Source of the DNA: Kondoa subrosea
Taxonomy: Eukaryota
Direction of reading: 5' to 3'
DNA length: 64,000 nt
Assembly: GCA_039545335.1 (NCBI GenBank)
Contig: BCIN01000001.1
Coordinates: 3,041,136-3,105,135, forward strand
Positions 1 through 64,000 of this stretch are shown here, piece after piece. A model generated the notes under the pieces. That model saw only the letters and a list, made by a program, of their open reading frames with translations, was not told the DNA's origin and ran no database searches. The stretch's first letter is position 1, and every line of letters starts with the position of its first letter. The position numbers and the translations under genes are program-made.

Positions 1-223
1 GTTGACCAGCAAACACGCGTTTATGACCTGTTGCATATCAAATTTGTCTCTGTTGTGTTGTTGTGTTTTCGCACGTAAACTCTTATAAGGCCATCTTCTC
101 TTCTCATTCTCTTTTCATTCAAAAGACTTCTCCTGCATTCATAGCCCAGCTCTCAAGTCCCTCCTTTTTCGCATTATTGCTATTATACTTCATAATCCAG
201 TCCAAACTCTTCGACCCTCACAA

Positions 224-1060
224 ATGTACAAGCTCATAGTCGCCCTTACTCTTCTCGGTTTTACAAATGCTCTTCTGCGCGATACAGCTGATCCTGTTCA
301 AGATTGGCGATCTTTTCAAGATGCAGTCATCGACCGAGTCTCAGAAAACATTCAACGCGACCTCCTTCCTTCTTACGACCAGGGTTCAGTACGCTCCATG
401 TTGCAAGGACTGGAGCATTCTCTGGAAGCGAGGTTTCAGCGGGAATTGAGGGATGCTACATCGTGAGTAATACTACTGCTTGCTTTGAACCTAGCCGACG
501 ATTCCTTTCAGTCGCTCCGACCTTTATCCAGCTTGTGTTGAAGCAAGTGCTAGCTGTGTCGACGAAGCTTGTGGGTTTCAATTATTTGCCCATATGTCCT
601 GGTATTGACTTACATGCTGGCAGATTCGGAAGCCGTCTTCAACACACTCTCGTCTCGTTCATCGCGTGAAATCTTCGAGTCTACCGATGTTGTTGTTCAT
701 CACGCTTTGGCACTCTCTTCTTCCCTCTCCTCGATTCCGGCTCATGTCCGATCATCAAGACACCCTCGCCCTCTTCGACGTAAGAGAGGTCTCGACTCCT
801 TGGCTACTGCACCGGACCAAGTTGTTGATATGCTCCCAAGCGGTATGAAGAAGAGAAGTGTAGTCAAGGAAGCGGATACGATCAAGCAATCTTTGGCAAA
901 GATGCTTGCTTCTGCTCAGAAAAGTACATTGAGAGAAGCATGCGGATCTTCCAGTAGCTGTAGGCTCAATTCTACTAAACGAGTGAGTTCTTGCTGTGAC
1001 GCACGCAGTCTTGTGCTTTTGCTGATGCATGCCGCTTAGCCACTCATTTCCAACATTTGA
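224..1060 (+). CDS. Secreted hypothetical protein (4 exons) with dibasic cleavage sites
   Basis: Signal peptide MYKLIVALTLLGFTNA. GT-AG introns at about 463-511, 571-623 and 982-1039 join one frame ending PLISNI*. Contains RRKR and KKR. Confidence 0.7.
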
Positions 1061-2001
1061 TGGCGCCTGAAAGCGAGAACAGAAGTGCGGCAGGCAGAAA
1101 CCTTGTTCATTTTGTAACTAATACTAACATATAATACTACAAATAGTAATGCATGTTTCATAGTGTTATCATTATTCCTTTAGCACTATAACTTTGCCTT
1201 TCAATGTTTGATGGTATCACATAATATGTATATGTGCACTTGGTCCGTAGCTAGCTGATCGAGATCAAGCCTCGCCGCCGCTAGTTTGCAATGGCTGTTT
1301 AGCCTTACAACAGAACATCAGCAACTGGAACAGCGGTAAAAGAAAATGCTGCCTTGCCCATTGTGCTGCTGCCCCTCCACTCAGGTCAATAGCTTGTGCA
1401 CCCTTTTTGCCAATCTCCTTGAAGTATCCCTCCCTTTCACTAAGTTTCAGTACATTGCACGATGAGCAACCTTATTGGTTATAAGGAGGAGTATCATTGA
1501 TAAGGAGTTCAGCACATTCCCCCTGTTGTACGAGGCTGAGTCATGCGAGGTTCTTGAAGGCGAATGGAATCGATCGAGGCCAGAGCAGAACATTAAACGG
1601 AATGGTTGCAACGAACGCTTCAACTAGAGAGAAACATATTGGCTGACATATGTCTTCAATCACTGTGATACGGGACGCCGGGACAATGCAATAAAAGATC
1701 ATGCATCATCTTGGACGATTTTTGCAGTCTTGCTCGAGTACATCTACATCGCTGAGGGCAAGAAGACGGCGACGCTGATATTTGACAGCCAGGGAGAGCA
1801 ATTCATAGCATAAGAGTAAATCTCGAGGCTTTCAAGCCAGCTCTTGCAGCCGCACAATCTCGTATTGTATATTGACCATAGCAGCCTTGCAGCTGTATAC
1901 AGAAGCACAGATATCGGGCAGCGACATGGCTTTGAGCGGAAAACGCATGTCCAAGCACAAGTCGGACTCTTGAGCTCAAACCAGAACCATCTCTCTCTAA
2001 C

Positions 2002-2489
2002 ATGGAGCAATCAAGGGAACTCGTAGAGATTCCAAGGAGATTCATCAAGGTCAGCCAAGCAATTCCCTCCTCTTTGATTCTTCTATTCCGACGTGTTGTA
2101 ACATTCTTGTATTTTGGCTCGCCCTCATCCTACCTGTTCTGCGCTCAAAGTCATATAAAAGGATAAGAGTGTATGCTTATACATCTTATTCTATGCAAAA
2201 CAGGAAGGTCATCAATTCGTGAATCGGTGTACAAAACCAGACAAGAAAGGTAGTCTTCTCTTTAGTCACTTTCCTGCTTCAGGCTGTGTACTGATAACAA
2301 TTGCAAAGAATTTCTGGGTATCTGTTGGGCTGTAGCTGTTGGATTCGCAATCATGGGCACTTTGGGTTTCGTGGTCAAGTTGATTCATATTCCTATCAAT
2401 CATGTTTTGGTGTAAGTTTCTGCCTTTGCTCCTGCTCACTGTGTGTGCTGATGGGGTTCGCTGTGCGTGCTTACAGAGGAGGCGCATAA
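2002..2489 (+). CDS. SSS1: Sec61 translocon gamma subunit (4 exons)
   Basis: Spliced product MEQSRELVEIPRRFIK|EGHQFVNRCTKPDKKE|FLGICWAVAVGFAIMGTLGFVVKLIHIPINHVLV|GGA* carries the SecE/Sec61-gamma signature. Confidence 0.95.
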
Positions 2490-2700
2490 GGTGCGACTCG
2501 TCGTAGAGCGAATCAGATTCACACTGATTCGCTCGTCTGCTTTGCACAGCCGTCAAGAACAGATCATATCATTCGTACGGCATCAACCGGCATATCAGAC
2601 AATGCGAGGAGGGGGTGGAAGCATGATACAGCATTACAGTAATAGTACATTATTGCAAGAAACGAGAAAACTCATATACATAGCGCGACGTTCCCATGCT

Positions 2701-3775
2701 TTATGACCAAGCTATTTGTGTCTGAGTTCCGACAAATGCGGCGTCTCCATACTCAGCCTCTTCTGACGGTTCGTAACGTTTCTTAGGTGAAGCGTTTTGA
2801 TATAAGTCCTGTAAGCGTACAAGACAGCTGAGCCTTTATGCGACACAGCTTCTTACATCACTCACAAGAGGAATGAAACCGATCATATGCAGATCTCCAA
2901 ATCCGCCAACGTAGTATATTGTCGAAGGACTTTCAGATGAGGGAAATGAGTCGAGATTTCAGAAAACGCTGGAACAGCTTACTCAAACCTAGCCCAAATT
3001 GCCTGGTCGTGCGTGCAATTGAGCAATAGCGTTCATCTGCAGATGGAAGTTCGCTTACCCTGTGAATTTCATCTGTGCAGTACAAAAAGGATCTTAGCTC
3101 AGATGGAGCAAAGGACTAATTCGCAACGCACGAGGAGGAGCATACAACCTCGCTTCCGGATGATATTTCAAATAACTTTTTTTCGCTTCTTCTGCTTCAG
3201 GTTGATCATTTTCAATAGTTGTCACATTCCCAAACAAAGTCACTCGAGCTCTATTAACTGCCCAAACACCTTTGTGAGAATTTCTTTCTCCTTCTTCATC
3301 TTTTATTGCTAGAGTAACTGCTCGAGTAGGATCGGCGAAGACATTGTGAACCGTTTGAGCGATCTATTAGATTCATCAAGCTTCAATCGGGAGCTTGGAG
3401 GTAGTACAACGCACAGGCATGAGTAAGAGGTATAGAGAACCATTGCGCGGACCAGGAGCAAAGTATTCTAAAGAGGAAGCAGGTCTACCAGCTAAAGTGG
3501 GATGATCTGAGGGATAATTGGCTGCGAGGGTCGCTATTCCATCAGCTCTCTAGGAGTAAAGAATAAGAGATGATCCAGAAAGAGGGGAGATGGAAGAGAT
3601 CGAACATGAGCTAGTAGATGCCTGATATTGGCAGCTATTCCGACGCTCGATGTAAGCCTTGGATCGAAATTAAGGCAAAGGACGAACCCGCTTCTTCGAT
3701 AGTTTCCCTTGCTGTAATTGCTGCAGCTGATACGGCATGTAAGCTGACCAGAGCTGTGAGCAGAGAGAGCTTCAT
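2701..3775 (-). CDS. Secreted CREG-like / pyridoxamine 5'-phosphate oxidase-like split-barrel protein
   Basis: Signal peptide MKLSLLTALVSLHAVSA. Spliced motifs GIATLAANYP, LEYFAP, RARVTLFGNV, YLKYHPEA and IYYVGGFGDLHMIGFIPL. Confidence 0.8.
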
Positions 3776-3829
3776 CGTCCCTCGACAAGCGTGCCCTTTC
3801 CCAAACATCGATCAAATCTTTGTGAAATT

Positions 3830-5416
3830 ATGGTATGTGTTATGCTCCTTCTAGGTATGCGTGACTTTACTGACGCGTCGAAACATGCAGGCCCGCGCTC
3901 GTGAACCCGTTCGCTATCATTTCCCCTTCTATCTCGTTTTCTGTATATTTATTTCTATGTCTTTCTGTCCTGTGTCTAGTCATCTGGATCTGAAGAATCA
4001 GAAGTCGAACGTCCAAAATCGAACAGTAAGAAACGCGCTCGACCTTCAAAGAAATCAAAGAACGCTTCAGCTTCAGAAGAAGAGGAAGATGATGAAGAGG
4101 ATGGAAGTGATAATGCTCCTACTACAGCTAGAGGGAAGAGTAAGAGTAAGAAATCAGCACCTAAATTATCTGGAACTGTAAGTAAATTGCTTGCTCTAAT
4201 ACTTGGTAAAGGGAAACGCGTTTGCCATTTGAATTAAGGAATTGGAAGAGAAAGCTCAAGATATTGCTCGATTAGCTTTATGCGCTGAATTTCGTCGAAC
4301 TGCAATCAAAAGAGCTGAGATCAGTAAGAACGGTTCGTCGCATACACTTCCTTTGGATCAGTCAGGATCTATTGTGATGCTGGAAACGAACAGCTCTCGA
4401 TGGCAACAGTCGATCTTTCAACGCTGCCTTATCTCAAGCTCAAGAAATTTTACGTGATGGATTAGGCATGGAACTCGTTGAAGCTAGATCTAAAGGAACA
4501 GGTTTTGGTGTTTCTTTACCTGCAAAGAAGAAAAAGGGAGGGAAAAAGAAGGATGACGATTCCTCTGGAGACGATAACGCTAAAGAAGGAACGACCAAAC
4601 CTAAAGAACATAATTTCGTTGGATCGAAAACTTATGTCTTGCGAACGGTTTTGGATCCGAAATTGATTCTTTTGGCTGCTGATGTTGAAGAAGGAGGATC
4701 GTTTGAAGACAATGACATTACTCCACCTGAAGCTACTTCTGCCAAGAACAAAAGTTGGGCTAAAGATGATGGTGTTTTACTGAATTGGAAAAAGAGCGAT
4801 CAATTGCAGCATTTGGGTATCTTGCAAGTCATCCTTAGCTTAATCCTAGTTAGCGGTAGAGCTCTTCCGGATAGTCAGTTCTTCCTCATGTTCTATGTTA
4901 CTTTCCGCCATTGCTGATTATTGAAGCGTGACAGATCAACTTCGATCTTACCTTAAGAAACTTGATCTGAAAGGTCCCAACATTGTTCCTATGAATCCTT
5001 CAACAGCACCTTCAACAGCTATAACCAAACTCAACGTCGATGCACTTCTCGGAACTTTCCTCAAACAAGGTTATCTAGAAAAAGTACCCAACGCTTTAGC
5101 TCAAGCCCAAAAAGGAACTAACAGAGCTAATACGCAAGATGCTGCTGAAAAGAATGCAGAAGGTGGTGATCCAGGAATGGAATGGAGATGGGGTCCTAGA
5201 GCGGATATTGAGATGGGTGAACTCAACATTGCTAAGTTTGTAGAGAACTTTTATGGCGAACCTGAAGGTACGGAAGCGGAAACTGTGAAGCTCAAGAGAG
5301 CGGCGTTATATAAGAAGTGAGTTTATTTCGCTCCTGCTTTTCGAATGCTGATCAGCTATGTCTTTAGTCTCGAGCGAGCTGCGGGCGCTGCTCTCAAACC
5401 CGCGCAGGCAGCATAA
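3830..5416 (+). CDS. NSE3: MAGE-family Smc5/6 complex subunit Nse3
   Basis: ARLALCAEFRRTAIKRAEI, LGILQVILSLILVSG, FLKQGYL and EWRWGPRADIE are MAGE winged-helix motifs. First coding exon inferred to be ATG alone. Confidence 0.85.
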
Positions 5417-5536
5417 CTGCATGTAATATGTATTGTAGAGCATTACTAATATGCAAATCGAGGGTAGTATGTAAGACCTATTTGAGTCCACTCTGTGCAA
5501 TTTGCGTTTGGGCATTCATTCCCTTGCGTTTTACTT

Positions 5537-7124
5537 CTACAATACAAAGAATTCTGGCTTCAAGCCAATCCTGCATAGTCTGGCCAGCAGACCTCCGAGT
5601 TGTACTACCGTTCCGACACCTTGAAGAATGGTCATGTGAGACTCGCCGATGAGCTGATATTATGATCAGCCTAAAACCAAGAACAATGCAGCGCGAACAG
5701 ACTTTGATGAATTCCAGTCTGTGAAGTCGGTAATGCGTCCATCAGACAAATCTGACAGAGCGCGATCACTACTCACTTCAGATACTCAGGCAGCTCATCC
5801 ATACTCTTGGTCACCCTGAAGATAGTGCTAACGATATCTACCGCAGCATAACCTTGAACCCAAAGATAATCCAATTTGTCCAGCGCTTCATTCACATCGC
5901 CCCGTTGGCAAGCTTTGAGCATATCTTTGATCAATTCAGGATGCGGTTGATCGCAGACTTTGAAGACAGCTTCTTTGGAAATAATGCCGAAACCTGACCA
6001 AGTTGATTGAAGGTTGTTGATCGCTTGACGCATGTCACCTTCTGAGGTGAAGAGTAAAGCTTCTAGACCTTCTGGTGTTGATTTGACCTACCATAGCGTA
6101 AGTGGAATGCAAGCAGGAAGAAAAAAACAAGCATACGTTTTCCGCTTCACAGATTTCCATCAGACGCTTGAGAAGTTCAGAATCGCTCAGGCGACTGTAA
6201 CGTAGGATGGCACATCTGCAAACCAAACCAAACGACTTAGTCTTGCGAAGAGACGAAAGCTAGAAGGACCACTTGCCTACTCTGGATCGGTTCAATAATC
6301 TTATTCGACTGATTGCAAGCTAAAGCGAATCTGGTAGTATTGGAATAAATTTCCATTGTTCTTCTCAACGCTTGTTGAGCACCAGGCGTCATAGAGTCCG
6401 CTTCATCTAGAATAATGATCTTGTGCCGACCAGGAGGTAGAGTGACTTTCTTCTGCGCGAAAGTCTTGATTCGATTTCGTACAACATCAATACCTCTGCT
6501 CGAATGTGAGACAGTTTTTGAAGAAGGAGGAGAAGAGCTTGCCTTTCATCTGAAGCATTTAGCTCAAGAACACCTTCTTTGTAATTATCGCCCAACAAAG
6601 CATGGGCGAGCGCGAGAATAGACGTGGTCTTGCCGATACCAGGCATACCCTGTGGAGGTAACGCACAATCATTACCAAGGGTTGGACTCAGACTGGCAAA
6701 CTCACGCTAATGACAATGTGAGGACTTCGACACTTGCTTCAGCTGTTTTCACTCTACGAGAAAGCGGACCTACCAGTTTCCATCTTTAGCGATGACCTGT
6801 GATTCACCGATCGCGTCAGATGCTGAGCCATCTACAAAGCCGACCGAAAGCTCACCTTCAAGCGTTCGATAGTTTCGGTGTTTCCAACAATGTCCTTGAG
6901 ATATTTGGGTCGATAGTCTGTGAGGTATTGAGTACCACGAATCAGCACAGGCCGAATCAGCTGCCTCTTGCACTCACATTCGACCCTATTGACATTCGCA
7001 TGAAATCAGGCTGAAATCACAGTATTCAACGACGAGGAGCTGACCATGGCATCTCATAAGTGTTCAAGCTAGTCTCAGGCCGTTTCCCTTTATCTTTTGA
7101 GCTTGTCGCAGCTTCTGTAGACAT
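5537..7124 (-). CDS. RFC4: Replication factor C small subunit (yeast Rfc4 / human RFC2 type)
   Basis: MPWVEYYRP, Walker [47 protein letters not shown] and CDQPHP. Two GC-AG introns. Confidence 0.95.
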
Positions 7125-7319
7125 TGTGTCGTGTTTAGCGAAAGACAGAATTGATCGACGCGCTCGCTCTTAAATGAAGATAATCCTTTGACAATGACAA
7201 TGCTTTTCTCGTTACTACAGCCCTGTTTGTGTTGTATTCTAAGTTCACCTGATTACTTTCCTTTCACATCCTCTCATACAGTTTCCTTGAAATTGTTCTT
7301 CGCTCGCAGAGTAGCACTG

Positions 7320-8631
7320 CTATTGTTTAGCTTCTCCCTCAGCTTCTTCTTCATCTGCCATGATAGACTAGTACAAAGATGAGATAGACTTCAGACGCGA
7401 AGAAGGCATAAACTGACGCAAATTCGAGCCATCACATCCAATCCATGACGGTCATCTTTCCCCTTCTTCGACTTGCCATTCGATTTACCATTGATAGACA
7501 TGATCTTCGCTTGAGGAGCCACAGCAGGCACGACAATTTCACTTCCCTCTTGAACCGTAGCACCAGTATCAGGGAGATGGAGAACGCTAGCATCTACTTC
7601 TCCTTCTGCATCCTCTTCTTCACCTTCACCTTCTTTCTCGTCACTTTCTTTACTCGATGAAGCAGGAACATCTTTGACGAAATTGGCACCATCAAAAGTT
7701 TTACTCAATTTAGCGTCCAAAGTCCAACATCCTCCTTTCCCACTTCCTTTTTTTCCAGGAGAAGAAGTAACTCCAGTTTGTTGACATCTTTGAGTTCGAG
7801 AAATCTTGATGAAAACAGGTTTAAGTGATAAGAAATGTCTAACTGAGTTTTGCCAGGATTTCAAGTTTAAACCTTCACCATTCTCATTCTTGAAAAAGGG
7901 ATAAGTGGCCATAATGTAATCATAGATTTCATTCAAGGTTGCACATTGATCTGGATTGCAAGAAACGATGGCTTGAGCTGCTAAAGCTGCAAAAGTGAAG
8001 GGAGGTCTTTCGAGACTGTTTTGATGCTTTTGAAGCAATTTGACAGCAGCAGGGGTAGGTGTGAAGTTGCCGTTAGGGATTTGTAGGGCAGGTGTTGATG
8101 CTGTGGAAGTAGACGCTACGGGATGAACAGGTGTCAGAGGAAGTTGAGAGTGGGGTTGGGACTGGAACTGCTGAAGAGGGTCTTGGCCATGAGTGAAACT
8201 GCTAATAGAAGAGGGCATAGTTCCATCTGGCATAGGAAGGGGGAAAGCAGGATTATTCATCGATTGACTGAATGCGTTATCACCCATCAAGAACTGTGAG
8301 AACTGATTGCTTCCTCCAAAGTTGAACTGGGAAAGACCAGGACCAAAGAGAGCTGGATCCAACATTGGCATTCCCATAGAGTTGTTGTAAGCAAAAGGGT
8401 ACTGAGATTGGTTGCCTGCAGCAGACAGCGCTGGATCCAAGAAATCGAACGAAGGCATCAATCCCATGTCTTGAGTCCTCGCTTGAAGTTCAGACTCTGC
8501 CCTAGCATGTTGCTGTCGTTGCTTCTTGGGCGCACTTCATAAAAGCGATCAGTATTATTAGACGGAACCTGTTACAAGCTGGTGCAGGCTAACCTGGAGT
8601 CTTCCAAGTCCTCATTCGGTCGTTTGAGCAT
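7320..8631 (-). CDS. Forkhead-domain transcription factor
   Basis: RPPFTFAALAAQAI...TLNEIYDYIMATYPFF...WQNSVRHFLSL...FIKI...GKGGCWTL. Short first and last exons joined by GT-AG introns. Confidence 0.85.
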
Positions 8632-8983
8632 GTTATGCTTGCTCTGTGAATTCTGCGAGCTATCAGGCTGTTTCAAAGATGTAGATTAGCAAATTGTACT
8701 CGGACTCTAAGGCAACCGCAGAAAGGACGAGAGAAAGGGATTCAGGCGGGTATAGCAGTTTGACATAGATGAGCGAGCATGCGGGCGTCACTCACTGAAT
8801 CTGCTGACTTCCAGTGACAAAGTCGCTCCTTGTTGGTCAACAAAGTTTATTAATTGTTGATTTTCAAAGGTATAGGTATTCATGGAAGAATGGTCATCTG
8901 CAGTGAATTCAGCTAATGTAATGACTGAGACAGCGATCCAATTGGAGCATATGCATCGACACGCAAACTTCCGCCACGCCGCT

Positions 8984-9968
8984 TCACTTCTTCATGCACT
9001 TCTCGATCTTAGGCCTAGTGTACCGCATAAAACTCATCAAAGTACTTCCACCACCAAAGCAAGGGATCATCGCAGCATGAAGAGTGACGAAGCCGTGTGT
9101 TTCATACCAAGATACCTGTTTCCTAGGTATGAGTGGAGCGCTAAAAAGATCTAGGAGAAGAACCCCTACTGTTGCTGTATTGGCTGTCTCCAATAGTACG
9201 TCACAATCCAGCTCGTTAGCCTGAAAAATATTTCAGCTTTTCTTTGCATTAAAGGTGAATGGCATTATGTCTGACCTTTTCGATTATACTTTGCAGTAAA
9301 GTATGCCCGAGACCAAACCCCTGCTTCCATGGTGCGACCGCTAGTGTTTGGCAATACAGACTGATGAGCTTTTCTGAACGAGACCAAGCGATAGCCTCTG
9401 CTGCTTGATAGGCCAAAGCGAGCTGTCAGCAATCATCAGCATGTCCGCACAATTGGTCTGAGGCAAGTGATGTACCTCCTTGAGATATTCATCATGCGCA
9501 TCGCTGAAAGATTGCATTGGTGGAATCAGCTTCTTGGCCGGTGTCCCATCGTAATCGACACCAGGCGGCCAGCAGTTGGCAGCACCTAGGCAGCCTTCTA
9601 CACCATCTATGACGAAGATGAGACCTGTTTCTCGAGCCACAGCTGTTTGAGCGAGATAACGATCTGCCGTCTGCGTTGAAGCTGACAAGCCATATATTAA
9701 TTGCTGGACTGACTGTTCCACCTCGCTGGTTCCTCCGCATACTGTTAACAGCGATAAGCGGAATCTGTGAGAGATAAAAAGCAAAAGACCTACTGAAATT
9801 CCGATTGCTGATGTTTGTCTCGGATTTTTAGCATAGCCGAATGACAGAGCTTTCAGCTTGGCAACTTCTTCGAGTCCGTCATCTGCACGAACGAATTCAA
9901 AGCGGGCACGAGACGCTGGGCAAGTGAGACATACCTGACAGATGCGAAACGACGCGGACGTGATACAT
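8984..9968 (-). CDS. GNAT-family N-acetyltransferase
   Basis: Spliced motif A LYCQTLAVAPWKQGFGLGHTLL, followed by VLLETAN and WYETHGF. 5' exons less certain. Confidence 0.75.
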
Positions 9969-10855
9969 ATGCGGACGAAACTACTAGCAGAAGATCACAA
10001 CAAGAGGAAGAGGAGAAAGAGCAGAGATAAGAAGACAGCCAGACAGTGCCCAATCATCTCCAAAGAGGTTTCGAAGGTTCTGACTGCATTCAGACCATGG
10101 ACCACTTGCTAAATACACCCGAACGGAATAGAATACTGTAGATAGCAGAGTGATCTTCGCCAATTTGGCTTTTCACCGTGGGCTGATTTCTTCTCTTTCG
10201 TACGCCGGCACAACTTCGCTCAAAACATCGCTTGGATCGCGTATGAAGGTGCTACAAGCTCGCAGCAAAACATTAGAGGCATCGCACACCGCCTTTCTTG
10301 AGCCCAGGTGTAAACAATGGCCGACTCTCTCAAAGCAACTTTGGATTTCATGATTGTAATAAATTTGAGAAGACAACAGTCTGTCAAATGTCATGCGGTT
10401 GGTAACAGAAACGAGCTGCATACAGCCATGCCGGAATCCAAAAAGAGCTGCCTTACCCTGTACTTTTTCAGATGATATTTTCCACCAGTATTATATGGGT
10501 TCGACAAATATTTGGAAGTACATCCTGGGCTGCCTCATCTCCTCTTCTCTTCACCGCATCTGCTCCATTGCGCTCTATCAACCTTGCCTTGTTAACGGTT
10601 TATGTGCTCGCTTCAAGGCCATTCTTCGATCTCAACATGGACTTCCAAAACTCTTTGCAACGGGTTCTACAAGGCTCCATTGTCTCTCCGATTGCACCCT
10701 CTGTGTCGTTTACCTCAAGAAGAATGTGCCAATCATGGGCCAAACACAATTTCTAAGCTAATTACCGACGCGTTTGACGGGTAATCCGCGCGCATTCTCC
10801 GCATTGTCATACTAGTTCCGCTTGATATCTTTCTGCTGCTCTTCTTCCCGCAACG

Positions 10856-12236
10856 ATGTCAGCCAAACAATCAGGAAAGGTCGCTCTAGTCACAGGTTTG
10901 TTCTGCGTTCTGTAGCGTTACTTCGCTGTAACCCCGAACACAGGTTCTGCTCGAGGCATTGGCCGAGCCATTGCGTTGCGTCTAGCTGAAGATGGTGCTC
11001 ATGTCGCTGTCAATGATGTGGAAGCCTTGAGAGAAGAAGGAGAGAAAGTCGTGAAAGAGATTGAAAAGCTTGGAGTGAAATCTAAGTTCTACGTTTGTGA
11101 TGTGTAAGCCCAAATTTCACTTCGATGTTAGATAGAGCACTGACTGAACCGGTCACAGCTCTGACTTCGAGGCCGTACACAAAATGGTCGACTCTGTTGC
11201 TTCTGACCTCGGAAGCTTGGATGTTATGGTAGCCAACGCCGGTATTGCTCAGGTATGACTGTCATCTGTATGCTCTTCTTGCATTCATCGGTCTTGAAAA
11301 TCAGGTCAAAGCTCTCATTGATTGCCAACCTGCTGATCTCGCCCGAATCATGGATGTCAATTATACCGGTGTAGCCAATTGCTATATCGCTGCTGCCAAG
11401 CAGATGATTAAGCAAGGCACGGAAGGCCGTATCATCGGTGCTGTACGTACTTTATTGATGCACTCGACTGAGATTTCTGACACATCAATATGCAGGCCAG
11501 CATTGTTGCCTACCGACCTTTCCCCCTCTTAACACCTTACTCTGCCTCCAAATGGGCTGTGAAAGGTCTTACTCAAGGAGCAGCCATGGAGTGGGCAAAG
11601 TACAACGTAAACTGTTCTCACTGTCAAGCAGCAAACGGCTGATCCGTCCCCTATTTAGATTAGAGTATGCTGTTATGCGCCAGGCATGTAAGCAGCTCGT
11701 CTGAAACATATAGAACTACAGCTTACACTGAACTCTGACAGTGTTGACTCCAAGTAGAGCTTTCCAATGCTGCCAACTCTAAAGCTGAAACCCAAAAAAA
11801 TAGGATGTGGGATCTGATCGATGACGGTCTTGGTGAAGTTGCCGGCTCGTCAAAGAAGTATGAGCAACGCGATAGTTACGTGAAGTCACTTATTCACCTT
11901 GGTCCGGGAAGAATGTCAGTCTAGAGTCAGTAGTAAAGTACAGTATTTGCTCATGCTCTGCGCAGGTCTGTACCTACCGATGTAGCCAAAGTGGTCTCGT
12001 TCTTAGCTGGACCGTATGCTCTCTTTCCTCTAAATTGCTCAATGCTCATGCATATTCGCATAGCGATGCCGAGTACATGACCGGAGTGAGTTATTTCGTG
12101 CAATCCAGACCCTGCGCTGATAGCTGTATCAAGCAAACTGTGGTTGTCGATGGCGGTGAGTAATATTTGCAAGCCTTGCGATCCTTTCTCAAAACTGATT
12201 CAATGATTGATCATGACAGGCATGCAATTCGCCTAA
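10856..12236 (+). CDS. Short-chain dehydrogenase/reductase (acetoin/diacetyl reductase-like)
   Basis: VALVTGSARGIG, VMVANAG, catalytic YSASK and YMTGQTVVVDGG. About ten short introns. Confidence 0.92.
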
Positions 12237-12479
12237 GGGATAAGAAGTATGAGGCAAAATTGAATATGTCTATGTAAAAGCAAAGTTGTACCGGCCCCCA
12301 TCTGCAGGCTGTCTGATCCAGAAATGCGCATTGTTAATGTTGTTTCCACTCTTGTCTCAAACTCTGAATTTAGAAGTATATACCGCTATCGATTGGAAAA
12401 GAGTTGTGCTCTGCTTGCTGCCACAGTTGTCGCCGGCGCTGTCCTTCTCGACTACCCTCGACGATAGCCCTCGACGATT

Positions 12480-13545
12480 ATGAGTGATAAGAGGACTCGA
12501 AAGACTGAGGCTGAAAAAGCTTTTCATAAAGAATCTCGCTGCGGGAATTGCCTTCGGGCAGCTGCTGACCTCAACAGTATGGTCTTTTTATGCATTAATA
12601 TTCATTCGCGATAGCTCACGCCTATTTCTGCTGACAGTACCGAAGCTGCTGATCTGCTCCAAGTGTAAACACACTCATTGTGCGCTGCTGTCACATACTT
12701 CTCTCCGAGTCAGCTGAGATTACAGCAATGCAGACTGTTCGGTATGCTGTGTCATGATTTATCTTCTGCTTCAGGATGACTGAAATTGAATGAATAGCGC
12801 GAATGCCAAACAAAAGATTGGGCACAACATAAAGCTCTTTGCGCCAATAGAATTCTTCAAGAAGTGCAAGGAAAGAATATAGACGATATGTACGCTCAAC
12901 AGCAAGGTCAAGGGCGAAACATACAAACTCGTTATCTAGACTTGAGATCTTGGATCGGCTCCCATACAGTTGTTACCCTCTGTTCCTCAATATGGTATGC
13001 TCTGGATATTTTTACTCGTCCAGAAAATCGACTTGAACAAGCTTTGGTTATTACTTTGAAACGCCGTCAGGATGTTGACGATCCAAAGAGGAGGTATCTG
13101 CTAGTCGATGCGAAAGCTATGTCCTTTGATGAATTGCAAAGACAAGGGGGAAGGGTGAATTGGGTGAACAAGTTAGAGCTGCTCAAGCTCGATATGAAGG
13201 GGTTGACAAGAGCAGGAGAGAAGTGATCGGGGTTGCTATGGTAGTGGCCATGGAAGATGATCGCCTTCTGATAGAGTCCATTGATGATACGTGAGTAATC
13301 TTCGATCAAGGGATATCACAACGAATTTGAGCGTTCATTATAACAGGGCTAATGCAATATACATGCAACCGGTCACGCTTTTTCACGAAGAAGCTGCCAC
13401 CTGGTCGAGGCTGGTGAGACAAGTTCCGCTTCGACTTGAGTATAGCAGATCTGATTGACACTCGTTATAGAAAACGGGAAGGGGACCATTCGATTGGCAG
13501 AGCAGATTAGCTGTGAGGGCTGAAAATGGGATTACAGATGTATAG
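12480..13545 (+). pseudogene. MYND zinc-finger protein, apparently frameshifted near 13215-13222
   Basis: Spliced CGNC...CSKCKHTHYCSRECQTKDWAQHKALC. The frame stops at TGA 13224, but a shifted frame continues through two canonical introns (13291-13346, 13414-13470) to TAG 13543-13545. Confidence 0.65.
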
Positions 13546-13610
13546 ATATACTCGCTCTCTCTGTCGATCCTTAAATATAAGTTTGACTCCGTTTGTTTTT
13601 CTTGTCCATC

Positions 13611-16249
13611 ATGCCTGAACCACTCCGGATTCTCCTAATAGGCAGCGGAGGCCGAGAAGCTGCCTTAGCATGGAAATTGGATGCCTCGACATTGGTTGAA
13701 AAGCTGTACATAGCTCCAGGTTGGTAACTTGACAGAAATTCTTGTTGCAAACTTAAAAGCAAATGCTCTGTATCTCGCTATAGGCAATGGCGGGACATGC
13801 TTCTCTAGCAAATCAGAGAATATCCAAATCAAAGCAAATGAATACAAGGCTCTTGTAGATTTTGCTCTTCACCATCAAGTCAATCTCGTTATACCTGGTC
13901 CAGATCAAGCGCTCGTAGATGGTATTGAGCTATATTTCAGGAAAGTTGGTATCCCAGTCTTTGGGCCTTCACCATCTGCTGCTCGAATGGAAGGCTCCAA
14001 AGCGTTTTCTAAAGATTTCATGGCTCGACATGATATTCCTACTGCTGCTTACAAGCGTTTCACCTCTCACTCTGAAGCTGTTGAATATGTTAAATCAGTC
14101 TCACACGATATTGTTATCAAAGCGGATGGTTTAGCAGCTGGTAAAGGTGTTCTCTTACCGAAAACCAAAGAAGAAGCTTTGAAAGGACTGGAAACTATTA
14201 TGCTAAAGAAAGAATTTGGATCAGCTGGAGATGAAGTAGTGATTGAAGAATTCTTAGAAGGTCAAGAATTGTCTGTTCTAGCGCTTTCAGACGGTTATAC
14301 CATCCTACCTCTTTCACCAAGTCAAGATCATAAAAGAATAGGCGAAGGAGATACAGGTCTCAATACTGGTGGGATGGGAACTTATGCTCCTACGCCTTTA
14401 GCAACATCGGAAATGAATACCAAAATCATGCAAAAAGTACTTCGACCTTCTATTGATGGAATGCGCAAAGAAGGTTTCCCTTTTGTTGGTTGCCTTTTTG
14501 TTGGTTTCATGATCGGTCAAGATGGAGAACCTAAAGTACTCGAATACAATGTTCGCTTTGGTGATCCAGAAACTCAATCTGTTCTTGCTCTGCTGGAAAG
14601 CGATCTGGCTGAAGTGTTACTTGTCAGCTCCTCATCTGCAATACTCCCGCTGGTGTATTAATGATAAGCTTATAGGCAGCGGCTGAACGAAGACTGGATT
14701 CCATAGATCTCAGAATAAAGCAAGGCTTCGCTGTGACTGTAGTCCTTGCCGCAGAAGGTTATCCAGGAGCAGTCAGTAAGGGCAAAGAGATCAGCATCAC
14801 GTCTTTACCAAAAGGTATTCTCTAACCTATTCCCGGAATTCTTCACACTGAGCTTGGGCGAGCCAGATGTTATGGTCTTTCATGCTGGCACTGAGCAGAA
14901 AGATGGTAAAATATACCAATCTGGTGGACGAACTCTCAACGTCACAGCAACTGCTTCGACATTGAAGGAAGCGGTCGATCTCGCATACAAAGGTGTCGAT
15001 TGCTGTTCTTTTTCAGGCATGCAATATCGAAAAGATATTGCTCATCGGTTCGTCTAAAATTGTTAAGATTCCGTTGTTAAGCTTACGGCATGATTTAGAG
15101 CTCTCAAATCAACATCAACAAAAGCGGAAGGCATGACTTATGCTCAAGCGGGAGTCAGCATAGAAGCAGGCAATGATCTAGTCAATCAAATCAAGAAAGT
15201 AGTCAAAAGTACCAAAAGGGCTGGTTCCGATTCAGTCATTGGTGGATTTGGTGGCTTGTTTGATCTCAAAGCAGCTGGGTATGAAGATCCGATCTTGGTT
15301 AGCGGAACAGATGGTGTAGGCACCAAACTGAAAGTCGCCCATTCTATTGGCAAACACGACACGATCGGTATTGATCTTGTCGCTATGAGCGTCAATGATC
15401 TTGTTGTACAAGGAGCCGAACCTCTTTACTTCCTTGATTACTATGCATGCTCAAAATTGGATGTGCAAACGGCAGCTGAGGTGGTTGGTGGAATAGCAGA
15501 AGGATGCAGGCAGTCAAATTGTGCTCTGATTGGAGGAGAGACAGCTGAGATGCCTGGTCTATATCAAGGCGGTATGTGCTCGCTCAAAACGAAGAGTTCA
15601 TTACGTGAATGCTTATTATTCGTTCACGTTTGCAGAGGACTACGATCTCGCAGGCTTTGCGGTCGGAGCAGTGGATCGCAATTCTGTATTACCTCTGCCG
15701 ACTATCAAAGCTGGCGATGTCCTGCTCGGACTCGCTTCCTCTGGTCCTCATTCCAACGGCTTCTCATTGATCCGCAAGATCGTGGAAAAGTCTGGCCTCA
15801 CCTACTCTTCACAAGCACCTTGGGATCCGTCTACAACTATTGGCGAATCTCTGCTGATACCCACACTCATCTATATCCGACAATTGATGCCCCTTCTTCG
15901 CGATTCTCAATACAAAGGTTTGGTCAAAGGCATGTCTCATATCACTGGAGGAGGTTTCCTTGAAAATATCCCTCGCATGCTTCCCTCTTCTCTTGGCGCC
16001 AAAGTGGACGTCACTTCCTACAGTATGCCTCCTGTATTCCAATGGCTCAAAAAGCAAGGCAATGTTGCATCAAAAGAAATGGCAAGAGCTTTCAACTGTG
16101 GCATTGGCATGGTTCTCGTAGTGGATGCGACTGCTGTAGAGAAAGTCAAACTGGCATTAGAAAAGAGTGGAAGTGCAGCTGTATGTGTTTTGGGTCAAGT
16201 CCAGGGAGGCGAGGGCGTAGAACTGATCGGTCTAGAGTCTTGGGAATAA
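13611..16249 (+). CDS. ADE5,7: Bifunctional GAR synthetase / AIR synthetase
   Basis: [46 protein letters not shown] (PurD), then [41 protein letters not shown] (PurM). Confidence 0.97.
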
Positions 16250-16532
16250 TTAGAGAACATGTAACAATTATGACATCTCCTTCAAATCGCTTTCGACAAC
16301 TTAGAAGGACACAAAGTGACAACTGCCATCGAAAAGCATGAAAATGCAAGATACTTCTAGAACCGTGTTTCAGACAGAGAAATGTTAGAATAATCATGCT
16401 ACGAAACCAATATGCCAGCTTGGATGCCTGAACGAATAATTAAGATGAAAGGTTGCTTTTTGAACATTGCCAAGGTGGTATGGACAAAATGTCGTGTATG
16501 TTTGATATTGTATGTGTTTGATAGAACGGAAA

Positions 16533-19500
16533 TTAAGAAATGATGCAGTCTTTGCCGGTCGTACTTTGATGTTTCTTGTGAAGTCGGGCTCCGCTCACTT
16601 TACTATCGACTGACATTCGATTCGCATCGTGGGAAGAGAAGCGCCTGAATCTTCTGTTGGAAGAGGCGCCAAGTGGTTGGGTTGCGAAAGCTTCTTGCGC
16701 AAGGGGAGGGGTTTTCTTCAAGGATGAAGTATCTGATTTAGGCAGCGAGCCGCTATTGCTCGAGTTGTCCAAGCCAGGTAGGTCCGAGGAAGTTCTGAAT
16801 GCGCTGGGTCTTCGCATCAGTTCAGGTTGATGGCTGTCTTCGCTGGCCGAAGGCGAATCTTTAGCCCTTCTCTTCAGACCGAGTTTATTGAACATATTGT
16901 TATTTGGTGCAGGAGCAGAAGGCACCAAAGACGGCATTGACATCGAAGAGAGATGGTTGGAAGATATGTATGGTTGATTATCGTCGTGATGAGCCAACAA
17001 GGATGCCCGAAGGTTGCAAGCCTTTGATGACTTGACCGAGCACTTGGCGTGACAAATTAAACCACAGCTTTCGCAAAGGACCGCCTTGCCGTGCCGCTTG
17101 ATTTGCTCGTGACACAGCTTGCACGCAATAGCTAAATGGGCCGATGAGCGCTGCTAGATTCGTGAATCTCTATGCGCGTACCTTTCGAGAATGAGGTCTT
17201 CACGAAAGAGTGAACGGCGAATTCTGGCAGACTTGGAGGATCCTCTACATCCGGAGTCGCGGCCGACAGAGTGAAGGACTAGATGATCAATTAGTATCAA
17301 TTCAGCGAGCCCGCAAGCGACACACCAGAGGTGAAAATTGCGGCATGACCACGTCTAACGGAGCTTTTGATATACGCCGGCCCTCTTCGTCTTGCTGGAA
17401 GCCGAAAGTACTAGGAAAATCTTCCGGTGGAGTAGGGTAGGAAGACGATCTTGCAAGATCATGAATATGAGGTTCAAACACCTGACCTGGCGAATTAGTC
17501 AGCAGCGTCGATGTTGGAGACGAGCTGAATCGTTCAAGCTGAGGAAGACTGGGGCTATAACTGCCACTCAAATTCTGCCGCCTAATTTCTGTCGATATAC
17601 GTCGCAAGAAGGGAATGGAGTCTTGAGGATTGATATCCTAGTATCGAGGCTGTTAGTTGAGCCCCATTATCGTAATGTATATATACCTTCATTGGATCCC
17701 AGCATTTCTTCAGCCATAGATGATTCGAAAGGGTCTCAGCGCTAGGAAAATGCTTTAGCTATGCCGATGATGGGAATGAATGTGATTACCTCGGCCTGTC
17801 TTTCGGATTTTTGGCAAAGCACAAATTGAGGAAGTGGTACAGCTCTTCAGAGCATCTAGGTGGTATAGGAGGAGTATCATCTTCCACTATGCGGTACATG
17901 GCGGTGAGACTGATCAAGTCTGCGTAAGGAGGTTTGCCAGTGATCATCTCGACGATAGTGCAGCCAAGAGACCAGATATCGGAAGCGGTTGATGCACCTT
18001 GTAGCTGGATGACTTCGGGAGCCATCCAATTCGGTGTACCGCTGACATCGCTCTTATTGCGGACTGCGTTAAGCTGAAGGGAAACACCGAAATCGCCAAT
18101 CTTGATGTTTCCGCTTTTCGTCGAGAGAATGTTTGCGCATTTCAGATCACAGTGCTATGTAAGCGATCAGTATCCTCTACAAGGCAGATGTTTTGGACCT
18201 ACCACTATGCGATTCTTGTGGAGGTGGTTTAAGCCCTCTAGTATTTTGACCACATAACTTGCTACCAAGGCTTCCGGAAACTCGCCAAAGGCTTTCAGTG
18301 TATGTAACAGCGAGCCATTTTCCACAAATCTGTCGTGAAAATTAGCTTGCAGCACAATTTGAATGGAATGCCTTACTCAAGAATCAAATTGAGGTAATGT
18401 TCTGTCCGAACAAGACCTTCGTATCGGACGATGCTCGGGTGGGAGACGCTTCGTAAGACCTCGACCTCTGTAGCTAATTGTAGGATCTCTTCTTCCGTTT
18501 TACCTTCGAGTTTGATCCGCTTGACAGCTACTACTCGACCGCTGTTGAGATTCAAAGCCTTATAAACCGAACCAAATTGACCACGACCGATACACTCGCC
18601 AAGTTGCTACATATTAATGTATGAGCGTCTCAAGCAAGCCTCCAGAACCAGACACAACATACATAAGTTCGAGCTGTTTTGCCAGGCTCCCTGACCACAA
18701 TTTTCATTCTCCCACCAACGGATAAGGAGTCCGATCTCGACAAAGCTGAGGTAGCGTAGCCGTGCTCTTCGCTTCTAGTTGACTCTGCGACTTCGCTCTC
18801 ATGCCTTGGTCGACCTGGTGATGCCTCTAAAGCTGATCTTGGTCCCATATGTAATTCAGAGCTTTAAAATCCCTGATGAATGAAGACACTGCCGATAAAA
18901 GAAATGAACTTACTTCCAACGTTTATGCCGCGGTCGATTTTTAGATGTGACAGACAAAGCTGAGACTGTATCTTCTGGGTCGTTTTCATCAGGAGATGTA
19001 TCTCTCAGTTTTGATGCGCGAGGAAACGGAACAGAAGAAGCTATAGACTCGAAAGATTCGGCTGAGAGTGGTCGAATTTTGCGATTGACGTTCAAGAGTT
19101 CGGATATAGATCGATCTGGAATAGAAGAAGCAGAAGAAGAGATGGAGCGTTGAAGACTAGGTCGGTAAGAAGATTTGGGAGGTCGATTAGGTCTGGCAGG
19201 TGAGCAGCTTGCGAAACCGGAATCTGTTGTTTCAGGTGGAGGTTCGCTTGCCCGCTTCTTTGGTGCTATCAGACCAGAGTGAGAGCCAGCTTTCGGTGCT
19301 ACCTTTGGCCGAACATGCAATGACGGTTTGCGGATAGCTTGAACTTCTGAACCGGGCTCTGCCTCTTGTACGGTAGTCAAGTTGACAGCTGTATCTGACA
19401 AGCGCCGATCCAAGCCATAGAAACGTGCAGCCTTACGACTACCTTCCAGCGAGACCTCACTCGCGCTGAACGAAACTTGTGATCGCTTCTCCCTAACCGC

Positions 19501-20540
19501 GGGTGAATATTTGGTAGGACTGGAAGATATGTGTTTGCGAGTGCGGTTCAGCATACTAGGTGAATCATCCTCTATGGAGTCTGGACTTTCAGAAGGCTTT
19601 GGCGTATTCCCTAGGGAGATTGCGCGCCCAGGGCGAATTTCCGAGGGAGGTTTATATTCGTCTTCGGGCCGAACAGCGGTTGCAACAGCTAATATAGTAT
19701 GGAGAACCCTACTGAAAGGGTCAGGGAGACCTTCGCTGAGATCGTCGACGGTAAAGAGGTCGTCAGGGTGCAGAAATAGTTGCTTTTGCGCGCCATCAAG
19801 AAATCGAGCAATATTCTGTCTTCGTACTATGGTAGATTCCGAGTGCCTTATATTTGATAGAGAATTGGGAAAGAATCGGTTCAGAAGCCTAAGAAGGAGA
19901 AAACATCAGACATTCACATATCGTAAAATTTCAGAGACACTGACCAGCAGAGAAGGACCCCATCTCTCAGGCTTTTCCATAAAGCATACCCGTCAGGATC
20001 GTAAGTAGACCAAGCCAGCCAAGGCTGTTCCAGCTCTTCCTCTACATTTTCATCTACCAACGCATTCGCTCCCAGCTCATGGCTCAGAAATCTCTTGACT
20101 CTAGCGACCAATTCAGTGTAACGAATAGCAGCACTGTGATCTACCGGAGGAGCTTTTCTTTTGGGCGTGATGTTATGGGTCAAAGTGGAAGCGGATGTCA
20201 GAGATATAGAATCTGCCGGTAAAGAGCGAGTGTCCAGACTTGAGGGGAAGTAACTACTTGCAGAAGAAGCTAAGAAAGAGTGTTGCGGTTCGGGGTAGTC
20301 AGTGGGCCCATTTAATTTGGCTAAAGCTTGGTCTCGTTGTGATTCGATAGATCTGGCCAAACTTGCTGGAGAAGGCAATGGCGATACAGCAGCTGTTCCT
20401 TTTCCATTTAAGCTTCCCTCCTTCGAAGATGTCCGATGTAGATCACTCGTCGACATGGACTTCTGTGAATTGAGCCTCCGACCCCTTGACCCTTCATCGA
20501 CTTCAGCCGCTTTCGCTTTGCCCTTGAGGAAGAGATGCAT
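16533..20540 (-). CDS. STE-group Cdc15/Cdc7-like Ser/Thr kinase with N-terminal CH domain and C-terminal C1 domain
   Basis: IGRGQFG, VAVKRI, HCDLKCAN, GDFG and GTPNWMAPEVI. CH-like LRDGVLLC...NIARFL. C1-like HSFVKTSFSK..CKLC...CESCGLICHAKC. Start codon uncertain. Confidence 0.85.
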
Positions 20541-21117
20541 CTTCACGAGATCCAGTAGCCTATCTCTGCTTGGCGGCCTCCGTCTGAGGGAGGTAGCTGA
20601 ACTTAAGGCAGAGAGTTTGTGATGAGCAATCTAGGCCGAGTCGTGTGACAGGCAGCGGATCCAGCTGAGCATTCCCAGAACGTGTGATACGATGCGCTAG
20701 TTAATGTACAACGCCAAAGTGCGGGCGGCCCAAGCGAAGTTGCTTGGATAATCAAGTTTGCTGGCCGAAATGAGTGTAGAGTAAGCGGTATATAACGAGT
20801 CAGGGTATAATAGATGCAGGACGAGCTTTGCTTTAAGGGGTAATCCAAGATCGCGGTATATAGAAGTGTATCAACTCCAAGCTTCGAAAGATTTCAGTCT
20901 TGTCTGCTTGAGCTGAACTGAACAATAACACTGTACAGTCTGATTAATACAAGGAAGAGGGGATGCCCAGAGAATTATCCTTGATATCCCGTAGTAGAGC
21001 GCTCCTTCCAAACCATCGCCTACACTTCGCCTACCCACGCGACTCGCCAGAGCGGCCAAAGAAGAGCCGCAACTTCTCCTTGGCTCCTTAGAACTTGTCG
21101 ATAGATTGACCCCAATG

Positions 21118-24100
21118 TTAGAGCGAAGTCACGAGGGAAAACTATAAATCGGTCAGCTAAGCATTCTAGACTGCCGACAGAAAACTAACCATGACCACTA
21201 CGCGGCGAGGCGAGGAAGCTGTCAGATCTAGAACCGATAGAAAATGCTTAGACTGCCCACCTTCTTGGCTTGAGGTAGCTATCCGAAGCAAGATCTTGCG
21301 GAATTGACGCACGGTTGCTGTCGGAAGATCGGATTCCAAGCGCTGGAAAGCTTCGACGTCCATAGCCCACAATACAGAATCTCTTTCTGCCGTCAATGTA
21401 GACGTCCGCGGCATGTCTGAAAGAAAGCTGAGTTCTCCCGCAACGCTGAGCCAAAATCAGGTCAGATTAGTTTGCACAAAAAGCGGGAAGAGCTTACCTA
21501 GCAGGAAGCATTGTCTCTACCAGAGAATGCTGCAAGTCATACATTTCTCGGACCAGCTTGAGTGCACCGACTTCAATGAGGTAGAAACGTGAGGCAGCAT
21601 CTCCATCTCGCCAGAGAACGGTGCCCTTTTCGACATGAAGCTTCGTAAAAAACGGAACGAGCTGGAAGAAAAACGATTGCGCATCGCTGACTTCATGAGC
21701 ATATGTCGAGAACGCTTGCATAAGAAGAGGAAGAGGTTGAGCGAGGTTGATGCGTCTTGGTGTTGAAGGTTTGCCTAGACCGATAGTGTCTTTTGCAGCT
21801 TCGAAGAGGTGCAACCGCCGCGGAGAATGACTGAAAGCTGAAGGTGTACCAGAATATAGCGAAGGAGAAGTGACGAGACTGTGGTTTGCGAGGGGCCCGA
21901 TGTGCGATTCTTCTATTCCCACAGTAGGCAGTGCGAGATCTTTGGAATAGAGAGACCTTAGTTGACAGTTTTCGCAATGCTAGGAAGTGTATCAATATCA
22001 TCGCAAAGCACGTACGAAGGGTCGGTCTTACCTCGAGAGCATCATTTAGCTTCTCGAACACTTCGACACGTAAAGTTTCCTCCCCAGCCCAAAGATTGAC
22101 TGCTCTGAGTGCCTTACCAACTGAGGAATCTGGCAAACAGCCGCAAAGTATGAGAAGGACGTTTTTGGCCTCGCATAGCCGCTGTATTCGTAGAAGAGCC
22201 TCTGCGGCGCTAAAGTCGACTCCTGTAACTATATTCAGCTTACGACTAACCGCAATAGAAGATGGCATACCGCTGACAAGCTTGAAGTCGAGTACGAGAA
22301 AGCGAACTGGTTTTTCTGCCCACATAGCAGCTTCAAGCAGCGACTTTATTGTAGTCTCGCATCTTGAAGCAGTTCCAAAGAAAATCTGCCCTTGAAGCTT
22401 GATGATCCGTATTTGGGAACCGACTTCCTTCAGGAAGTTGCTTTGTTGCTGTGTGAGGGGTCAGATTTGCCTGAATACATAATTGGGGCAGCTCACAGGA
22501 TGTCTTCGGACTGTAGACCTAGCAGTAGCGCCTGTTATGATGCGGCGCACAGATGCTCTTTGCGAAGATGTAACCACAAAAGAGATGCAAGCAACGACAA
22601 TACCAACTCCGATGCCGACGATGAAGTCCACAAAGGTCTGCAGCGGAATCAGATGGAATGTCATTGTCAGCCTCAAGAAAACGAACCATGACTAGGATGA
22701 TGATCCAAATTGTAATGTATTCAAAGCGCGAGACTCTTCCCCATGTGTCATAGCAAGCTTCTTTCAAGAGATCAAGACCAAGAAGGTAGATCAGAGCGCC
22801 TGATCAACCGTAAACAGATTATCATCGAAGCACAATTGCCACATACCAACAACCATAACTGTTGCATATTGTCAGTATAATGCCAAAACAAGTAGGTGCA
22901 GCTAACCCGGAAGAAGACCTATTACTTTGGGACCGACCATCATGACCGCTGCAGTTGCTCCTGCAAGCATAAAGCCAGAAAGACGACTCGTTCCTCCAAC
23001 TCTGCAAAGATATGAGCAGCTGGCATCAAGACCATTCTGGCACTGACCGATAGAAAAGGACCGAGTTGGTGTACACTATTACGAGATCAGTGTATACTAG
23101 ACCGAAGTGGGTGGTGTGCGCACCAAGATAATTGGGCACACTCCCAATGAGACCCGATATAAGATTGCTCAATCCGTGATTGACTAGTTCATTATCTGTT
23201 TTCAGGTTGTCTTCCGATATCGAGAGCGCTAAAGCAGGGACATTTAGAGGAACATGAAGCATAGCAAAGAAGACCAGCGCGAGTTGTGTAGGGATTGTTG
23301 CGACTAGAGCACCATAGTCGACCTGACGAAAGTCTAGACAACAGTCAGACGCGATTAAGATCACTAGCGGGCATGACTCACTGAAGAGACTCCAAAATTC
23401 GTAAAAGGGCGTCTGGATGTCACCCAGATCAAAAACCCAACCGGTAGAACGAAGTTGCGCCAGGGGCATGCGTAGAATAGCCATAGATATTATGTAGAAA
23501 ACAGCTGCCACAATGCAGACTACGGCAAAACGTTAGTAACACGATGACTGTTCGTTGCAAAGCTCCACTCACAGAAGCCAGGAATGATGAGTGGATGGGT
23601 ATAATATGCTGTTATCAGTCGAAGGAATATACAGAGGGCCAAAGGTATCGTCTAACAAAATCGTAAGCGATAAAGAAGGGAAGAGGCGTAGCATACCCAA
23701 AGTGGAAGGATATCGTTGCCGAAGAACATTTGAACAGTAGACCAGCTCAAGGCAGGTATCGACTCTTCGTCTAAACGAGCGGTGACTTGTAGGCTATAAC
23801 TCGGTCAGGTCCCTGCCAAATGGATTCAAAAATGGGCAGCTTACCCGGTAATCATCAGCTGTGAGATGCATACTCAGTATACCCTACGATCATCGTAGAC
23901 TAAGACTCACGAATGCTCCAATACCGCCTATACAGCCAACTAGAATATGTCGAGGGAAGAATTCGAGCAGTATCCCCATTCTGTAGGGTTTGGCTCGCTT
24001 AAAAGCATTCTTGAAATGCTAAAAGCCGCTGAACCTACTTCAGAGCACCAAGAAGGAAGAACACTAGGCCAGTAAGTATAGATGACATAGCAAAGGCGAC

Positions 24101-25432
24101 CATGACTGTCGGGATGACTTGAGTTGGGTTGTCCGCGCCGGTGTATGCAGTGATAGCAAAGACCAGCGAGTGAAAGAAAGGCTATTAGAGTATCTGAGAC
24201 GACTGTCCTAGGTACCCAGATCCTGACTTACCACCACTTCTATCACTACACGGGAAACAAAGTTCAGCTCGTGAAACTCTGATCGGAGCGCAAGATCCTA
24301 CTCATGGACCCATTTCCACCTTTAAAGATACTTCGACTGCTAACGACCAGTTGCGAGACTATACAAGAGACGAAGAACCTAGAGAACTGATCAGAAGTGT
24401 TCTTTCGCTACAATCTGGTCGCACACATTGAAACACCTATTCCCCCAAAGTCTGCAAATATGGGTGTCGTAGGAAACATAATCCTGTAAACACAGACGCT
24501 GTTTAGCTGAGTGCAGCGAAAGCAAGAGCCTCGGCTTACAGGCCATAAGAAACGCCATCGAGCAAATTCAGCAGTATTCCGAGGATAGTAGCAGGTAAAT
24601 ATTGTATCGGCGCTTTGATGGCTGCTGCAATGCTTCGAGGGGAAAAGACCTCTTTGGCTGATTTATCGGGCAATAGTTGTTTTGACGATCGCCGTATTGC
24701 AGAATGTCTTGATTGAGATCAGCATGTCACCAATAAGAGTTGATGACCTGCTCACAAGTGCTGCCAAATTCCTTGCGAAGAAGATGTTTGCGGTTCTATC
24801 CCATATTTGCTAGCCAGCAACGGCGTTCTCTCGTCCAATATTTCTTCGTCTGCATCAATGATCACAGCTTCTACTTCCGTAAAGACTTCCGCAACAGTCG
24901 GTAGGTCATTCTTATGCTGTTCTTGCCCGTCTCCCTTGATCATTAGATCTTTATCTTCCGGTGGGCTTCCTCGAACAGTTGAAGAACCGCTTTCGGGTGT
25001 CGAAGAAGAAGTTTCAGAAGGAGAAGATGGATTCTTTTGATTGAAGATCTGACTCAAACCACTAGGCGCAACAGGCGTTGTACCAGGTGTAGCTTTAGGT
25101 GTGGTTTCTCTTTCCCATAATGTTCCTTCACTCGGTTTCATGGAAGCTTTTCTTGTATTCAGTACCACAGGAGGTGATTGTGGAGGTGGTAATCTGTCAT
25201 TGACGAATGCCAAAGAGCCTAATTGTACTGAGCCTTCGCGAATATCGAAACTGTTCTGGGTCCAATTGTTTGAGTCTTGCAATGAGAAGGGAGTATGAGC
25301 GACGTAGGATCTTCCCATAGGTAAGGATATGCCACTGCGAGTCCCATTGGAAGAGGAATCGTCTTGTCCATCATCTGAAGGTTGTCGCATATTAGGTCTG
25401 CTTGACGAGGAACTGCTGAATCTTCGGGCCAT
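21118..25432 (-). CDS. SLC26/SulP-family transporter with STAS and cyclic-nucleotide-binding domains (yeast Vsb1/Ygr125w-like)
   Basis: [68 protein letters not shown] and a cNMP-like FYLIEVG..ETML region. Many introns. Confidence 0.88.
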
Positions 25433-25904
25433 GTCGAGGGACAGGATCAAGAGAAGAGTAGATTATAGTCCCATTCAGCCCAGCAACGGGTTCCACAGTA
25501 CAGCGGTGCTCAAAATGCACAGGTTGACAAAATAGTGTAGAAGCTTAAGAGCAAGTGCACAGCCGAAGGCTCTGACAGACAATTGGAATTCGGAGTAGCC
25601 TGGAGTTCGAGCAATCGCCTAAGGTATAGAGCAGCGCGGATATGCCAAAGCCTTTCGAGTATATCGGTCGTCAACGGAAATGCATGATAAGCGGATCTGA
25701 TCGAACTGAACGATAGGCTGTTTATTACAAGTATAAATTACATGCGGCTCAGTTCTAATATGCGATGCAAGCAGATTCCATGCTTCTTCTTCTTCCGTAT
25801 AGATGAAATATTGACTGCGCAGATTGCCAAGCGTTTCAGCATTCAATAGCATCCAAAAAAGAAAGGATCCAGCTCACTGAGAAGCAAGCTTCGGATATAG
25901 GGTA

Positions 25905-26994
25905 TTACAATAGAGTCGTTTCCAGAGTCCAAATGCGCCTTGCCCAAACTCGAAGTGTTTGTTGATCTTGAGCTTGACCGTTTGATGAAGGTATCTCGAC
26001 TTCTGTTGCATCCCACCAGCATTTTCTCTGTGGACATGTCCCATCTCAGTGATCTGCGTCGAACCATCTCCTAACGAGCACACTTACAGCAGGTTTCCGC
26101 CAGAAGAGCAATAATTTCTGTGCCGTCGCTAACTGCGCCGCATTGACAGCAGGAACATTCTTCGCTTCCTCTGGTGTTTGAGCATGCGAGATACCAGTTT
26201 TGAGAAGACACAGTGCAATGCTGGTAATACAGCATCGATTCGGTTCCATAGCTCTATAGCCCCAAGTATCTTCTCGATCGAAGCCGCTGTGACACAAAAT
26301 GCTTATTGAACACATCATTTGTGCTCAACGCAAGCTGCTCACCTCATACATAGCATATCTATCAAATGCTGTTCTGCAACATTATTTTCCCGATTGACAT
26401 TCCTTTGCAGAGCAGTAAAGATGCTCTGCTTTTCCAGCAACCCTTCTCCACATGATCGTTTGAGGTTCGTCAACGCTTGATTCGGAAACCCTTCGTTGTC
26501 CGTTGCAGGATGCGAATCGTTTGTCAGAGTTGAAGAACCTGCCATCTTCTTTGGTGGAATAGCAAAGTACTCTAGCTCTTCCCTTAATACAATGATAGCT
26601 TGCTTATGAAAGAGCGGGTTTTGAGAAGACCCGTTATTGCTATCATCTAGCATGGGCCGTTTTGGAGCCAGAGCTGTACCATAGAAGTCTTCTCTAGCTG
26701 TGTCAAAGAAGGCTAGTATATATTGCAGGCACGAGCTGTCGAACTGTGTTCCATCCAGAGTCAGGACATTCGATGCTCTCAAGCGCATAACAACAATCAA
26801 CTCACGTCAACGAAATAGACATCCTCCGAGTCCTCTGCTGCTTCTCCACCTTCCAGCGACTGTTGCTGCCTTGTAGGGTTGAGCACCACGCCATTCGGGA
26901 ACAGGCAGAGCAAAATGCTTTCAGGTAAAGCCATCAAGCTTTCTCGTTCTATCGAGAAGCGGTCGCCGCGCAGGTCTAGAGATATCTTATCCAT
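25905..26994 (-). CDS. WHI2: Whi2-like growth regulator / phosphatase activator
   Basis: SLMALPESILLCLFPNG, IIVLREELEYF, EQHLIDMLC, WGYR, KLLLFWRKPARKCWWD and VWARRIWTLE. Confidence 0.88.
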
Positions 26995-27342
26995 GGTAGG
27001 ATCCGGTGTACTAAGAGGGTATTTTGTAGCGAGATGGCGGTACTCCGTTGTTGATGAGAAGCCCTTGACAAGCAAATCTTGCGCGGAGCCCAAACAAACG
27101 AAAATGACTCTCACGCTATAAGCGATACTGGGCCTCAAGAGTAACTCTAGATCATCATTAACACGGTAATACACAAGTCTGAACACAAATGAAAGTCCAT
27201 ATGCATGAAATAACTGCCCTGAAAGAAAGAATGCCCGAGACAATATCACCTATGACACTACTAAGGGCTCGTCATTACATCAAAGACGTTTCTATATCCG
27301 ACTGTCAGCTTTCGCAGTCGATGAAATGTTGGGTGGAAAGAC

Positions 27343-29514
27343 TCACGCATGCTTTAAAGAATCTCTCGACTGTTTTTGATTGATGATCATCGAATCCCTC
27401 GTTTGTTGTTCTCTCAGCAACCTGATCCTTTCTTTAACCGGAGTGACTTGAGTTTGAGTTCTTCCCATTTCAACAGCAGATCTACCATTCTTGACAATCT
27501 CTGAAACTTTTCGAGCGGCAGCCTCTTCTTCACGTTGTCTCTGCGCAGGCGATGGGTAAGCGTTGCGTAGTTGAGTACCTTCTACGACGGATTGAGCTCG
27601 AGCGCGAGTAGTCGTGAGAGCATTTGTCGTAGATGTGGGTTGTTGGGAAAGGGAAGGAGCCATCTTCACTGCTGATCGTCGAACAGGAGATCCATTATCT
27701 TGCGTAACGGATTGCCTTCTTTCTCTTTTTGGTGGAAGAGCTGTGTAAGATACGCCGAAAGGATCATCAATTGGAGATGGTGCTGCTGCAGCTGAATTGT
27801 TAGTCGGGAAAACGAGCGAAGCTATGCTTGTTAGTGACATCGAAGCCGAATCTTGAGGCTGATAGACTGTAGGTCGAGGATTAGAATTAGTAGGGGAAGC
27901 ATTACTTGAACCTTGATAGAAGAAATGAGGTTGCATTGGAGGAGACAGAGGCCCAATACTACTGTTGAGGGCGTTGCGAGCACTCTGTGTCAGAGTCCCA
28001 GGACGTGGAGCGATGTACCTGATGGGCTCGACTGGGGTGCTATAAGTCGAAGCGGGACTTGGTGGACCATCAGTCAAAGTCCAGCGCTTGACGCTCCGAC
28101 TAATTTGAGAGTCCATCTTCTGTGCACTTTCAGGTGCACGGATGACAGCCTGATTACGTTGAGGTGTAGAAGGTGGCATCGGTAAAGGTCGCCCAGGAGT
28201 GTCTGGCTCCGTTTGATAGCGAAGATGAGAGTAGCCATTGGCTTCGTATCTTAAGTCGATGACATCTGCTGCATCTTCGTCGCGGTAATCCTTTTTCTGG
28301 CCGTATTCATCAAATTCACCGTCGTGCTCATCCGTCAAGCGATGATGCTGACGACTATATCGAGACATTTGAGAGCTGATACTTCTGTGCACTGCTGAAG
28401 CTGTACGAGCCAAGAAACCAGGTTGATGATTTTCCTCAAATTGCGTTGCCTCATTCGCAGTAACTCCAGTTCGAGATTCGGCCAACATAGCATTCAGATC
28501 AGAGGTAGAATCATTGTTAGAGGTTTGAAGATCTCGCTTGGCTCTAAATCGAGATGAGCTTTTGCTAATGATTGATGCTTGCTTGTGATTTTTTGATCGA
28601 CCGGTTCCCCATGCCCAACCTCGCTCATCTTTCACTTCTTGTGAGGACACAGAATGAACACCAAAACCAGCCATGTTTCTTTGCGCTCCATAATGATTTG
28701 ATGTATCGTAAGCTTGTTCAAAAGCTTGATCTATGCGCTTTTCCGACATATCTTGAGCCCAATTATTAGCATGACCGTCATGTGAAGGCTGAAGACCAGT
28801 GAAAGAGGATTTCTCATCATCTTCATCCCATTCAGGCGGCATCAAACTTCGAGTTTTGCGGTGAAAGCCAGCAAATTGTTTCGCTTTCCTGTTTTTGCGT
28901 TGACGATGCCAAATGAAACCAATAATGGTGAAGAGAGCAATAATGGAAGTGATGATTACCAAAGGTAGGATGACCTTGAAAGGGCTGCCCACTGGAATTT
29001 CACCAGCTGATGCGGATGCGCTTTCGAGATTCGCCAAAGTATTTGACGCCGATGCATTGGAGCGAGTCGATATACTGACTCTTGTGGACGAAGGGAAAGA
29101 GAATGATGATGTCGTGGTGGTGCTAGATGAAAGGGTGGAGCTGCTTTGTATAGAAGTTGTTGATACAGTCAGGTCAGGAGTATCTGAAGAGATGGCCGTG
29201 ACGATCGTAGGTATATTTAGACTAGAAGTTGTCGTATCTTGAACAGCTGCCTGAGTTGAAATTGCTGCTTGAGTTGGAACATTTGCCGGGCTTGTTGTTA
29301 CGGCATCTGGTGTATACATTCCATTGTTGTATGTAGGACTGATTTGTACTGCAGCTGCAGTATCTGTGACACCGGCATGTGGAACTTGCTGAATGGCTGC
29401 TGCTGTATCTGTTTCTCCAGGATGTTCACCAATGACTTGCGCAACAATGAGAGCAGATAGCTGAAGGACCACACATATGTATGACGGTCCGATGCGAGGA
29501 GAGAAAGCTTTCAT
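27343..29514 (-). CDS. Type I single-pass membrane protein with Ser/Thr-rich ectodomain (mucin/Mid2-like architecture)
   Basis: 723-aa ORF: N-terminal hydrophobic signal, S/T-rich tract, TM segment VILPLVIITSIIALFTIIGFIW followed by basic HRQRKNRK, then a long low-complexity tail. The 3' end may splice further. Confidence 0.7.
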   Translation of the reverse strand: MKAFSPRIGPSYICVVLQLSALIVAQVIGEHPGETDTAAAIQQVPHAGVTDTAAAVQISPTYNNGMYTPDAVTTSPANVPTQAAISTQAAVQDTTTSSLNIPTIVTAISSDTPDLTVSTTSIQSSSTLSSSTTTTSSFSFPSSTRVSISTRSNASASNTLANLESASASAGEIPVGSPFKVILPLVIITSIIALFTIIGFIWHRQRKNRKAKQFAGFHRKTRSLMPPEWDEDDEKSSFTGLQPSHDGHANNWAQDMSEKRIDQAFEQAYDTSNHYGAQRNMAGFGVHSVSSQEVKDERGWAWGTGRSKNHKQASIISKSSSRFRAKRDLQTSNNDSTSDLNAMLAESRTGVTANEATQFEENHQPGFLARTASAVHRSISSQMSRYSRQHHRLTDEHDGEFDEYGQKKDYRDEDAADVIDLRYEANGYSHLRYQTEPDTPGRPLPMPPSTPQRNQAVIRAPESAQKMDSQISRSVKRWTLTDGPPSPASTYSTPVEPIRYIAPRPGTLTQSARNALNSSIGPLSPPMQPHFFYQGSSNASPTNSNPRPTVYQPQDSASMSLTSIASLVFPTNNSAAAAPSPIDDPFGVSYTALPPKRERRQSVTQDNGSPVRRSAVKMAPSLSQQPTSTTNALTTTRARAQSVVEGTQLRNAYPSPAQRQREEEAAARKVSEIVKNGRSAVEMGRTQTQVTPVKERIRLLREQQTRDSMIINQKQSRDSLKHA

Positions 29515-30786
29515 GAGCTATATCTTCTCATCAGCAAATAAACGCAAGCCTCTTTCTTCTCGACTGACCAACAGAATTGTGCGGCGGATTTCGAACGTTC
29601 TATGTAGCTTGAATGCTCGCCAAAGCCGAAGAGATATTGGCGCAGAAGATGGTAGAGCGGAACAGATTGTATCATATCAGAAAATCCAATTTCCGACCGG
29701 TAGATTTTCAGTGAACCGATCAACAAAAATGGACCGGGCACTGAATGATTATTTTGAGTGCTCAGATCTATGGCCAGAAAGTGAGAGCACTGTGCGGATA
29801 CAACAGCATTGAGCAAACAATGAAAGGGACCCGCAAGACAGATCTTGCCTTTTATCTCCAAACTTATAATATATATGATAGATTCTTCGTCAAATCGTTA
29901 CAAACATTTTCCGTTTCTCATTTGCGCTTAACTGACTTCTTGTACAGACAAAGTGACATGACTGACACATTTATACGTAAGTGGGCCTGTTGCGAGCTCA
30001 AACGCAGCCCAAAAACACTTTCCGAGGTAACGTACTTCAGTAATTCTGTTCTTCCGCACTTATATTGCTTACAAGACCCAGACACATACAAGCAAGAGCT
30101 CTGTACGGTCTTAGCGAGTCGATTTGGGTCGATACATGATAGATAGCTTGCTCTGCCCCATTATCTTTCGCCAAGGATGATTCTTGGATAAAGAGACGGC
30201 AGCCACGTAAAACCGATTGAGACCGTGAATTAAGGAATAATATCACGCCTGACCCGAGGAATCGTCCAAGGGAGAGAAAAGACAGCCCGATTGCGTTGCA
30301 CAAAGTATCACACCCACCGCTTTTCTTTGCGATCAAGAGTATGGAATCAAGCGTATGAGTCCAAGGATAGGTCGCAGAACGTGCAGAGGGCAAATCAAAG
30401 GCAAAGATGCACGGACATTCGAAAGAACCCGATTATCCAATATGAAAGTGAATCAACGAAAGAGATATGACAGTGTACCGTCGATACCCAATAACAGCTG
30501 ATGGCTTCAAGAAGTTTCCGCGCCAGAATTCAAATTTCGAGAGGCATTGTACTGTTCAACATCATAGGCTCGACAGACATCCAATGAGCGGTCGCGGATC
30601 CTTGAAAGTTGCTCTGACGAACGATTCAGGAAGCTGCGAGACACTTTGCAATAGGACACCTTGGCTGGTCATGATCAAGCGAGTGTAAATTTTTGTGAGA
30701 CAGCTTAGACATCAGCTACCGATACCAGGCCTTGATTGGAGCACTACCAAGCCTAAGGAAAGGCTCTGAGGCATACCACTGCAAGT

Positions 30787-33700
30787 ATGGATATAAACAA
30801 GTGCTTGCCAACGCAGGTCACTTCTGTCGGTTTTGCTGCCTTGAGCTCTGCGGACATCAGGCGAATCAGTGTCAAGCAAATAGTCAATCCAGTACTCTTT
30901 GATAATCTCAATAGACCCAATGCAGGCGGTCTCTATGATCCCCATCTCGGTCCACAAGATCGTATGGATATGCAAGTTTTTTTCAATGCGAGCCTCGCAA
31001 AGGCTTCGGTCTGATGGATTATTGTGACAGCTGCCAAACATGCAAATTGACTTCTTTCGCCTGTCCTGGTCATTTCGGTCATATTGATCTACCACAACCT
31101 GTCTTTCATCCGCTTTTCATGACACATCTCTTCAACTTACTTCGAGGTACTTGCTTCTACTGTCATCATTTTCTTCTATCTCGCAAAAGAGTGAGCTCAT
31201 TTGTTTCTCTCTTGTTATGTCTTTTGCTCATCTAGACTGCTATAGGTCACCAAATATTGTGCCAAATTTGTACTTCTCGATCACGGTCTGATAGCGGAAG
31301 CAGCAACAGTCGATAGATTTGATGCTGCGCCATCAGCCAACAAAGGAAAGGAAAGAGAAATGCAGGAAGCTGCTTCAGAGCAAGAAGATGAAGCAGATCC
31401 AGGAGACGAAGACGAAACTCCAGAAGTCTACTCTTCTCGCTTGTTTCAATATGTCAACCTTATGATATCAAAATCGGAGAACAGCAATCGCGATTCGTAC
31501 AAGATTGGTGCTGCATATGACGTGCGGAAGAAGTTGATTACGGAGTTTCTCAAAGCCATCTCGAGCAAGAAAACCTGCCCGAACTGTCAAGCGTGAGCTT
31601 TTTCCGCTCTAGTTTACAGCCAATTATGCTCATATATATAAATACAGCATCGCACATCGAATGCGCAAAGATGGTTTTCAGCGAATCCTAGAAATTAGTC
31701 TGACCGCAACTCAGAAAGCAAAGAATGCGAATAAGAGCAAACCTACCTTGGAGCAAATCCGATCCAAAGTCAAGAAGATCAAACGCTATCATGCAGACAG
31801 CAAAGTGCCAGTCTATCAGCCGAACCAAGAGACAAAGGACGATAGTGAGAATGAGCTTTCGGATCATGAAATGGGATCGCCAGAACCATCGGACGAAGGA
31901 GAAGGGGACGATCTGATGGATCTAGATGAGAATGGACCAGTAGTACCTCAAAATGAAGATGACGAAGTCCAATCAGCGGAAACTAAAAAGGGAGTGAAAA
32001 CACCTGGCAAAGGTCAAACAGAACGAAATATCTTCCCTGGAGAATGTCAAGATCGTCTTACTGTTCTCTTCTCCAATGAAGCTCAAGTCGTTGATCTCAT
32101 CTTCTGTCCTCATGGTCCTTCTGCAACAACTCGTCTTATAAATCAGCCATCACCAGTACACGCTGATCCAGATATGTTCTTTATGGATGTAGTTGCTGTT
32201 CCACCATCCCGATTCCGTCCGGCAAGTATTATGGGTGATATGACATTCGAAAGTCCTCAAAACGAATTGCTGTCGAAAGTCTTAGGAGCTGTCATACGAA
32301 CGCGAGATCTGAATAATGCTCTACTGGAAGCTTCTCTCAAACCAGAAGAAGGTTCGGATCTGCTGAGCGAGCCTGTAAAAATCGACACCTCGAGAATGTA
32401 TGGCCAACTTTTGGCCTCGCTAGGCGAGATACAGCACTCCGTAAATAGTCTTCTAGATAGTACCAAGAATCAAACACCCATTCGTGGCGGAAAACTACCG
32501 CCTGCTGGTGTGAAGCAGATCTTGGAAAAGAAAGAGGGTCTTTTTAGGAAGAATATGATGGTTTGCGATGCGAGATTAATTGACTGGCTTGTCATTGATC
32601 ATGCTGTTATTTCTGACAGGGTAAACGTGTTGATTATGCTGCTCGTTCGGTCATTTCTCCAGACGTCAATATCGAGACCAACGAGATTGGAGTACCACCT
32701 GTCTTTGCCAAGAAATTGACCTATCCAGAACCTGTTATGGCTCATAACTTACTGCGGATGCAGAAGTTGGTTGAAAATGGCGCAAAAATCCACCCAGGTG
32801 CAGCGTACATCGAATACGAAGATGGACGGCTAGAGTCACTTGTCGGTACTTTCGGTCATGATTCGCTTCAGTGCTTACAGTATTCATAGGAACGACTGGA
32901 ACCAGAAGAAAGAGCCGCCAAAGCGCAACAGCTATTGGCACCAGATATACCTCGCGGTGTTGCATTAGATCGAATGGACGTTGGTCTACCAAGAACTCGC
33001 ACGTCTCAGACTGTCAAGAAGGTACATCGACATTTGGACGATGGCGACATTGTTATCCTGAATCGTCAACCAACGTTGCATAAACCCAGTATGATGTGTC
33101 ATCGAGTCAAGGTACTAAATGGCGAGAAGACTATTCGAATGCACTATGCCAATTGGTAAGCGATGCTCGCAGAGCTTTTCGTTTTAGCTCAGCTTTTCCC
33201 GTATAGCAATTCTTACAATGCCGATTTTGACGGAGATGGTATGGATAAGATCATACGCCTGAGCTGTACTGATCAATTGTGGCAGAAATGAACATGCATT
33301 TCCCTCAAACACCAATTGCTCAAGCTGAAGCGAGACTGATAGCCAACACCGATAACCAGTATCTCGTGCCTACTTCAGGTGATCCTTTGCGTGGTCTTAT
33401 TCAAGATCACGTCGTTGCTGGTGTATGGATGACGAATAAAGAGACCTTCTTCACTAGAGCAGAATATTGTCAATTGCTATACGGTGCACTTCGACCGGAA
33501 GACAACTATTCAGGGGAAGGCACCGTCAAGACTCTACCGCCTACCATCTTCAAACCAAAAGCTCTATGGACTGGCAAACAAATCGTGAGCTGGCTGTTGC
33601 AGATCAGGCGGAATTCGAGCTAACTCTTCATCCAGATCTCTACTATTCTACTCAATATTACACCCAGTGGAACAAATGGTCTCAATCTGCGCAGCAAGTC

Positions 33701-36700
33701 CAAAGTGCCGGCAAAGCGATGGGGTCCAAAGAACGAGCCAGAAGGAGAAGTACGATTCATGGATGGCGAGCTCATCAGCGGTATTCTTGATAAGTCGCAA
33801 TTCGGGGCTACTTCATTCGGTATGGTACATTCAGTCTATGAGCTCTATGGCGCAACAATTGCTGGCAAGCTCCTCGGTATTCTCAGTCGCCTGTTTTCCA
33901 AATACCTTCAACATCGCGCTTTCACCTGCGGTATGGACGATCTACATCTTACGGAAGAAGGTAATAAATGGCGTCAAGAGCTTATCGATCAAGCAAAGTC
34001 TCGCGGTCTTAAAGCAGCTCTAGGCTATGTCAACCTGGAAGATGCAGATCCGAACGACCCAGATACAGCTCAAAACCTCAAGATTAGGCTCGAAGAAGTG
34101 CTTCGTGATGACCTTAAATCGGCTGGCTTGGATCGAGCAATGATGGGCGAGACCAGTGGACTGACCTCGGGCATTATTGACAAGTGTCTACCCGATGGTC
34201 TTCTCAAGCCTTTCCCAGCCAATGATATGCAAACTATGACTGTATCAGGAGCCAAAGGTTCCAATGTCAATGTTTCGCAAATCTCCTGTTTGCTAGGTCA
34301 ACAAGCTTTGGAAGGTCGGCGTGTACCAACAATGGTCAGTGGGAAAACTCTCCCTTCCTTCAGAGCCTTCGAAACGGAACCAAGAGCCGGCGGATACGTC
34401 TCTCAACGCTTTTTGACTGGTATCCGGCCTCAAGAGTACTACTTCCACTGTATGGCAGGACGTGAAGGTCTGATCGACACAGCTGTCAAGACTAGTCGAT
34501 CTGGATACCTGCAGCGATGTCTCATCAAGCATCTCGAAGGTATCCGAGTGCACTACGATCATACTGTCCGCAACAGCGACGCTTCGGTCATCCAATTCCA
34601 CTATGGCGAAGATTCACTCGATGTTACAAAGCAGAAGCATCTTTACAAACTTGATGTGTGTGCTTATGTCACGCGATCTCTATCTACTGACTCTGTGAAT
34701 AGTTCGCGGTCGAAAACAGACAGGCCTTGATCCAGCGATACCAGCCCAGTCAAGTCGTGCCTCATGTAGACGACGAGGCGGCTGTCCAATACCAGACAGA
34801 AGTACTGAAGCAAATCGGCAAGCATGGCATGGGTTCCAAAGAAGTCCAGCCGCCTGTCTTGTCCCACTTAAACCCAAGCACACATCTCGGCAGTACTTCT
34901 GAAACTTATGCTATCGCCCTTGCGAATTACCAACATGACAATCCGGATCGGCTGCTCAAGACCAAGAAGAAGCATAGGAAACATTGGCCAGCTTACCAAA
35001 AAGATTCCAACTTTACCGAAAAACTCATGGATTTGGGCTTGTTCACCAGTCTGATGCAATTACGATACATGCGTAGTTTGGTAGATCCAGGAGAAGCTGT
35101 GGGACTACTAGCTTCACAAGGGTAAGTAGCTTGCTATAGCTTGGCGACGTTTTCTCATTGCTCTTTTCTAGTGTTGGCGAACCTTCCACTCAGATGACAC
35201 TCAACACGTTCCATTTGGCTGGTCATGGTGCTGCTAACGTCACACTCGGTATTCCTCGTCTTCGTGAAATCGTTTTGACAGCATCAGTCAATCCAAGCAC
35301 GCCTACCATGAAAATTCCATTTTCTGACCACGTAACTGAAGATCAGCAGCAGCAGTTCATACGTGACTATACTCGTCTGACCATCTCACAAGTGGTTGAT
35401 CATGTCACCGTGGCTGAAAAACTAACGTCGAAAACCGCCGAAACCAGCTATACTCGAAAGCGGGTCTACACTGTCAAGATGCACTTTTTCTCCAAAAAGG
35501 AGTATCAAGAAGAATACAGCACCACTCCTATGCAGATATTAAGGGGCATAGCTCGTACATTTATGCCCAAACTTCATGAGGAGATCAAAAAGGAGCAGAA
35601 GCTCAATGCCAAGCAAGCAAAGAGTCAGGCTGCAGATGTTGGTCAAAGTCATCACGCCCAAAATCCTGCCGCCGCTGCAGCGGTCGACGAAGATGTAGAC
35701 GTTGGAGCTGGTCGTCTTGACGAAGGAGCAGAAGATGGAGATGCTGATGATCAACGTCGAGCACTTCAAAAAGGCCAGCAGCACACCTATGATGACGATG
35801 AATCGGAAGCAGAAGATCCGGAAGAGAATTTGCCGCAAAACTACGAACTCAATTCTGACGACAGCGACGACGACGAAGAAGCAAGCGAGAAGGAGATTAC
35901 CCAACTGGAACAATCACGGATGGATGCTATGGCTGAGATCGAAGCCGAAGTTAACGAGAAGGCAAAATTGGTTTCTGAATTCACATTTGACAAGAAATCT
36001 GGAGCTTTCTGCACCTTCAAATTAGACGTAAGTCTAATCGAATGCACAGAATCGATCCTCTGATAGACTATTCTGCCGCAGTTCGATGGTACAGCAGCCA
36101 AGTTATTGCTCGTCGGCCTTGTTGAGCGGGCTTGCCGAGCATCTGTTATTCATCAAGTGCCCGGTATCACAAGATGTATCATTACTCCTCCTGACAAACT
36201 TGATCCAAAGGCGCGTTCTCTTCTTATTTGAGCGTCTTGCCTGACTGATCTATGATTTAGACATACTTCACTACCGAAGGGCAAAATCTCAAAGCAACTT
36301 GGCAATTCGGCTCCGACAAGCTAGAGCTCAATCAAATCTACTCAAACGATATCGCAGCCATTCTTCGGACGTACGGTGTGGAAGCAGCTCGCATGGCTCT
36401 GATTCGAGAAATTTCTGCTGTCTTTGGCGTTTACGGCATTGGTGTAGATCGAAGGCATCTGACCTTGATAGCAGACTATATGGTAAGTGCATCATTACTC
36501 GCTGTATGAAGAGATCTCTGACTGCTTCGCTAGACCGCCGACGGAGGTTACAAGCCTTTCAACAGATCAGGACTTGGCTCAAGCAATTCTCCTTTCCTCA
36601 AGGCCTCATACGAGATGACTTCAACCTTCATCACTGAAGCTGCCGTGTTTGGTGATTTCGACAACATGAACAACCCTTCAGCAAATATCGTTCTGGGCAA

Positions 36701-36749
36701 GATTCCTCTTTCTGGTACTGGTGTATTCGATGTCAGAATCAAGACTTGA
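30787..36749 (+). CDS. RPA190: RNA polymerase I largest subunit
   Basis: [84 protein letters not shown] and [26 protein letters not shown] (Pol I type). Confidence 0.97.
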
Positions 36750-36831
36750 GAAGTGGTTTTTGGGTTAGGGTTTCGCATGTGTCTCGTTCCGTCAGTGATG
36801 TAACATTGTAGCATTAGAATTAGTTTGTACA

Positions 36832-38411
36832 TTATGCATTTGCAAGACTGATAGACCTCAATTGCTCTTGAAGGTGCTCTGCAACCGTCATATTCGGATA
36901 TCGCTGTTTGATCTCTGCTTCTTCGCCTGGCTTAATGAATTGCTGCAAAGGGTTCAACCTAAACTCAGGTGATAAGTGCCACTGAATATTGCGTTAGTGC
37001 TTGCTTCGTAGACAGGGAGATGACATAACGCACGAAGAAAGTAGAACTGATCCTGATCTTTGGTCGATCAGGTCTTTCCACCTCTGCTTTCTTGATAGCC
37101 TCAATTGTTCTTGGATTGACTACAACTTCATGAAATCCGGCTAATATGCTTCCGCCGGTCAAATGTTCTAGCTGTTTGCCTGTTTGTACGAGCAAGTAGC
37201 CGGGAGGCATCTTGACTTCGATTCTTTTTCCGCTGTTTCTTGCCCAAATATGAAGACCCTGAAAAATAATGAGCACTAAAATTAAAAGTCAGCATCTACG
37301 CAAAATGAGCGAACCGGATATCTTGATCTTCCGTGAATTGTGAGACAATTCAGATCTGGTAAGAACAATCAGTCAAAATTTGAAGCTACAAGCAGCAGAT
37401 GCGCTGCGAACCAGAATGAAAGCCAGCCCTGAGGACCATCAAATTGTGAGTAAATCGAGTCAAGGACTTGTTTGGGAAGCTCACATGATCGAGTTGAGTT
37501 GACCGTACTTCTCTAGATTGGCTACAAGAATAACAAGATTGAGTATGATGGAGCGATCTTATCAGCCCGAACTTACTAGCAGTAGGTGCGAGAAGGTGGT
37601 TGCCATACTTTCCAGCATCACTTAAGAAGTTCTGCGAATCTCCGCGTTAGCTCATCTAGCAGACCAAAGTAATATAATCTTTCCCTACCTTTTCCAAACC
37701 CATTCCTTCTGCACACATTTGCGCTACACCAGTAACAGCAGTCAACATCTGATTACCCCATTTCTCCATCGTCTCTGTCCAGACATCTGTAAACTTTTCA
37801 GGAATGATATTAACCAAATCTTCGCTTGTGTCGGTAGGTGATTTCTTGCCCATCCGATGAAAGAAGCGCACTATACTCAACATGAAGATCAGCTCTGAAC
37901 ATGCATAAGAGTTGATAACTTACTCTTTGGATCTTTATGCTCTGAATACAAATCTAGAGGTCTTTCAGAGGGTTCCAAAGCGTCAATCAATTTCCGACAA
38001 TCTTGATTCACAGTGCAAACTGGTTTCTCAGTATGTTCTAAAGTAGCACCAACTTGAAAATGATGTTCTGGACGCTATACCCAAATTTCTCTACTTCAGC
38101 ATTGTGTTTTTTTGGAGTTCAGTACTAAAAGCAAACAACATACAGTATCTTTCTGTAAAACTTCATCCGATTGAGCGAAATAGTCTTCCATGAGATCCAA
38201 GAAAGCAGCATTGTCTTGTTCTGTTACGCGAGAATCTTTGACAACCAGAGCTCCATAAGTTCTTGGCGGGGAAAAAGATGAGCATGTAGCGTTATTTGTA
38301 AGCTGGTAAGGATGCTTACTTGAGCGCTTCGGCTGCTTTTACAGCTTCTGCATGCGCTTCTGAGCCATTGGCACGGAAGATGTCGAGAGAAACGATGGGA
38401 AGGGAATCCAT
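36832..38411 (-). CDS. 2-oxoglutarate/Fe(II)-dependent oxygenase family protein
   Basis: HxD motif in AGFHSDLNCLTIHGRSRYPGLHIW, distal His in AGFHEVVV, RISSTFF and N-terminal LPIVSLD. Confidence 0.85.
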
Positions 38412-38706
38412 GGTTTAATTTGCAGATTTGCGCGAGAGGGAGTGATACAGGACAGCAGGACACAGATAGACACTAAGATAATAGAGGTAGAGAGCAATAG
38501 TACACGTCCTGACTAGGCTGTTTGTTGACGACAAGTCTCGACCAATGAAATGCTTTCAAATGCGGATTGCATGCACTCTTGTCACGTTACAGTTGCTTCC
38601 CTTCCATCTTTCCATTTCTGTCCTGAAGCTCTCTCTCAACTCAGATTGAAGACAGCCTGCCCTTCTGCTCGCTTGTGTGTCCTGAGCATCACACCTGCTG
38701 CCCTTG

Positions 38707-39520
38707 ATGGTGTCCACTCGTTCTCAAACTAAACACAGCTCTTCCAAGTCTTGTTCTTTCTCTTCTTTACCTTCTCGTACTCTGAAACCTAAACACAAGC
38801 CAGTAACCCCAACTCAACCAACAAACTATCATGAGCATCTGCAGAAAACAAGGTTTCGATCAATCTTATCTTCCAAAGCTAGGGTAGCTGCTATAAGACA
38901 ACGTATCAAGCAAGAAGAAGAACCTATGCAATTGTGGTCAGACAAATTTGAGGATCTAAAAGTAAGGCGAGATAACACGAGGAGGTTAGTGCTTGCGATG
39001 ACACCACTTTGAAAGGGTGTATGCTGAAACAGACGCAATGAACAGTACATTCGACAAGTTTGTGATTAGGGTGCAGAAATTGCAAGCACAAGCAAACGGT
39101 ATGACTGGGAGACAAGTAAGTTTTCGTATATTTAGAATGTGAGAGACAGAAAGTCCTGACTGGTACACGGTGCAGAACATCACTAGAGGATTCGTCAAGC
39201 GTATGATGGATGAACTGGCTGCTGTGACAAAAGAGCAGCAAGATCTGGACAGCTCCTTAGCTTCTTTAGAAACGGATCTGACTTATTTGGAAACTGAAAG
39301 TGAGCTTTCAAGTACTTTGGTCGATATGAGCTGCAGCTAACTGCAACGTGTAGCCAACAAGAGAATGAAGCTCGTTAAGAAGATCAACAGCGAATTGGAT
39401 CTTCTTGAAAAGGGAAATCACGATGTTATTCTCGTGAGCGTCGACATTTCCTGATGTGCAACTATCGCTGATGAAATTGCTCGTCCTTCACAGGACCTAG
39501 TCATTCTTTCCAAGCAATAA
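38707..39520 (+). CDS. Hypothetical coiled-coil protein
   Basis: MVSTRSQ start. GT-AG introns (e.g. 38985-39045) join helical, charged exons that end at TAA 39518-39520. Confidence 0.55.
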
Positions 39521-39831
39521 TACGTGCTGCTCTTATCTATTTCACTGGTGAGTGGGTTTGAAGAGATCGACTCTCATTCGTCTAATGACCGCTTCTTTCC
39601 TCAGTACATATATCACACTGTCTCATTTGAACGGATGTAAAATAGTAATGTACCATCATAAGCGGATCACATAATGCATGCTTCACTTTTATCTTTACTT
39701 CCACACGCTTCATCATTTCGCTTGACAAACCACAACCAATACCTTTTGCTCGAAACATACTGTGACTTGCTTGGATTATACCAAACTTATTTGGATACAT
39801 CTATCTTTGAAGCAATAGAACAGCAGCAGCA

Positions 39832-42046
39832 ATGTGTACATTTCTCCTCACTCTGCATAATAATTTATTGCAATTTGGCTTATTGCATCGTGAGAACAGC
39901 TACAATAGTCGAGCGGATTAAAGCGATCGGTAGGCCTCATTATCTGAATGCATGTACTGTAAAAGCGGGAAGTCTGCGGCCTGTCCATGACGGTTTTCGA
40001 GAATTGGTGCAAATGTCGAATATCGAGAACTGGTCATGAATAGGCTGCAGACTGGCTTGCTGTATCTCATTGTATTCTGTTCGATAAATAGAGGATGAGA
40101 TGGTCAGTCAGACGGCTTAGCATTTGAGAATTCAGCTCATGCATAGGCTCTCGATATGACAGGCCAAGACTCAGAAAGTAAGTATTCCAACTATTACCAT
40201 AGCTCAATATTTGACAGTATGCGTAATGTACAGAGTTCGTCATACCTAATCAGACATTGCTCTGTGCTTAAATTGCAAATCATCAGACAAGGCTACAAGG
40301 TAGATCATCTATTTCGATAATACCTTCGGGGTTTGCTCGATATTGATGGTGCTACAGTTTCCATTTAGGTCAACTGAAAGCCAAACTAGCTAAACTCAAA
40401 AGAGAACTCATCACACCTTCATCTTCTTCTGGACCTGCTGGTGCAGGTTTCGATGTTGCTCGAACGGGTATCGCTTCTGTTGGATTTATAGGCTGTACGG
40501 TGGACACTCTAGATCGTTAAGTATTGAATGTCTCATCAAGCAACTTTTAGTTCCCTCGGTGGGGAAAAGTTCACTGATGAGTAAACTGACGGGGACGGAG
40601 TCAATTGCTGCTGCATGTGCGTCAAATGTTGGGATTCAGCTAGTCTTCTAGCTGACGCGGACTCTTGACACACAGATGAATTCACGACATTGACGACTGT
40701 CCCTGGTACTTTGGAAGTCAATGGCGCAAAAATTCAGAGTGAGCGAATCGAATTCGATGTGTACTGGAGAACAGCAGTTGATCAAGCCTCGATAGTCCTC
40801 GATTTGCCTGGTATTATTGAAGGTGCCAAAGATGGTAAAGGTCGAGGTCGCCAAGTCATTGCAGTCGCCCGATCAACGAACCTGATCTTTATCGTCCTGG
40901 ACGTGCTCAAACCGTTGAAAGATAAAACAGTCATCGAAACTGAATTAGAAGGTTTCGGTATTCGATTGAACAAAGAACCGCCAAATATCTTGATCAAGAA
41001 GAAGGATCGTGGTGGAATAGCAATCAGCAATACTGTTCCGCTTACGAAGCTAGAAACGGAGGAAATCAAAGCGGTGCTTGCTGAATACAAGTTGTCGAAT
41101 TGCGATATTTCTTTTAGATGTGACGCTACGCTGGATGAATTGATTGATGTGTGCGAGGGGAACCGTGTTTATGTACGATATTCTGCTTATACTCGGCTCT
41201 TCCGCTGACATCTATGACAGATCCCTGCGGGCATGTTTAAACCTCTTGAACGAGCTTTTGACTAAGGGAACTGACTCCTTTGTTTGCAGTGTATGTACTG
41301 AACAAGATTGATGCGATCTCGCACGAAGAACTAGATCTGCTCTATCGTGTGTCGAAAACCTCTTCATTCGCAAAACCCTTGTTTGCTCAACTTTCATGAA
41401 TTCTGACTACCACAGGTATTCCAGATTCGGTACCGATCAGTGTGAAGCTATGGCTAAGTATGCTCAAGCGTCACTTATATCAACTATGACTGATGTTCTG
41501 CTCCAGATATCGATGAATTGCTTGAAGTCATGTGGGAAAAATTAAATCTGGTTCGAGTATATACGAAACCAAGAGGAAAACTGCCGGACTATACTGCGCC
41601 AGTCGTACTGAAGAAGAACAAGGCATCGGTTGAAGTAAGTCAAACCTCGTTTTGTGTTTCAAGCCGCTGACACTTGAACAGGATTTCTGTAATGCAATTC
41701 ACAAGTACGTCACTACCCTTCTGCAGCGTATGGAAGGATGTTTGACGTTGAAACACAGGGATATTGTGAACCAATTCAAGGTAGCCATCGTCTGGGGGTC
41801 TTCGGCGAAGGTAGTGCTTCAATTTGCTTGCAAGGAATTGGATCTGAACATCCGTCACAGCACGCTCGTGGCCAGAAAGTGGGACTAGAGCATGTTTTAC
41901 AAGCAAGTTTTTGTTATAATACCTATTTGGCAATGCAGTCTAACATGTTCTGCTTTCATTGCAGGATGAGGATGTTATAACCAGTATGTTTCTGCTTCTT
42001 TCAGGCTCGAATCAGCTCACATGTTCTGGCAGTCACTAAAAAGTGA
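39832..42046 (+). CDS. RBG1: Developmentally regulated GTP-binding protein (DRG1/Rbg1, OBG family)
   Basis: [74 protein letters not shown] and a C-terminal TGS domain. Many microexons. Confidence 0.95.
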
Positions 42047-42359
42047 ACGTTGCTATTCCTGAGGAAGAATACAACGGATGCATTTGGACCAATTGTAATA
42101 CAGTGTATATGGGGATGCATACAGCATCTTCTTTCCCTCGTCCCTACACTCTTCCGGTGTGACCGGTCTGCCTGAGTTCGGCAAAAGTCATTTTCTCTAT
42201 AGCTATTCTTTGAGAGCCTTGTCTTCAGCTGCTCGTCGCTAGGTGTGCAGCGAGCTTCATCTGAGGATCCGCAAGCTGATTTGGGTGAAAGTCAAGACTT
42301 GTAAATTTTCACTTGTCCTTCTCTCATAACCACCCTACACCTAAAAACTACTCTTCATC

Positions 42360-45300
42360 ATGGTGAAGTGAGTGCATACGCTGCATGTGTCGGCACACAG
42401 CTAACAATATTCGCTCTACAGTTTCACAGTAGGCAAGTCGATATTATGCACAAGCTTGGGCCAGAATAGCAAGCTAATACAAACTTGTTTGATGATCAGA
42501 CCAGATGCGCGGCCTTATGGACCACGGTATGCGCTGCTATATGCAAGTCTCGCGGGCAGTAGACTGATCAAAGTGGCAATTGTCTACAGCATCTAAGTAA
42601 GTGTGCCTCTACGTGTATGAGATGCCTTATTGATGAGATGTACAGCATTCGTAACATTTCCGTTATCGCTCACGGTCAGCTCCAGCGTGCTGCAATCATG
42701 CGACCGAGATGTACTGAAATTTGCAAATTTCCATAGTCGATCACGGAAAGTCTACTCTCACCGATTCATTGGTGCAAAAGGCCGGTATCATCGCTTCATC
42801 CAAGGCCGGAGACATGCGATACACTGACACAAGAGATGATGAGAAGGAAAGAGGTATCACAATCAAGTCGACCGCTATCTCTATGTACTTCGAGATGGAA
42901 AAGGAAGACCTTGAAGCCATTGCACAGAGGACTGACGGTTCGTTGGAATTGCTACCGATGTCTCGGATCATCCTCAATGTCGTCTTCGAACAGGAAACGA
43001 GTTCTTGATCAACTTGATCGATTCACCTGGTCACGTCGATTTCTCATCTGAAGTCACTGCTGCTCTTCGTGTCACCGATGGTGCCCTTGTTGTCGTCGAT
43101 TGCGTTGAGTACGTTTGGGTCTTTCTTCCACCAGTATTGAGCTCATCGGCACTTCAGCGGTGTTTGCGTACAAACCGAAACCGTCTTGCGACAAGCTCTT
43201 ACCGAGCGAATTAAGCCTGTTGTCATCATCAACAAGGTCGACCGTGCTCTTCTCGAACTCCAAGTTACCAAAGAAGACCTTTACCAATCTTTCTGCCGAA
43301 CAATCGAATCCGTCAATGTCATTATCTCTACCTACAACGACAAAGCTCTCGGTGATCTTCAAGTCTACCCTGAAAAGGGAACAGTAGCTTTCGGATCCGG
43401 TCTTCACGGTTGGGCTTTCTCTCTCCGAAACTTCGCCACCCGTTACGCAAAGAAGTTCGGTATTGACAAGGCAAAGATGATGGACCGACTTTGGGGAGAT
43501 AACTTCTTCAACCCAAAGACCAAGAAGTGGACCAAGAAGAACACTGACGATGACGGAAAGCCATTAGACCGAGCCTTCAAGTCAGTTTCTTTCCGTCTTA
43601 TTCACGCGAGACCATTTGCTGAGATCCCGTTCAAGCATGTTCGTTCTTGACCCTATCTTCAAAATCTTTGAAGCATGCATGAACCACAAAACTGCATCGC
43701 TCATGGTATGTTTCTGACTTTCTTAAATATCAGTCCTTGTTTGCTAATTTTGTGCTTTACCAATCTACAGCCTATGTTGGAAAAGCTTGAGATCACTCTA
43801 AAATCTGACGAGAAGGATCTAGAAGGCAAGGCTTTGCTCAAGATCATCATGAAGAAGTTCTTGCCAGCTGGTGATTCTCTTCTTGAGATGATGTATGTCT
43901 GGCTTTCTGTCTTGTCGCTCATGCCTCTGACGCCGTGTGAAGCGTCATCAACCTTCCTTCTCCTGAAACTGCCCAGAAATACCGTGTAGAGACCCTTTAT
44001 GAAGGTCCTATGGATGATGAATCTGCTATTGCCATCCGTGATTGCGACCCTAAGGGTGTAAGTCCTTGTTTCTTTGATGTCCGATTACAAGCTCATCAGT
44101 TTGTCCTAGCCTCTCATGTTGTACGTCTCAAAGATGGTACCCACCTCCGATAAGGGACGTTTCTACGCTTTCGGTCGTGTTTTCTCTGGAACAGTCAAGG
44201 CCGGACCAAAGATCAGAATTCAAGGACCAAACTACCAGCCCGGAAGCAAGACCGACTCCAACATCAAATCAGTTCAGCGAACCGTTCTGATGATGGGTCG
44301 AACTGTCGAACCAATCGAAGATTGCCCAGCTGGTAACATTATCGGTTTAGTCGGTATCGATCAATTCTTGCTCAAGTCCGGAACCCTCACTACTGCTGAG
44401 AACGCTCACAACATGAAGGTTATGAAGTTCTCTGTCTCACCTGTCGTGCAAGTCGCTGTCGAAGTCCAGAACGCTAACGATCTACCAAAACTTGTCGAAG
44501 GTCTTAAGCGTCTGTCTAAGTCTGATCCGTGTGTAATGACATGGATCAACGAAACCGGTGAACACATTGTTGCGTACGTACTGCTTTGGTCTCTTCCCCT
44601 TCTTCTGCTCATCCAAGACTTGGTCACACAGCGGTGCCGGTGAATTGCATTTGGAAATCTGCTTGAAGGATCTTGAAGAAGACCATGCTGGTGTTCCTCT
44701 CAAGAAATCAGCTCCAGTTGTCGGTTACAGAGAAACCATTCAAGCCAAATCCTCCATGACTGCTCTTTCCAAGTCTCAGAACAAGCACAACAGAATCTGG
44801 ATGGAGTCTGAACCTTTAGTCGAAGAGCTTTCAAAGGACATTGAAAGCGGAAAGGTCAACCCCAGAGATGATGTGAAGATTCGTGGCAGATATTTGGCTG
44901 ATGAGTACGGTTGGGATATCACTGATGCAAGAAAGATTTGGTGCTTCGTAAGTATTCATCTCTTGTACTTATGCAAATGCTCCTGCTGATCAATTTGCGT
45001 TCGACAGGGTCCTGAAGGAACCGGTCCTAACTTGCTTGTCGACACCACCAAGGGTGTGCAATACCTCAACGAAATCAAAGATTCATGTGTGGCTGCTTTC
45101 CAATGGGCGACAAAAGAAGGTGTATGCTGCGAAGAGAACATGCGAGGAACAAGATTCAACGGTAAGTAGCGACCTCCTCTCACCTTGGTTCTTGCTCACG
45201 TGCCTCATCTATAGTTATGGATGTCACGCTACACACCGATGCTATCCACAGAGGTGGTGGACAAATTATCCCGTTTGTCATTTCATCGTAGCATTTTTTG

Positions 45301-45999
45301 CCGCACTGACTTCGAGCAGAACAACTCGTCGCGTTGTCTACGCATCTGCTCTTCTCTCTCAGCCTGGTCTTCAGGAACCTGTTTTCATGGTCGAAACCCA
45401 ATGTCCAGAAACCGCTCTTGGAGGTGTAAGTGCAAAGTTCATGTTGTACTTATCTGTACTAAGTCTCCTCCAGATCTATTCCGTGTTGAACAGAAAGCGA
45501 GGAATGGTCTTCTCAGAAGAGCAAAGACCAGGGTATGCTTTTCTCAACATAATACTGACTTTTCAGCTGATTTTGCTCTCCAGAACACCTATGTACACCG
45601 TCAAGGCATACCTACCAGTCTCTGAATCATTCGGTTTCAACGGTGAACTGCGTCAAGCGACTGGTGGACAGGCTTTCCCTCAAATGGTCTTCGAGTAAGT
45701 TTCAGACATATGAAAGGTCGACTTTGATGCTCAAATTCACCCAGTCACTGGGCTATCATGAACGGAAACCCTCTCGAGAAGGGAAGCAAGCTCGAAACTT
45801 TGGTCACCGATATTAGAAAGAGGAAAGGAGTACGTCAGACTCGTCTTAGTCTATTCGCGTTGCTCATTATGCCTTCATTCTCTCCAGCTCAAGCCTGAGA
45901 TACCTGGTCTCGATCAAGTACGTTCTCACGCATTTAAGCAAAATTGCAAATTGCTAATCGACACTTGGTTGATTTCTTTAGTACTACGACAAGCTCTAA
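42360..45999 (+). CDS. EFT1: Translation elongation factor 2
   Basis: [47 protein letters not shown], diphthamide loop DAIHRGGGQ and C-terminal YYDKL*. Confidence 0.98.
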
Positions 46000-46192
46000 A
46001 ACCGCATGCAAGAAAGGCTTCAGGTGTTGGTGTAAGGTTGATTCTTCAAGTACGATTAGAGCTATCTGTATTGCATTCTTTCGTGATCGCATGATGTGAC
46101 TTCTTTCTATGAATCTTTTTCGCTTTGTTTCATGCTTTCTGCCTGTTCCATTCAAGACGTATTTTAGTGAACGGAGTGTCATTGGGTGATGC

Positions 46193-49008
46193 TCATCTAG
46201 TATACAATGCTTTACTGGTATTCACTTTATGAATGGTAATTATGCACCTAAATTCAAACACTTTATTACCGCTTTGAATACGACGAGCCATCAGCTTCAG
46301 CACTACTAAATAAGAAGCGGAGCGCACTGACATGCTCAGCGTGTCAATCTGCGGACCACCCTGTCGCTGCCGAGATCTTCTTTACTTAGATTACTGCTTT
46401 TGCTATTTGATAAAGATTGGTGAGCTGATCGATCGTGGGCTTTCCGCGTAACTAAGAGACAGAATCAGCATTAATGATATGTGATATAACAGCTCAGCAT
46501 ACTTCGACATATGTCGACCGTTTCCCTCTATCGAGCCTATCATATCGCATGACCAGGTCCCAGGAGAGCACGCCCTGGCGCTCATCCTGCTCATCGTCTC
46601 GTAGTGTTACCATACTCAACGGAGAAGCAGAAGCTGTGTCTTTTAAGTGGGCTCGACGGATATTGACATGTTCCGCCAATACATAGAGATCGCCAGAGTA
46701 AGTCAGATATTGAGGCGGTACTTCGAGATCACTTTGCCTAAAAGTAAGATATTAGCGGTTGCTGTGCGTCCTTAGGGACTACTCACATGGCTTCCGCAAA
46801 AGCTTCATCTTCTATTTTAGCTGCATCGAACCCCTTGCAAGCAGATAGGGAGAAGGCCAGATCAGTAGCTCTATAGCGATGATATTAGCGACGACGCAAT
46901 CTCAATCATGGTGAAACCCACCTATCGGGCAGGAACAAGCCAAATTCTTCCGTCCTTTCTAACGTGAAATTCCAGGTCTTACTTTTCCTCGGATACTGAA
47001 TACCAACTAAGCTCTTGGAATGCTGATCATCCTGAAGTCTCTTCACACGACGGTAGACTAGCGATCGTGAGCTCTCGGTTTCCACACTGTAAGAGCTCAT
47101 CCGCTTTTGGAGTTCTTCAGCCAAGAGTACACCAAATTCATCCGCCTTGCTCAATGTCTCATCTTGGCTTTCCATAAAGTCCAAGAAGTTGGGAGGACAT
47201 CCAGGCAGGAATTGAGGTGATTGCGCGATCTGGGGTAATGCCTCATGTACAGCTGGACCGAAGTAAGTTGGATCCCATGTAGAAGTAGAAGCGGGAAAAA
47301 CAAGATGACCAAAGCTATGAAGTATACTAGATCAGCGAAAGACTATACATGCAGACAAGAGGACGCACGAAAGAGTCATACGGAAATCGCCAAACGGAAC
47401 CAACCGCCTGTAGGCAGCCCGCATGCGAGGAAACAATTGATTTGCCGACCTGATGGCAACAGCATTAGGCTCGTAGATCTCTAGTAAAACGTGTCACTCG
47501 CCCATCTGAAACAGCGAGCTCTTTACTGCCAGTTGATGCCGGGTTGAGGTCAGATAAGTTGTGCAAACTCGATACGGTGCTCAATCTGGACAGTAGAGAG
47601 CTTTCTCCAACAGGTGTAAGGATGGATAGAGAATCTTTCGGTATCAAAGGGAGAAAAGCGTAGCCTTCGAAAGGCGCTGCTGTACCAATTTTGCCGCAAA
47701 GCTGTCGGGCTCGAATTCGTGTATGCTATAGACAATTATAGTCAATCAGATGTGCTAACGAAATGATACAAACGTACTGCAACAGCTGCTCGATCGAGAT
47801 GAAACTTTGCTGAATTCTTGTCCTGCTTCTTCTTTGCGCTCCAAAGCATGAGGTTGGCAGAATCCTGCGACGGGGATCAGCCCAGCATCCGAGGTTAGAC
47901 AGCTGTCACTACTGACAGGAATTGGCTCAATATATGTTTTGCTTGCAAAAGCGATATTCCTGATAACGCTAGGATGGACAGTAACGTTATTCGGAAACTG
48001 ATATTCTTGAGATTGAATCGACTAAGCAGAAGTCAGTAACCTTTCCAAGATTATAGCTGGTCTAATGCACCTGTTTTGTCTTCTCTAACAAACTGGCTGC
48101 AGCTTTTACAGAAACATCTGACCCTTGAAGCTCTAATGTGTGTACAGCATCCACTTCTGAGCTTTCTGATGGATTGAGCTTATAGGAGAATTCCGCAGAG
48201 AGCTGGCTTTGTACTGCCGTAGGCTATTAGCTTAGACAATTTGCCAAGCATTAGAAGCTCACATAAAGGCAGGCAAATATAGACCTCGCGGGTTGAGAGT
48301 GAAATATCTATAGCTAGTTAGCGATATAAGCTAAAGGGTATAACTTGCCATACCTTGACGTATAGCAGCTACAGGACGTGTACTGAGCGCTTCTTTCTCC
48401 ATCCGTTCCTTCTCTTTCTCCTTCTCTGCCTGCCTTGTTTGCCAAGTCTTGATCATTTCTACGGGATCTTCCCAGTGCCAACCTTGTTTGTGCTTGACCA
48501 GTATTTCGGCCAGCGCTTCTTTGTCCATCTTTCTGTTTGCAGGCGATTCGAGCAAACGAGACAAAGAAAGGAGTTGCGCTTTACTGAAAGCAGTAGCTAC
48601 AATGTCCACACTCTTGGTAAAACGTTTCTGATACCATTGTAAACGCTGTTCTTGAGTGCTCTTCCTAGGTGGTACCAAGTCCTCGTACTCTTTTGGTCTC
48701 AAGGCTAACAAATCTTCAATAGTAGGAGTTGGTACTTTCGGCCTGGTCTTCTTCCTCCTAATAATCTTTGTTTCTGCAGCATCTTCGATCAAGTCACTAG
48801 CGGAAGGTGCACGACGCTTTCCAGATTTTGGTCGACTGGAAGCCAGCACAGCCGGATCGCTTGCATCAGGAAGGGATGATATGGCACTCGCATCTGCCTC
48901 TTGTGAGCGTGATGAGCTGGAAGAGTGACATCGTATAAATTTGCTTGTTGAAATGCAGGTGCGGAGCGAGAGCAATTCCAGCCAAGCTCGGCCAGTCACA
49001 AAGGCCAT
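46193..49008 (-). CDS. Hypothetical protein with putative mitochondrial targeting peptide (possibly Sls1-like)
   Basis: Arg/Ser-rich N-terminus with few acidic residues; 225-aa first ORF followed by many GT-AG-bounded exons. 3' end approximate and family assignment weak. Confidence 0.5.
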
Positions 49009-49449
49009 ACACAGGCGGTAGAATAGGATATACTAGTCAAGCAGGGAATATCTAGATCTCCATAGCACCTCGCTGTTTTAAAGCGACTTTCACTTTGCTT
49101 TGTTTGCAACAAACGATGACCTCTTGCACCACAGATTTGGCCGCTAAGTGTACATCAAAGCCTGCTCTGGCTCATTCCATCACATTTCGCTTTTCAATTA
49201 ATTGCTTTCAGGCCGCGTTCGCAGTCACATTACTAGAGTAATGCACCTATGATCACGCACAGATAGCACTGATGCATATGACTACTTTCTCTCGATCGCT
49301 ATGCTAGCTCTTCCGCTGCAATCCGGCTAGCGGGCTAGCGGGCTGCATAGCTTGCCCAGCCAAGACTGTATCGTTCTAAGTGCACAGCATCTTCATCATT
49401 GTGCTTTCTCTTTCTCGTCTCTTGATCGCGAGGATCTTTCGTGAGGATC

Positions 49450-50259
49450 ATGTTATCCATGTCGGTTTCTCTTAGAATCGCTCGACCTGGTGATGAACCT
49501 TCTCTGGCCCGAGTGAGATATGAAGCAAACAAGAACGCAGCACACAAGCTGTTCAATACTCCTGGCTATAGTGATCCAGCCTACGAGACTCCATTGCTGA
49601 ATACATTTGTGGCTCGCTTCACCAAGTCAATACCCAAAGAAAGGGTGGTGGTTGCCGAAACGAAGGATGGAAAAATAGTCGGATATGCCGAATGGATCTT
49701 GCCTGAGAGTGAGACCAGAATTGACAAGAAGGACCAAGTGACTGAGCTCGAATCTACTCAGTCTAGTGAGTTTCTGAAATTTTCGCAACAATTTTCGCGA
49801 GACTGAACGCTTGAGGACAGAGACTGATGGCATGCTTGATGCCTACCGTAATCAGCTGAAGAGAGGCGTGATTGACAGTGTGCCAAATAAGTCGGTACTG
49901 TCCTGATCGACGAAAAGACTAATTCAAGCCTACAACTCTGCAGATACTTCAAACAACACATCATACGCAATGGTATTGCCGTGCATCCTGAATATCAAAG
50001 GGAGAGGGTAGATACCGTTCATGACATGCTGTCTGAAACCTGCTAAATATGAAACTGTAGTATCGGAAAACAGCTCACAGACTATATGTCAGATATTAGT
50101 CGCACTCTAGGAATTCCGATCGGTACATTGGCGTCACTTGAAGCTGCACAGGTCAATATCAGATGTGGATATGAAACTGTGGAAGAGGTTCAGATTGTCG
50201 ACGTTAGACCTAGAAAGGAAGCGAGCATTGCCATGTATGCTCAGCGCTGGTCTCCGTAG
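49450..50259 (+). pseudogene. GNAT acetyltransferase with a +1 frameshift in motif A
   Basis: LRIARPGD..VVVAETKDGKIVGYAEW..GIAVHPEYQ. Removing one A at 49997-49999 restores QGRG|IGK across intron 50008-50060 and an open frame to TAG 50257-50259. Confidence 0.7.
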
Positions 50260-50302
50260 ATCCATGTATGAACTACTCGTGAGTCAGACAAAAGGGTTCA
50301 AG

Positions 50303-50674
50303 AGGCTTTCCCTCAAATAGTCTTACCTTCTCGAGAAGGGAAGCAAGCTTGAAACTTTGGTCACCGATATTAGAAAGAGGAAAGGAGTACGTCAGACTCG
50401 TCTTAGTCTATTCTCGTTGCTCATTGATGCGTTCCTTATCTCCAGCTCAAGCCTGAGATACCTGGTCTCGATCAAGTGGGTTCTCACGCATTTAAGCAAC
50501 AGTGCAAATTGCTAATCGACACTTGGTTGATTTTTTTAGTACTACGACAAGCTCTAAAACCTCATGCAAGAAAGGCTTCTGGTGTTGGTGTAAGGTTGAT
50601 TCTTCAAGTACGATTAGAGCTATCTGTATTGCATTCTTTCGTAATCGCCGCATGTTGTGACTCCTTTCTGTGAA
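50303..50674 (+). repeat. Direct duplicate of the EF2 3' end (source ~45670-46113), introns retained
   Basis: Near-identical sequence including [34 protein letters not shown] and the 3' UTR, with an internal deletion near its 5' end. Confidence 0.95.
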
Positions 50675-50884
50675 CTGCATGAGTTCTTTTGTTCGGGCTT
50701 TGCTTCCAGCTCGTGAAAGAAGGGAGAATGTCTGGATGATGCTAAAGCTATATTACAACTCTATTGTTTGGCTGAAAAGTCCGTCTGAAAGATTCAATAT
50801 GCGAATGCTGCATGAAGTGTCCCTCCTATATACCAGTTGATCATGATTGGATCCCTATACGAGACTTTTGTTTTGTCCAGCTTG

Positions 50885-51333
50885 TTAGCTTCTGCTCCAG
50901 ATTACTGCTTGACCTGTTTGTTGACAGTCAGCACAACATAAGCACAGCAGATAGTAAGGCAGACCTTGAAGAATATATCTTTCGGACTGGATTGACTCTG
51001 TAAGCTGTATCACTCCACTGAAGAAGCTGTGAGTCATATGTTGTCTAAGTGAAATACGACACTTACTTCCCGCCAAAGTGATTGAGCACTATAGATTCCA
51101 TCTTTTCAAGAGCTTCTCGTCTCATTGAAGGTAACGTCATGCCAGTGTCTGTGGTATGAAGAATGTCCTGTTCATAAGGCAAAATAAATGAGCCATGGAA
51201 GGATGCGCGGCTTGCCAAGCGGGAGACTGACCTGGTGCCATCCTAATTCTGTACTTTGAGCCTTGACCATCCCGCATACGCAATCCAAGTGGAGACCAGG
51301 AATACTAGTTTGTGTTGTAATGTAGATTGACAT
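50885..51333 (-). CDS. YbjQ/UPF0145-like small protein (4 exons, ~94 aa)
   Basis: Spliced product MSIYITTQTSIPGLHLDCVCGMVKAQS...MRREALEKME...FGGNGVIQL...LQGQAVIWSRS* follows the YbjQ pattern (TT..IPG, G.V, RE.AL.M, G.NAV, G.AV). Confidence 0.65.
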
Positions 51334-51830
51334 GCAGTAGAGGATAGGAGAGCGATTGATTGAGAGTCGAAAAGAGTGTGGAAGGAAGACGAGGCAGCTG
51401 CCTGCGCGTATTTGGCCAGCCTAGAATAGATGTATACAGTAAAGAGACAAAGTGACAAATGAAAAACTTTTGCAATTCTATTCAAAGCTTTGACCACACA
51501 TTTCGATGGTTATGAGGCGGTTTTTAGTAGGACGCAGAATAGATGCAGATCAGGCAGACAGGCAGATGGCACAGATTAAGAGAGAGATGCCTTCAAAGTA
51601 GGACGTTGCACTCAGCCGCCGCGGAATAAAATGTCCGCTCTGACAAGCGGCATTAGATGGTAGCTCGGAAGCGACCATTAACGAACAAAGAAAGCTTATT
51701 AGCCACCGGCTATCCAGCATATACGTAGAAGCGCGTTGGACGAGAGGAAGTAAAGGAAGACTGTACCAACATCGGGATTCTTGACTCGAGAAAGGTATAA
51801 CAATGTTGGGCATATGTGCTGCCTTGAAGA

Positions 51831-52429
51831 TTATTGCCTCTGACCAGCAGATGTGCTCTTGGCCTGTTGCTCCTGCTGTATTTCGCCTTGAAGTTTGACA
51901 ATCTGCTCCAAGTATGAGTCGCGCACGATCGTAGCGAGACATGAATATCACCTCTAGCTTCTTCGCTTCCGTGTCCTCATTGAGCTTCTTAAGATTGGCA
52001 TCAACTTTCTTCCTGCTCAGGGCAAGATCAGCACGGCAAGTAATGACTGTCTGCGTGAACATACAATTCAGAAGAGATAAATTCTATCCGCTTGTCTACG
52101 TTACTCTTCGCTTCTACAGCATCTTGCTTGACCAGACAGCCGCCGATCTGATGAAGCATAAATGTGAGACTCGACGAATGGAAGCGAAGACAAGGCTCAC
52201 CAGCTTGAAGATTGTGTTATTCGGCGTGAGCAGTGCAAATTCCTATCAGAGCATCGTCAGCCATCGCCTCAGACATAGCAACAGCGAGACTGGAGCAAAC
52301 CTTCTTCACATTTGTGTTTTCAGTCAATTGAGCAGACAGCTTTTGTCTAGAGTCCACGATCACAGACGTGTCCGATTGCAAGCCTTGGTAGGCGCTCATC
52401 GCATCTTGTAGCTTGTCCTGACTTGACAT
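51831..52429 (-). CDS. YKE2: Prefoldin subunit 6
   Basis: RQKLSAQLTENTNVKK|EF..L....IFKL|IGGCLVKQDAVEAKSNVDKRIEFISSEL. Confidence 0.92.
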
Positions 52430-52478
52430 GGCAGATTCGTTTGGACAGCAGGTCGGAGTACAAAGCAACAAGTCGGTG

Positions 52479-53465
52479 ATGGAATCCAGTGCGATCTCTC
52501 GCTCGCCTGAACAGTTGCAGTGAAGGCTGAATAGGATGACGTGACAGACAATGAACTCTTCAACAGCTACGAAGCAGATCTTCAAGGCATTCTAGCCAAT
52601 GTCACAGCGAAACTCACTGGAGAAGCCAAGCAAGGCAAACTTGAAGAACGGAAAGCTGTACTGAGAAGGCTTGAGATGGATCTCGACGAGGCTGATGAAG
52701 CTGTGAGTCGAGTCTGATTTTCTTCGCCTTAGCTGCTTTCCTAATGCATGGCCATAGTTCGCTCAAATGGAAATTGAAGTGCAATCACTTGATAGAGCCA
52801 TGAAATCGAAAGCTCAAGTCAAGCTACGCGGCTACAAGGCAGAACTAGCGAAGCGACATTCAGAAGTTGTGAGTTGCTCGGTATCTTTTATTGTCAAAGT
52901 TCGCTCTCACATACAATACTTAATTCAGAAACAAGCACTGTCTTCTTCAGATCGAGATGATCTACTAGGCAGCAGATATAGAGATAATCCTGATGAAGAT
53001 CTAGAAGCAAACTTGTCCTCTGAAACTCAAGCACAACGAACTCGTTTGCTGGCTGGAACAGATAAGCTGAGCGATGCTTCGAGAAGGTTAGAAGAGTCAC
53101 ATCGGATCGCTCTGGAAACGGAAGACCTTGGAGCGGATATCCTAGGCAACTTGAGAGGGCAAAGAGAACAGATCGAAGGGACAAGAGATCGATTGTATCA
53201 AGCGGACAGGAACATTGATCGAGCTAGCGGAACTCTAGGCAAGATGATCAGGAAGTGAGTTGCCTGATGCATTGTGCATGAAATGGCTGAGTCTGACGAG
53301 ATGGTTCTGATGCTTTTCGATTGCAGGATGTATCAGCAGAAGATCGTCACCGGAGCAATCATTACTGTTCTGGTTTTGTTAATGTGCGTGTTGGGCTATA
53401 TAGAACATGTTACAAGCTAACATCAATTTGGCAGACTTTTGGTAATATACTCGAAGTTTAGATAG
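52479..53465 (+). CDS. VTI1: Qb-SNARE Vti1
   Basis: LFNSYEADL Habc start, QRTRLLAGTDKL..SRRLEESHRIALETEDLGADILGNLRGQREQI SNARE motif and a C-terminal TM. Confidence 0.93.
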
Positions 53466-54084
53466 CTTTGTTATGGCTGTGGACTTTCATTCCTCGTGTA
53501 TTAGCTGTATCTTTATCTGCATCGTCGTTGTGGTCGCTTGTCTTGCTTCAGTCTCAGTTCAGCTCGGACTACAACCTCAAACGAAAACGAATATCGTGAT
53601 TCTAACGAAGCAATGCAATATGCACACGAGAACGAATCATACAGCATAAATACAAATCTAATTCTACTCCTCCTTTCTGATCTCAATGAGCTGCCCATCG
53701 TCACCTTCCTCTGCTGTTTCCTCAATCCTTCTTCGGTGTAAATCTTCTGGTCCTGCTTTGACTGCTTTTGCTACTGCCCAAGCTAGTACGCAAAAGAATC
53801 TCAGCCAGATGAAGAGGACGAGTACTTGCGCCCATATTAGGGTTGCAGCTCGATGGGCCAAAGTTCGCGGATGATAGCGAGCTCGAGTAGTCAGAGGCCA
53901 GTACGTATTGTTCTTGGCTACTTGTTTCTCAGCTTGAACTTCTTCCCATTCTTCATCTATTTGCGGATTGAAGGACACTTTGCGAGCTGAAGGAGGCAAA
54001 GATTCTTTGATGCTGGCTAGTTCATCTATCAAAGTTTCACCTGAAGCGATGCTGTCTCTTTTGGTTCGCAAGGGTTGTAAAGCT
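53279..54084. repeat. Left arm of a diverged inverted duplication (partner 63335-64000+)
   Basis: The reverse complement of 63335-64000 aligns collinearly over VTI1 introns and exons, the intergenic spacer and the neighbouring gene's 3' end. Confidence 0.9.
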
Positions 54085-55922
54085 CGAATGAGGGAAGAGC
54101 GCTTCTTCTTTCTGTTCCTCGCTACTGGAATTGAATCGAAATGGCTTCGAGGTGATAGCTCCGGTTCATCTTGCCAGTCCAAAGAAAGATTCGATTGAGT
54201 AGTCTCTAAAGCCGCTACGACATCTGGATGTCGATGAAAGGGCGGAATAGGTGACATAAACCCAATCTCTTCTTGTTCATCTTCAGAGTCGAAATTGACT
54301 TGACCCAATTCTGCATGCAAAGATCGAACATTGCGTTCTAAAGAACCGAAAGGCGAGGCGGTAGAAGAACTTTCACTGTCGTTGACTGACCCTGGAGTGA
54401 AGCCAGTTGCCAAATGAGAGTTGCTCAATCGGCTTCTTTTAGTCGGTGAGTAATTCGAATTGCTCGTAGAAATAGATACATTGGATGGCGAATCAGCATC
54501 TGGGGTCGAAGGTCTTCTTACTGTACTTCTGTCGGGAGAGAGTCGGGAAAACCCAGCCTGCTAGTAATACTGTTAGTAAGACCTAGTGGTAGACAAGAGA
54601 CACTGACCATCGGCCGATTTCTCAATTTCCTCTCTTGCTTTAACATATCCTCTTGAGCCCGTATAACTTCTTCTGCTTCATCGAACCTTCTTCTCAAATC
54701 AAGAAGTTGGTCTTGCGCTTGTATCCACCTTGAAGTGATCGCGTTTTGATCTTGAGCAAGCACTAGATTCTTGTCTTCCAAATCTGCTATTTTGGACAAC
54801 AGTTGTACAATCATGGGGTTGTCTGGATCAGGTGCTTCGGTAGCTGCGGTTAAATGTGAAGGAGATTCAGATGCAGTGATGGTCCTATCTCTGACATGTC
54901 GAATTGCACGAGTAGGAGTCGCGGAAGCCAGCTCGCCTGCAGATGTTTTAGGAGACCCAAGATCAGTGGTTGGTTGAGGATGTTCTGGCGAGTCGAAGAG
55001 AGAACGCTGACGGTGATCTACTAAATTCGAAACAGTTTCAGAAGATGATCTTCTAGATCTGATATCCACTAAAGCACGAGCTTGAATTTTGGTCTCCAGT
55101 TCTTCGTTTCGCGTAAGAACCCTTTCGTAGTCTTGCTTCAAATCATTCAGATCTCTCTCTATTCTTGATAACTTCCTCTTGGCTTGAGCTGTGTCTCTTG
55201 CAGCTTCCGCTTCCAGGTCTTCAATCGTATTGAGTAATTCCGCATTGATAGAAGCTAGATTGCCAGCCGTTTCTACTGAAGGAGACATTCGACTTATAGA
55301 ATGTGTATCGATGGTAGAGACGCTAGAGATGGAAGAGCGAGCTGAAGAATAGCGTCGGGAATGAGATCTTCTGCGATACATAGGTGAAACAGGTCGAATT
55401 GAAGTATTGCTAGAAGAGATAACGTGTTGCTGAGGTGTTAAATGATTGTTTGACTCTTCCTCGTCCGTTTCCCAAGTGACTTGCGCCTTCTTTTTCCGCT
55501 TGATATTCGGTTGGGAGTTTGATGTTGCGAATAACGTTGCGATCGAAGGCGACAAGACGAGAGGCGGAGTGCGCAGGAAAGAAGAGCTTTGTTGTCTACT
55601 GCGGAGATCATTGTTGTGTTGCAATAAGGACTGGCCTACTTTAGCTACCGTTGCAAGATCTGTACATTCCAAAACAAAATTGACAATGCACATGAGCAAT
55701 TGCTTTGAACAGAAAGATGTAAATTTGGAAAAAAAAAACCAGACAGAAGACAAAGATAGTACATGCGCACCAAAAGGCCAGAGACGAGACAAGACAGCGA
55801 AAGTTACCTTGCTCTTTCTGACGGATGATCTCGTCTGCTTTCAACAGCAAAGCCTCAAGTTCAGCTCTTGATCGTTTCTGAAGCTCGCTCGCGTCCAGTG
55901 CCGCCTGTCCAGAGCTGTCCAT
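53664..55922 (-). CDS. Hypothetical coiled-coil protein with C-terminal hydrophobic segment
   Basis: Three exons. N-terminal EQ|DLATVAKVGQSLLQHN, two further heptad regions and C-terminal LIWAQVLVLFIWLRFFCVLAWAVA. Confidence 0.75.
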
Positions 55923-56681
55923 CCTTGCTCGTCTTGACGGAAACCACTTTCTCCTTTCGAGCCCAATCTCTTGCTCCTTCCCGCTCAGTTTTATAGTTTA
56001 GAGTATCATCCAATGGCCATAAAGATCCACAGCTTATCGAGTCTTCTATGAGCTTGCGCTACCTCGTTTTACGAAAACGTTATCGCTGCTTGAAAACAAT
56101 AAGCAATCTGCTTTATTACATAATGTACGACAATCATTGTTGCTACTGGCATCGACAATGTTCCCGGCCCGTTGACTGCACTATACTACCGATGCCCAAG
56201 TAATCATAGCCTTCTTCCAGCTGTTGATCCCACAGAAATCATGTGCACTGAAGGAGCTGTATAATCATTGTTGTGATGGTCAGACTTTGATCGATCAATC
56301 TGTTCGAGATGATTGTCGCGAGCACAGACGTGCATTGCGAACACGCAAAGGCAGATCTGATAGAAATGCGAGTATCCAAAGTCGTGCCAGCTATGGAAAG
56401 CAACACCAAGAGGAGAATAGAGAGATCAGATCAGCATAGCAAGCATGCTGTGAACCTCAGACTGCGTCCGGACATGATACTCAAGATGAGCGGGCAGTCA
56501 ACGAAACGAATATTTGGCGTAGAAGAGACAGAGAATTGCCGCGATGGATAGAAGTCATCTTCATACAGTATATTCATCTAAGGTATCGAAATGCGTTCTA
56601 CCGACCGCACATGAGCTTATTTAGATCAATAGATCGAAGGAAAACTCACTATACAATGTCTCTTGAGCATGATGGATAGCC

Positions 56682-57011
56682 TCACACCTGGTCCAACACA
56701 CTGTCCATACTCTTGCCTATCTTCTTTACGAAATGAAACCTTTTTGTCGCAGAGACTGGTTTACCCAATTGTATAATGACTTGATCTCCCAATTGACAGG
56801 CATTTGTAGGATCGTGCGTTTGATACTTCTTCGTCCTTATCATGACCTGTTCAACTTTATATCAGAACACAGCCAAATTTCAGATCAAATGCTCAGAACT
56901 CACTTTGCCCACGCCTGGGTGCATAGCTCTCCTTGTGACCGTTACAGCTACCGTCTTCTGCATTTTCCCTACACTAGTGACCACTCCTTTCATAGCCAAC
57001 GGTCCGCTCAT
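56682..57011 (-). CDS. MRPS17: Mitochondrial ribosomal protein uS17m (2 exons)
   Basis: MSGPLAMKGVVTSVGKMQKTVAVTVTRRAMHPGVGK|VMIRTKKYQTHDPTNACQLGDQVIIQLGKPVSATKRF is an S17 signature. Absent from the ORF track. Confidence 0.9.
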
Positions 57012-57076
57012 CTTCGCTTTCAGTTTAAAGTATTCGTTCCAGGTTGACCTCAAACCACACCCAGACTTTAGAAGGG

Positions 57077-59024
57077 ATGCAATACCCCACGTCTGCTAAA
57101 TATGCAGGTCGTAATTACACCGATTATATCCTCACAGCACCAGATAACCCAGATAACGCTTTAAATCAATGGTCACACAACTTAATGAAGTTACAACCTG
57201 CTGGATCAAACAAGACTGTAGATCCTAGACTGTTTACTACACCTGTTACTTTAAACAGAAGGGACGAGTACACTCTCAGAGGAACAGAACAACGTGTAGC
57301 TATGAAAGTGGATCCGAAATACAACGCTGTCACTATTGCTTCTGATAAATCTAATACTACTAAAGAAGAAATGGATGAATCTCTTGTTGCTCCTGCTCCT
57401 GGTAAAAAACCTGGTGCTCCTGTTGTAGAAAAGAAAAGAAATCCTTGGTTACAAAAGAAGACTCAAAGAGTTTACCAGACTGAAGCTTCTGCTATAGCTA
57501 GACAAATTGCAAGGGAAGAAAGGAACCCTTGGTTGTTGGAAGATGGTACAGAAGAAACTGCTAAAGGTCATCAACGTTGGATTGGAAAGATTGAAGGTGG
57601 TTCTGGTAGGTTAGGTGGTTTAGATGATGGTGCAACAGGTGGAACTTCTGCTACAAAAGGAGGCAACTATATGCTCTTTGTCATGGACGATAGGAAACAG
57701 AATGATATGTCCATGCAAGTCTTACCTGTTAATCGATGGTACAAATTCATTCCTAAACCTTTGGTCAAGAACCTTGATGCGGAAGAAGCAGAAAGGGAGT
57801 TTACTAAACGCGCTAAAGCTAAACAAGAAGATCGATGGGGTGTAAGGAACAAGAAATTAGATGAAGCTAGATCAAGAGGCGAAAGTGTCGGACCTTCCAA
57901 TGGTAGAGTCAAGAGCGAAGTCAAAGTTGAAGAAGAGCTTGCTCCTCAGCGTACATTCTCTGCTATTCATGGCGAAAGAACTACCAACCGGTCCAATGCT
58001 GCTTCTCGCTTGCAATCAGCTCGAGGCGGAGGTGATGAAGATCAATACGATGAGTTTGATTTCGAAGACGAGTTTCAAGACGATGAAGAAGGTGCTGGAC
58101 AGTATGGTGATGATGCTATGGATGCAGATGAGGCCAAAGAGCTGGAAGAGCGTATCAAGAAGAATCAAAGAGGTGCCGTGCCCTTTGGTGAAGTTGAGCC
58201 AGTAGATGAAGATGTGGATCCCGATGACGAACGTCAACTTGATCCAACTGGAAAACAAGCCAAGAAATTGCTGAAGAAACTCGAGAAGCGCTTAGAATAC
58301 GAATCAGCATCCGATGATGACGATCGACGTAATCCTTATGCGAGCGAGGTAAGCTACAAGCAGGTTATGCGATTTTTAATCTGACTATATGAGCAGGCCG
58401 AGTCTGATGACACAGAAGCTTCTTCACCAGCTAAACCTGATGGAAATGTTTCTGCCCTCAAAGCATCTACGTCTAAACTGTCTTCCGTTCCGCCAGGCAT
58501 GTCATCGAAAGCACGCATCACCAATACTTCACGACCTTCTTCCCTACCTCCCTCTCGTTCTGGCTCACCTGCTCCTACTTCCGCTATGGTTGCCAAAAGA
58601 GCCACCTCGCCTCGTGCGTCAGGATCAGGCTCAAACAGCAAACCCAATTCCAGAGCTGCTTCACCTACTGCTACGGGAAGTAAACGAAAAGCAGATGCCG
58701 GATCAGAAGAAGAAGGCGGAGGAACGAGCAAAAAAGCCAAAGTTGCAGTGGACGACAGCGTTAAGAAGACTCTTACTGGTCAAGTATTGGTCCAATTCGT
58801 CCAAAGTGCGAAGACTCCGGGGGACGCTAGCGTAACTCAGGTAGGCCCATTAACGAATCGAGTTGACTGACGGACAAGCTTACATTCGTGTCCAGTTATT
58901 GAAGTATATTAAGACTAAACTGAAAGTTAACCCTCGTGATGCTGGCGTCATGCCACACATTCAGGCTTTGATCAGAGAGAACTTGGTGTTGGTAGATGGG
59001 ATTTTAACCTTGAAAGGAGAGTAA
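57077..59024 (+). CDS. TFG1: Transcription initiation factor TFIIF large subunit (RAP74/Tfg1)
   Basis: FTTPVTLNRRD, KKTQRV, REERNPWLLED, WIGKIEG, YMLFV, PVNRWYKF, an acidic EFDFEDEFQDDEE region and a C-terminal winged-helix-like segment. Confidence 0.85.
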
Positions 59025-59125
59025 AGCTACGAATAGCATTAATTCTTTCGTGTGTATATTCAATTGCATGTATTACCATTGCCAATTATCATACAGTGCA
59101 TAAATGTGCCCTCATTTGCGATACG

Positions 59126-59593
59126 TCAATAGGTAGTATGTCTGCGATTCGATCTTCTTCCTCCACTGCGTGAACGTTTGAGTACGTGCAGCAAGCAAGG
59201 CCAAAGACTTACAGATGCAAAAGGCTGCGAATACGAGTACTCAGTCGTTCTTTAGCCTGTTTTGAGTATATCAGCCACGCAACGACATAAAACAGAGGAA
59301 CCTACTGGAATGCCTCTAGAGTGTAATTCATGCACAGCCGATTTCCGCGTAGCATGCTGTTCCAGAGGCTCAGTTTTGATCTATCCTGTCAGATGAATGC
59401 CCAACATGAAGTCTTGGGTTGTTTGCTTGTACTGAAACTAGTGTTAGAATGCTGCTGATTCTGAAGAAAGACTCAACGGACTCAAGAGATTGGCATCGCT
59501 TCCAGTCACACGGTGGTGAGAATGTTTCCCAGATGGCTGATGCTTTCGAATCGCAGAGGTGCGAGGAGTAGTGCGACGAGAACGACCAAACAT
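59126..59593 (-). CDS. Small basic protein, Con-6-like (5 exons, ~90 aa)
   Basis: Four short GT-AG introns join MFGRSRRTTPRTS...HRVTGSDANLL|IQANNPRLH|HATRKSAVHELHSRGIP|AKERLSTRIRSLLHL|GGRRSNRRHTTY*. Confidence 0.6.
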
Positions 59594-59850
59594 GATTTTC
59601 TTGTGCTGTTATGTGTAGAAAGCTGATGAGGAATAGGCAAATCAGAGTGAGAGGAGGAAAGACCAAAAAGCCAAGCTTTGCAGAGTCACAGAGACGTCAT
59701 GGAATGTAAGGGCTGAAACACGTAAACATAAAAGAAAGAATGGAAGCCTCGCTCAAAACCGGAACACGCGAGATAAATGAGGCGACGGATAGGCCAGAGA
59801 ATGCATGATGTGAGAGTGAGAATGTCATGCCTAAGACTGGAGAAATGCAT

Positions 59851-61816
59851 TCATTCGCCATAACTTGAAAATAGTAAACTAAGGTCGAATGAATCAGCTA
59901 TCGCAAAGTTATATACAGTCGCACGTACCTTGCCGCAAGCTCAGCATTACCTCCAGCCGAATCTAGCAGCTTTATCGCCTCCGCTCTCGGCACGCCCAAT
60001 GCGACCAAACTTTGTATCGACGCTTCAGCATGACCTGAATTTGTCGGCGCCTGACTGGGTGCTGGAGCGGAGGGAAAAGGAGTAGGAGCTAAACTGTTGC
60101 CCGATCCGCTGAAGGGTGTGAAAGAGGTAGAAGAAGGGGCGCCTTTAGCTGCTGTATTTGCTGCTGCCGCAGCTCCAAGTGCACTCGTACTGCTGGAAGC
60201 TGCTGCTGACCCTTCTGGTAACTTGATGTTGCCTTTGCTGTACACCAGTTACAATTGGCTGATGTCACAAAGACAACGATTGACTTACTCGTCGACCTCG
60301 ACTTCTTCATCACCAAAATTCGGCAGCTCGTGTTCTGGTAGAAAGTGTACTCTTCTTCCTTGGATGACTAGTTCATCTTTCTCTAGATCGATGATAGCTT
60401 GATGACGCTTTAGCATATCCAGGCCAAACAGGAGGTCGACGCCTTTACCCTGATAATACTTGAGAGAGGGCGGTCCTGACGCGTACGCGAAGCTTACCTC
60501 CATGATAGTGAAGGCGCACGCGAGATAGAGATCTGATCCCAGCTTGATTTGCGCGCTATGAACTCGACCCAGAATCTTTGCCGTTCCAACACCTCGTGCG
60601 ATACCAGCAAAGCGCTTATCCAATAGTCTCATAAGACTGTATGTCACAAATGGGTTCAATGAGATTGTCTCATTGAAGCTGCCGTGACATACCCGCATGC
60701 TTCTGCACACTCGGGACTCATTATTGTAGCTTGAGCTCCAGAGTCGACAAACTGGTAACAATCGTCAAGAGAGAGCCAGCGAGAACTGTGCAGAGCTTAC
60801 TGCTTTGATCTTGTATCCGTTTACTTCAGTCGGAATATACAGCATGGTTACACGACCGAAGGATTCAGGTGAGTATTCCTGTGAGAACGCTATTTTAGCA
60901 ATTCCTCAAGGAAGAGATACTTGCCAACCCACCATAGCATGCTCCATGTTCTGCAGACAGATCAGGTCAGATTCATGCCCTGTAAGTTATGAAAGCACGA
61001 ACTTCTAGTATCGCTTCTTGCCGAATCGCCTCTTCTATCTGTTTCTGGGCCTCAACATCAAAAGGATCCGCATTCCTGTTTCAGCATTAGCATATATCAG
61101 CGATATAGACGGGCAGGACTGACAGGGTAGCGATGCTTCTCTGACGTTGTTGCGCTGCGTTGTTCTGCATCTGCTGTAATTGAGGTAGCCTTTGATTATG
61201 CCTTGAGACTAGGTCACACTTGGTTCCTGCGCATGGTACCTACAATTGACGGAACCGCTGCGGGTTGTTTTCTGCCGCAGTCGCAAGTTCAGGGAAAGCC
61301 TGTAACGGTCCGAAAATCCATTAGCCGATAAGACAGCTTTGATCCCCGGACACCTTACCTGCTTGAGCCTAGCCATAAGATCGCTATTGCCAAGTAACTG
61401 CAACCGCATCTGTTCTGCTTCATCATTTGAAGGCAGCGGTCCAGATCCAGCAGAAGAAGAAGATGGACCACTAGACGAGGATGCTGAGGGACCATCAGAG
61501 CGTAATAGAATCATATCATCGTTCTGAATCCCAAAATCCTAGAAAGCATCATATAAGCAATCCATCGAGTCTTGAGCTGCAGAGCTGACTTTCAGCGTCC
61601 TGGTAGCACCCTTGAGTTCATTGCCATTGTGTAGCAACGTCTGTGCGGAAGGTGGGATCCCTGTTTCTGCTTCCTGTTGCTATGAAATCAGTCTTACTAG
61701 TTTTGGCCTAGCTCTCCATAGCTGACCAGCAGAGCGTTCACGTCCTGCAGTTGCATCTCTTCGCCTACATCGATCTGCGAGCTATCGCCAGCTTCAGACA
61801 CAATCAGTAAATGCAT
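59851..61816 (-). CDS. DDI1: DNA-damage-inducible aspartic protease / ubiquitin shuttle Ddi1
   Basis: N-terminal [32 protein letters not shown], catalytic [19 protein letters not shown] and a C-terminal UBA. Confidence 0.96.
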
Positions 61817-61895
61817 TGTCACGTCGTTTGGGTCAAAGAGAGTAGAGCCGCGTAATCTCAAATGTTTACATTGACAGGTAACACACTATCCAAGA

Positions 61896-63117
61896 TCACA
61901 ATCTACCTATATATAACAGTATGGCCATCGATAGTGCCAATACGATCAATGTCGGCCCAATCTTTGCGTGATCTGCTCCTGCACACTGAAAGAATTGAGC
62001 GTAAGGCGCATAAGGACTGTCCATAGGTATCTTGCAGTTGGATCCTTCTGCGAACTGCTGCTGACCTTTGGTCGACGGAGAAGAAGAAGAGCTGGAATCC
62101 GAATCTGAATCGTTCGAAGAACTTGTCGACTGCGCACTTGCAGTAGAAGAAGCTTGATCATCGTCACCGTTGGAGGTTGTGCTATTTGATGCTCCACCAC
62201 TTGCGCCTGTGAAATCGGAGAATGTCATTGTAACACTGGCTGAAGCGAGACTGTTCGAGACATGAGTACTTTAGGCATACATTGGTACGACTTAGCCCAC
62301 TCATGGAAGCCAAAAGTATTGCCAGCGGGTGCTTGCGTCGCTCGAACACCAATGAAGTCCATCGAATCAAGCGTCCAAGCTTTTGAATCGGTTGCTGTCG
62401 TTGTATAAGATGGTGATAGAGCTCGAGTAAAGGCTAAAAAGAAGTCAGCTGTAGCGTTCGGAAGGACGAATGTCGCTGACCAACTACAGCTACAGCATCT
62501 CCCGCTTTGCTGCACATTGCATCAAAACCAGAGCGAAATCACTTGCCGATGGTCCAGCATCTCCAGGATCCTCCTAAAGAGCGATGAGTCCTGGTCGATG
62601 GCAGCGGTTCATGACTTACATAGGCTGTCAGAGCTTTCCGATGACTAATCTGCCATTTGCCTCCGTATTGCCAAACCAAGAGCGGATCCGCTGCCATAAG
62701 AATAAGTCATGCAGAGTGATCTTCAGCCAGGAAACTCACTGCCTATCATGCCTGTCCCTTCACCACATCCAGCCCATCCTATATCTTTCGCCGTAGCTCC
62801 TGCACTGCCCTGTGACTTCTCATCAGACTATTGCTTAGACAAGGTGATGTGGACTGACTGCATCCGACATAGTCAAGACGACTAAAGCTTTCTTTCCAGC
62901 TGGATCTCCAACAATTTCAATATCCATCGCACTGAGAGAGATCCGAAATCAGCTTCCAATCCTACCAAAGGGGTCATAATCAAGCTTACTTTTGCGCTGA
63001 CTGTTTAGCATATTTGAGACCTGTACTAGTCCCTAGGGCTGCTTTGGCTTGATCTAATGTTATTGCCGCTTGAGCGATTTGCAACAAAGTATAGAAGATC
63101 GCTAAGTAATGCAGCAT
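61896..63117 (-). CDS. Secreted, probably GPI-anchored DOMON/CBD9-like protein
   Basis: Signal peptide MLHYLAIFYTLLQIAQA, motif IGWAGCGEGTGM, a Ser/Thr-rich stalk and a hydrophobic C-terminus LIVLALSMAILLYIGRL. Confidence 0.65.
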
Positions 63118-63334
63118 GGCTCGCGGCAGACCAGCAATTGCGCTGATACGGATAGACTCTAGTGTATGGATATCGTCGTAGTTTACAATTGAAATATGAC
63201 AAGCATGATTACGAACAGAAGAGGTTGGCCAGAAGATGACTTCGGATTCGAATAGGAAAAGATGAGAGTGCACAGCCTTGTCTCGCGCGGAGTCGAGACA
63301 AAGGATTGATACGGACAGCTGCTTTTAGCTGTTT

Positions 63335-63626
63335 AGCTCTGCGACCGTTGCGAACCGAAAGAGACAGCATCGCTTCAGGTGACCGATAAATTCGCCAGCG
63401 TCAATCTTTGCCTGCTTCAGCTTGCAAAGTGTTTTGAAAGGCGCAAATAGATAGAGCATGGACAGAGGGAAAATTTGAGAAGTAAGTAGCGAAGAACACG
63501 TACTGGCCTTTGACTGCTCGTGCTCGCTGTCATCTGCGAACTTTGGCACATCGGGCCGCAACACAACTAGAAACGGCGGAGGAAGAAGACGCTGCGCAGC
63601 TCATCGATATTGAAAAGAAGGAGTAG
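63335..63626 (+). pseudogene. Decayed duplicate of the 3' end of the coiled-coil/TM gene (53664-54084)
   Basis: ALRPLRTERDSIASG..NTYWPLTARARCHLRTLAHRAAT..QLIDIEKKE* aligns to the parent. It has in-frame stops and deletions, including the hydrophobic helix. Confidence 0.85.
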
Positions 63627-63813
63627 ACGTACATTTGTATTTAGGCTGTGTGTACATATTGCATTGCTCCATTGGAATCAGATGTCGGTTCTCGTCCAGA
63701 GTCTTGTTCTACGCTTGAATATGATTCGAGCAGGACAAGTAACCATGGCACGACGATGCAGATAGAGATACAGGTAATACATGACAGGATGAGAGTCCGC
63801 GGCCACGAGCAAC

Positions 63814-64000
63814 CTATCTAAATTTCGAGTATATGACCAAAAGTCTGCCGAATATATATTAGCTTGTAACATATTCGCAGTGACCAAGCACGTACATCAG
63901 CAACACCAGAACAGTAATAATTGCTCCAGTGACGATCTTCTGCTGATACATCCTGCATTCGAAAAGCATCAGAACCATCTCGTCAGACTAAGCCATTCCA
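63814..64000 (-). CDS. VTI1: Second VTI1 copy, last two exons (truncated by window edge)
   Basis: Encodes MYQQKIVTGAIITVLVLL|ILLVIYSKFR*, identical in protein to the last two exons of the first copy, with conserved splice sites. Confidence 0.8.

What the first reader, a model, noticed from the sequence alone, without database searches (positions are those of the whole stretch)
40178..40299. Probable 1-nucleotide exon (A at 40234) in DRG1/RBG1
Seen: exon 40163-40177 ends ...CAG AAA|gtaagt and the next clear exon (40287-40299) starts AC AAG GCT ACA AG, one base short of the conserved DRG motif TQKNKAT. Mid-gap the sequence reads tgtacag|A|gttcgt, splitting the 109-nt gap into two typical-size introns (56 and 52 nt) and supplying the missing A (AAA A|AC = K N). 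GTTCGT donors occur elsewhere in this window. Inference: a single-base exon among other 4-15 nt coding exons, which standard gene predictors would probably mis-model.
Basis: partly seen in the sequence, partly recalled or inferred. Interest (0 to 1): 0.85.

Follow-up and report, generated by a model that had tools for sequence, protein, structure and literature searches.

The report
Probable one-base exon in DRG1
A fungal housekeeping GTPase gene (DRG1/RBG1) only reads in frame if a single A lying between two ordinary short introns is spliced in as a one-base exon, a rare but already documented gene structure that gene predictors get wrong.

Summary
Exon 40163-40177 ends CAGAAA|GTAAGT, exon 40287-40299 starts ACAAGG, and the 109-nt gap is one base short of the invariant TQKNKAT. 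Its only internal AG-N-GT is acag|A(40234)|GTTCGT.

Evidence for a real 1-nt exon:
- With the A, the CDS is 1104 nt, the same length as a related species' spliced mRNA (355 of 367 codons encode the same residue).
- 48 of 49 homology-supported introns in the window are 47-69 nt. The gap is an outlier at 109 nt but splits into typical 56 and 52 nt.
- The internal acceptor, branch site and donor score mid-range among real introns.
- Equally good splits arise in about 0.1% of decoys (1% at the loosest cut-off).

Rivals:
- The alternative donor at 40182 (TQKVNKAT) is weak and overlaps the strongest donor seen. None of 78 homologous loci has an insertion there.
- About 11 kb of other conserved coding sequence needs no frameshift, so an assembly error looks unlikely.

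No RNA or DNA reads of this organism and no orthologous genomic sequence could be examined, so this stays a strong inference (about 0.85).

One-base exons are published for Arabidopsis APC11, Fusarium CYP621A and 13 Coprinopsis genes. This is a new member of a known kind.

The parts
39832..42046 (+). DRG1/RBG1 coding region (ATG to TGA): 19 coding exons and 18 introns if the 1-nt exon is counted
   Evidence: Protein-guided spliced alignment. The joined CDS is 1104 nt with a single terminal stop. The relative's protein matches yeast Rbg1 best among solved structures (566 bits, against 374 for Rbg2).
40163..40177 (+). 15-nt exon encoding AKTQK, ending in phase 0
40178..40233 (+). Upstream intron (56 nt), GTAAGT...ACAG
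   Evidence: Donor score 10.38, the highest of all compared (rank 49/49). Acceptor 6.66 (rank 35/49).
40201..40207 (+). Best branch-site candidate of the upstream intron, AGCTCAA. The branch A is at 40206, 27 nt before the 3' end. The alternative is ATTTGAC at 40209-40215 (A at 40214, 19 nt).
   Evidence: PWM score 7.11 (rank 32/49); the alternative scores 2.59. The 27-nt distance is one above the reference range of 7-26.
40234..40234 (+). Proposed single-nucleotide exon A, the first base of the Asn codon (A|AC) of TQKNKAT
   Evidence: Only AG-N-G[TC] in the gap. It restores the frame and gives a 367-codon ORF.
40235..40286 (+). Downstream intron (52 nt), GTTCGT...ATCAG
   Evidence: Donor score 6.31 (rank 21/49). 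The same hexamer serves as donor of eEF2 intron 42938. Acceptor 1.67 (rank 3/49, weak, but every reading needs this acceptor).
40265..40271 (+). Branch-site candidate of the downstream intron, TGCTTAA (branch A at 40270, 16 nt before the 3' end, 35 nt after the donor)
   Evidence: PWM score 4.05 (rank 7/49).
40287..40299 (+). 13-nt exon AC AAG GCT ACA AG, encoding (N)KAT(S)
40182..40187 (+). Rival donor GTATTC, which would give TQKVNKAT
   Evidence: Donor score 1.75 (rank 2/49). It lies 4 nt inside the GTAAGT donor. The default aligner chose it.

Best explanation
The 109-nt gap is two ordinary, independently recognised short introns (40178-40233 and 40235-40286) that abut a single exonic A at 40234. 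Removing both gives ...ACT CAG AAA AAC AAG GCT..., that is, TQKNKAT.

How it probably works (inferred, not shown): in a fungus whose introns are nearly all 47-69 nt, splice sites are paired across the intron (intron definition). No exon-borne information is then needed, and each spliceosome treats the neighbouring intron as its flanking exon. The U1 binding site of the downstream donor (AGA|GTTCGT) contains the AG of the upstream acceptor. The two introns therefore cannot be engaged at that point at the same moment and must come out one after the other. Either order leaves a normal site for the second reaction: the downstream donor scores 6.31 before and 6.54 after the upstream intron is removed.

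Skipping the A puts a stop after 27 codons. Retaining either intron stops translation after 46 or 53 codons. Only the doubly spliced mRNA makes the protein.
For: Shown from the sequence:
- The anatomy is as described.
- One base is missing relative to a related mRNA, and only at this junction.
- With A40234 the CDS is 1104 nt, equal to the relative's CDS. Of 367 codons, 193 are identical, 162 differ synonymously and 12 non-synonymously, so the gene is under purifying selection and otherwise intact.
- The guided aligner returns the 1-nt exon with three guides once insertions and frameshifts cost more than an intron.

Context in the same window:
- 48 of 49 homology-supported introns are 47-69 nt; the exception is 162 nt.
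- Five more introns in ADE5,7 are 51-64 nt.
- The gap's halves are 56 and 52 nt.
- Ranks among real introns for the internal signals: acceptor 35/49, branch site 32/49, donor 21/49.
- Tiny exons are common here: 11, 15, 13 and 10 nt in DRG1, and 11 and 7 nt in eEF2.

Chance: a split this good appears in 0.1% of decoys at the 10th-percentile cut-off, about 1% at the loosest cut-off, and none at the observed scores.

Motif constraint:
- The 7-residue motif is contiguous, with no inserted residue, in 78 of 80 related loci; the other 2 did not reach it.
- It is present in 13 of 14 fetched homologues; the 14th is truncated at the N-terminus.
- The Lys after the Asn is the JMJD7 hydroxylation site in human DRG1 (passages of PMC11400632).

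Precedent: 1-nt exons are reported in Arabidopsis, in Fusarium, also inside a roughly double-size intron, and in 13 genes of Coprinopsis.
Against: - No transcript of this organism was seen. The only mRNA is from a related species with 82% nucleotide identity, whose gene structure is unknown.
- No orthologous genomic sequence could be compared, so conservation of AG-A-GT is untested.
- The assembled bases were not checked against reads.
- The outer acceptor (rank 3/49) and the downstream branch site (rank 7/49) are weak. The best upstream branch site lies 27 nt from the acceptor, just outside the 7-26 range of the reference set.
- Tandem intron-like pairs one base apart are not enriched in the window: 3 observed on both strands against about 2.6 expected. 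The other two are false positives inside real exons. The pattern alone proves nothing; the argument rests on its coincidence with the one place where the frame needs an A.
- The reference set is 49 introns from three genes, and the thresholds were chosen by me.
Confidence: 0.85

Rival explanations
1. Assembly or sequencing error. One A is missing from the run at the end of exon 40163-40177 or at the start of exon 40287-40299. The 109 nt are then a single intron, and the internal AG-A-GT is a coincidence.
For: The deficit sits next to a short A run (CAGAAA|), the kind of place where indel errors occur. A longer intron does exist in the same gene, 162 nt at 39930-40091. I could not check reads.
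Against: No frameshift is needed in about 11 kb of other conserved coding sequence in the window: DRG1 1104 nt, eEF2 842 codons, RPA190 about 5.3 kb, ADE5,7 about 2.3 kb. The aligner did call frameshifts in RPA190: 1 with guide P0249 and 3 with P0243. Those at 30961 and 31296 fall where the other guide places introns; those at 31621 and 31639 fall inside an intron I identified by eye (31593-31647). This reading also requires two further coincidences: an intron size seen in 1 of 49 references, and an internal split found in 0.1-1% of decoys.
Confidence: 0.07
2. The alternative donor at 40182 (GTAA|GTATTC) is the one used. This gives a 105-nt intron and a protein with Val inserted (TQKVNKAT).
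For: It is in frame and gives a 368-residue ORF. A homology-guided aligner prefers it under ordinary penalties. It may exist as a minor isoform.
Against: Its donor score is 1.75 (rank 2/49), and it lies inside the footprint of GTAAGT at 40178, the best donor in the set. None of 78 related loci, and none of the 13 fetched homologues with an N-terminus, has an inserted residue in the motif. The closest relative's mRNA encodes TQKNKAT. A 105-nt intron would again be a size outlier, and the internal AG-A-GT a coincidence.
Confidence: 0.04
3. The frame really is broken. Either this is a pseudogene or defective allele with a 1-nt deletion, or the frame is recovered after splicing by -1 ribosomal or transcriptional slippage on the A run (CAG AAA ACA read as K then AAC).
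For: Removing the 109 nt as one intron leaves CAGAAAACAAGG, on which a -1 shift after AAA would also read N-K-A-T (read from the sequence).
Against: The rest of the gene is intact and under strong purifying selection: 12 non-synonymous against 162 synonymous codon differences. Four A's is a short run for slippage, and there is no X XXY YYZ heptamer; that motif is recalled from general knowledge and was not tested. Local RNA structure is not exceptional (z = -1.19). The internal AG-A-GT would again be a coincidence.
Confidence: 0.02

Closest known systems
Single-nucleotide exon of Arabidopsis thaliana APC11 (Guo and Liu 2015, PMC4674806; part 1 of 3 of the text read)
   Same: A lone A flanked by AG and GT inside what was annotated as one intron. 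It is required for the reading frame and is spliced constitutively. The database annotation had used a nearby alternative site instead.
   Different: A plant gene, with flanking introns of very unequal size inside a 422-nt interval. It was proven by cDNA sequencing, genomic resequencing and mutation of the base. Here both introns are typical short fungal introns and nothing has been tested in RNA.
One-nucleotide exon of Fusarium CYP621A P450 genes (Nelson and Syed 2026, PMC12940212; parts 1 and 2 of 3 read)
   Same: A fungal nuclear gene. The missing base lies inside a conserved motif. The host 'intron' is about twice the median length (139 against 56 nt there; 109 against a median of 54 here). 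Automatic gene models are wrong at the site.
   Different: An ascomycete. The exon is a G (AG-G-GT) and supplies the middle base of a codon. It is conserved in 20 orthologues and confirmed by 18 SRA reads. Here the exon is an A, in a housekeeping GTPase of a basidiomycete, without orthologue or read support.
Thirteen 1-nt exons in the long-read annotation of Coprinopsis cinerea (PMC12230235; passages read)
   Same: Basidiomycota. Ultra-short internal exons occur at appreciable frequency (1 nt: 13 exons; 2 nt: 57; 3 nt: 27), and omitting them breaks gene models.
   Different: The genes are not named in the text I saw, and the three readable supplementary tables hold nothing on them. Whether DRG1 is among them is unknown.
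Recursive splice sites (ratchet points) of Drosophila long introns (PMC8605326; search-listing abstract only)
   Same: A splice acceptor and a splice donor sit side by side, and the intervening RNA is removed in two successive reactions.
   Different: Ratchet points leave nothing behind (AG|GT, a zero-length exon) and serve very long introns. Here one coding base is kept and both segments are about 55 nt.
Spliceosomal twin introns (stwintrons) of filamentous fungi
   Same: Two fungal introns in direct contact that must be removed consecutively.
   Different: As I recall the definition, the inner intron interrupts a splice signal of the outer one, and the whole is removed without residue. Here neither donor, branch site nor acceptor is interrupted, and one base must remain.

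Membership tests
Single-nucleotide spliceosomal exon | The flanking exons are out of phase by exactly one base relative to a conserved protein or cDNA | tested here: met
   One unmatched mRNA base, at this junction only. The frame is restored by one base, giving a 1104-nt CDS equal in length to the relative's.
Single-nucleotide spliceosomal exon | An internal AG-N-GT carries the required base | tested here: met
   acag|A|gttcgt at 40230-40240 is the only such site in the gap.
Single-nucleotide spliceosomal exon | Both resulting introns have competent signals and plausible sizes | tested here: met
   56 and 52 nt, against 47-69 nt for 48 of 49 references. Ranks: donors 49/49 and 21/49, acceptors 35/49 and 3/49, branch sites 32/49 and 7/49.
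Single-nucleotide spliceosomal exon | mRNA of the same organism contains the extra base | not testable with these tools
Only a related species' mRNA (L001) was seen, and it encodes TQKNKAT.
Single-nucleotide spliceosomal exon | The genomic sequence is verified, so an assembly error is excluded | tested here: inconclusive
   Indirect only: about 11 kb of other conserved CDS in the window needs no frameshift. No reads were examined.
Single-nucleotide spliceosomal exon | The AG-N-GT is conserved in orthologous genes | not testable with these tools
   Of the 80 loci fetched, only L001 (97%) is close, and it is a spliced transcript. The next are at 81% or less. No whole genome is held for the window.
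DRG1/Rbg1 GTPase | Domain order: N-terminal helix-turn-helix with TQKNKAT, G domain (MMR_HSR1), MMR_HSR1_Xtn insertion, C-terminal TGS | tested here: met
   Pfam on the relative's protein P0362 finds PF01926, PF16897 and PF02824. The window's 126-aa exon matches PF01926 and PF16897. The window's spliced protein differs from P0362 at 12 of 367 codons. The motif is complete only if the 1-nt exon is used.
DRG1/Rbg1 GTPase | Closer to Rbg1/DRG1 than to Rbg2/DRG2 | tested here: met
   Yeast Rbg1 (4a9a_A) scores 566.6 bits over the full length, against 374.4 bits for Rbg2 (7nrc_So). Named database hits are rbg1 or DRG1.
Recursive splice site (zero-length exon) | Acceptor AG directly abuts donor GT, and nothing is retained | tested here: not met
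   One base separates AG and GT, and the reading frame requires it.
Stwintron | An inner intron interrupts a splice signal of an outer intron, and the whole is removed (definition recalled) | tested here: not met
   Both donors, both acceptors and the candidate branch sites are uninterrupted, and a base must remain.

The most novel reading that the evidence does not exclude
The A at 40234 is a constitutive one-base exon in an essential, universally conserved translation-associated GTPase. It would have arisen when a full-size intron was gained one base away from an existing one, inside the invariant TQKNKAT motif. Because the downstream donor's U1 site contains the upstream acceptor's AG, the two introns would have to be removed in an obligatory sequence, with each spliceosome using the other intron as its 'exon'. 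That would make this a natural minimal case showing that intron-defined splicing needs no exon at all. It may be shared by a whole lineage related to the rust fungi, where it would be silently mis-annotated.
Probability: 0.35. Interest if true: 0.55.

Novelty: new member of a known kind. Interest (0 to 1): 0.42.

Why it matters
If real, this is one of very few one-base exons known. As far as my searches show (no paper pairs such an exon with DRG1 or RBG1), it is the first reported in a core housekeeping gene of this fungal lineage.

In practice, automatic annotation would give a wrong protein: either a Val inserted next to the conserved, hydroxylatable Lys, or a truncated model. The signature found here could be used to screen intron-rich fungal genomes for more cases: an intron of about twice the modal size, a central AG-N-GT, and flanking exons one base out of phase.

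Mechanistically it offers a compact substrate (137 nt, two roughly 55-nt introns) for asking how the order of removal of abutting introns is set.

Tried and rejected
None was listed, which is not the same as none existing. That used the cap, so no DNA runs could be sought and no reads laid.
- Whole genome of the window: not held.
- Earlier findings of this scan: four look-ups gave nothing relevant. One unrelated mitochondrial frameshift note appeared.
- Orthologous genomic DNA: the one metagenome scan returned 80 loci. The only close one is a spliced transcript, and the others have the motif uninterrupted. They say nothing about intron conservation in close relatives.
- Mobile or duplicated intron: blastn-short of the gap against the window found only 10-14-nt chance matches. 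There is no sign of an introner-like repeat.
- RNA family in or near the gene: Rfam at E <= 1 found nothing in 39700-42200.
- Local RNA structure: MFE -24.7 kcal/mol, z = -1.19, with 24 of 200 shuffles folding as well, so not exceptional. The fold does pair 40228-40236 with 40259-40267.
- Window-wide scan for abutting intron-like pairs. At 10th-percentile thresholds the candidate itself is missed, because its outer acceptor is weak, and only 39 of 49 reference introns are recovered. At thresholds that admit it (40 of 49 recovered), there are 3 pairs one base apart on both strands against about 1.3 per strand in random sequence. The other two (11607-11721 +, 60381-60519 -) are false, lying over real exons of an SDR-like and a DDI1-like gene as read by eye.
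- Coprinopsis supplements: the three readable tables hold no list of the 1-nt-exon genes. The PDFs could not be read.
- Non-canonical single-intron solutions (GT..CA or TA..AG giving TQKDKAT): rejected by inspection. They have no canonical dinucleotides and would change the invariant Asn.
Full report
WHAT IS THERE

The window is eukaryotic, with 43-49% G+C. The gene at 39832-42046 (+) encodes a DRG1/Rbg1 GTPase.
- Its longest exon (40795-41172, P0001) is 97% identical to a transcript-derived protein from a metagenome.
- That exon is 85-87% identical to DRG1 of rust fungi such as Melampsora, Phakopsora and Austropuccinia.
- RPA190 and eEF2 in the same window find Mixia and other Pucciniomycotina among their best named hits.
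- The source is therefore a basidiomycete near the Pucciniomycotina. I did not try to name it further.
- A fully spliced mRNA contig of a related species (L001) translates to a 367-residue protein (P0362).
- P0362 matches yeast Rbg1 over its whole length (566.6 bits, against 374.4 for Rbg2).
- P0362 has the MMR_HSR1, MMR_HSR1_Xtn and TGS domains.

THE OBSERVATION

The sequence is exactly as described:
- exon 40163-40177 (GCCAAGACTCAGAAA), then GTAAGT;
- acag-A-gttcgt, with the A at 40234;
- cag at 40284-40286, then ACAAGGCTACAAG (40287-40299).

A nucleotide-level spliced alignment of L001 to the window put one mRNA base without a partner at this junction and nowhere else in the 5' half. Its only other irregularity was four unmatched genomic bases at 41293-41298. 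That came from my allowing only GT donors next to a GC-AG intron, and the protein-guided run cleared it.

GENE MODEL

I wrote a protein-to-genome aligner that allows introns in all phases and exons down to 1 nt.
- Guided by P0362, it gives 16 introns. Intron 1 (39836-39899), supported by the 5'-UTR match, adds one more, and the disputed gap adds one or two.
- There are no frameshifts or internal stops.
- With default penalties it chose the donor at 40182 and printed TQKvNKAT.
- When insertions, deletions and frameshifts cost more than an intron, it returned exon 40234-40234. This held with all three guides: P0362, Melampsora P0007 and Meredithblackwellia P0014.
- With the A, the CDS is 1104 nt, the same length as the relative's.
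- Of 367 aligned codons, 193 are identical, 162 differ synonymously and 12 non-synonymously; nucleotide identity is 82%. The gene is under strong purifying selection and is not decaying.
- Without the A, translation stops after 27 codons. With either half retained it stops after 46 or 53 codons.

REFERENCE INTRONS

To judge the splice signals I modelled two more conserved genes.
- eEF2 (42360-45996): 20 introns and 842 codons, with no frameshift using the two full-length guides. The third guide, P0124, is itself frameshifted at its C-terminus.
- RPA190 (30787-36746): 13 introns.
- In RPA190 the aligner called one frameshift with guide P0249 and three with P0243, all in the poorly conserved N-terminal third.
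- Those at 30961 and 31296 fall where the other guide places introns. Those at 31621 and 31639 fall inside an intron I identified by eye at 31593-31647.
- ADE5,7 (13605-16229), guided by three distant representatives, needs no frameshift and adds five consistent introns of 51-64 nt. These five were not used in the matrices.

In all, about 11 kb of conserved coding sequence reads through without an indel.

The 49 reference introns (16 DRG1, 20 eEF2, 13 RPA190) show the following:
- 48 are 47-69 nt; one is 162 nt.
- 5 have GC donors.
- One eEF2 intron starts GTTCGT.

SCORES

These are leave-one-out matrices and ranks among the 49 references.

| Signal | Site | Score | Rank |
|---|---|---|---|
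| Upstream donor | GTAAGT, 40178 | 10.38 | 49/49 |
| Upstream acceptor | acag, ends 40233 | 6.66 | 35/49 |
| Upstream branch site | AGCTCAA | 7.11 | 32/49 |
| Downstream donor | GTTCGT, 40235 | 6.31 | 21/49 |
| Downstream branch site | TGCTTAA | 4.05 | 7/49 |
| Outer acceptor | ends 40286 | 1.67 | 3/49 |
| Alternative donor | GTATTC, 40182 | 1.75 | 2/49 |

- The upstream branch site lies 27 nt from the acceptor, one beyond the reference range. A weaker ATTTGAC sits at 19 nt.
- The outer acceptor is weak, but every reading needs it.
- The three internal signals that only the two-intron reading requires are therefore ordinary.
- The alternative donor is poor and sits inside the best donor.

CHANCE

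Keeping the real ends of the gap and replacing its interior gave the following.

| Criterion | Markov decoys (n = 40000) | Window decoys (n = 18264) |
|---|---|---|
| AG-A-G[TC], both halves 45-70 nt | 2.2% | 5.0% |
| All three internal signals at or above the weakest real intron | 0.7% | 1.1% |
| At or above the 10th percentile | 0.105% | 0.13% |
| At or above the observed scores | 0 | 0 |

A window-wide scan is a caution.
- Abutting intron-like pairs one base apart are no commoner than in random sequence: 3 observed against about 2.6 expected.
- The other two are false positives lying over real exons.
- The pattern by itself is not evidence. What counts is that it lies in the one gap, of about 54 introns examined, where the frame lacks exactly an A, and that this gap is also the right size for two introns.

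THE MOTIF

- The seven-residue motif is contiguous, without insertion, in 78 of 80 related loci. Of these, 68 read KNK[AGS]T and 10 carry variants such as TQRNKAT. Two loci did not reach it.
- Many of these loci are transcripts, so they speak to the protein, not to intron positions.
- 13 of 14 fetched homologues show TQKNKAT; the 14th lacks the N-terminus.
- In human DRG1 the Lys after the Asn (Lys22, in ARTQKNKAT) is the JMJD7 hydroxylation site, in the helix-turn-helix region. An inserted Val one residue upstream is unlikely to be neutral. That last point is my inference.

MECHANISM (INFERRED)

With introns this short and uniform, splice sites are paired across introns (intron definition, established knowledge for fungi). 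Each of the two introns then has all it needs. The single A is simply what lies between one 3' splice site and the next 5' splice site.

The U1 site of the downstream donor spans the upstream AG, so removal should be sequential. The donor context hardly changes after the upstream intron goes (6.31 to 6.54), so either order is possible. Transcription order favours upstream first.

Nothing suggests a special structure or element:
- no Rfam hit;
- fold z = -1.19;
- no repeat.

WHAT IS KNOWN

- Full-text searches found the Arabidopsis APC11 case, proven by cDNA and mutagenesis.
- They also found the 2026 Fusarium CYP621A report, with the same 'double-size intron' signature, 20 orthologues and 18 reads.
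- A long-read annotation of Coprinopsis cinerea counts 13 one-base exons, 57 of 2 nt and 27 of 3 nt.
- No paper found pairs such an exon with DRG1 or RBG1.
- A search combining microexon terms with Pucciniomycotina and rust terms gave nothing on this: of the 20 papers listed from 1,027 hits, only one held a microexon term at all, and that paper is on Rhizoctonia.
- The list of Coprinopsis genes was not in the supplements I could read.

VERDICT

- 1-nt exon: about 0.85.
- Missing base in the assembly: 0.07.
- Alternative donor as the main form: 0.04.
- Broken frame or recoding: 0.02.

It is a new member of a known kind. Interest is moderate: a neat and rare structure in a core gene, with practical value for annotation, but with published precedent in fungi and no RNA support yet.

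Noticed in passing
window 41231, 41903, 42433, 30972, 36211 (+): Five of 49 homology-supported introns (10%) begin with GC instead of GT (GCATGT, GCAAGT three times, GCGCGT). From memory, about 1% is usual in most eukaryotes, so this looks high. Predictors that allow only GT-AG would break DRG1, eEF2 and RPA190.
   Followed up: partly
window 39930-40091 (+): DRG1 intron 2 is 162 nt, three times the otherwise tight 47-69 nt range. The flanking exons are in phase, so no hidden exon is needed. It has no Rfam match and no repeat elsewhere in the window. Its excess length is unexplained.
   Followed up: partly
window 42360-42736 (+): The eEF2 gene immediately downstream of DRG1 also opens with a string of tiny coding exons (8, 11, 27, 7 and 29 nt), separated by 49-67-nt introns. 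Micro-exons clustered at the 5' end seem to be a habit of this genome.
   Followed up: partly
window 40228-40236 and 40259-40267 (+): The predicted fold pairs GUACAGAGU (upstream acceptor, the A, and the GU of the downstream donor) with GCUCUGUGC inside the downstream intron: 9 bp, two of them G-U. The fold of the whole segment is not better than shuffles (z = -1.19), so this may be chance.
   Followed up: partly
window 11607-11721 (+) and 60381-60519 (-): Two other places look like abutting introns one base apart by the matrices. By eye they are not. At 11655-11683 there is a real 29-nt exon of an SDR-like gene (…KYN|IRVCCYAPG…). At about 60449 downward a DDI1-like exon starts GGTAAAGGC…. They are useful as examples of false positives.
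   Followed up: yes
proteins P0002 and P0124 (from searches, not the window): The closest database proteins to DRG1 and eEF2 come from transcript-like contigs. Their C-terminal ends read through a retained intron (P0002, after …SVKLWL) or a frameshift (P0124). In P0002 the read-through starts at the position of window intron 41458-41506, which suggests the relative has that intron.
   Followed up: no
window, whole: Other genes recognised by Pfam on long open frames: MAGE-domain protein (4378-4917 +), forkhead (7391-8536 -), ADE5,7 GARS-AIRS (13.6-16.2 kb +), CH-domain protein (18910-19905 -), STAS-domain transporter (21693-22460 -), RPA190 (30.8-36.7 kb +), TFIIF-alpha (57029-58384 +).
   Followed up: no

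Follow-up and report, generated by a model that had tools for sequence, protein, structure and literature searches.

A 98-nt self-complementary module lies within intron 2 of the gene for DRG1/RBG1, a ribosome-interacting GTPase, in Kondoa subrosea, and is predicted to fold into a hairpin that is exceptional in the 64,000-nt stretch of DNA analyzed here (the window). We interpret intron 2 as a structured intron of the zipper-stem sort, in which the hairpin seems well placed to neutralize the extra length of the intron; both this function and the origin of the module are read from sequence and predicted folding. The features concerned are given below, where L001 denotes a spliced environmental cDNA from a related species.

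39900-39929, + strand: exon 2, 30 nt, 90% identical to positions 93-122 of L001
39930-40091, + strand: intron 2 of DRG1/RBG1, 162 nt, GT-AG, phase 1 in codon 12, placed by the L001 spliced alignment and blastn
39964-40061, + strand: self-complementary module of 98 nt whose hairpin has a core and a 6-bp extension, from fold energy and pair list
39971-40000, + strand: 5′ arm of the core stem, from fold and pair list
40001-40022, + strand: apical region, 22 nt, partly self-paired in the MFE structure, from pair list
40023-40053, + strand: 3′ arm of the core stem, with a bulge at 40032, from fold and pair list
40067-40071, + strand: putative branch-point motif CTCAT, 21 nt before the 3′ splice site, its branch A being 40070
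40092-40102, + strand: exon 3, a microexon of 11 nt, from the spliced alignment, L001 being continuous across the exon

The DRG1/RBG1 gene is encoded at 39832-41935 on the + strand of the window. A protein search with its 126-codon exon returned thousands of DRG1 matches, the best named ones being from rust fungi (Melampsora, 87%; Phakopsora, 86%; Austropuccinia and Puccinia, 85% each), and the other matches from Pucciniomycotina stood at 79-84%. The gene was modeled by spliced alignment of the L001 protein, using our own spliced aligner and one correction by hand; L001 is 98% identical in the large exon and ~85% identical at the DNA level. The model contains 15 introns of 64, 162, 60, 105, 58, 56, 59, 57, 48, 59, 69, 49, 47, 54 and 50 nt, and the junctions on both sides of intron 2 match the spliced cDNA. 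The median length of 41 high-confidence introns elsewhere in the window (the background introns) is 54 nt, with a range of 48-91 nt, and the 14 DRG1 introns other than intron 2 measure 47-105 nt. The sequence-only reading from which this analysis started had set the 162 nt of intron 2 against a typical length of ~55 nt, and this contrast was borne out. The same holds for the microexon run which it had placed in DRG1: the L001-based model has exons of 11, 19 and 13 nt, and an additional 10-nt exon at 41221-41230.

Two other parts of the gene have unusual splice sites. Intron 4 (40163-40299) has tandem donors, and the consensus one, GTAAGT at 40178, is out of frame with the CAG acceptor at 40286. 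The only in-frame pairings are the weaker GTATTC at 40182 with CAG at 40286, which adds one valine relative to the related cDNA, and GTAAGT at 40178 with AAG at 40291, which leaves two residues fewer. Within 41173-41289, the 10-nt microexon is followed by a GC-AG intron (41231-41289), an arrangement without which the model does not yield the related cDNA's protein. Long introns were also sought by joining open reading frames across the window. The candidates of 100-260 nt were mostly composites, and none longer than 105 nt was verified besides intron 2. A 197-nt candidate in an RNA polymerase gene was rejected, as it would skip ~33 residues of a Pfam domain, and none of six other pairs of open reading frames had informative Pfam matches on both sides. 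The candidates did not coincide with any of the top 20 hairpins of the window.

An environmental metagenome scan yielded 80 DRG1 loci. The closest three (L001-L003; amino-acid identities of 98, 81 and 77%) are intronless, being spliced cDNAs. Intron positions were surveyed in 14 of the 80 loci, namely L069 and 13 loci that extend over 1000 bases upstream of the match. Seven of the 14 had no intron in the first 112 codons, one (L056) was poorly aligned, and the six that bear introns have none at codon 12. In L071, an intron is located at the same position as DRG1 intron 3.

The core of the hairpin pairs 39971-40000 with 40023-40053 through 29 bp, four of which are G:U. The stem is interrupted by a C.A mismatch at 39985/40039 and a bulge at 40032, and the loop has 22 nt; the stem of ~30 bp and the loop of 22 nt proposed by the sequence-only reading were thus recovered at the same positions. 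Outside the core, 39964-39969 pairs with 40056-40061 through 6 bp, two of which are G:U. A weaker outward extension had been proposed as well; it holds as far as 39964/40061, but farther out the pairing is no better than chance (z -0.34, 177/500 shuffles as good). Folding against shuffled controls, the check suggested with the original proposal, upheld the structure. On the + strand the whole intron folds at -61.9 kcal/mol (z -5.93), with none of 200 shuffles as good, and on the - strand at -40.6 kcal/mol (z -4.06), with 1 of 200 shuffles as good. This gap between the strands is due to the four core and two extension G:U pairs, set against a single C.A. Folded alone, the 98-nt module reaches -53.6 kcal/mol (z -8.75, 0/500 shuffles as good), and the 64 nt that are left after its removal reach -8.8 kcal/mol with the chance-level z of -0.34 given above. 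Therefore, the signal comes from a discrete module, and symmetry of the intron as a whole was rejected. Intron 2 minus the module is an ordinary unstructured intron of 64 nt, within the background range of 48-91 nt.

Among 12,782 100-nt segments taken from both strands of the 64 kb, the segment with the hairpin ranks first in stability (-52.2 vs -44.8 kcal/mol for the runner-up). The core pairs have probabilities of 0.97-1.0, and folding of the entire 5′ region (39832-40420) retains the hairpin. Two potential false splice sites, a GT at 39972 and an AG at 40050, are covered by the stem. The second most stable 100-nt fold, at 2451-2550, reaches -44.8 and -41.1 kcal/mol on the two strands, as expected of a near-perfect GC-rich inverted repeat. 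Another long hairpin, unrelated in sequence, is found at 47515-47603 (-55.5 kcal/mol on the + strand vs -39.8 kcal/mol on the - strand). On the - strand, its location is an open frame of 86 codons with likely exons of that strand on either side, and five neighboring frames gave no Pfam match.

The position of the module was compared with the splicing signals of the intron. CTCAT is the sole YTNAY match in the last 45 nt of intron 2, and the 41 background introns carry a motif of this class 11-33 nt before the 3′ end. The module begins 34 nt past the 5′ splice site and stops 6 nt before the putative branch motif. The linear distance from the 5′ splice site to the putative branch point is 135 nt, while the same linear distance in the background introns has a median of 33 nt and a range of 27-64 nt (n=41). 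When the path was allowed to cross pairs with a probability of at least 0.99, it shrank to 41 nt; shuffled inserts gave a median of 135 nt, and 18 of 300 were as short. With pairs of at least 0.9, the path was 39 nt, the median for shuffled inserts was 94 nt, and 65 of 300 were as short. The plain MFE graph distance did not discriminate between them (28 for the hairpin, a mean of 22.8 for the shuffles, 401/500 as short). In these predictions, the hairpin is a reliable rather than a unique way of shortening the path, and a far smaller stem would suffice. The suggestion that it brings the intron to a near-normal effective length therefore stands in part: 162-98 leaves 64 nt, and the 41-nt path falls within the range of 27-64 nt, but the MFE measure is equaled by those 401 shuffles.

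The stem ends close to the putative branch A (40070), at 9 nt counted from the extension or 17 nt from the core, and this nearness might impede the binding of U2 snRNP. The stretch around the branch point (40064-40071) is also complementary to microexon 3 (40094-40101) and is paired in the fold of the whole 5′ region, which could be chance.

These distances can be set beside those of zipper stems, described for long introns of Saccharomyces cerevisiae such as RPS17B and RPL7A. In the excerpted definition (PMC12350175), the total linker is 42-85 nt and at least 20 nt separate the stem from the branch point, as modeled on the budding-yeast spliceosome. Measured by this excerpt, the stem of intron 2 (39964-40061) is positioned as in a zipper stem, lying after the 5′ splice site (39930) and before the putative branch motif (40067-40071); the 5′ linker, 34 nt to the extension or 41 nt to the core, is in keeping with the definition, and so is the total linker of 34+9 = 43 or 41+17 = 58 nt. 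In contrast, the 9-17 nt to the putative branch A fall short of 20 nt, a limit that comes from budding yeast. Because of this one positional departure, we call the hairpin zipper-stem-like in its presumed action and do not class it as a zipper stem. The yeast introns of that account are 400-500 nt long, whereas intron 2 belongs to a basidiomycete with 50-nt introns, and its stem of 29-35 bp makes up almost the whole of the excess length.

We found no further copies of the module in the 64-kb window. Two whole DNA runs, probably the source of the assembly, were compared as contigs (6,171 contigs, 18.8 Mb, and 9,166 contigs, 18.9 Mb), and in each of them exactly one contig matched 39700-40400 at 80% likeness or more, a threshold at which the sensitivity for a 98-nt relative near 80% identity is uncertain. 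The many dispersed genomic copies that would have marked a MITE remnant were therefore not seen in either comparison, and the module is single-copy as far as the window and the two runs could show. Intron 2 had no similarity to the 55 other introns of the window, and no sequence families emerged among the 56 introns compared. No direct repeats adjoin 39964/40061 or 39971/40053, so that there is no target-site duplication at either border. In a search of 38000-43000 with Rfam covariance models, the hairpin had no match, and two matches at E 8-9 lay elsewhere.

Other systems share some of these properties. Introner-like elements, in the excerpted account (PMC3609843), are likewise longer than regular introns and have stable predicted secondary structures; unlike the module, which is one copy embedded in an ordinary intron, they are entire introns present in hundreds of near-identical copies. 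The internally symmetrical (stw)introns of Hypoxylaceae, as far as they are described in the excerpt of PMC8469720, are also fungal spliceosomal introns with long inverted repeats and possibly double-stranded intron RNA, and they too are without flanking target-site duplications. However, their repeats are 45-55 nt long, terminal and grouped in sequence families, whereas the symmetry of intron 2 is internal and without sister copies, its ends showing no structure beyond chance once the module is removed (z -0.34). Since there are no further copies in the window or the two runs at 80% likeness or more, no flanking repeat and no symmetric ends, the hallmarks of a MITE family, of introner-like elements and of the Hypoxylaceae terminal symmetry are absent. 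The module would most likely have arisen by insertion or local inverted duplication. As the stem of 29-35 bp far exceeds the needs of splicing, its length appears to be inherited from that origin rather than purpose-built.

The two arms differ at seven positions. All seven differences are transitions, and six of them are G:U pairs on the sense strand, in line with the initial remark that most deviations from a perfect repeat are of this kind. If a perfect palindrome decayed neutrally, the probability that at least six of seven differences keep the sense pair is 0.001-0.05 (binomial), and for four of the five in the core alone it is 0.013-0.16, ranges that depend on the transition share and strand bias assumed. 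At four-fold sites between the window and L001, which are near saturation, 26 of 55 differences are transitions and 29 are transversions. The G:U count is open to ascertainment bias, as the stem borders were drawn by sense-strand pairing. In addition, the sense strands of the 41 background introns are T-rich (T 32.3%, A 23.4%), which also favors G:U and may be an alternative source of the excess. The argument from G:U pairs to selection on the RNA thus keeps its nominal p of 0.001-0.05 but is weakened by the ascertainment and by the T-rich introns.

Structure is not confined to intron 2. Each of the seven DRG1 introns next to a microexon is more stably folded than its shuffles, a result from this one gene that was repeated with 1000 shuffles (z -1.66, -5.38, -2.88, -2.19, -4.52, -1.19 and -1.45). 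For the 41 background introns, z averages -0.03 (sd 1.15) and falls below -2.8 in 1 of 41; the two sets differ with a Mann-Whitney p of 1e-4. DRG1 introns 1-5 also differ from the background (p 3.5e-4), and without intron 2 the p is 1.3e-3. The stretches with structured introns are 39836-40357, 40617-40675 and 41173-41289, and intron 7 too folds better than its shuffles. Introns 3, 5 and 7 pair their 5′ splice site with the bases immediately before the 3′ AG. The motif TCGATA occurs at 40081, 40151, 40314, 40337 and 40789, so that 5 of its 21 + strand copies in the 64 kb fall in DRG1 introns; it is present in the last 30 nt of 4 of 15 DRG1 introns, and none of the 41 background introns has it there (post hoc Fisher p 0.004).

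Our preferred explanation, which we hold tentatively and rate at somewhat less than an even chance, is that a palindromic insertion or inverted duplication has been tolerated, and partly maintained, by folding away like a zipper stem. Upon transcription, the module would snap into a hairpin of 29-35 bp, and the confident pairs would leave ~40 nt separating the 5′ splice site from the putative branch point. By shortening the path, the hairpin could keep the oversized intron recognizable by intron definition beside an 11-nt exon, and it probably lets this intron splice as a normal short one. Selection on the sense-strand RNA would seem to keep the pairing, because the differences between the arms are mostly G:U wobbles. 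What counts against this explanation is that a stem of 6-10 bp would do, and 29-35 bp are unexplained by function alone. The nearness of the stem to the putative branch A, the shuffled inserts that shorten the path as much, the possible bias of the G:U count and the absence of a target-site duplication also weigh against it.

A fairly young palindromic insertion or replication-slippage product that decays neutrally, with no effect on splicing and no selection on the pairing, is a possible alternative to which we give a minor though appreciable chance. The module is single-copy with no known relatives, its stem is far longer than splicing needs, and shuffled inserts shorten the predicted path too, all of which neutral decay would explain; the G:U excess is only nominally significant and biased by the delimitation of the stem, and T-rich sense strands of introns favor the C-to-T changes that give G:U pairs. 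On the other hand, the 98 extra nucleotides triple the length of an intron where 41 of 41 background introns measure 48-91 nt, from which intron length seems to be constrained. Moreover, six of the seven arm differences keep the sense pairing, and none of the seven is a transversion, against 29 of 55 at four-fold sites relative to L001. A dispersed origin, as a member of a MITE, foldback or introner family, would agree with the inverted-repeat architecture of the module and with the normal size of the intron after its removal, and introner-like elements are reported in the excerpted account to exceed regular introns in length and to have stable predicted structures (PMC3609843). We consider such an origin very improbable, given zero additional copies in the 64-kb window, a single contig per run at 80% likeness or more in ~19 Mb of contigs, no similar introns among the 56 compared and no flanking direct repeat.

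The module could also be a substrate of Dicer or RNase III, either as an intronic hairpin-RNA or microRNA-like locus freed on splicing or as a cleavage site that lowers DRG1 pre-mRNA. The duplex is near-perfect (29 bp plus the extension, with few mismatches) and exceeds the 21 bp with few mismatches of a microRNA-like locus, and sense-strand wobble pairs are typical of transcribed hairpins. With mirtrons and fungal microRNA-like hairpin loci, as excerpted from PMC9757828, it shares an intronic hairpin whose duplex is long enough for Dicer. Frequent intronic milRNA or miRNA loci are reported for Cryptococcus neoformans alone (PMC9757828), which is counted in favor of this role; by the same excerpt, however, fungal loci wholly inside introns are very rare. 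The hairpin is not a mirtron proper, whose ends are set by the splice sites, since tails of 34 nt and 30 nt separate its ends from them. With no Rfam match, and with no evident target for silencing RNAs that a housekeeping-gene intron would yield, we regard this role as decidedly unlikely. We give only a slim chance to the idea that the hairpin acts on the microexon run as a regulatory or kinetic element, by slowing or ordering the removal of intron 2 relative to intron 3 or by alternating with a fold in which the branch point is masked. The slowed or ordered removal would prevent the skipping of the 11-nt exon 3. The structured state of the seven microexon-flanking introns (Mann-Whitney p 1e-4 against the background, where z averages -0.03), the pairing of 40064-40071 with microexon 3 in the 5′-region fold and the concentration of TCGATA in DRG1 introns would suit such an element; against it, intron 2 is not structured beyond chance outside the module, the pairing of 7-8 bp with exon 3 may be accidental, and the sample is one gene only. 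It is similarly unlikely, if a shade less so than either of these roles, that DRG1 has a system of its own in which RNA structure guides splicing of the microexon run, with the hairpin as its most extreme element. In such a gene-specific system, every intron beside an exon of 10-30 nt would fold its own ends or signals together, perhaps with TCGATA, and would thereby fix which of the closely packed splice sites pair and in which order. We know of no animal microexon factors in the fungus. A limited literature search, confined to titles, found nothing on fungal microexons with intron structure or on Cryptococcus hairpins and intron length.

The hairpin of DRG1 intron 2 is a single example, and each reading of it would carry its own meaning. 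If it yields small RNAs, it would be one of few fungal intronic hairpin loci, and if a gene-specific system guides the microexon run, it would represent a structural route to the inclusion of microexons in a fungus. If our preferred explanation of a tolerated, partly maintained insertion is true, intron 2, with 162 nt beside an 11-nt exon, is a compact natural test case for the interplay of intron definition with RNA structure. The zipper-stem principle of budding yeast would then apply to an intron-rich basidiomycete as well, and the case would mean that a genome tightly constrained to introns of 50 nt absorbs an insertion by keeping only those inserts that fold away.
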